Shown one piece after another: positions 1 through 15,417 of a DNA stretch of 15,417 nucleotides. The stretch is taken from the NCBI GenBank assembly GCA_034439715.1, contig JAWXAY010000005.1:1-15417 (forward strand), in the 5' to 3' direction. A program made the translations under genes and the position numbers. Within the stretch, counting starts at the first letter, position 1, and the number at the start of each line of letters is the position of its first letter. The notes beneath the pieces were generated by a model. That model made no database searches, was not told the origin of the DNA, and saw only the letters and a program-made list of their open reading frames with translations. This stretch comes from Pseudomonadota bacterium (lineage in GTDB: Bacteria; Bdellovibrionota; Bdellovibrionia; Bdellovibrionales; SG-bin7).

Positions 1-1
1 A

Positions 2-97
2 AACACATTAGAAGCACTGGGGTTCATCGAATACAAACAACGGCGCGACTATTACGCACGCTGGAGAATCAGCCTGAAACCTGAGCCGAGTGGTTAA
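2..97 (+). CDS. 3' end of an upstream gene (partial), possibly a winged-helix C-terminus
   Basis: Frame 2 is open from the window edge to TAA at 95-97: NTLEALGFIEYKQRRDYYARWRISLKPEPSG*. 'LEALGFIE' resembles a wHTH helix-to-wing turn (LxxxGxI). Only 31 aa are visible, and frame 1 is also open to 84. Confidence 0.35.
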   Translation, partial: NTLEALGFIEYKQRRDYYARWRISLKPEPSG

Positions 98-105
98 TTT
101 AACCA
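91..105. promoter_or_regulatory. Perfect 7-1-7 palindrome TGGTTAA-T-TTAACCA, candidate operator
   Basis: Exact inverted repeat read from the sequence. The 1-nt spacer and AT-rich arms fit a dimeric protein site better than a terminator. Confidence 0.35.
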
Positions 106-274
106 TTTAGACTTATTTCAAAATCCACTAAAAACGGAGGGAGACTTCATATGTAAACCCCTCAAGCACCTGTCCAAACTCTGTACACCGCTGTCGTTAG
201 TGCAGAACCGTAGGCGCGCGCGCGAGGCATGCCATTTGCAAAAGTATAGCTATAAGAAAAGGCGGGAGAACAAT

Positions 275-817
275 ATGAATCCAATCAGGGTAACTAAAAT
301 ATCCATTATCCTAGCAGCCGCAATAATGACATTCCAGGGTTGCTCAAAAGTCGCCTTTGAAAGAGTTAACTCAACACTCACTAAAAGTGGCAATAATACC
401 AACAGAGACTATGATATTGCTATCGATGCGAACCGGGATCCGCAGAAATATATCGAACTATGTGAGCGACAGAGATTGTCCTCAAGTGGTGTCAATGTTG
501 CGGCTGGCAGCGATTTAACGAATTTAGTAGGAAACATCATTATAAGAAGCGAAGACTTAGGGAACATTAAAAATATCACTGGCAATCTCATTATTGTTAA
601 TTCAGGGGATACTGGCAATATTGATTCCATAGATCTTACTTTTGGCAATACCATTATTTGCGGTTTTGATATCGGATCCATCAACAAGCACACTGGTAAC
701 CTGGTTGTCGTTGGTGGTGATATCGGCAGTCTCGCAAATTCCACGGGCAATGTGGTTGTCATCGGGGGAACCATCGGCACTATATCGGGAAATACAGGAA
801 ATCTCGTTACTAGGTAA
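275..817 (+). CDS. Putative lipoprotein with about 5-6 tandem 17-aa beta-solenoid repeats
   Basis: ATG at 275 follows GGGAG (264-268), so it is preferred over GTG 200. Signal MNPIRVTKISIILAAAIMTFQG-C has a lipobox-like Cys. The C-terminal half repeats GN-[hydrophobic]4-xx-D/T-IG-x-I/L-xxx-T. Confidence 0.75.
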   Translation: MNPIRVTKISIILAAAIMTFQGCSKVAFERVNSTLTKSGNNTNRDYDIAIDANRDPQKYIELCERQRLSSSGVNVAAGSDLTNLVGNIIIRSEDLGNIKNITGNLIIVNSGDTGNIDSIDLTFGNTIICGFDIGSINKHTGNLVVVGGDIGSLANSTGNVVVIGGTIGTISGNTGNLVTR

Positions 818-880
818 AGAGACTTAGCAAAGTAAAAAATGTAATTTTTAATTTTGTCGACACAATCTTCAAGCGCCCCC

Positions 881-901
881 TTGGGGATTGACAATCCCCA
901 A
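881..901. terminator. Perfect inverted repeat TTGGGGATTG-A-CAATCCCCAA; intrinsic terminator of the lipoprotein gene or an operator
   Basis: 10-bp perfect arms 64 bp after the stop at 817, followed by a weak T-rich tract (TGCTTTGTTT). Confidence 0.5.
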
Positions 902-919
902 TGCTTTGTTTCTCTGCAC

Positions 920-948
920 TTGCTTCCAATTAGAACATAGGCTAAGAT
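920..948 (+). promoter_or_regulatory. Putative sigma70 promoter of the crt operon (TTGCTT-N17-TAAGAT)
   Basis: -35 TTGCTT at 920-925, 17-bp spacer, -10 TAAGAT at 943-948. The predicted start site falls at about 955, the ATG itself. Confidence 0.5.
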
Positions 949-954
949 CCCAAA

Positions 955-1380
955 ATGAAATTATTTCTAGGTTTAGTAGTTTCGTTTTTTATGAGCACGT
1001 CTTTCGGCAATGTATTAACGTTTAAATTTAAAGGGCTCAAAGAATTAAAAGGTTCTGTAAGACTCGCCATTTACAATAGCAAAGAAACCTTTCTCGACGA
1101 AAAACAGTTTTTTCGTTCGGCTTTGTCCCCGGCGACCTCAGAAGTGGTAATGATTCTAGTCGCTGACATTCCCTATGGGATTTATGCGGTAGCCGCGTTT
1201 CACGATAGTGATGATAATAATAAAATGACGAAAAACTTTTTAGGTATTCCCAAAGAGCTCTTTGGATTTTCAAATGGGGCCCAACCTTCAATTTTGGGCG
1301 CACCTTCTTTTGATGAATCAAAAATTGATTTCAACGCTAGCGCCAAGGTGTTTGAGATTAATTTACGTGAAGCCTTTTAG
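955..1380 (+). CDS. DUF2141-family exported protein
   Basis: N-terminal signal peptide. Motifs 'KGSVRLAIYNS', 'GIYAVAAFHDSDDNNKM', 'NFLGIPKELFGFSN' and 'GAPSFDES' match the family pattern GxYAvAxfHDxNxNgKlDxxxxGiPxExfGFSN. Confidence 0.88.
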   Translation: MKLFLGLVVSFFMSTSFGNVLTFKFKGLKELKGSVRLAIYNSKETFLDEKQFFRSALSPATSEVVMILVADIPYGIYAVAAFHDSDDNNKMTKNFLGIPKELFGFSNGAQPSILGAPSFDESKIDFNASAKVFEINLREAF

Positions 1381-1383
1381 ATC

Positions 1384-2547
1384 ATGAGTCAAGAAAAGTA
1401 CGACTATATTCTAGTTGGCGCTGGTCTTGCCAATGGTATTTTAGCTTTAAAACTTCATGAACAAAAAAAAAGTTTTTTGCTCATTGATGACAAATCATCT
1501 CTTGAGCGTAGCCAAACCTGGTCCTTTCATCAACACGACATTGCTAGAACTGAACATCAATGGCTCACGCCAGTCATAACTAAATCCTGGCCGGCTCATA
1601 CTGTGCGCTTTCCCAAATATCAAAAACAGCTGAATTCTTCGTACCACTCTATTACTTCAAATAACCTTTTCGCTCATATTCAGCGTCAACTGCCAGCCAA
1701 AAATATTTTGTTAAATGAAAAATTAACGAAACTTTCTCGAGACTCGGTTGTGCTTTCTGACGGCCAGACTATCAAAACTAAAAATGTCATTGATGGTCGT
1801 GGGATTTTACCTTCTGACATTAAACCTTGTGGCTACCAAAAGTTTTTGGGTTTAGATATCAAATTGAAGAAACCTCACAATCTAAGCTTTCCTATTCTTA
1901 TGGACGCCACAGTGCCTCAAACTGATGGTTACCGATTCATTTATGTTTTGCCGTGGAATGAAACTACGCTTCTGGTTGAAGACACCTATTACAGCAACAC
2001 TTCAATACTAAACAGCGCTCACATTGAGTGTGAAATTCAAAACTATATAGAGAAAAATTGGGGCCCCAGCGAAAGTGTTTTGCGGAGAGAACAAGCAGCA
2101 CTAGCTATTCCACTTACAAAAAATCTGTTTAGTTACTGGGCAAAATCTGAGGGAATTTCTTTGATTGGTTTAAGAGGAGGATTTTTTCATCCAACGACGG
2201 GATATTCATTGCCATTGGCTCTGCAAATTGCTGAGATCATAACCAAAGCCCCAAACAAAGAGGGCCCGCAGCTTTTTGATCTCTTAAGGAATGAATCTAT
2301 GAAATGGCAAAAGAAATGTCAGTTTTATCTTTTTTTGAATCGCATGATGTTTGGCGCAGCCCTACCCCATGAGAGAATTAATATTTTTGAAAGATTTTAC
2401 CAATTACCAGAACCACTGATTCAGCGTTTTTACGCGAGCCGACTCAACAAATTCGATCAAATGCGGATATTGATGGGGCGTCCTCCGGTGCCTGTGGTTC
2501 ATGCTATAAAAAGTATATTTAACACCTCCTGGATGGAAGCCCAATAA
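1384..2547 (+). CDS. crtY: Lycopene beta-cyclase (CrtY type)
   Basis: 'DYILVGAGLANGILA' dinucleotide motif, plus 'TWSFH', 'QKFLG', 'PILMDATVPQTDGYRFIYVLP', 'LLVEDTYYS', 'GGFFHPTTGYSLP', 'ERFYQLPEPLIQRFYA' and 'GRPPVP'. Confidence 0.96.
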   Translation: MSQEKYDYILVGAGLANGILALKLHEQKKSFLLIDDKSSLERSQTWSFHQHDIARTEHQWLTPVITKSWPAHTVRFPKYQKQLNSSYHSITSNNLFAHIQRQLPAKNILLNEKLTKLSRDSVVLSDGQTIKTKNVIDGRGILPSDIKPCGYQKFLGLDIKLKKPHNLSFPILMDATVPQTDGYRFIYVLPWNETTLLVEDTYYSNTSILNSAHIECEIQNYIEKNWGPSESVLRREQAALAIPLTKNLFSYWAKSEGISLIGLRGGFFHPTTGYSLPLALQIAEIITKAPNKEGPQLFDLLRNESMKWQKKCQFYLFLNRMMFGAALPHERINIFERFYQLPEPLIQRFYASRLNKFDQMRILMGRPPVPVVHAIKSIFNTSWMEAQ

Positions 2548-2549
2548 AG

Positions 2550-3533
2550 ATGTTAACTCCAAAGATTTCCTGGCTGCCAATTTCCTCTCATAAGTTGATG
2601 GAGAAATATTTAAAGCCTTCACTTTTAGGGCCTCTTGAAGAATACCTCAATCGACCAAAAAAAGAAATTCGCAGACAGCTGGTGGAATTAGGATTCAAGT
2701 GGGCGCAAAAAATAAATAAGGGTTCGTTAAAAATTTCAAAAAAGAATCTGAGCGTACTCTGTCAGATTTTGGAAGCCGTGCATGCCGGTTCTTTAATCGT
2801 TGACGATATTCAAGATGGCAGTCCCGTTCGTAGAGGACAGCCCAGCTATCATCGCCTTCATGGACTCCCCTTGGCAATCAATTCGGGAAATTGGCTTTAC
2901 TTTTGGGCCTTTAAAAAGGCCAAAGACCTCTCGCTCTCCAATCCTAGAAAAAATATGATTATCACCGTTTTACTTGATACTTTATTTGAAGGTCACCTTG
3001 GGCAGGCCCTAGATATTGGAACAAAAATAACAGATGTGCCTAGAGATGAAATTGCTAATATTAGCTTTTCTACCATGCGCTTTAAAACAGGAGCTTTGAC
3101 GGGATTAGCACTCTTTAGTGGAGCCATTATTGGCGGCATGGCGCTGAGTAAAGCTCGTAAAGTACTAGAAACGGGACGCGAGTTTGGCTTGCTCTTGCAG
3201 ATCATAGACGATCTCAAAAATTTGAAGCTCTCTAAAAATAAAATTTATGACCCAAAACTTTTTGAAGATCTACGTAATTATCGACCAGGTTACCTGTGGG
3301 CTTTTGCCGCACAAAGGTGTTCAGATAAACAGCTACGCCAACTTGTTAAAGCTACTCATGATATAGAAAACATTTCAAAAATTCGAGATTGGCTAGTTAA
3401 CCTTAATTTTTTTACTAAAGCCCTTAGAGATTTTAAAAAGAAAAAAGACACTCTCTTGGCAGCAACTCCAGAAATGAAAACGGAGCTTCAGAGTTTAATT
3501 TCTCAGTTGGAGCTTGCCTATGAAAAAAGTTAG
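2550..3533 (+). CDS. crtE: Polyprenyl diphosphate synthase, probable GGPP synthase
   Basis: FARM 'SLIVDDIQDGSPVRRG', 'GQALDI', 'KTGAL', and second motif 'QIIDDLKN'. Lies inside the crt operon. Confidence 0.85.
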   Translation: MLTPKISWLPISSHKLMEKYLKPSLLGPLEEYLNRPKKEIRRQLVELGFKWAQKINKGSLKISKKNLSVLCQILEAVHAGSLIVDDIQDGSPVRRGQPSYHRLHGLPLAINSGNWLYFWAFKKAKDLSLSNPRKNMIITVLLDTLFEGHLGQALDIGTKITDVPRDEIANISFSTMRFKTGALTGLALFSGAIIGGMALSKARKVLETGREFGLLLQIIDDLKNLKLSKNKIYDPKLFEDLRNYRPGYLWAFAAQRCSDKQLRQLVKATHDIENISKIRDWLVNLNFFTKALRDFKKKKDTLLAATPEMKTELQSLISQLELAYEKS

Positions 3534-5010
3534 AGCCGCGGTCGTTGGCAGTGGCTTTGGCGGGCTAGCTTTAGCTATACGTTTGCAGTCCCTAGGCTAT
3601 GAAACTTCAATATTTGAAAAACGTGATTTGCCAGGAGGCCGCGCTTACGTTTTTAAAGATAAAGGATTTACATTTGATGCTGGGCCCACGGTTATAACTG
3701 CTCCCGAATGTCTTGAAGAACTTTTCGCTCTTTCTGGAAGAAAAATGTCAGACTATGTGGAAATGATTCCCATCTCCCCGTTTTACCGACTCTACTGGGA
3801 AAGCGGTTATCATTTTGATTATTCAAACGACGATACGGAGCTTAAGCGGCAAATCCTGGCAAAGCACCCACAAGACTGGGATGGCTACCAGCGTTTTATG
3901 AAATACACCAAAGATGTCTTTCGTGAAGGGTATGAAAAATTAGCGCATGTTCCATTTCCTAATTTTTGGAGCATGATAAAAGTAGCTCCGCAGTTGGTTC
4001 AACTTTCTGCCTTTCGCTCAGTTTACTCGATGGTCTCAAAGTATATAAAAGATGAAGAACTTCGCCAGGCCTTCAGTTTTCATTCCTTACTCGTCGGTGG
4101 GAATCCATTTACCAGTTCCTCCATTTATACACTAATTCATTATTTAGAAAGAAATTGGGGAGTTTTTTTTCCTAGAGGCGGCACTGGCGCTTTAGTGCGG
4201 GGGCTCGTAAAACTATTTACTGATCTTGGTGGCAAAATTCACTATAACTCCGAAATTGATGAGATTTTAACTGATGGTCAAAAGGTGATGGGCTTAAGGC
4301 TCAAAAATGGTCACTCCGAACACTTTGATTTAGTCGCAAGTAATGCGGATGTGGCGCACACTTACTCCCAGTTACTCCGCAACGAAAAACAAGTTAAAAA
4401 CACTCGAAAATATATCATGAGTCGCAGTTTTAGCATGTCACTTTTTCTTATCTATTTTGGCACGGATAAAACCTATCCTCATCTCAAACACCACAACGTC
4501 ATGTTTGGCCCGCGCTATAAAGCTTTGCTGGCGGATATTTTTAAAGCAGGAAACCTATCTGATGACTTTTCTCTATACCTACATGCACCTTGTCGGACTG
4601 ACGCTTCGTTAGCACCTGAAGGCTGTGATGCTTTTTATGTTCTTTCTCCCGTTCCTCATTTAGGTAAAAACCCTATGGATTGGAAAAAAGAAGGCCCCGT
4701 TTATGCTGATAAAATTTTAGACTACTTAAGTGCCAGGTACTTGCCAAATCTTAAAAAGCACATCGTTACTCAGCGAATATTTACTCCCGTTGACTTTGAA
4801 ACAGAATTGAATTCTCAGTTTGGCTCAGCTTTTTCATTGGAACCTATCTTGACACAGAGTGCCTATTTTAGAACACAAAATCGCGAGAAAAAAATTAAGG
4901 GTTTATACTTTGTAGGAGCTGGCACTCACCCGGGAGCCGGTGTGCCCGGAGTCGTGAACTCCGCTAAAGCCACAACAGGTGTCATTTTAGCTGACGGGAA
5001 TTTGGCTTGA
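3520..5010 (+). CDS. crtI: Phytoene desaturase
   Basis: 'VVGSGFGGLALAIRLQ', 'GGRAYV...GFTFDAGPTVIT', 'FSFHSLLVGGNPF', 'DFSLYLHAP' and 'LYFVGAGTHPGAGVPGVV'. ATG at 3520 overlaps the end of crtE and has GGAG upstream. Confidence 0.97.
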   Translation: MKKVRAAVVGSGFGGLALAIRLQSLGYETSIFEKRDLPGGRAYVFKDKGFTFDAGPTVITAPECLEELFALSGRKMSDYVEMIPISPFYRLYWESGYHFDYSNDDTELKRQILAKHPQDWDGYQRFMKYTKDVFREGYEKLAHVPFPNFWSMIKVAPQLVQLSAFRSVYSMVSKYIKDEELRQAFSFHSLLVGGNPFTSSSIYTLIHYLERNWGVFFPRGGTGALVRGLVKLFTDLGGKIHYNSEIDEILTDGQKVMGLRLKNGHSEHFDLVASNADVAHTYSQLLRNEKQVKNTRKYIMSRSFSMSLFLIYFGTDKTYPHLKHHNVMFGPRYKALLADIFKAGNLSDDFSLYLHAPCRTDASLAPEGCDAFYVLSPVPHLGKNPMDWKKEGPVYADKILDYLSARYLPNLKKHIVTQRIFTPVDFETELNSQFGSAFSLEPILTQSAYFRTQNREKKIKGLYFVGAGTHPGAGVPGVVNSAKATTGVILADGNLA

Positions 5011-5924
5011 AACAGGGAGCGACACTTGCAGAACAATCTCGCGAAATCATTATGCAAGGCTCAAAAAGTTTTTCTTTAGCGGCGCTGCTACTTGGTCGAG
5101 AAACTCGTGACTCGGCTTTTTTGCTATATCACTGGTGCCGGTACTGCGATGATATGATTGATCAAGCCGAGCCAGGTAAAGCCCACGAAAAATTACAAAT
5201 GTTACGCGAACAAACTATTCAAGCGCTTACTGGCGCCGAAAATTTAGAGCCTGCCTTTCTGGCCTTGTCCCGGGTTGTAAAAAAATATTCTATTCCGCAC
5301 CACTATCCACTGGAGCTTTTGGCAGGTATGGAAATGGATGTTCTGCAGTGTCAGTATAATAGTTTTGCGAACCTCAAACTCTATTGTTATCGCGTGGCCG
5401 GCGTCGTTGGTTTAATGATGGCGCATATCTTAGGTGTGAGTCATGAGAAGGCGCTAAGGAACGCCTGTGATATGGGAATAGCTATGCAGCTAACAAATAT
5501 TGCGCGCGATATATTAACAGATGCACAGATTAACCGAATTTACCTGCCAGTAGAGTGGCTCAAAGAAGTTGGCATTCCCCCACTGGCGAATGCCATCATG
5601 AGCCCAAAGCACCGCGCTCCCCTATTTCTAATAGTCAAAAAACTATTAAACGAAGCTGAAGTCTTTTATCAATCAGGTGATCGAGGTCTGCCGTTTTTGG
5701 CTACGCAACCGAGACTCGCCATCATGTCGGCACGCTATATTTATTCTGATATTGGCCAATTGATTTTATATCGAAAGTCATTTGCCTGGGACACCCGAAC
5801 TTTTGTTCCACTCTATCGAAAGATTTTTTGGATTTCTTTGAGTCTGGTGCGCTTAACCTGGCAAGGCTTATTTAAACCCCGATTTCAAGCTACGCCAATT
5901 ACCCAAGTATGGAGGTTCCAATGA
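5007..5924 (+). CDS. crtB: Phytoene synthase
   Basis: 'GSKSFSLAA', 'LYHWCRYCDDMID', 'YCYRVAGVVGLMM' and 'GIAMQLTNIARDILTDAQINRIYLP'. TTG start overlaps the crtI TGA (TTGA). Confidence 0.96.
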   Translation: MKQGATLAEQSREIIMQGSKSFSLAALLLGRETRDSAFLLYHWCRYCDDMIDQAEPGKAHEKLQMLREQTIQALTGAENLEPAFLALSRVVKKYSIPHHYPLELLAGMEMDVLQCQYNSFANLKLYCYRVAGVVGLMMAHILGVSHEKALRNACDMGIAMQLTNIARDILTDAQINRIYLPVEWLKEVGIPPLANAIMSPKHRAPLFLIVKKLLNEAEVFYQSGDRGLPFLATQPRLAIMSARYIYSDIGQLILYRKSFAWDTRTFVPLYRKIFWISLSLVRLTWQGLFKPRFQATPITQVWRFQ

Positions 5925-6523
5925 ACCGAGCCACCTCCTTTTGGCAGGATACTGTAACTTACGCTTGTCAAATCAAGCAGTTTTCTAGAACCGACTGGAA
6001 TGTCTATTTTGCTTGGGTAGGACTAATGCTGGGCCTTTTGTTTTCGGTCTTTGGTTTTATTCTAGTGGGTTATTTTCATGGAGCTGACTTTCCACCTTAC
6101 GTTTGGAATGTACCGCTGGGCACGATTATCTTTGTGGGCGCTATTGCTTTTGATACTATTGGCCACCGAACAGCGTATAAAGAAGAACTCAAAAAGGGTG
6201 AAGAGTTAGTTCATCACATAACTATTTTTGCCGGCATAACCAGTGTTTTGGCACTATGTCTTTGTTATACCTGGCCCAGTTTTTTTAGAATTCCCGCCAT
6301 CAGTTTAATTGCGCTGAGTATTTTGTATAGCATTATTGACGAAGCTCTACACTGGCATCGTTATCTCAATAAACACTCCGATCGGGTAGAAATGTGGAGT
6401 CATTTTTTTATCTTTTTAGGTCACACAATCATGGTCCTCTCTTGGTATTATTGGTTTGATCAGGGGTACCCAGGAGTAGCCACAACAGTCGAGGCCATGA
6501 AACAAATGGGAATTTTTTTCTAA
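5921..6523 (+). CDS. Uncharacterised integral membrane protein (about 5 TM) with a duplicated Asp/His/Glu motif
   Basis: ATG at 5921 overlaps the crtB stop (ATGA), with GGAGG at 5911-5915. Five hydrophobic segments. Motifs DTIGH...EELVH and DEALH...EMWSH. Confidence 0.85.
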   Translation: MNRATSFWQDTVTYACQIKQFSRTDWNVYFAWVGLMLGLLFSVFGFILVGYFHGADFPPYVWNVPLGTIIFVGAIAFDTIGHRTAYKEELKKGEELVHHITIFAGITSVLALCLCYTWPSFFRIPAISLIALSILYSIIDEALHWHRYLNKHSDRVEMWSHFFIFLGHTIMVLSWYYWFDQGYPGVATTVEAMKQMGIFF

Positions 6524-6524
6524 G

Positions 6525-7253
6525 ATGAGCATTGAGGCACTTAGCGTCACAAGTGTTGGGCTGTATGTAATAATACTTTTTCGTTATTTTTTAATTGCGG
6601 GTTTTTTTTATTGGTTTTTTTGGATGAGGCGCCGACCTCAATGGGAGACTAGAAAACTTCAAGATACCACTCCCTCTAAAAAACTTATTTGGAGCGAAAT
6701 CCGTTGGTCTGTGATCACTTCATTTTTCTTTGCTATCCCCGGCGCAATTATGATTGAATCCTGGAAGCTCGGTGGCACAAAAATTTATACCGATTATGCG
6801 AAGTACGGTTGGATCTATCTCTTTTTAAGTATTTTTATCTATATGTTTTTACATGACACTTATTTTTATTGGACTCATAGACTTATGCACCGGCCAAAAA
6901 TCTTTCGTATTTTTCACCAAGTTCATCATGAATCACAAAATCCCACTCCTTGGGCGGCCTTTTCATTTCATCCTTATGAAGCCATCATTGAGGCCCTGAT
7001 ATTGCCCCTTTTAACTTTTTTCGTACCAATTCATATTGGTGCGTTAATCTTTGTACTGACCGCTATGACCATATTTGGGGTCACTAATCACACAGGTTAT
7101 GAGATTTTTTCGGCAAAGTGGATGCAAGGTTTATGGGGAAAACAAATGATTACGGCTACTCATCACAATCAGCACCATAAAAATTATTTCTGCAATTTTG
7201 GCTTGTACTTTCGGTTTTGGGATAAATTCATGCAGACAGATAAAATGACTTAG
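6525..7253 (+). CDS. crtG: Sterol desaturase/fatty acid hydroxylase family di-iron enzyme, probable carotenoid 2,2'-beta-ring hydroxylase (CrtG-like)
   Basis: His boxes HDTYFYWTHRLMH, HQVHH, NH and HHNQHH, plus 'NFGLYFRFWDK'. Segments 'RYFL', 'ESWKLGGTKIY', 'VPIH' and 'ITATHH' match CrtG as I recall it from Brevundimonas. Last gene of the crt operon. Confidence 0.75.
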   Translation: MSIEALSVTSVGLYVIILFRYFLIAGFFYWFFWMRRRPQWETRKLQDTTPSKKLIWSEIRWSVITSFFFAIPGAIMIESWKLGGTKIYTDYAKYGWIYLFLSIFIYMFLHDTYFYWTHRLMHRPKIFRIFHQVHHESQNPTPWAAFSFHPYEAIIEALILPLLTFFVPIHIGALIFVLTAMTIFGVTNHTGYEIFSAKWMQGLWGKQMITATHHNQHHKNYFCNFGLYFRFWDKFMQTDKMT

Positions 7254-7286
7254 ATTTGCTCTTTTCTTAAACAAAACTGTTTTTTC

Positions 7287-7316
7287 TTTACAATACACTT
7301 TATGCCTCGCTAAACT
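7287..7316 (+). promoter_or_regulatory. Putative sigma70 promoter for pstS (TTTACA-N18-TAAACT)
   Basis: -35 at 7287-7292 and -10 at 7311-7316 in the 109-bp AT-rich gap. Confidence 0.4.
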
Positions 7317-7362
7317 TAACTCTCATTTTCACTTTTAATTCAATTTTAGAGAAGGCAAAAAT

Positions 7363-8175
7363 ATGATTAAATTTTTATATGTTTTGTTGGTATGGATGCC
7401 ATTTAGTCAATTGGCAAATGCGGCGGATGTTCCCCAGAAATTAGTAATCACGGGCTCTAGTACAGTGGCACCGCTAATAAGTGAAATTGCCAAAGCTTTT
7501 GAAGCTAGTAACCAAGGAGTAAGAATTGACGTGCAAAGTGGTGGCTCTTCACGAGGAATTTCAGATGCCCGCCAGAGTATGAGCGATATTGGTATGATTT
7601 CGCGTGATTTAAAACCTGAAGAAAATGACTTAAAAGGCTTCGCCATCGCCAAAGACGGCATTTGCGTTATCCTTCATAAAAACAATCCCATCACGAAGCT
7701 TGAAGACAGTCAAATTGTCGACATCTACACTGGTAAAATTAAAAATTGGCAGGAACTTGGTGGCAAAGATGCACCAATTACGGTTGTCAACAAAGCCGAA
7801 GGGCGCTCTACACTCGAGCTGTTTGTTAATTATTTTAAATTGAAGAATTCTGACATAAAACCCCATGTTATTATCGGTGATAACGAGCAAGGCGTTAAAA
7901 CCGTAGCTGGTAATGCGAACGCTATAGGTTATGTTTCGATCGGAACTGCCGAGTATGATTCCGCACAGGGTGTCGCCATAAAACTTTTACCCATCGGTGG
8001 CACCAGTGCTTCTATAGAAAACGTAAAAAATGGCAAGTTCCCACTTTCTCGTAATCTGCTCTTGGTGACCACAACCGAACCAAATGGATTAAAAAAGAAG
8101 TTTATTGAATTTGCGCGCTCAAAAGAGGTTATAGGCATTGTTAAGCAACAGTATCTTGTCCCCATTACGAAATGA
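7363..8175 (+). CDS. pstS: Phosphate ABC transporter substrate-binding protein
   Basis: Sec signal (ANA-A), 'ITGSSTVAP', 'GGSSRG', 'DIGMISRDLK', 'IYTGKIKNWQELGG' and 'FPLSRNL'. RBS AGAAGG. Confidence 0.92.
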   Translation: MIKFLYVLLVWMPFSQLANAADVPQKLVITGSSTVAPLISEIAKAFEASNQGVRIDVQSGGSSRGISDARQSMSDIGMISRDLKPEENDLKGFAIAKDGICVILHKNNPITKLEDSQIVDIYTGKIKNWQELGGKDAPITVVNKAEGRSTLELFVNYFKLKNSDIKPHVIIGDNEQGVKTVAGNANAIGYVSIGTAEYDSAQGVAIKLLPIGGTSASIENVKNGKFPLSRNLLLVTTTEPNGLKKKFIEFARSKEVIGIVKQQYLVPITK

Positions 8176-9007
8176 GTTAGCTCTAGTTTGGCTACTTCGC
8201 ATCTTGGCACTAATGGCAGGAGCTTTGGTCCTGCTGATTTTTGCTTTTTTACTCAATGAATCTTTGCCCATCTTGGGGCTTGTCGGTTTGTCGGCTTTTT
8301 TTTCTGATCCCTCTTGGCATCCTATGGAGGGATTTTTTAATCTCACCTCAATGCTTTTGGGAACTCTTTACGCCACGGCTGGGTCGGTTCTCTTGGCGGC
8401 TCCCCTGGGAATATTATCGGCAATTTTTTGCCGCTTTTATGCTCCCACTCATGTTGCTAGGATTTTTCGCAACCTGATGGAGTCACTTTCTGGAGTGCCC
8501 TCTGTCGTGTTTGGTTTTTGGGGATTGACGGTACTTGTACCTTTGGTGAACCAGATTCATCCCCCTGGGCCCAGTCTATTTGCTGGAATTTCAATATTAA
8601 CAATGATGATTTTACCCACTATGGCTATGGCAGCCGATGCTAGTTTTGCAAGCGTTCCACAAAACTATTTACGAGGGGCACAGGCTCTCGGCCTTTCTAA
8701 ATCAGCAACGCTATTAGGAGTAGTTCTCCCGGCTGCAAAAGCTGGACTACTATCAGGTCTCATTTTACAAAGCGGTCGCGCCATTGGCGAAACTATGGCT
8801 CTTCTTATGGTTTGTGGCAACGTGGTTCAAACACCAAAAAATATATTTGATCCAATCAGGACACTTACGACCAACATTGCTCTAGAAATGGCTTACGCCA
8901 TGGGAAGCCACCGATCGGCACTTTTTGTAAGTGGCCTTATTTTAATGTTGTTTATTGTTGTCCTACTTATAGCAGCCGAAGGCATCAATCGTGTTCCAAA
9001 GAGATAG
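8138..9007 (+). CDS. pstC: Phosphate ABC transporter permease PstC (start uncertain: TTG 8138 or TTG 8156)
   Basis: 'GVPSVVFGFWG', 'MILPT', an EAA-like loop 'VPQNYLRGAQALG', 'GRAIGETMALLMVCGN', 'RTLTTNIALEM' and 'HRSALF'. Confidence 0.93.
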   Translation: MLSNSILSPLRNELALVWLLRILALMAGALVLLIFAFLLNESLPILGLVGLSAFFSDPSWHPMEGFFNLTSMLLGTLYATAGSVLLAAPLGILSAIFCRFYAPTHVARIFRNLMESLSGVPSVVFGFWGLTVLVPLVNQIHPPGPSLFAGISILTMMILPTMAMAADASFASVPQNYLRGAQALGLSKSATLLGVVLPAAKAGLLSGLILQSGRAIGETMALLMVCGNVVQTPKNIFDPIRTLTTNIALEMAYAMGSHRSALFVSGLILMLFIVVLLIAAEGINRVPKR

Positions 9008-9830
9008 GCTATTCACTTTAATAGTTTGGTCGGCAGCATTGTTAGTTGTGCTTATCTTTGCCTCCTTCATTGGGAATATTATTTATTATGGACTAAAAAA
9101 TTTTTCGTTTCTTTATCTTTGGAGCAATCCTATAAATACCGGACGAGAAGGCGGCATATTTCCAATTATAATTTCTACACTACTCATTCTTTTGGTTTGC
9201 ATGACTGTCGCTATCCCCTTGAGTCTGTGTACGGCGATATTTTTAACGGAATTTACCTCTCAAGAAAATATTTTAGCGAGATTTATTCGACGAAGTATTG
9301 ACGTTTTATCGGGAGTTCCCTCGATAGTGTTCGGGCTTTTCGGCAATGCTTTCTTTTCTGTTAAACTAGGTCTCGGCTTCTCAATTTTGTCGGGAGGACT
9401 TACCTTGGCCTGCATGGTTTTACCAATTATGATTCGCTTGACCCAAGAGGGCTTGCGGGCGGTCCCGCCAGAGTATAGTCTCTCGGGTTCAGCTCTTGGT
9501 ATTTCAAGATCTCAAATTTTATTACATCTTCTTTTACCGGCGGCGGCGCCTAGTGTGATCGTCGGCCTTGTATTGGGGGTTGGCCGGGCATTGGCCGAGA
9601 CTGCCGCCTTGGTTTTTACCAGCGGTTATGTCGATCGACTGCCCCAGTCTTTGTGGGATTCGGGTCGGGCCTTATCTGTTCATATTTATGATTTATCAAT
9701 GAACGTTCCCGGCGGAGAGACCAGTGCTTACAAGTCAGCATTTACCTTACTAATTCTTGTTTTCTTTATTAACTCGATTACCACTCAACTCACAAAACTA
9801 TGGTTACAGAAGAGGATTATTTTACAATGA
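8991..9830 (+). CDS. pstA: Phosphate ABC transporter permease PstA
   Basis: 'GGIFPIIISTL', 'LSGVPSIVFGLFG', 'GGLTLACMVLP' and 'GRALAETAALVFT'. GTG start overlaps pstC. Confidence 0.93.
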   Translation: MFQRDRLFTLIVWSAALLVVLIFASFIGNIIYYGLKNFSFLYLWSNPINTGREGGIFPIIISTLLILLVCMTVAIPLSLCTAIFLTEFTSQENILARFIRRSIDVLSGVPSIVFGLFGNAFFSVKLGLGFSILSGGLTLACMVLPIMIRLTQEGLRAVPPEYSLSGSALGISRSQILLHLLLPAAAPSVIVGLVLGVGRALAETAALVFTSGYVDRLPQSLWDSGRALSVHIYDLSMNVPGGETSAYKSAFTLLILVFFINSITTQLTKLWLQKRIILQ

Positions 9831-10660
9831 ATAAAGAACTACCCGAGTTTTATCCCTCGTTACCCTTAAAAATAAGACCCGACTGTTGCGAACCCAGTCC
9901 TCACTTTCAAATCGAAAATCTGAGTCTGAAATACGGCAGTAAATTTGCTTTTAGAAATATAAAACTCACCCTCAACAGAGGTTGTATTACGGCGTTGGTC
10001 GGGCCCTCGGGCTGCGGAAAAACGAGCTTCTTGATGTGTCTTAACCGACTTATTGAGTTGATTCCGGGTGCCTCAGTCACAGGAGAAATATTTTTTGACA
10101 CCCAAGATCTTATGAAAGCGAAAACTCCTGTCATAGAGCTTCGACGTAAAGTAGGGATGATTTTTCAAAAACCAAACCCGTTTCCTCAGACAATTCGGAA
10201 AAATATTGAGTTCCCTTTAAAAGAGCATGGCATTTTAGATCCTATAAAAAGGCGGGAAATTTTAGAAAGAGCCCTCACCGATGTGGGTCTTTGGCAAGAA
10301 GTTAAAGACCGTTTGGAAGCCCCAGCTCTGACCCTTTCCGGAGGACAACAGCAGCGCTTATGTATTGCACGTGCAATAGCGTTAGAACCCGAGGTTCTCT
10401 TAATGGACGAGCCCTGCAGCTCGCTCGATCCTATTTCGAGCGGCGTTGTCGAAGATCTCATCGCAAGTCTTCGGCAAAGATTTACTGTTTTGATTGTTAC
10501 CCACAATTTAGCTCAAGCTCGACGGATTGCCGACTATGTGGCTTTTTTCTGGTTAGAAGATGGAGCCGGAAGCTTGATAGAGTCCGGTCCAACAAAACAG
10601 ATCTTTAACGAGCCTCGACATAAGTTAACTGCGGCTTATATCGGTGGGCTTAGAGGTTAA
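9827..10660 (+). CDS. pstB: Phosphate ABC transporter ATP-binding protein
   Basis: Walker A GPSGCGKT, 'VGMIFQKPNPFP', signature LSGGQQQRLCIAR, Walker B LLMDEPCSSLDP, and 'VTHN'. ATG at 9827 overlaps the pstA TGA, with GAGGA upstream. Confidence 0.96.
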   Translation: MNKELPEFYPSLPLKIRPDCCEPSPHFQIENLSLKYGSKFAFRNIKLTLNRGCITALVGPSGCGKTSFLMCLNRLIELIPGASVTGEIFFDTQDLMKAKTPVIELRRKVGMIFQKPNPFPQTIRKNIEFPLKEHGILDPIKRREILERALTDVGLWQEVKDRLEAPALTLSGGQQQRLCIARAIALEPEVLLMDEPCSSLDPISSGVVEDLIASLRQRFTVLIVTHNLAQARRIADYVAFFWLEDGAGSLIESGPTKQIFNEPRHKLTAAYIGGLRG

Positions 10661-11346
10661 TAAGGCGTTGCTAAAAACGGCCAGGTTGCTGGGCCACCGT
10701 AGCTTGTTTGCCCGTTCAACAACTTATGCCCTTGTGAACTATTTCCAGCTGTACCCTGATAACTGACATTGTCTTTAATAGTTCCTCCTGACGGATCTCC
10801 TGCTACTAAATAGCTGAGGGTAATATCTATCACGTCATCTTCAATTTTTCTGCCTCCAGTTAACATGGCCGCCTTGGTACCTCTAACGAGAACAAAGTCC
10901 CCATTATAAGCGGCAGTGCCTGGTGGAATGGCCTTACTGGTATCGATTCGCATAACGTCTGGCAAAAAGCCCGTAACAACTTCACTATTAAAACCATCAC
11001 CAAAAGTATTGGTCCCCTCTAGGGAATCCACTAAATCAAGAGCAAAGCTTGCTTCTGTTAAAACTTCAAGTACCGCAGGATTATCAGTGGCAAGATCCAG
11101 CGTCGGCGGAATGCTGTTAAAAGCCACTAATTTATTATTACTGACTAATAAGCCTTCATTAACTGCGGGCCTACCTAGCCTTTCAATTTGCACATATGTG
11201 GTTTCGGCTACCACAGTTGTATTTAAAGCATTTTGTAATGATGATTCCAGTGGTTTAAATTTACCGCAATTCTGAACTCCATAAAGCGTTCCTGATATGG
11301 CGATAACCGCGATTGTTAAATTGGTATAAAACCTTTTATTTTTCAT
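10657..11346 (-). CDS. DUF4331-like lipoprotein (C-terminal-half motifs)
   Basis: Signal ending 'LYGVQN-C'. Motifs 'YVQIERLGRPAVNEGL', 'LPDVMRID', 'GGRKIEDDVIDITL' and 'WPFLATP'. RBS AAGGAG. Confidence 0.8.
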   Translation of the reverse strand: MKNKRFYTNLTIAVIAISGTLYGVQNCGKFKPLESSLQNALNTTVVAETTYVQIERLGRPAVNEGLLVSNNKLVAFNSIPPTLDLATDNPAVLEVLTEASFALDLVDSLEGTNTFGDGFNSEVVTGFLPDVMRIDTSKAIPPGTAAYNGDFVLVRGTKAAMLTGGRKIEDDVIDITLSYLVAGDPSGGTIKDNVSYQGTAGNSSQGHKLLNGQTSYGGPATWPFLATPY

Positions 11347-11364
11347 ATTTATCTCCTTTTGGAC

Positions 11365-12114
11365 TTATTTTGGTACCGAAATAGTCGACCATACGTCAAA
11401 TATGGGTTCGCGAGCATTACTTTGCAGAAAATCTATCGGTACTCGAACGACTATAGTGTTGACGTTGTAGAAGCGAGTAAAATCTGACGCCAGAGCAGGA
11501 GCAAGAAAACCGATAAAGGCTTTGGTCGCAATAGCTTGAGCGCGCACTTTAAAAAACTGATTGACGTCAAAAAAGAAAGGGTCTTCTCGAAGTCCCGCAA
11601 AAACTGTGAGGCGATGATTATCGATAGCAATTTGGTTATTGGTGTTTCTATTGGCCTTCGAATCACCAATTGGAGTCGTTAAAAGTAAAGCCCCATCTGG
11701 AGATTTATCAAGTTGCACCATTTGTCCATCTCTGATTGCCGTCAGAGTAAAGCTCTGGCGTCCGCTGGCCAATGGAGCAGAGAATTTAAAACGCAAAATT
11801 ACGTCGTCTTTACCAACTGGCTTGTCAGTCTTATTGTTAGCGGGGACTCTGGTGATGTGAAAGTCATATAGCGCTTGGCTACTAAAAAAGTACTGCTGGT
11901 TTGGTAAAGACCTGGGGTTAGTATTCATGGTCAGAATCAAGTTGCCTTGATCGGCGGGATTACCTGTTTGATTGTCCTCTCTAAATACATAAAGGTCTGT
12001 GAGGTTCAAACTCCTGCCCTTGAGATCAATTTCACCGTCATCATGATCGGAAGCTTTAACTTGAAGCGAAAAAATAACGGCGATAGCCGTTAAACAGAAA
12101 AGATTTTTAAACAT
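11365..12114 (-). CDS. DUF4331-like secreted protein (N-terminal-half motifs)
   Basis: Signal VKA-S followed by 'SDHDDGE'. Motifs 'LTDLYVF', 'VFAGLREDPFFFD', 'DFTRFYNVNTIVVRVP' and 'VWSTIS'. RBS AAGGAG. Confidence 0.85.
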   Translation of the reverse strand: MFKNLFCLTAIAVIFSLQVKASDHDDGEIDLKGRSLNLTDLYVFREDNQTGNPADQGNLILTMNTNPRSLPNQQYFFSSQALYDFHITRVPANNKTDKPVGKDDVILRFKFSAPLASGRQSFTLTAIRDGQMVQLDKSPDGALLLTTPIGDSKANRNTNNQIAIDNHRLTVFAGLREDPFFFDVNQFFKVRAQAIATKAFIGFLAPALASDFTRFYNVNTIVVRVPIDFLQSNAREPIFDVWSTISVPK

Positions 12115-12140
12115 GTTAACTCCTTTAGCTAAGATTTAGT

Positions 12141-12169
12141 TTAACGAGTACTTAAATAAAGTATATACT
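12141..12169 (+). promoter_or_regulatory. Putative sigma70 promoter (TTAACG-N17-TATACT) for the lspA-fusion/hupE operon
   Basis: -35 at 12141-12146 and -10 at 12164-12169. The -10 lies inside the palindrome AGTATATACT (12160-12169). Confidence 0.5.
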
Positions 12170-12193
12170 CTACATGGTGCGTCTTTTTTGACT

Positions 12194-13642
12194 ATGGAAA
12201 ATAAGAAACAAGTATTCAAAACTATTATTTTGCCACTGCTGATTGTTTTCGCAAGCGACCGTATTGCTAAAATTCTCTCTTTAGGTCTAGTCAATACCAC
12301 AGAATTCGGCCCTTTTATTTTTCAGTTACATAAAAACCATGGTCTCATGCTAGGCACGCTCGCTGATAGTCCTGAGGAATTCAGAACCATCGCGCTTTCA
12401 ACATTTGGTGCCTTTCTATTTAGCGTTTTCGTGGCGCTTCAATATTTCATTCCGGCGACCTTACCCCGCTTGCGACTAGGTTTATCGATATTTATGGGTG
12501 GAATTTTAGGTAATATTTTTGACCGTGTGCAATTTGGTTACGTTATTGATTCTGTCGTGGTGCAGTTCGCTCAGTTTCATACGGGAATATTTAATGTCGC
12601 TGATGCTTGGCAGTGGCTTGGCGTCGGCCTAATACTTTGGGATCTCGTGACACGCGGACAACTGCTCTGGCCTGAAAATGAAAAACGTGCTGGCAAGTGG
12701 ATAGATCCCGCCTTCCAGGCACGCTATAGCGCTATTCTTTTGTCCATCGGTTTTACGTTTACTGTCATTATGGGAATTTTCACTTTCACCTATCTAAAAT
12801 TTGTAGTGCAAAAATTACCTGTGGGCTTAATCTCTCAGGCTATCATAGCTAATTTTGGTCTGATGTTTCTTTCAATTGCGGGAATATTTTTTTTACTTTT
12901 GATTTTCATTGGGCGCCTACTCTCTCATCGTATTGCCGGCCCTATTTATGCTTTTGAAATTTTTCTCGAAAATATTCTGATGGGTCAAGTGGGTGATTTT
13001 AAACTCCGCGAGCAGGATGAGTTCAAACGTTTTGAAAAACTGGCCAACAAATTTCAAGATTTTTTTCATAAACAATTAAATCTTCCCCTGCCTCCGCTGC
13101 GACAGAATATGTTGGCCCCCCAATTTTTGGGACAAACCTTTTTTGGTCAATCACTAAACCTGTCGACCTTAAAAGGTTCAAAAGTCTGGCTGTGTTTTTT
13201 TCGCTATGCTACCTGCCCCCTTTGCGTCACTTATATTGACGAAGTATATTCTCAACATAAAAACGAAATCAAAGACGCCGCTCTTAAAGTGATTATGGTG
13301 TTCGATTCTCCTTCTGAAAATTTCTTAAAGAATGTGACGGGTAATACAAAAAAACTCTTGGAATCCCTTCCCTTCCCTCTCGTTGCCGATCCCGACAAAC
13401 AAATTTATAAACTTTATCGTACCCAAAAAACAGTGATAGGTTTTTTTCATCCACTGGCCTTTAAGCAGTTTCTGCTGTCAATTAAAAGAGGTTTTAAGCA
13501 GTTTTGGATAGACGGCGAATTAGGCCAAAAACCCGCCCACTTTTTATTGAACAAAGATGGAACCATAAATACTGTATATTATGGATCCCATATTGCCGAC
13601 CAAATTCCATGGGAACAAGTAAAGTCGTTTTTGGAAGCCTAA
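12194..13642 (+). CDS. Fusion protein: signal peptidase II (peptidase A8) + 2 TM/HAMP-like linker + peroxiredoxin-like (AhpC/TSA) CxxC domain
   Basis: LspA motifs 'SDRIAK', 'NHGLMLG', 'GGILGNIFDR..FGYVID' and 'FNVAD'. Two more TM helices, then 'SHRIAGPIYAFE...FKLREQDEFKRFEKLAN'. Then 'APQF...LKGSKVWLCFFRYATCPLC...FPLVADPDKQIYKLY...PAHFLLNKDGTI..VYYG'. Start is ATG 12194 or TTG 12188. Confidence 0.88.
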   Translation: MENKKQVFKTIILPLLIVFASDRIAKILSLGLVNTTEFGPFIFQLHKNHGLMLGTLADSPEEFRTIALSTFGAFLFSVFVALQYFIPATLPRLRLGLSIFMGGILGNIFDRVQFGYVIDSVVVQFAQFHTGIFNVADAWQWLGVGLILWDLVTRGQLLWPENEKRAGKWIDPAFQARYSAILLSIGFTFTVIMGIFTFTYLKFVVQKLPVGLISQAIIANFGLMFLSIAGIFFLLLIFIGRLLSHRIAGPIYAFEIFLENILMGQVGDFKLREQDEFKRFEKLANKFQDFFHKQLNLPLPPLRQNMLAPQFLGQTFFGQSLNLSTLKGSKVWLCFFRYATCPLCVTYIDEVYSQHKNEIKDAALKVIMVFDSPSENFLKNVTGNTKKLLESLPFPLVADPDKQIYKLYRTQKTVIGFFHPLAFKQFLLSIKRGFKQFWIDGELGQKPAHFLLNKDGTINTVYYGSHIADQIPWEQVKSFLEA

Positions 13643-13645
13643 CCT

Positions 13646-14698
13646 ATGTTACCTTTTATCAAATATATTATTTTTATTGTGTTATTGGCAGCGAAGGGTT
13701 TTGCCCACAGCCTCGATATCACCCACGGTAACATAAATATTAAGGAGGGCTTAGTCGTCATAAGTGTTGGCTACAATCTCCATGCACAAATTTTGGAGAA
13801 GCCGGCAAGCGAAGTTACCTCCACTGATATTTTAAAACTTCCTATCAAAAAATTAAAAGTTAAAACCTTAGACCTCGAAAATGCCTTTCGCGAGCGATTT
13901 AAGCTGATGGCACATGATGGCGTCCCAATCAATTATCAGCTTTTTTTTGATTTCGAGAGGCTTTCGGAGACCACATTTTTAGTTCCTGTTTCGCTCAGTT
14001 TCTCCCCTAAGGGGGATTGGACGATAGAAACGAAGAGTATTTTTGGTACACTAATTCTCGTTTATCAAGAACAGCAATTTTTGATACCAGGCGGATCAAG
14101 AGGAGAAACGATTTATCAGCAAAAGAAACTTAGCTCTGCTTCTCGCACTGCTCTAAATTATACAAAGCTTGGTTTTTTGCATATATTGCCTCGGGGTTTT
14201 GATCACGTGCTTTTTATTTTTACACTATTTTTATTAATTCCGAAATTCAAGCCCTTACTGTGGCAAGTGACCTTCTTTACCGTAGCCCACACCCTATCGC
14301 TGGCACTGGCATCAATGGGGTATGTGAGCTTACCTTCGAAATTTATAGAAGCTGTTATCGCACTGTCGATCGTCTACACAGCACTAGAAAACATCTTTGC
14401 AAAACACCTTGGCACTAGACGCCTCGTTTTGGTTTTTATTTTTGGACTTCTGCACGGGCTAGGCTTTGCTGGAGTCCTATCAGAAATTGGACTCCCCGAA
14501 AATCAATTTTTTATTTCACTGCTGGGATTTAATGTCGGAGTTGAATTAGGTCAAATTTCTGTTTTGGCTGTGGCCTTTATTTGCCTGGGATGGTGTATTG
14601 ATAGACCCTGGTTTCGTAAACGCGTGGTTATTCCTGCCTCAGTACTGATAGGCCTAACTGGCGTTTATTGGACGGTGGCGAGAATTAATGGGGCTTAG
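13646..14698 (+). CDS. HupE/UreJ-family membrane protein with an N-terminal extracytoplasmic domain
   Basis: Signal 'GFA-H' leaves an N-terminal His. C-terminal motifs 'LGFLHILPRGFDHVLF', 'FTVAHTLSL', 'IEAVIALSI', 'FGLLHGLGFA' and 'GFNVGVELGQ'. Starts 3 bp after the fusion gene's stop. Confidence 0.92.
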   Translation: MLPFIKYIIFIVLLAAKGFAHSLDITHGNINIKEGLVVISVGYNLHAQILEKPASEVTSTDILKLPIKKLKVKTLDLENAFRERFKLMAHDGVPINYQLFFDFERLSETTFLVPVSLSFSPKGDWTIETKSIFGTLILVYQEQQFLIPGGSRGETIYQQKKLSSASRTALNYTKLGFLHILPRGFDHVLFIFTLFLLIPKFKPLLWQVTFFTVAHTLSLALASMGYVSLPSKFIEAVIALSIVYTALENIFAKHLGTRRLVLVFIFGLLHGLGFAGVLSEIGLPENQFFISLLGFNVGVELGQISVLAVAFICLGWCIDRPWFRKRVVIPASVLIGLTGVYWTVARINGA

Positions 14699-15330
14699 AA
14701 AAACCGTGAGGTTTTATAATTAGAGTTTTTAAAGTCCATTAGTAAAGAAATATAGGGATGAACAAATCCCAGATTTACGACTTTTTCAAGCGTATATTTG
14801 GCAGCAACAATGTCCTGATTTTCTCTCTGTGCCTTTGCCAAGTACATAAGTGTGATGGGATGCGGCCGACTCATGGCCTCTTCTTCGGCCAAGCGCCTCG
14901 CCTCCAAAAGAGAACCTTGCTCCCCATTATCCAGTAAGAGTTTCACAAGCTGCATGCGGTGACCGTATTTTCCGACTAATAAGTCTTCTCGCAGATTTTT
15001 TTCGACTTCACTTAAAAGAAGCTTAGATTTTTCGATCTGATTTGAGATTTTATACACGAACGCAAGTTCAATAATGATATCAGGATCGGCATAATAAGAT
15101 AGCGCTTCGATAAGTTTTTGTGTCGCCTGAGTCAAATTATTCTTAAGCACAAAATACTGAGCACTGAGACGTAACGCCATACTGTCATCAGGACGAATTC
15201 GTAGGGCTTCTGCTAAAACATAACGGGCTTCTTCTAAATACCCAAAACGTAAATAGAGACGCGCTAAAACCGAGCGCGTCCAAGAAGCCCCTTCGGCATC
15301 GCCTACGTCCTCTATCTTTGTGGTGTTCAC
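14695..15330 (-). CDS. Tetratricopeptide-repeat protein, probably N-terminally truncated
   Basis: TPR-like units 'LARLYLRFGYLEEARYVLAEALRIRPDD' and 'LAKAQRENQDIVAAKYTLEKVVNLG'. GTG start, in-frame TAA at 15346-15348, no signal peptide. Confidence 0.75.
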   Translation of the reverse strand: MNTTKIEDVGDAEGASWTRSVLARLYLRFGYLEEARYVLAEALRIRPDDSMALRLSAQYFVLKNNLTQATQKLIEALSYYADPDIIIELAFVYKISNQIEKSKLLLSEVEKNLREDLLVGKYGHRMQLVKLLLDNGEQGSLLEARRLAEEEAMSRPHPITLMYLAKAQRENQDIVAAKYTLEKVVNLGFVHPYISLLMDFKNSNYKTSRFF

Positions 15331-15416
15331 GCAATTTCTTCCGCTTTAAATTGGCGCGGTTGATTGCCTCTGGTTATTGTAATTAGCGAGAAGTCCTGCA
15401 TCGTTTTTAATATTTC
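15327..15416 (-). CDS. 3' end of an upstream gene (partial)
   Basis: Minus-strand frame open from the window edge: EILKTMQDFSLITITRGNQPRQFKAEEIA*. Its TGA overlaps the TPR GTG (GTGA). A second frame (RNIKNDAGLLANYNNQRQSTAPI*) is also open, so the true frame is uncertain. Confidence 0.35.
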   Translation of the reverse strand, partial: EILKTMQDFSLITITRGNQPRQFKAEEIA

Positions 15417-15417
15417 T

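Follow-up and report, generated by a model that had tools for sequence, protein, structure and literature searches.

The gene examined here, X, encodes the founding member of an unnamed and uncharacterised family of integral inner-membrane proteins of ~200 amino acids. X is very probably a carotenoid-pathway protein, and it is probably also catalytic, that is, a predicted carotenoid-modifying metalloenzyme. The narrower prediction—that X is a CrtZ-like beta-ring hydroxylase, a non-homologous, metal-dependent oxygenase that replaces CrtZ—stands at about an even chance. Evidence bearing on these readings includes the position of X in carotenoid (crt) operons, a conserved, repeated carboxylate/histidine motif, and the alternation of X with CrtZ across genomes.

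X in the carotenoid operon

The window (the whole stretch of DNA that was analysed; 15,417 nucleotides) contains the following features:

955..1380, + strand: DUF2141 gene, first in the cluster (PF09912, E 3e-29)
1384..2547, + strand: crtY, lycopene beta-cyclase (TIGR01789, 373 bits, above cut-off)
2550..3533, + strand: polyprenyl diphosphate synthase gene in the crtE position (PF00348)
3514..5010, + strand: crtI, phytoene desaturase (TIGR02734, 677 bits)
5007..5924, + strand: crtB, phytoene synthase, directly upstream of X (PF00494, E 5e-63; NF042419, 251 bits, curated cut-off 480)
5911..5924, + strand: GGAGG (5911–5915) followed by ATGA (5921–5924), the X start overlapping the crtB stop
5921..6523, + strand: gene X, whose product is an inner-membrane protein of 200 aa with five long helices (from the translation and an AlphaFold2 model)
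6152..6214, + strand: first motif copy of X, D78-x3-H82 ... E94-x3-H98, across the turn between helices 59–82 and 87–114
6338..6403, + strand: second motif copy of X, D140(E141)-x3-H144 ... E157-x3-H161, across the turn between helices 119–150 and 155–180
6525..7253, + strand: FA_hydroxylase-family gene, 242 aa (PF04116, E 2e-29), called crtG in the first-pass annotation

As that annotation had described, X overlaps crtB and ends immediately before the next gene: its start codon (ATG, 5921–5923) overlaps the crtB stop codon (TGA, 5922–5924), and its own stop codon (TAA, 6521–6523) is separated by 1 bp from the ATG at 6525. The open reading frame list has an alternative in-frame ATG upstream, at position 5909; the ATG at 5921 is favoured because the GGAGG at 5911–5915 lies five bases ahead of it. 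The product of 6525..7253 does belong to the FA_hydroxylase family, and "CrtG" is only a putative name for it. Its best annotated relatives, from Sphingomonas, Pseudanabaena and Acaryochloris plasmids, are 38–44% identical and labelled "sterol desaturase family"; no relative carries a name other than "sterol desaturase" or "lathosterol oxidase". As a side observation, DUF2141 genes also occur after an FA_hydroxylase homologue on a Sphingomonas plasmid and after a GT2 glycosyltransferase gene (locus L071). Searches of the window's own genome (95.7% complete) found no short CrtZ, P450 or CruF, and no rhodopsin or heliorhodopsin match. An RPE65-type carotenoid cleavage dioxygenase was also sought there, and none was found.

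The linkage of X to crt genes, which the first-pass annotation had proposed to check, holds well beyond the window. Among 80 loci retained out of 192 species-level matches, crtB lies directly upstream of X in 73 (72 by tblastn, plus L033, where Pfam identifies a crtB fragment immediately before X). In 63 of the 72, the crtB stop and the X start overlap, by four bases in 41 of them. CrtY is encoded inside 54 of the 80 loci, and elsewhere in the genome in all five tested genomes that lack it in the X locus; in L067, a PF18916-type cyclase takes its place. A lycopene cyclase was thus found wherever one was looked for, be it in the locus, in the rest of the genome or, in L067, as the PF18916 type. 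In Bdellovibrionota, X is a constant component of crt operons of the beta-carotene type (crtY-crtE-crtI-crtB-X).

In four loci, X is followed by a GT2 glycosyltransferase gene. The complete genome of Bdellovibrio sp. HCB117 (G072/G301) carries the operon crtY-E-I-B-X-GT2-DUF2141 and was found to contain neither an FA_hydroxylase nor a CruF gene. Cultivable bacteria that carry X include this strain, Bdellovibrio sp. HCB290 and Peredibacter starrii. Another genome, G016, whose CrtI is sister to that of HCB117, has crtE-I-B-GT2 with no X, CrtZ or X remnant; GT2 is therefore not dependent on X everywhere.

Some relatives of X occur in other settings. Four high-GC Myxococcota-type loci carry X without crt genes in the flanks examined. 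A distant X paralogue sits between two UbiA prenyltransferases and an MMPL exporter, which is likewise a context of membrane isoprenoids, and distant paralogues are also present in crtB-negative genomes.

A repeated carboxylate/histidine motif

The pattern D-x3-H-x3-Y-x7/8-E-x3-H occurs in X at residues 78 and 140. Numbered from the ATG at 5921, all ten residues named in the first-pass annotation are in place (D78, H82, Y86, E94 and H98; D140, H144, Y148, E157 and H161). When X was shuffled 200,000 times, at least one copy of the looser pattern D-x3-H-x11/12-E-x3-H arose in 170 shuffles, and at least two copies in one.

The first-pass annotation had also called X an orphan, which does not hold: the search returned 981 homologues, and all 120 of those listed keep the two motif copies. 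In a 10-sequence alignment reaching down to 22% identity, H82, E94, D140, E141, H144, E157 and H161 are invariant; conservation of D78 and H98 is 90% or higher, and Y86 and Y148 are variable. The family alignments thus bear out the expected conservation of the eight Asp/Glu/His residues. The sole HH pair of X is H98-H99, of which H99 varies; similarly, E141-x2-H144 is the only conserved E-x2-H, the E95 of E95-x2-H98 being variable. The hallmark of the family—~180–220 aa, five transmembrane helices, and D-x3-H/E-x3-H in each helix-turn-helix—was found in all 120 close homologues and nine divergent representatives, and also in paralogues in L121 and L122. The "duplicated motif" of the first-pass annotation stands as two copies of a motif. 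Comparison of the two halves gave an hhalign probability of 1.7% and no similarity outside the motif (low-diversity alignment, Neff 1.6). A true internal duplication is unsupported because the halves are alike in the motif alone.

In the AlphaFold2 model (pLDDT 93.2), D78/H82 lie at the end of helix 59–82, E94/H98 inside helix 87–114, D140/H144 inside helix 119–150 and E157/H161 inside helix 155–180. These helix boundaries agree with the earlier description of each motif copy as spanning the turn between two helices, and the nine conserved Asp/Glu/His residues are spread over four helices. The two motif loops contain four and three Lys+Arg residues, versus none in either of the opposite loops; by the positive-inside rule, the putative site should therefore face the cytoplasm.

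Searches of family and fold databases linked X to no described family. No match was found in Pfam, even at E up to 10, or in NCBIfam. A Foldseek search with the AlphaFold model, suggested in the first-pass annotation, returned nothing from the PDB at E ≤ 0.001, and the family profile gave a single 46-aa chance match (E 0.9) among PDB sequences. A convincing fold match is absent, the scores for the predicted model being within the range of unrelated helical bundles; PhoU-like proteins (PDB 3l39, 2i0m, 1sum and 1t72) and TSPO/CrtK count among the closest known systems. Relatives in the ESM Atlas belong only to "hypothetical protein" clusters, and no relative was found in the plasmid collection searched. 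A weak match in G043 is a signal-peptidase-like protein and hence spurious. A metagenome scan with the alignment, aimed at the surroundings of the family's most divergent members (P0151 and similar), found nothing; a single-protein scan gave two weak 70-residue matches outside open frames and with no nearby crt genes, which we took as spurious. Looking up the clusters of these members yielded neither names nor taxa. In the open-access library searched, we found no paper on the X family or on any Bdellovibrionota carotenoid hydroxylase.

X and CrtZ as alternatives

In a comparative sample of 301 Bdellovibrionota genomes, a strong X match was found in 53 and a short CrtZ-like gene in 25. The 90 genomes with a crtB-like gene divide into 51 with X only, 23 with CrtZ only, one with both and 15 with neither, counts that include related genomes and are hence non-independent. 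Only one of the 75 crtB-positive carriers (G284) thus has X and CrtZ together. Alternation also occurs at a finer scale: families f2, f19, f22 and f28 each contain X genomes and CrtZ genomes. On a CrtI tree of 70 rows, in which 10 loci lacking X were hand-picked as the best crtB matches without it, nine clusters of CrtZ type are interspersed among 60 of X type. Seven changes between X and CrtZ are needed on this tree, at least five of them forced by well-supported branches.

The two genes also share an operon slot. In 10 of 25 genomes, CrtZ follows crtB on the same strand within 0.9 kb; in G122, for example, the order is crtI-crtB-CrtZ(143 aa)-GT1. G116 has the layout of the window without X, a long FA_hydroxylase gene (product 61% identical) directly following crtB and a 152-aa CrtZ-like gene lying nearby. 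The suggestion that X replaces a missing CrtZ thereby gains comparative support: one carrier in 75 with both, at least five to seven swaps, and an own genome without a short CrtZ. Against this, all five genomes tested have genes of the FA_desaturase family, to which CrtR-type hydroxylases belong. Complementarity marks X and CrtZ as alternatives, and different products would give the same pattern: a ketolase or other end-group enzyme in lineages of different pigment would fit it too.

Eleven crtB-positive genomes with the beta-carotene dioxygenase gene blh lack both X and CrtZ. Because crtEIBY clusters work without it in these retinal-only genomes, X is dispensable for making phytoene, beta-carotene or retinal.

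Comparison with known systems

CrtZ, of the FA_hydroxylase superfamily (PF04116), resembles X in being a small integral-membrane protein of crt operons, in occupying the same slot after crtB with an alternative distribution, and presumably in having a metal site with His ligands on the cytoplasmic side (for X, a predicted one). The histidine boxes of this superfamily are H-x3/4-H, H-x2-HH and H-x2-HH; they were looked for in the X sequence and are absent. X has no H-x4-H or H-x2-HH, and instead four D/E-x3-H pairs with as many carboxylates as histidines. Nor is homology detectable, with no Pfam match and an hhalign probability of 0.8% against short CrtZ-like and long FA_hydroxylases, as the first-pass annotation had anticipated for CrtZ- and CrtG-type enzymes.

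To our knowledge, three unrelated enzyme types carry out carotenoid ring hydroxylation (CrtZ/BCH, CrtR and P450s). Cyanobacterial CrtR is a beta-carotene hydroxylase of the FA_desaturase family. A further non-homologous beta-carotene hydroxylase, CYP175A1 of Thermus, is a P450 according to PMC3111180. CrtR and CYP175A1 are precedents for the repeated invention of beta-ring 3-hydroxylation in unrelated folds; X itself, in contrast, has no P450 or FA_desaturase Pfam match.

A different comparison is offered by AOX, PTOX and Coq7, which carry E...E-x2-H twice (four Glu and two His) and are bound at the membrane surface. Together with designed four-helix di-metal bundles, they resemble the proposed site of X in having four helices with paired carboxylate/His ligands in pseudo-two-fold arrangement, and their substrates are membrane isoprenoid lipids. 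X differs in being fully transmembrane and in carrying D/E-x3-H four times, with only E141-x2-H144 fitting E-x2-H; the ferritin-like pattern E...E-x2-H...E...E-x2-H was not found in X. AOX/PTOX/Coq7-type proteins are not among the best 50 VIA-align rows or the Foldseek rows, an absence from the listing by which the fold is not excluded. The D/E-x3-H spacing is unlike that of known di-iron motifs (E-x2-H or His boxes).

Proposed function and alternatives

We propose that helices 2–5 of X form a four-helix bundle in which, judging from helix positions, each helix would contribute one carboxylate and one histidine, separated by a single turn (D78/H82, E94/H98, D140(E141)/H144 and E157/H161). The resulting site, at the cytoplasmic membrane face, may hold one or two metal ions, most plausibly as a di-iron centre, and would oxygenate a carotenoid end group arriving from the bilayer. 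The likeliest reaction would be 3(3')-hydroxylation of the beta-ring, converting beta-carotene to zeaxanthin; the product could then be modified by the neighbouring FA_hydroxylase or, where present, by the GT2 glycosyltransferase.

X could also be a carotenoid oxygenase of other chemistry: a 4-ketolase (CrtW-like), a 2-hydroxylase, a 5,6-epoxidase or a ring desaturase, in which case the xanthophyll would differ from that of CrtZ-type lineages. This is unlikely; the data on synteny, conservation and complementarity that favour the replacement of CrtZ serve it equally, because none of these fixes the regiochemistry. PMC3111180 describes a Brevundimonas CrtG that accepts 4-keto rings besides 3-hydroxy rings. 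The FA_hydroxylase next to X, if a CrtG, would take both ring types as well. Against other chemistry, X repeatedly takes the operon slot of CrtZ, and the GT2 that follows X in four loci needs a hydroxyl or carboxyl acceptor. Ketolases, moreover, are usually found alongside CrtZ and do not exclude it.

It is improbable that X is a membrane enzyme other than an oxygenase, with a polyprenyl head group or chain as its substrate—for example a metal-dependent, Lipocone-like phosphoesterase or transferase that uses GGPP or prephytoene diphosphate, a hydratase or an isomerase. The tight coupling of X to crtB would suit such an enzyme, as would the paralogue flanked by UbiA prenyltransferases, which use prenyl diphosphates. 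So would the predicted four-helix membrane core with His/Glu/Asp at one opening, which recalls the Lipocone active site: PMC12419801 describes a core of four helices bearing His (H2), Glu (H3) and Asp (H4), an integral-membrane site predicted to face the outer leaflet, and a Lipocone family (Wok/DUF2238) beside carotenoid genes. However, X has no Lipocone-related Pfam match (DUF2238, VanZ or DUF2279) at E up to 10, and its motif loops look cytoplasmic, versus the outer-leaflet sites of Lipocones in that same text. The retinal-only genomes show that X is not needed for phytoene or beta-carotene, and the exclusion of CrtZ would be left unexplained.

We hold equally little expectation that X is non-catalytic, whether as an anchor or scaffold for CrtB/CrtI, as a TSPO/CrtK-type carotenoid- or tetrapyrrole-binding regulator, or as a metal-ion channel. 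The nine invariant or near-invariant Asp/Glu/His residues look more like a metal site or an active site than like the surface of a scaffold, and alternation with CrtZ is unexpected of a scaffold. Fold scores are within reach of unrelated helical bundles, there is no TspO_MBR Pfam match (PF03073) or other sequence match to TSPO/CrtK, and TSPO lacks the His/carboxylate set.

The first-pass annotation had further offered X as a redox partner of CrtG. An obligate partnership, redox or structural, between X and the downstream FA_hydroxylase is very improbable: the 1-bp gap in the window and the same adjoining pair in L002 would fit, but no more than 21 of 80 loci have an FA_hydroxylase within 8 kb of X, frequently on the opposite strand in an operon with an ABC-2 transporter. 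Moreover, at least three X-positive genomes (G072/G301, G038 and G054) have no FA_hydroxylase gene, and the 61%-identical FA_hydroxylase of G116 occurs without X.

Rhodopsins and the xanthorhodopsin antenna

Rhodopsin was found in 32 of the 301 genomes. Twelve have both X and rhodopsin; ten of these encode Blh, and the other two are fragmented assemblies. Blh adjoins rhodopsin in X-positive genomes wherever both coordinates are listed. Blh/Brp (PF15461, beta-carotene 15,15'-dioxygenase) is, like X, a membrane protein with conserved histidines encoded with crt genes, and Blh acts on beta-carotene. The two are not homologous (no Pfam or NCBIfam match; hhalign probability 0.25% against ten Bdellovibrionota Blh proteins), and Blh travels with rhodopsin whereas X does not. 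X is not a retinal-forming enzyme, because it coexists with Blh and rhodopsin; thus, despite its conserved histidines, its membrane location, its place at the end of a crtYEIB operon (a frequent blh position) and the rhodopsins of some Bdellovibrionota, a role as a retinal-forming beta-carotene cleavage enzyme replacing Blh/Brp is scarcely credible, with no rhodopsin match in 41 of the 53 strongly X-positive genomes or in the window's own.

According to bioRxiv 10.1101/2022.08.24.505090, Kin4B8 is a xanthorhodopsin from an uncultured member of this phylum with zeaxanthin or lutein as light-harvesting antenna. We tentatively suggest, as a possibility that we rate below even, that X is an independently evolved beta-carotene hydroxylase built on an undescribed transmembrane four-helix di-metal site, and that it makes the hydroxy-xanthophyll antenna of Kin4B8-type xanthorhodopsins in freshwater Bdellovibrionota. 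X is a candidate route by which Kin4B8-type cells could produce their own antenna pigment, as opposed to taking it up from their surroundings.

If true, X would be a fourth type of ring hydroxylase, with an unprecedented intramembrane ligand pattern; it would offer a novel metalloenzyme scaffold and enlarge the set of parts for xanthophyll engineering. A gap in the prediction of pigments from genomes would close as well: because X is unannotated, 51 of the 90 crtB-positive Bdellovibrionota genomes in this sample would pass as plain beta-carotene producers. The family, including the paralogues beside UbiA prenyltransferases, would then represent a general class of membrane-isoprenoid oxygenases.

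One genome, G038, encodes a rhodopsin ~91% identical to Kin4B8 itself. No CrtZ-family/FA_hydroxylase or P450 gene was found in it, and an FA_desaturase-family gene lies ~4.5 kb from the rhodopsin. Blh is encoded beside the rhodopsin, and the carotenoid genes are arranged as crtY-crtE-crtI::crtB-X.

The X gene has a fixed place in carotenoid operons

X, a 200-aa membrane protein, is encoded in a tight (+) strand operon of the window, which is one entire contig (41% G+C) of a 3.26 Mb genome with an estimated completeness of 95.7%. The gene order is DUF2141-crtY-crtE position-crtI-crtB-X-FA_hydroxylase.

Genes of the window operon and its downstream flank
955–1380, +, DUF2141 gene, head of the operon
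1384–2547, +, crtY (TIGR01789, 373 bits)
2550–3533, +, polyprenyl synthase in the crtE position
3514–5010, +, crtI
5007–5924, +, crtB
5921–6523, +, X
6525–7253, +, FA_hydroxylase-family gene
after 7253, pstSCAB

As the first-pass annotation had it, the start of X overlaps the crtB stop (ATGA, 5921–5924), and its own stop (TAA, 6521–6523) lies one base before the next ATG. A second in-frame ATG is available at 5909; we favour 5921, because GGAGG (5911–5915) lies five bases ahead of it.

Scanning one genome per species gave 192 stretches with X relatives, of which 80 loci were kept and scored for gene content by tblastn with the window's proteins. The predicted synteny with crt genes is borne out: crtB is present in 72 of the 80 loci, crtI in 68, a crtE-like gene in 57, crtY in 54, an FA_hydroxylase in 21 and DUF2141 in 5. 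A crtB fragment directly upstream of X in locus L033 comes on top of the 72. The crtB stop and X start overlap in 63 of the 72 loci, with a four-base overlap in 41 of these. X is a carotenoid gene with a fixed position in beta-carotene operons. All five tested genomes whose X locus lacks a nearby crtY carry one elsewhere, and locus L067 has a PF18916-type cyclase instead.

Among the exceptions to crtB linkage, L017 and L040 include hardly any DNA upstream of X. In L005 and L067, an ABC-2 transporter pair separates the crt genes from X, and a GT2 glycosyltransferase follows X. Four further loci (L019, L045, L063, L068) have a high G+C content (0.61–0.67), three being labelled Polyangiales, and the flanks examined contain no crt genes. 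In three of them X (L019 and L045, 8001–8558; L063, 2120–2677; labelled Polyangiales, 63–68% identical to the window's X) is preceded by an M23 peptidase gene, itself preceded by a sigma-54 activator (L019, L045) or FHA histidine-kinase gene (L063). These copies could reflect mis-binning, gene transfer or a second context.

Downstream of X, 21 loci carry a convergent ABC-2 permease/ATPase pair, often with an FA_hydroxylase in the same (-) operon; GT2 follows in four loci, and AsmA-like or unrelated genes elsewhere. The ABC ATPase and ABC-2 permease pair (L004:8587–10213 and 20 other loci; L005:1040–2643; L067:6395–7995; L109:4673–6257) recurs in X-type and CrtZ-type crt clusters, often co-transcribed with a long FA_hydroxylase; it is a possible exporter or flippase of a xanthophyll or xanthophyll glycoside. 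In family f15, crtI and crtB share one open frame of ~815 aa with X directly after it (L125:7273–9720, genome G038); such frames also measure 809–848 aa in this family, and look like a natural CrtI::CrtB fusion.

X defines a narrow family with conserved Asp/Glu/His pairs

The label "orphan" does not hold: a word-indexed search finds 981 homologues at E ≤ 0.001. The best 120 of these (63–84% identity; Bdellovibrionales, Bacteriovoracaceae and Peredibacter starrii) are "hypothetical" where named, and all 120 keep both motif copies. The family is narrow, since an HMM search of 1.84 billion cluster representatives returned only 92 matches, mostly fragments. Neither Pfam-A nor NCBIfam holds a match for X, even when hits up to E 10 are admitted, and the PDB yields none by sequence, nor by Foldseek at E ≤ 0.001; its ESM Atlas relatives fall in unnamed clusters only. 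Profile-profile comparison gives probabilities of 0.25% with Bdellovibrionota Blh, the retinal-forming beta-carotene dioxygenase, and 0.8% with CrtZ-like plus long FA_hydroxylases. No description of the family was found in the open-access literature searched.

All ten residues named in the first-pass annotation lie where it placed them, in D78-x3-H82...E94-x3-H98 and D140-x3-H144...E157-x3-H161 together with Y86 and Y148. A loosened form of the motif arose twice by chance in 1 of 200,000 shuffles of the X protein. Both copies of the duplicated motif are present; the halves of the protein have no detectable similarity outside it. When X is aligned with nine full-length representatives from the most divergent end of the family (22–58% identity), H82, E94, D140, E141, H144, E157, H161, P58, W178 and Y183 are invariant and D78, H98 and R147 at least 90% conserved, so that the Asp/Glu/His part of the motif stands and the two Tyr drop out.

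The AlphaFold2 model, built from 42 homologues, is a high-confidence bundle of five transmembrane helices (pLDDT 93.2, pTM 0.85; helices 7–20, 23–52, 59–82, 87–114, 119–150, 155–180, 186–195). In it each motif copy straddles a helix-turn-helix, as had been guessed. The two motif loops contain four and three Lys/Arg and the opposite loops none, which by the positive-inside rule places both copies on the cytoplasmic face. The nine conserved Asp/Glu/His form i/i+4 pairs on four consecutive helices, beside these two positively charged loops.

At L122:5962–8233, in a genome without a crtB match (G026), two UbiA prenyltransferase genes flank a distant paralogue of X, 194 aa long, that retains both D/E-x3-H pairs. 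Its operon also contains VTC, a DUF4956-like gene, an FAD-dependent halogenase/cyclase-like gene and an MMPL exporter, a context that fits an X family of membrane-isoprenoid-modifying enzymes.

X alternates with CrtZ

Ten crt clusters without X were examined, selected not at random but for having the best crtB matches among clusters that lack X. Genome G122 has the order crtI-crtB-[143-aa FA_hydroxylase]-[GT1]. The G116 cluster matches that of the window except that X is absent; a 152-aa FA_hydroxylase is encoded a few genes off. The 143-aa and 152-aa proteins are 41% identical, of CrtZ size, and bear the CrtZ His boxes. With the 152-aa protein as query, a short CrtZ-like gene was found in 25 of 301 Bdellovibrionota genomes; just one of them, G284, also carries X.

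A crtB-like match (E ≤ 1e-18) is present in 90 genomes: 51 have X only, 23 CrtZ only, one both and 15 neither. Blh is present in 11 of these 15, which therefore look like retinal-only producers. The exclusion of X and CrtZ gives p = 2e-10 in Fisher's test, a figure that overstates the case owing to the non-independence of related genomes; stronger evidence is the presence of both states in families f2, f19, f22 and f28. On a CrtI tree of 70 rows (60 X-type, 9 CrtZ-type, 1 neither; the ten selected X-minus rows included), CrtZ-type clusters are scattered among X-type ones, requiring seven changes, at least five forced by well-supported branches. CrtZ lies ≤ 0.9 kb downstream of crtB on the same strand in 10 of the 25 genomes and within ~4 kb on the same contig in 16; in L117 and L118 a PF18916 cyclase gene fills the crtB–CrtZ gap. 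CrtZ tends to occupy X's place in crt clusters. The window's own genome, which the first-pass annotation took to lack CrtZ, indeed has four FA_hydroxylase genes (open frames of 250–341 aa), none of the short CrtZ type, and neither P450 nor CruF.

Proposed activity and alternatives

X is very probably a carotenoid-pathway protein and probably a catalytic metalloenzyme; for a CrtZ-type beta-ring hydroxylase in particular, we would put the chances at even. We class X as a putative new family of enzymes that would carry out a step of known type. In the proposed mechanism, (i) the Asp/Glu/His pairs would line the core of the helix 2–5 bundle near the cytoplasmic surface, (ii) they would bind one or two metal ions, most naturally a di-iron centre given the parallel with CrtZ, AOX/PTOX and Coq7, and (iii) O2 activated there would hydroxylate the beta-ring of a membrane-lying carotenoid. 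As with CrtZ, the electrons would be supplied by a general donor in the cell, because no partner is encoded near X. To our knowledge, the ligand spacing is unlike any known di-iron motif. X is likened to CrtZ in function on comparative evidence only; it falls outside the CrtZ family and every other family tested. It is also distinct from Wok/DUF2238 of the Lipocone study, to which it has no Pfam match; that study reports the family as a neighbour of carotenoid genes, frequently within operons of actinobacteria (PMC12419801).

The same alternation would also arise if X made an end product different from that of CrtZ. Four further points weigh against a CrtZ-like role or weaken the case for it. 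Firstly, G284 carries both X and CrtZ. Secondly, genome G016 has crtE-I-B-GT2 without X, CrtZ or an X remnant, although its CrtI and that of Bdellovibrio sp. HCB117 (complete genome) are sisters; GT2 next to X is accordingly a weak argument for a hydroxyl-making enzyme. Thirdly, FA_desaturase-family genes, which could include CrtR-like hydroxylases, occur in all five genomes tested. Fourthly, the high-G+C copies and distant paralogues lack crt linkage. The G016 cluster (L113:5991–7013, crtE-crtI-crtB-GT2), with no recognisable cyclase, may represent a different, acyclic glycosylated carotenoid pathway; upstream lies a 378-aa ORF of no family and without relatives among the other loci.

Genome G038 (species representative, 95% complete) encodes crtY-crtE-crtI::crtB(fused)-X, has Blh beside its rhodopsin gene, and contains no FA_hydroxylase-family gene and no P450. 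Its rhodopsin (L102:585–1352) matches the solved xanthorhodopsin Kin4B8 (PDB 7YTB) at E 4e-152, with ~22 mismatches in 256 aligned residues (~91% identity, counted by hand). According to bioRxiv 10.1101/2022.08.24.505090, Kin4B8 comes from an uncultured Bdellovibrionota bacterium and binds zeaxanthin and lutein, both of them xanthophylls with a 3-hydroxyl group, as antennae for light harvesting. Should the G038 organism synthesise its antenna pigment itself, X would be the obvious hydroxylase candidate; alternatively, the pigment is taken up from environment or prey, or an FA_desaturase 4.5 kb from the rhodopsin gene is the hydroxylase.

The idea that X is a redox partner of CrtG, as its FA_hydroxylase neighbour had been called, is not supported, as most X loci (all but 21 of 80) lack an FA_hydroxylase. 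Nor is X an obligate FA_hydroxylase partner, since HCB117 (G072), G038 and G054 have no such gene; conversely, in G116, which lacks X, crtB is followed directly by a 61%-identical FA_hydroxylase. For relatives of the window's FA_hydroxylase, the only names given are sterol desaturase and lathosterol oxidase; these relatives include cyanobacterial and Sphingomonas proteins (38–52% identity), and the window's protein is a candidate CrtG at most. In Brevundimonas, CrtG modifies rings that carry a 3-hydroxy or 4-keto group, and one variant also accepts plain beta-rings (PMC3111180).

A retinal-forming role was tested because the operon resembles crtEIBY-blh. X matches 56 of the 301 genomes (53 strongly), rhodopsin 32, and Blh 28 (26 above the family cut-off, mostly beside rhodopsin). 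Only 12 genomes share X and rhodopsin; 10 of these also carry Blh, and the remaining two come from fragmented assemblies. X is thus neither a retinal enzyme nor tied to rhodopsin. The window's own genome has no match to rhodopsin, heliorhodopsin, Blh or an RPE65-type oxygenase.

Further observations

In G025, G049, G080, G117 and G149, the Blh match lies inside open frames of 661–721 aa, with crtB-like matches right beside it in the first four; such frames may represent a fusion of Blh with another gene, or read-through into one. The DUF2141 gene accompanies carotenoid genes at three places: in the window (955–1380), on a Sphingomonas parapaucimobilis plasmid after an FA_hydroxylase homologue (L107:6824–7144), and in HCB117 after GT2 (L071:9600–10031). 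Adjacent (-) strand ORFs of 249 and 229 aa in the window (10657–12114) match DUF4331 N-terminal 1–237 and C-terminal 245–391, and look like a split or frameshifted gene. A 484-aa ORF (12188–13642) combines a signal peptidase II (LspA) domain with an AhpC/TSA-redoxin domain, an unusual fusion.

Follow-up and report, generated by a model that had tools for sequence, protein, structure and literature searches.

Signal peptidase II (LspA), which cleaves diacylglyceryl-prolipoproteins and is inhibited by globomycin, is usually regarded as one general enzyme that stands alone, and as a target for antibiotics. Among other processing enzymes, the genes for sortase (LPXTG), exosortase (PEP-CTERM) and rhombosortase (GlyGly-CTERM) lie next to genes for proteins whose sorting signals are private variants, and PilD, a bifunctional prepilin peptidase, unites leader peptidase with a second enzyme activity. 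We know of no such pairing of enzyme and cognate signal for signal peptidase II, and the products of Myxococcus xanthus lspA3 and lspA4 are not known to us to have extra domains. These genes are described in PMC8689077 as extra lspA paralogs in the myxovirescin cluster. The window analysed here is a stretch of 15,417 nucleotides from a member of the Bdellovibrionota. Whereas the solved LspA enzymes (5dir, 6ryo and 9emz) comprise about 160–190 aa and stand alone, an LspA protein encoded in the window adds two transmembrane (TM) helices, a stalk predicted to dimerise and a redoxin.

A single gene joins LspA to a redoxin

The fused protein of 482 aa is encoded in a single open frame from ATG 12194 to the stop codon at 13640-13642. 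Pfam assigns Peptidase_A8 to residues 16-152 (64.1 bits, cut-off 25), AhpC-TSA to residues 308-459 (53 bits, cut-off 26) and Redoxin to residues 318-408. A TTG at 12188, two codons 5' of the ATG, is an alternative start. The features of the gene are the following.

12194..13642, + strand: whole fused ORF (482 aa), LspA, two TM helices, helix-connector-helix and CxxC redoxin
12194..12667, + strand: LspA (Peptidase_A8) domain, residues 1-158, four TM helices and beta-cradle (Pfam, alignment, Foldseek)
12668..12706, + strand: conserved K/R-rich loop between TM4 and TM5, predicted cytoplasmic, LLWPENEKRAGKWIDP (alignment, charge count)
12707..12811, + strand: extra helix TM5, residues 172-206, within the predicted dimer interface (hydropathy, model)
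12824..12979, + strand: extra helix TM6, unbroken into the first linker helix, residues 211-262 (model)
12980..13078, + strand: HAMP-like part, consisting of the connector (residues 263-278, DEF at 275-277) followed by the second linker helix (279-295) (model)
13079..13639, + strand: thioredoxin-fold redoxin domain, residues 296-482 (Pfam, Foldseek, alignment)

A sequence-only reading of this DNA had described one uninterrupted ORF with three modules. We looked for a stop codon or frameshift between the domains and found none: contigs from three further runs, X4 (11306-13585), X5 (12161-13419) and X6 (11431-13714, spanning the entire fused ORF), each match the window with 0 other letters and 0 gaps, and two metagenome contigs are 100% identical to the fused protein across residues 1-482 (L112) and 1-463 (L113). 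All five may stem from one sampling campaign. An assembly artefact, frameshift or chimera is ruled out by these contigs and, as a fusion, the gene is further vouched for by the single clade of 24 redoxin-fused relatives described below. LspA, a two-helix linker predicted to dimerise and a thiol-redox domain predicted to be cytoplasmic are genuinely encoded by one gene. Literature searches found no paper on an LspA-redoxin architecture, as the sequence-only reading had supposed, but the fusion is already in public databases, where one source labels a relative 'lipoprotein signal peptidase/peroxiredoxin'.

A non-housekeeping LspA with a conserved Asp dyad

The presumptive catalytic residues D119 ('VID', codon 12548-12550) and D137 ('FNVAD', codon 12602-12604) lie exactly where they had first been placed, and in alignment they match the motifs VVDF and FNLAD/FNIAD in the solved chains 6ryo, 9emz and 5dir. 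Among fused-subfamily rows having a residue at the respective column, D119 is kept in 21/21 and D137 in 22/22. The domain shares with the solved enzymes the Peptidase_A8 match, a four-helix core with beta-cradle, both catalytic Asp and other conserved polar residues, and Foldseek superposes the model on 5dir_C with a TM-score of 0.80 on the target (rmsd 2.5, 144 columns).

A search for a separate housekeeping gene, one of the checks proposed at the outset, found three Peptidase_A8 genes in the window's genome. The highest-scoring (138.9 bits) sits in an ileS-lspA-lgt-lgt operon on contig C39, and the third encodes a 302-aa paralog with LspA, two TM helices and linker, lacking the redoxin. Unlike housekeeping LspA, the fused protein reaches only 42 bits on the lspA equivalog TIGR00077 (cut-off 73.95). 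Because it scores below this cut-off and coexists with the canonical copy, the fused gene is a non-housekeeping lspA.

Two extra helices and a stalk predicted to dimerise

Topology was derived from a hydropathy scan and an AlphaFold2 model (pLDDT 93.8). The four LspA helices are followed by helices 172-206 and 211-262, a 16-residue connector and helix 279-295, six TM helices in total, and K/R-rich loops are found on the same side of the membrane as the N-terminus. Family alignment shows W169, R165 and Q175 to be conserved around the TM4-TM5 loop, and TM6 with the first linker helix bears the family motif LSHRIAGPIYAFE. With six TM helices, the redoxin is cytoplasmic provided that the N-terminus is too, as it is in solved LspA; the predicted topology thus agrees with that first proposed.

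A homodimer was predicted with an ipSAE of 0.46, against 0.00 for the best control; this mark is reached by 20/30 proteins solved as same-chain pairs and by 1/23 solved as single chains. Partner pLDDT was 72, and contacts agreed between runs to at least 94%. The predicted interface is symmetric and comprises residues 174-208, 217-236, 243-262 and 276-295, that is TM5, TM6 and both linker helices, with heptad-like spacing at 243-262 and 276-295. The protein is therefore predicted to dimerise through TM5/TM6 and a HAMP-like four-helix stalk.

The term 'HAMP-like' used in the sequence-only reading holds for the predicted arrangement of the stalk and was borne out by none of the sequence searches. 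As in the HAMP linkers of Af1503, chemoreceptors and WalK, a helix, a connector of ~16 residues and a second helix (211-262, 263-278 and 279-295 in two independent models) directly follow a TM helix and are predicted to form a parallel four-helix dimer. The stalk also has a Pro early in helix 1, a Gly at the connector and an acidic pair opening helix 2, which we take to be features of the HAMP motif. Foldseek ranks TM-HAMP models of WalK and Mcp and the Af1503 HAMP highest, all weak matches (9a5d_A, the WalK model, at E 0.19 and prob 0.98; 2y21_K, the Af1503 HAMP, at rank 10 and E 5.9), and VIA-align wide returned generic helical hairpins only. Unlike HAMP linkers, however, the stalk matched neither Pfam HAMP (PF00672; none at E<=1 with the whole fused protein or at E<=10 with residues 198-306 alone) nor any HAMP chain among PDB sequences in a family profile search. 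HAMP is likewise absent among the 25 families listed, of 64 matched, for 111 aligned members, where a match in a single member is possible. For this stalk, 'HAMP' denotes structural resemblance only.

The redoxin has a ResA/TlpA-type active site

The active site reads R337-Y-A-T-C341-P-L-C344, with C341-P-L-C344 at 13214-13225, as first located. R337, C341, C344 and the cis-Pro P447 are invariant in 26/26 fused rows; across redoxin rows, R…C is found in 44/46 and P…T in the remaining 2. TCPLC aligns with WCPHC of ResA (3c71), and QKPAHFLLN with the cis-Pro loop PLPTTFLIN. In peroxiredoxin alignments R337 falls on the Pro and C341 on the Thr of PxxxTxxC, so that the peroxiredoxin motif is absent, and with Arg for Pro and Cys for Thr a peroxidatic mechanism is unlikely. 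The domain had been called peroxiredoxin-like. This is borne out by its fold and Pfam match, since AhpC-TSA scores above cut-off and Foldseek retrieves AhpC2 (5ovq, E 2.3e-8) and Bcp, but not by its active site, which differs from that of AhpC/TSA and BCP/PrxQ enzymes and is assigned by alignment to the RxxxCxxC plus cis-Pro, ResA/TlpA type.

The best NCBIfam match of the domain alone is NF040769, 'SelL-related redox protein' (52 bits, below the cut-off of 120); a stand-alone relative, P0103, reaches 81 bits on it. With ResA/TlpA and the 'SelL-related' family the redoxin shares the thioredoxin fold, its CxxC lying on the ResA active site and P447 on the cis-Pro loop. ResA and TlpA act outside the cytoplasm, whereas the fused redoxin is predicted to be cytoplasmic and its stand-alone relatives lack signal peptides. 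Such relatives, of 171-200 aa, are common: a k-mer search gave 2 and a full HMMER search many. Their only conserved neighbour, a regulator cluster that is TetR-like by eye (10/66 loci), is uninformative. Weak SCO1/SenC matches occur in 16/111 aligned members, and tblastn detected no second copy of the redoxin in the window's genome at E<=0.1.

The scaffold is widespread and has gained several C-terminal domains

The scaffold of LspA, two TM helices and linker is matched in 263/401 genomes of the phylum. At 79/80 kept genome loci it occurs as a redoxin-less form of 283-378 aa, and as most family members end after the stalk, the stalk needs no C-terminal domain. The short form adjoins a response-regulator gene at 32/80 loci; in the window's genome its neighbour reads, by eye, as a response regulator with GGDEF. 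Beyond the window, genomes L004 and G013 and metagenome loci L114-L123 carry the redoxin-fused architecture. It had been asked whether relatives always encode the redoxin separately; instead, 24/24 redoxin-fused rows in the tree form one clade (SH-aLRT 96) within the family. The tree is a quick search with several long branches, of which only well-supported, starred clades were used, and four of its rows (F_P0017, F_P0022, F_P0028 and S_P0043) were shortened by motif-based trimming. In other lineages the scaffold is fused to a methyltransferase, Peptidase_S74 or other C-terminal domains, with at least three independent gains: the redoxin clade (SH-aLRT 96), the methyltransferase (100) and P0033/36/42 (100). 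A Ser/Thr kinase, P0115, likewise carries a redoxin of this family. A redoxin encoded separately beside short-form relatives was sought by tblastn over 83 loci and not found; matches were confined to L003 (the window's own stretch), L004 and two at chance level (E 0.11 and 0.41). Judged from the aligned relatives, the redoxin fusion is old and conserved.

A QNC lipobox recurs beside the fused gene

The genes around the fused ORF encode DUF4331, HupE_UreJ_2 and TPR proteins, together with pst and carotenoid genes. The nearest features are these.

10657..11346, - strand: DUF4331 C-terminal half (DUF4331-C), predicted lipoprotein and candidate cognate substrate
11365..12114, - strand: DUF4331 N-terminal half, secreted, with a signal of SPase-I type, divergent from the fused gene
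12141..12169, + strand: promoter-like site TTAACG-17-TATACT in the 79-bp divergent intergenic region (consensus match only)
13646..14698, + strand: HupE_UreJ_2 membrane protein, starting 3 nt past the fused stop
14695..15330, - strand: TPR protein of the cluster; the frame here covers just its C-terminal 211 aa (the protein in genome G013 has 446 aa)

The 79-bp region holds 15 promoter-like sites, against 10.1 +/- 3.4 in shuffles. Given the 3-nt gap, the fused gene and HupE_UreJ_2 are probably co-transcribed. For DUF4331, the literature search found no paper and the structural search no solved relative, the Atlas search returning DUF4331 clusters only.

According to the sequence-only reading, the fused enzyme might be dedicated to the divergently encoded lipoprotein. 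The idea of dedication survives in modified form: the directly divergent gene has an SPase-I type signal (…SLQVKA/SDHDDGE) and is not a lipoprotein, and it is the next gene, DUF4331-C, whose signal ends in a lipobox (…GTLYGVQNC/G, with V-Q-N-C at 11266-11277). A lipoprotein with a [VLA]QNC lipobox, called with our own regular expression on ORFs taken from the first start codon, lies within two genes of 9/13 distinct fused loci; the other four (L116, L121, L122 and L123) lack upstream flank. QNC was found in 0/436 neighbour ORFs of 79 short-form loci. The nine neighbours belong to three unrelated families: DUF4331-C (5 loci), a 672/799-aa family (2) and a 422/423-aa family (2). In BLAST, the 422/423-aa family and DUF4331-C have nothing in common but the signal peptide (residues 8-33 vs 4-29, E 4.6e-4). 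DUF4331-C beside the fused gene has VQNC or LQNC in 5/5 clusters, whereas DUF4331 clusters without the fusion have mostly canonical lipoboxes and no QNC (LTGC, FAGC, LANC, VVSC, TLRC, FTGC, LSSC, IAGC and LTSC in nine split clusters). This adjacency and co-variation of the fused gene with a [VLA]QNC lipobox is new here. As the five fusion-adjacent DUF4331-C proteins form one clade (98/96), their lipobox switch happened once, and the nine loci reduce to three independent associations.

No signal peptide in the window's genome other than that of DUF4331-C matches [FYW]x[VLAI]QNC, a uniqueness that is post hoc, the motif [FY]x[VLA]QNC having been set after the neighbours were viewed. Asn at -1 is common there (38/334 candidate lipoboxes, with FQNC the top 4-mer) and thus cannot by itself demand a special enzyme. 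As a DNA pattern FQNC occurs 35 times, vs 9 and 13 for permuted controls. We also considered whether the [FY]QNC class depends on the paralog with LspA and two TM helices. In a crude comparison of ten hand-picked genomes besides the window's, FQNC was enriched over reversed-pattern controls both in five genomes with the paralog (128 vs 55; 8 vs 7 in G105) and in five without a paralog match (89 vs 49; 31 vs 8 in G010), and such a dependence is unsupported. Identity is about 36-40% for the fused protein, against 79% for mature DUF4331-C of the window and L117; such far faster divergence of the fused protein than of its neighbour is odd for a tightly co-evolving pair.

Proposed function and alternatives

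Since a lipoprotein with an unusual cleavage motif lies beside the fused gene, a private processing enzyme is probable, and the adjacent lipoprotein is probably its substrate. Our preferred explanation, which we hold with about even confidence, is a substrate-dedicated, non-housekeeping signal peptidase II with a dimer stalk and an accessory redoxin. That the enzyme is active, as the conserved Asp dyad, Pfam score and fold suggest, is part of this whole and held no more firmly. Two copies of the protein would pair along the added TM helices and the HAMP-like four-helix stalk, each protomer would carry a cytoplasmic CxxC thiol-disulfide domain, and the enzyme would remove the signal peptide from a single cognate lipoprotein whose gene lies alongside, here the C-terminal half of a split DUF4331 in a DUF4331/HupE_UreJ_2/TPR envelope cluster. 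Recognition would proceed through the unusual signal ending [FY]-x-[VLA]-Q-N-C, and the stalk would link the redoxin to protease activity. We infer that the redoxin would be a thiol module in the cytoplasm, regulatory or accessory in role and linked to the protease, and not a peroxidase. It counts against this explanation that a cytoplasmic redoxin cannot reach a periplasmic substrate.

Redox-gated maturation could instead be the main point of the fusion, with the CxxC dithiol/disulfide switching LspA through the stalk and TM5/TM6. The invariance of R337, C341, C344 and P447 (26/26), the position of the redoxin straight after a stalk that continues TM6 and lies at the predicted dimer axis, and the occurrence of the redoxin family on the kinase P0115, another signalling context, are consistent with gating, which would be tolerable only in a non-essential, dedicated peptidase such as the fused gene would encode. 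We nevertheless regard it as doubtful, because 79/80 genome loci have the stalk without the redoxin and the methyltransferase or Peptidase_S74 domains found on the scaffold elsewhere are not obvious sensors. Redox gating is compatible with a dedicated substrate and differs in emphasis.

Improbable, too, is a Rosetta-stone tethering in which the redoxin acts alone as a membrane-proximal thiol reductase or metal-handling partner, for example with HupE_UreJ_2, and LspA is a dimeric anchor or redundant paralog. The common stand-alone relatives (171-200 aa, cytoplasmic), one of which (L185) adjoins a HupE_UreJ_2 gene, would fit this arrangement, as would the weak SCO1/SenC matches (16/111) and the fused stop 3 nt before HupE_UreJ_2, an adjacency repeated in G013 and L115. 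However, loci L004 and L117-L120 have no HupE_UreJ_2 within the available flanks and all keep a QNC lipoprotein neighbour, 0/11 DUF4331 clusters without the fusion contain this redoxin within the stretches examined, and the invariant LspA catalytic residues would be needless in a mere anchor.

In its strictest form, which we consider quite improbable, the dedicated enzyme would be a private redox-switched signal peptidase II that cleaves only [FY]x[VLA]QNC lipoproteins, and only upon a change in CxxC state, the stalk signalling inside-out. If so, maturation of the DUF4331/HupE_UreJ_2 envelope system would be controlled post-export and not at transcription, and LspA with two TM helices and stalk would be a general platform coupling lipoprotein processing to cytoplasmic enzymes.

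The LspA-like domain might, conversely, be an input module whose signal-peptide binding or cleavage is relayed by the stalk to cytoplasmic outputs that vary among members. One scaffold with at least three independent C-terminal gains recalls input-HAMP-output proteins, and the short form lies beside a response-regulator gene at 32/80 loci. Most members lack an output domain, however, a redoxin or methyltransferase would be an unusual signalling output, and Pfam HAMP was matched neither by the fused protein nor within the 25 listed families of the 111 aligned members; this makes the idea very unlikely. Resistance to a natural LspA inhibitor, as proposed for globomycin/myxovirescin producers, whose extra lspA copies are described in PMC8689077, is hardly tenable for a fused gene flanked by no biosynthetic genes and a scaffold matched in 263/401 genomes of the phylum.

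Comparison with known systems

A phylum-wide LspA family that is helix-dimerised, as predicted, and joined to redox, methyltransferase or other domains would alter the stand-alone picture of signal peptidase II, the more so as its redoxin-fused branch travels with a private lipobox variant. If the dedicated signal peptidase II is real, lipoprotein maturation would have its first substrate-dedicated case, which would offer a handle on how LspA reads lipobox positions -3 to -1 and a tractable HAMP-like stalk on an intramembrane enzyme instead of an outside sensor. DUF4331 gains its first testable lead. Unlike HAMP receptors, the stalk proteins lack a sensor domain in the periplasm and, in most cases, an output domain as well.

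By analogy only, the locus resembles dedicated sorting enzymes encoded beside private-signal substrates, which differ in belonging to other enzyme families and in reading C-terminal signals, where the signal here is N-terminal. The methyltransferase-fused relatives recall PilD, again by analogy only, in combining a peptidase with a second activity. M. xanthus lspA3 and lspA4, as PMC8689077 describes them, are likewise non-housekeeping LspA copies within a functional gene cluster, but their link is to an antibiotic cluster, where the fused gene is associated with a candidate cognate lipoprotein that has a variant lipobox.

An intact fusion in a genome with a housekeeping signal peptidase II

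The fused gene (12194-13642, + strand) is a single unbroken ORF of 482 aa, in which Pfam matches Peptidase_A8 at residues 16-152 (64.1 bits) and AhpC-TSA/Redoxin at residues 308-459 (53 and 32 bits); the lspA models of NCBIfam give only sub-threshold matches. Both catalytic aspartates proposed in the sequence-only reading are present, D119 and D137 aligning with VVDF and FNLAD/FNIAD of solved LspA chains, and the codon positions assigned to them and to C341-P-L-C344 were correct. Within the fused subfamily D119 is conserved in 21/21 rows and D137 in 22/22, and N107, N134 and A136 are also retained.

Contigs X4 (11306-13585), X5 (12161-13419) and X6 (11431-13714), from other sequencing runs, cover the locus with zero differing letters and zero gaps, and two metagenome contigs are 100% identical to the fused protein; all five stem from metagenomes of microbial mats from a single year, possibly one campaign. 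An exhaustive HMMER search, clustered at 50%, recovered roughly twelve full-length fused representatives as well as fragments, and the architecture recurs in a genome labelled Oligoflexales (locus L004), in genome G013, which belongs to a different family of the phylum, and in the metagenome loci L114-L123. The lack of indels in X4-X6 and these independent representatives bear out an uninterrupted fusion. The window's genome (completeness 95.7%) contains three Peptidase_A8 genes: a canonical 174-aa housekeeping lspA within an ileS-lspA-lgt-lgt operon, a 302-aa gene encoding LspA, two TM helices and the fused gene's linker without redoxin, and the fused 482-aa gene, which is not the housekeeping signal peptidase II. 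The fused architecture is already in public databases, where one source names it automatically; our literature search found neither this architecture nor a dedicated signal peptidase II described.

Fused genes adjoin lipoproteins with a QNC signal end

Other features of the window are as follows.

1384-7253, + strand: carotenoid operon (lycopene cyclase, polyprenyl synthase, phytoene desaturase-like oxidase, phytoene synthase, an unassigned membrane protein and a fatty-acid-hydroxylase-family protein)
7363-10660: pst-type phosphate ABC transporter, after the carotenoid operon
10657-12114, - strand: DUF4331, split into two ORFs, neighbouring the fused gene
beginning 3 nt past the fused ORF: HupE_UreJ_2
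gene in 14695-15417: TPR protein, neighbouring the fused gene

The main new result is the neighbour shared by the fused loci, a lipoprotein with [VLA]QNC at its signal end. This was observed at 9/13 distinct fused loci; the remaining four lack the upstream flank because their sequence begins inside the fused gene.

Signal ends of lipoproteins adjoining fused genes
Window: DUF4331-C neighbour, LYGVQNCG
G013, L114, L115: DUF4331-C neighbour, LLFVLQNCG
L117: DUF4331-C neighbour, VMFGVQNCG
L004: 672-aa protein, LLYVAQNCG
L118: 799-aa protein, ILYIAQNCK
L119, L120: 423- and 422-aa proteins, FFLVQNCG

The mature parts of the three QNC-lipoprotein families are unrelated, and BLAST finds the 422/423-aa family and DUF4331-C alike in the signal peptide alone. 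As a control, QNC was found in 0 of 436 neighbour ORFs at 79 short-form loci (LspA, two TM helices and linker, without redoxin). Among signal peptides of the window's genome, only that of DUF4331-C bears the extended motif, which was defined post hoc. DUF4331 clusters without a fused gene were found in 11 other genomes of the phylum, two unsplit and nine split, and the lipoboxes of the split ones read LTGC, FAGC, LANC, VVSC, TLRC, FTGC, LSSC, IAGC and LTSC. The five DUF4331-C proteins adjoining fused genes form one clade (98/96), so that the lipobox switch there is one event. Counting the two other lipoprotein families, fused gene and QNC lipoprotein are associated in three independent cases.

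The best-supported reading of these sequence patterns is that the fused protein would be a substrate-dedicated signal peptidase II. Against it, Asn at -1 is common in the window's genome (38/334 candidate lipoproteins), where two lipobox styles coexist, L-x-[GAS]-C and Asn(-1) (as at window 200-817). The commonest 4-mer is FQNC (14), followed by YQNC, FNNC and YNNC, and at the DNA level the FQNC pattern was counted 35 times versus 9 and 13 for permuted controls. Nor did Asn(-1) lipoboxes correlate with presence of the LspA+2TM paralog in ten other genomes. A dedicated enzyme also fits poorly with its diverging far faster than its neighbour: between the window and L117 the fused protein is ~36% identical, whereas the adjacent mature DUF4331-C is 79% identical, a contrast suggesting either very unequal rates or replacement of the enzyme gene within the cluster.

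The two DUF4331 halves each carry an export signal, in the N-half one of SPase-I type ahead of SDHDDGE, in the C-half that of a predicted lipoprotein. This natural split into neighbouring ORFs is found in the window, L099, L114, L115, L117, L206-L208 and L210-L215, and DUF4331 is unsplit in two genomes (L205, L209); our literature search turned up no paper on DUF4331, and no solved relative was found. In G013 and L115, too, the fused gene is accompanied by the full set of both halves, HupE_UreJ_2 and TPR. Both halves are present in L114 and L117, HupE_UreJ_2 and TPR in L121, and the set is not repeated at L004, L118, L119 and L120. In the window only the C-terminal 211 aa of the TPR protein remain in frame, versus 446 aa in G013. 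With a stop just upstream, and with contig C5, all of which is the window, ending 87 bases further on, either the gene is interrupted or the contig end has affected it.

A widespread scaffold with several C-terminal domains

A scan of genome contigs gave 135 relatives, of which 80 were kept (79 short form, 283-378 aa, and one fused); nearly all records are titled Bdellovibrionales or Pseudobdellovibrionaceae. In one titled Streptomyces griseus MAG (L055), the short-form gene shares 41% identity with the query, like those of Bdellovibrionales records; mislabelling or contamination of this bin is probable. Residues 149-295 (TM4 end, two TM helices, linker) had matches at E<=1e-6 in 263/401 genomes sampled from the phylum, among them 53/53 and 26/27 of those in two families of the order to which the window belongs; the weakest matches may not be true members. 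A DnaQ-like exonuclease gene lies convergent downstream of the short form in 68/80 loci. In 32/80 the gene immediately upstream is a response regulator, of GGDEF-type appearance beside the 302-aa paralog (contig C6).

The same scaffold is followed by a SAM-methyltransferase in representatives P0038, P0081 and P0123, by Peptidase_S74 in P0042, and by ~330 unassigned residues in P0033, P0036 and P0121. A quick maximum-likelihood tree built on the LspA-to-linker part groups all 24 redoxin-fused rows in a single clade (SH-aLRT 96), with separate clades for the methyltransferase forms (100) and for P0033/36/42 (100), indicating that the redoxin was acquired once and that the scaffold gained C-terminal domains at least three times.

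The linker is modelled as a dimerising stalk

Hydropathy and AlphaFold2 (pLDDT 93.8, pTM 0.75) place helices at 172-206, 211-262 and 279-295 with a connector at 263-278, and a separate model of residues 165-297 was concordant (pLDDT 91.1). In the linker motif of the family, LSHRIAGPIYAFE…G…LR..DEF..LE, the residues G, P, F, E, R, D and E do not vary across 71 sequences. No sequence method used called HAMP for the linker, and Foldseek gave no match at E<=0.001; its best rows were the TM-HAMP of WalK (E 0.19, prob 0.98) and of Mcp models, and Af1503 HAMP (rank 10), and VIA-align returned generic hairpins only.

Two-copy prediction of the fused protein gave ipSAE 0.46, a mark reached by 20/30 proteins solved as one-chain pairs and 1/23 solved as single chains, versus 0.00 for the best control, with partner pLDDT 72 and contact agreement between runs of at least 94%. 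The predicted interface is symmetric, is formed by TM5, TM6 and the two linker helices, has heptad-like spacing and names zero residues of the LspA or redoxin domains. Because of the predicted dimer, the weak structural matches and the sequence methods without HAMP, the HAMP-like label of the sequence-only reading is kept for structural likeness alone: as modelled, the linker is a HAMP-like dimerising stalk, not a Pfam HAMP member. The dedicated signal peptidase II would dimerise through TM5/TM6 and this stalk.

The redoxin domain

Six TM helices, with the N-terminus inside as in solved LspA, place the redoxin in the cytoplasm, as had been proposed, and in this predicted topology it could not reach a periplasmic substrate. 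It likely has a regulatory role, exerted by thiol switching through the stalk, or an accessory cytoplasmic one. Stand-alone relatives, 171-200 aa long, begin straight at the fold without a signal peptide and occur in 12 of the 14 matching phylum genomes (401 searched). On metagenome contig L185 a stand-alone copy and a HupE_UreJ_2 gene are convergent, and one representative, P0115, joins a redoxin of this family to a Ser/Thr protein kinase.

The best NCBIfam match for the C-terminus, 'SelL-related redox protein', falls below cut-off, and Foldseek matches the domain to peroxiredoxins and ResA about equally. The peroxiredoxin-like CxxC domain of the sequence-only reading stands by fold and Pfam match but not by active-site motif, since in peroxiredoxin alignments R337 occupies the Pro and C341 the Thr of PxxxTxxC; P…T was seen in only two aligned redoxins, both ordinary Prx-like proteins. 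R337, C341, C344 and P447 are invariant in 26/26 fused rows, and in sequence alignment C341/C344 fall on the ResA CxxC and P447 on the ResA cis-Pro loop.
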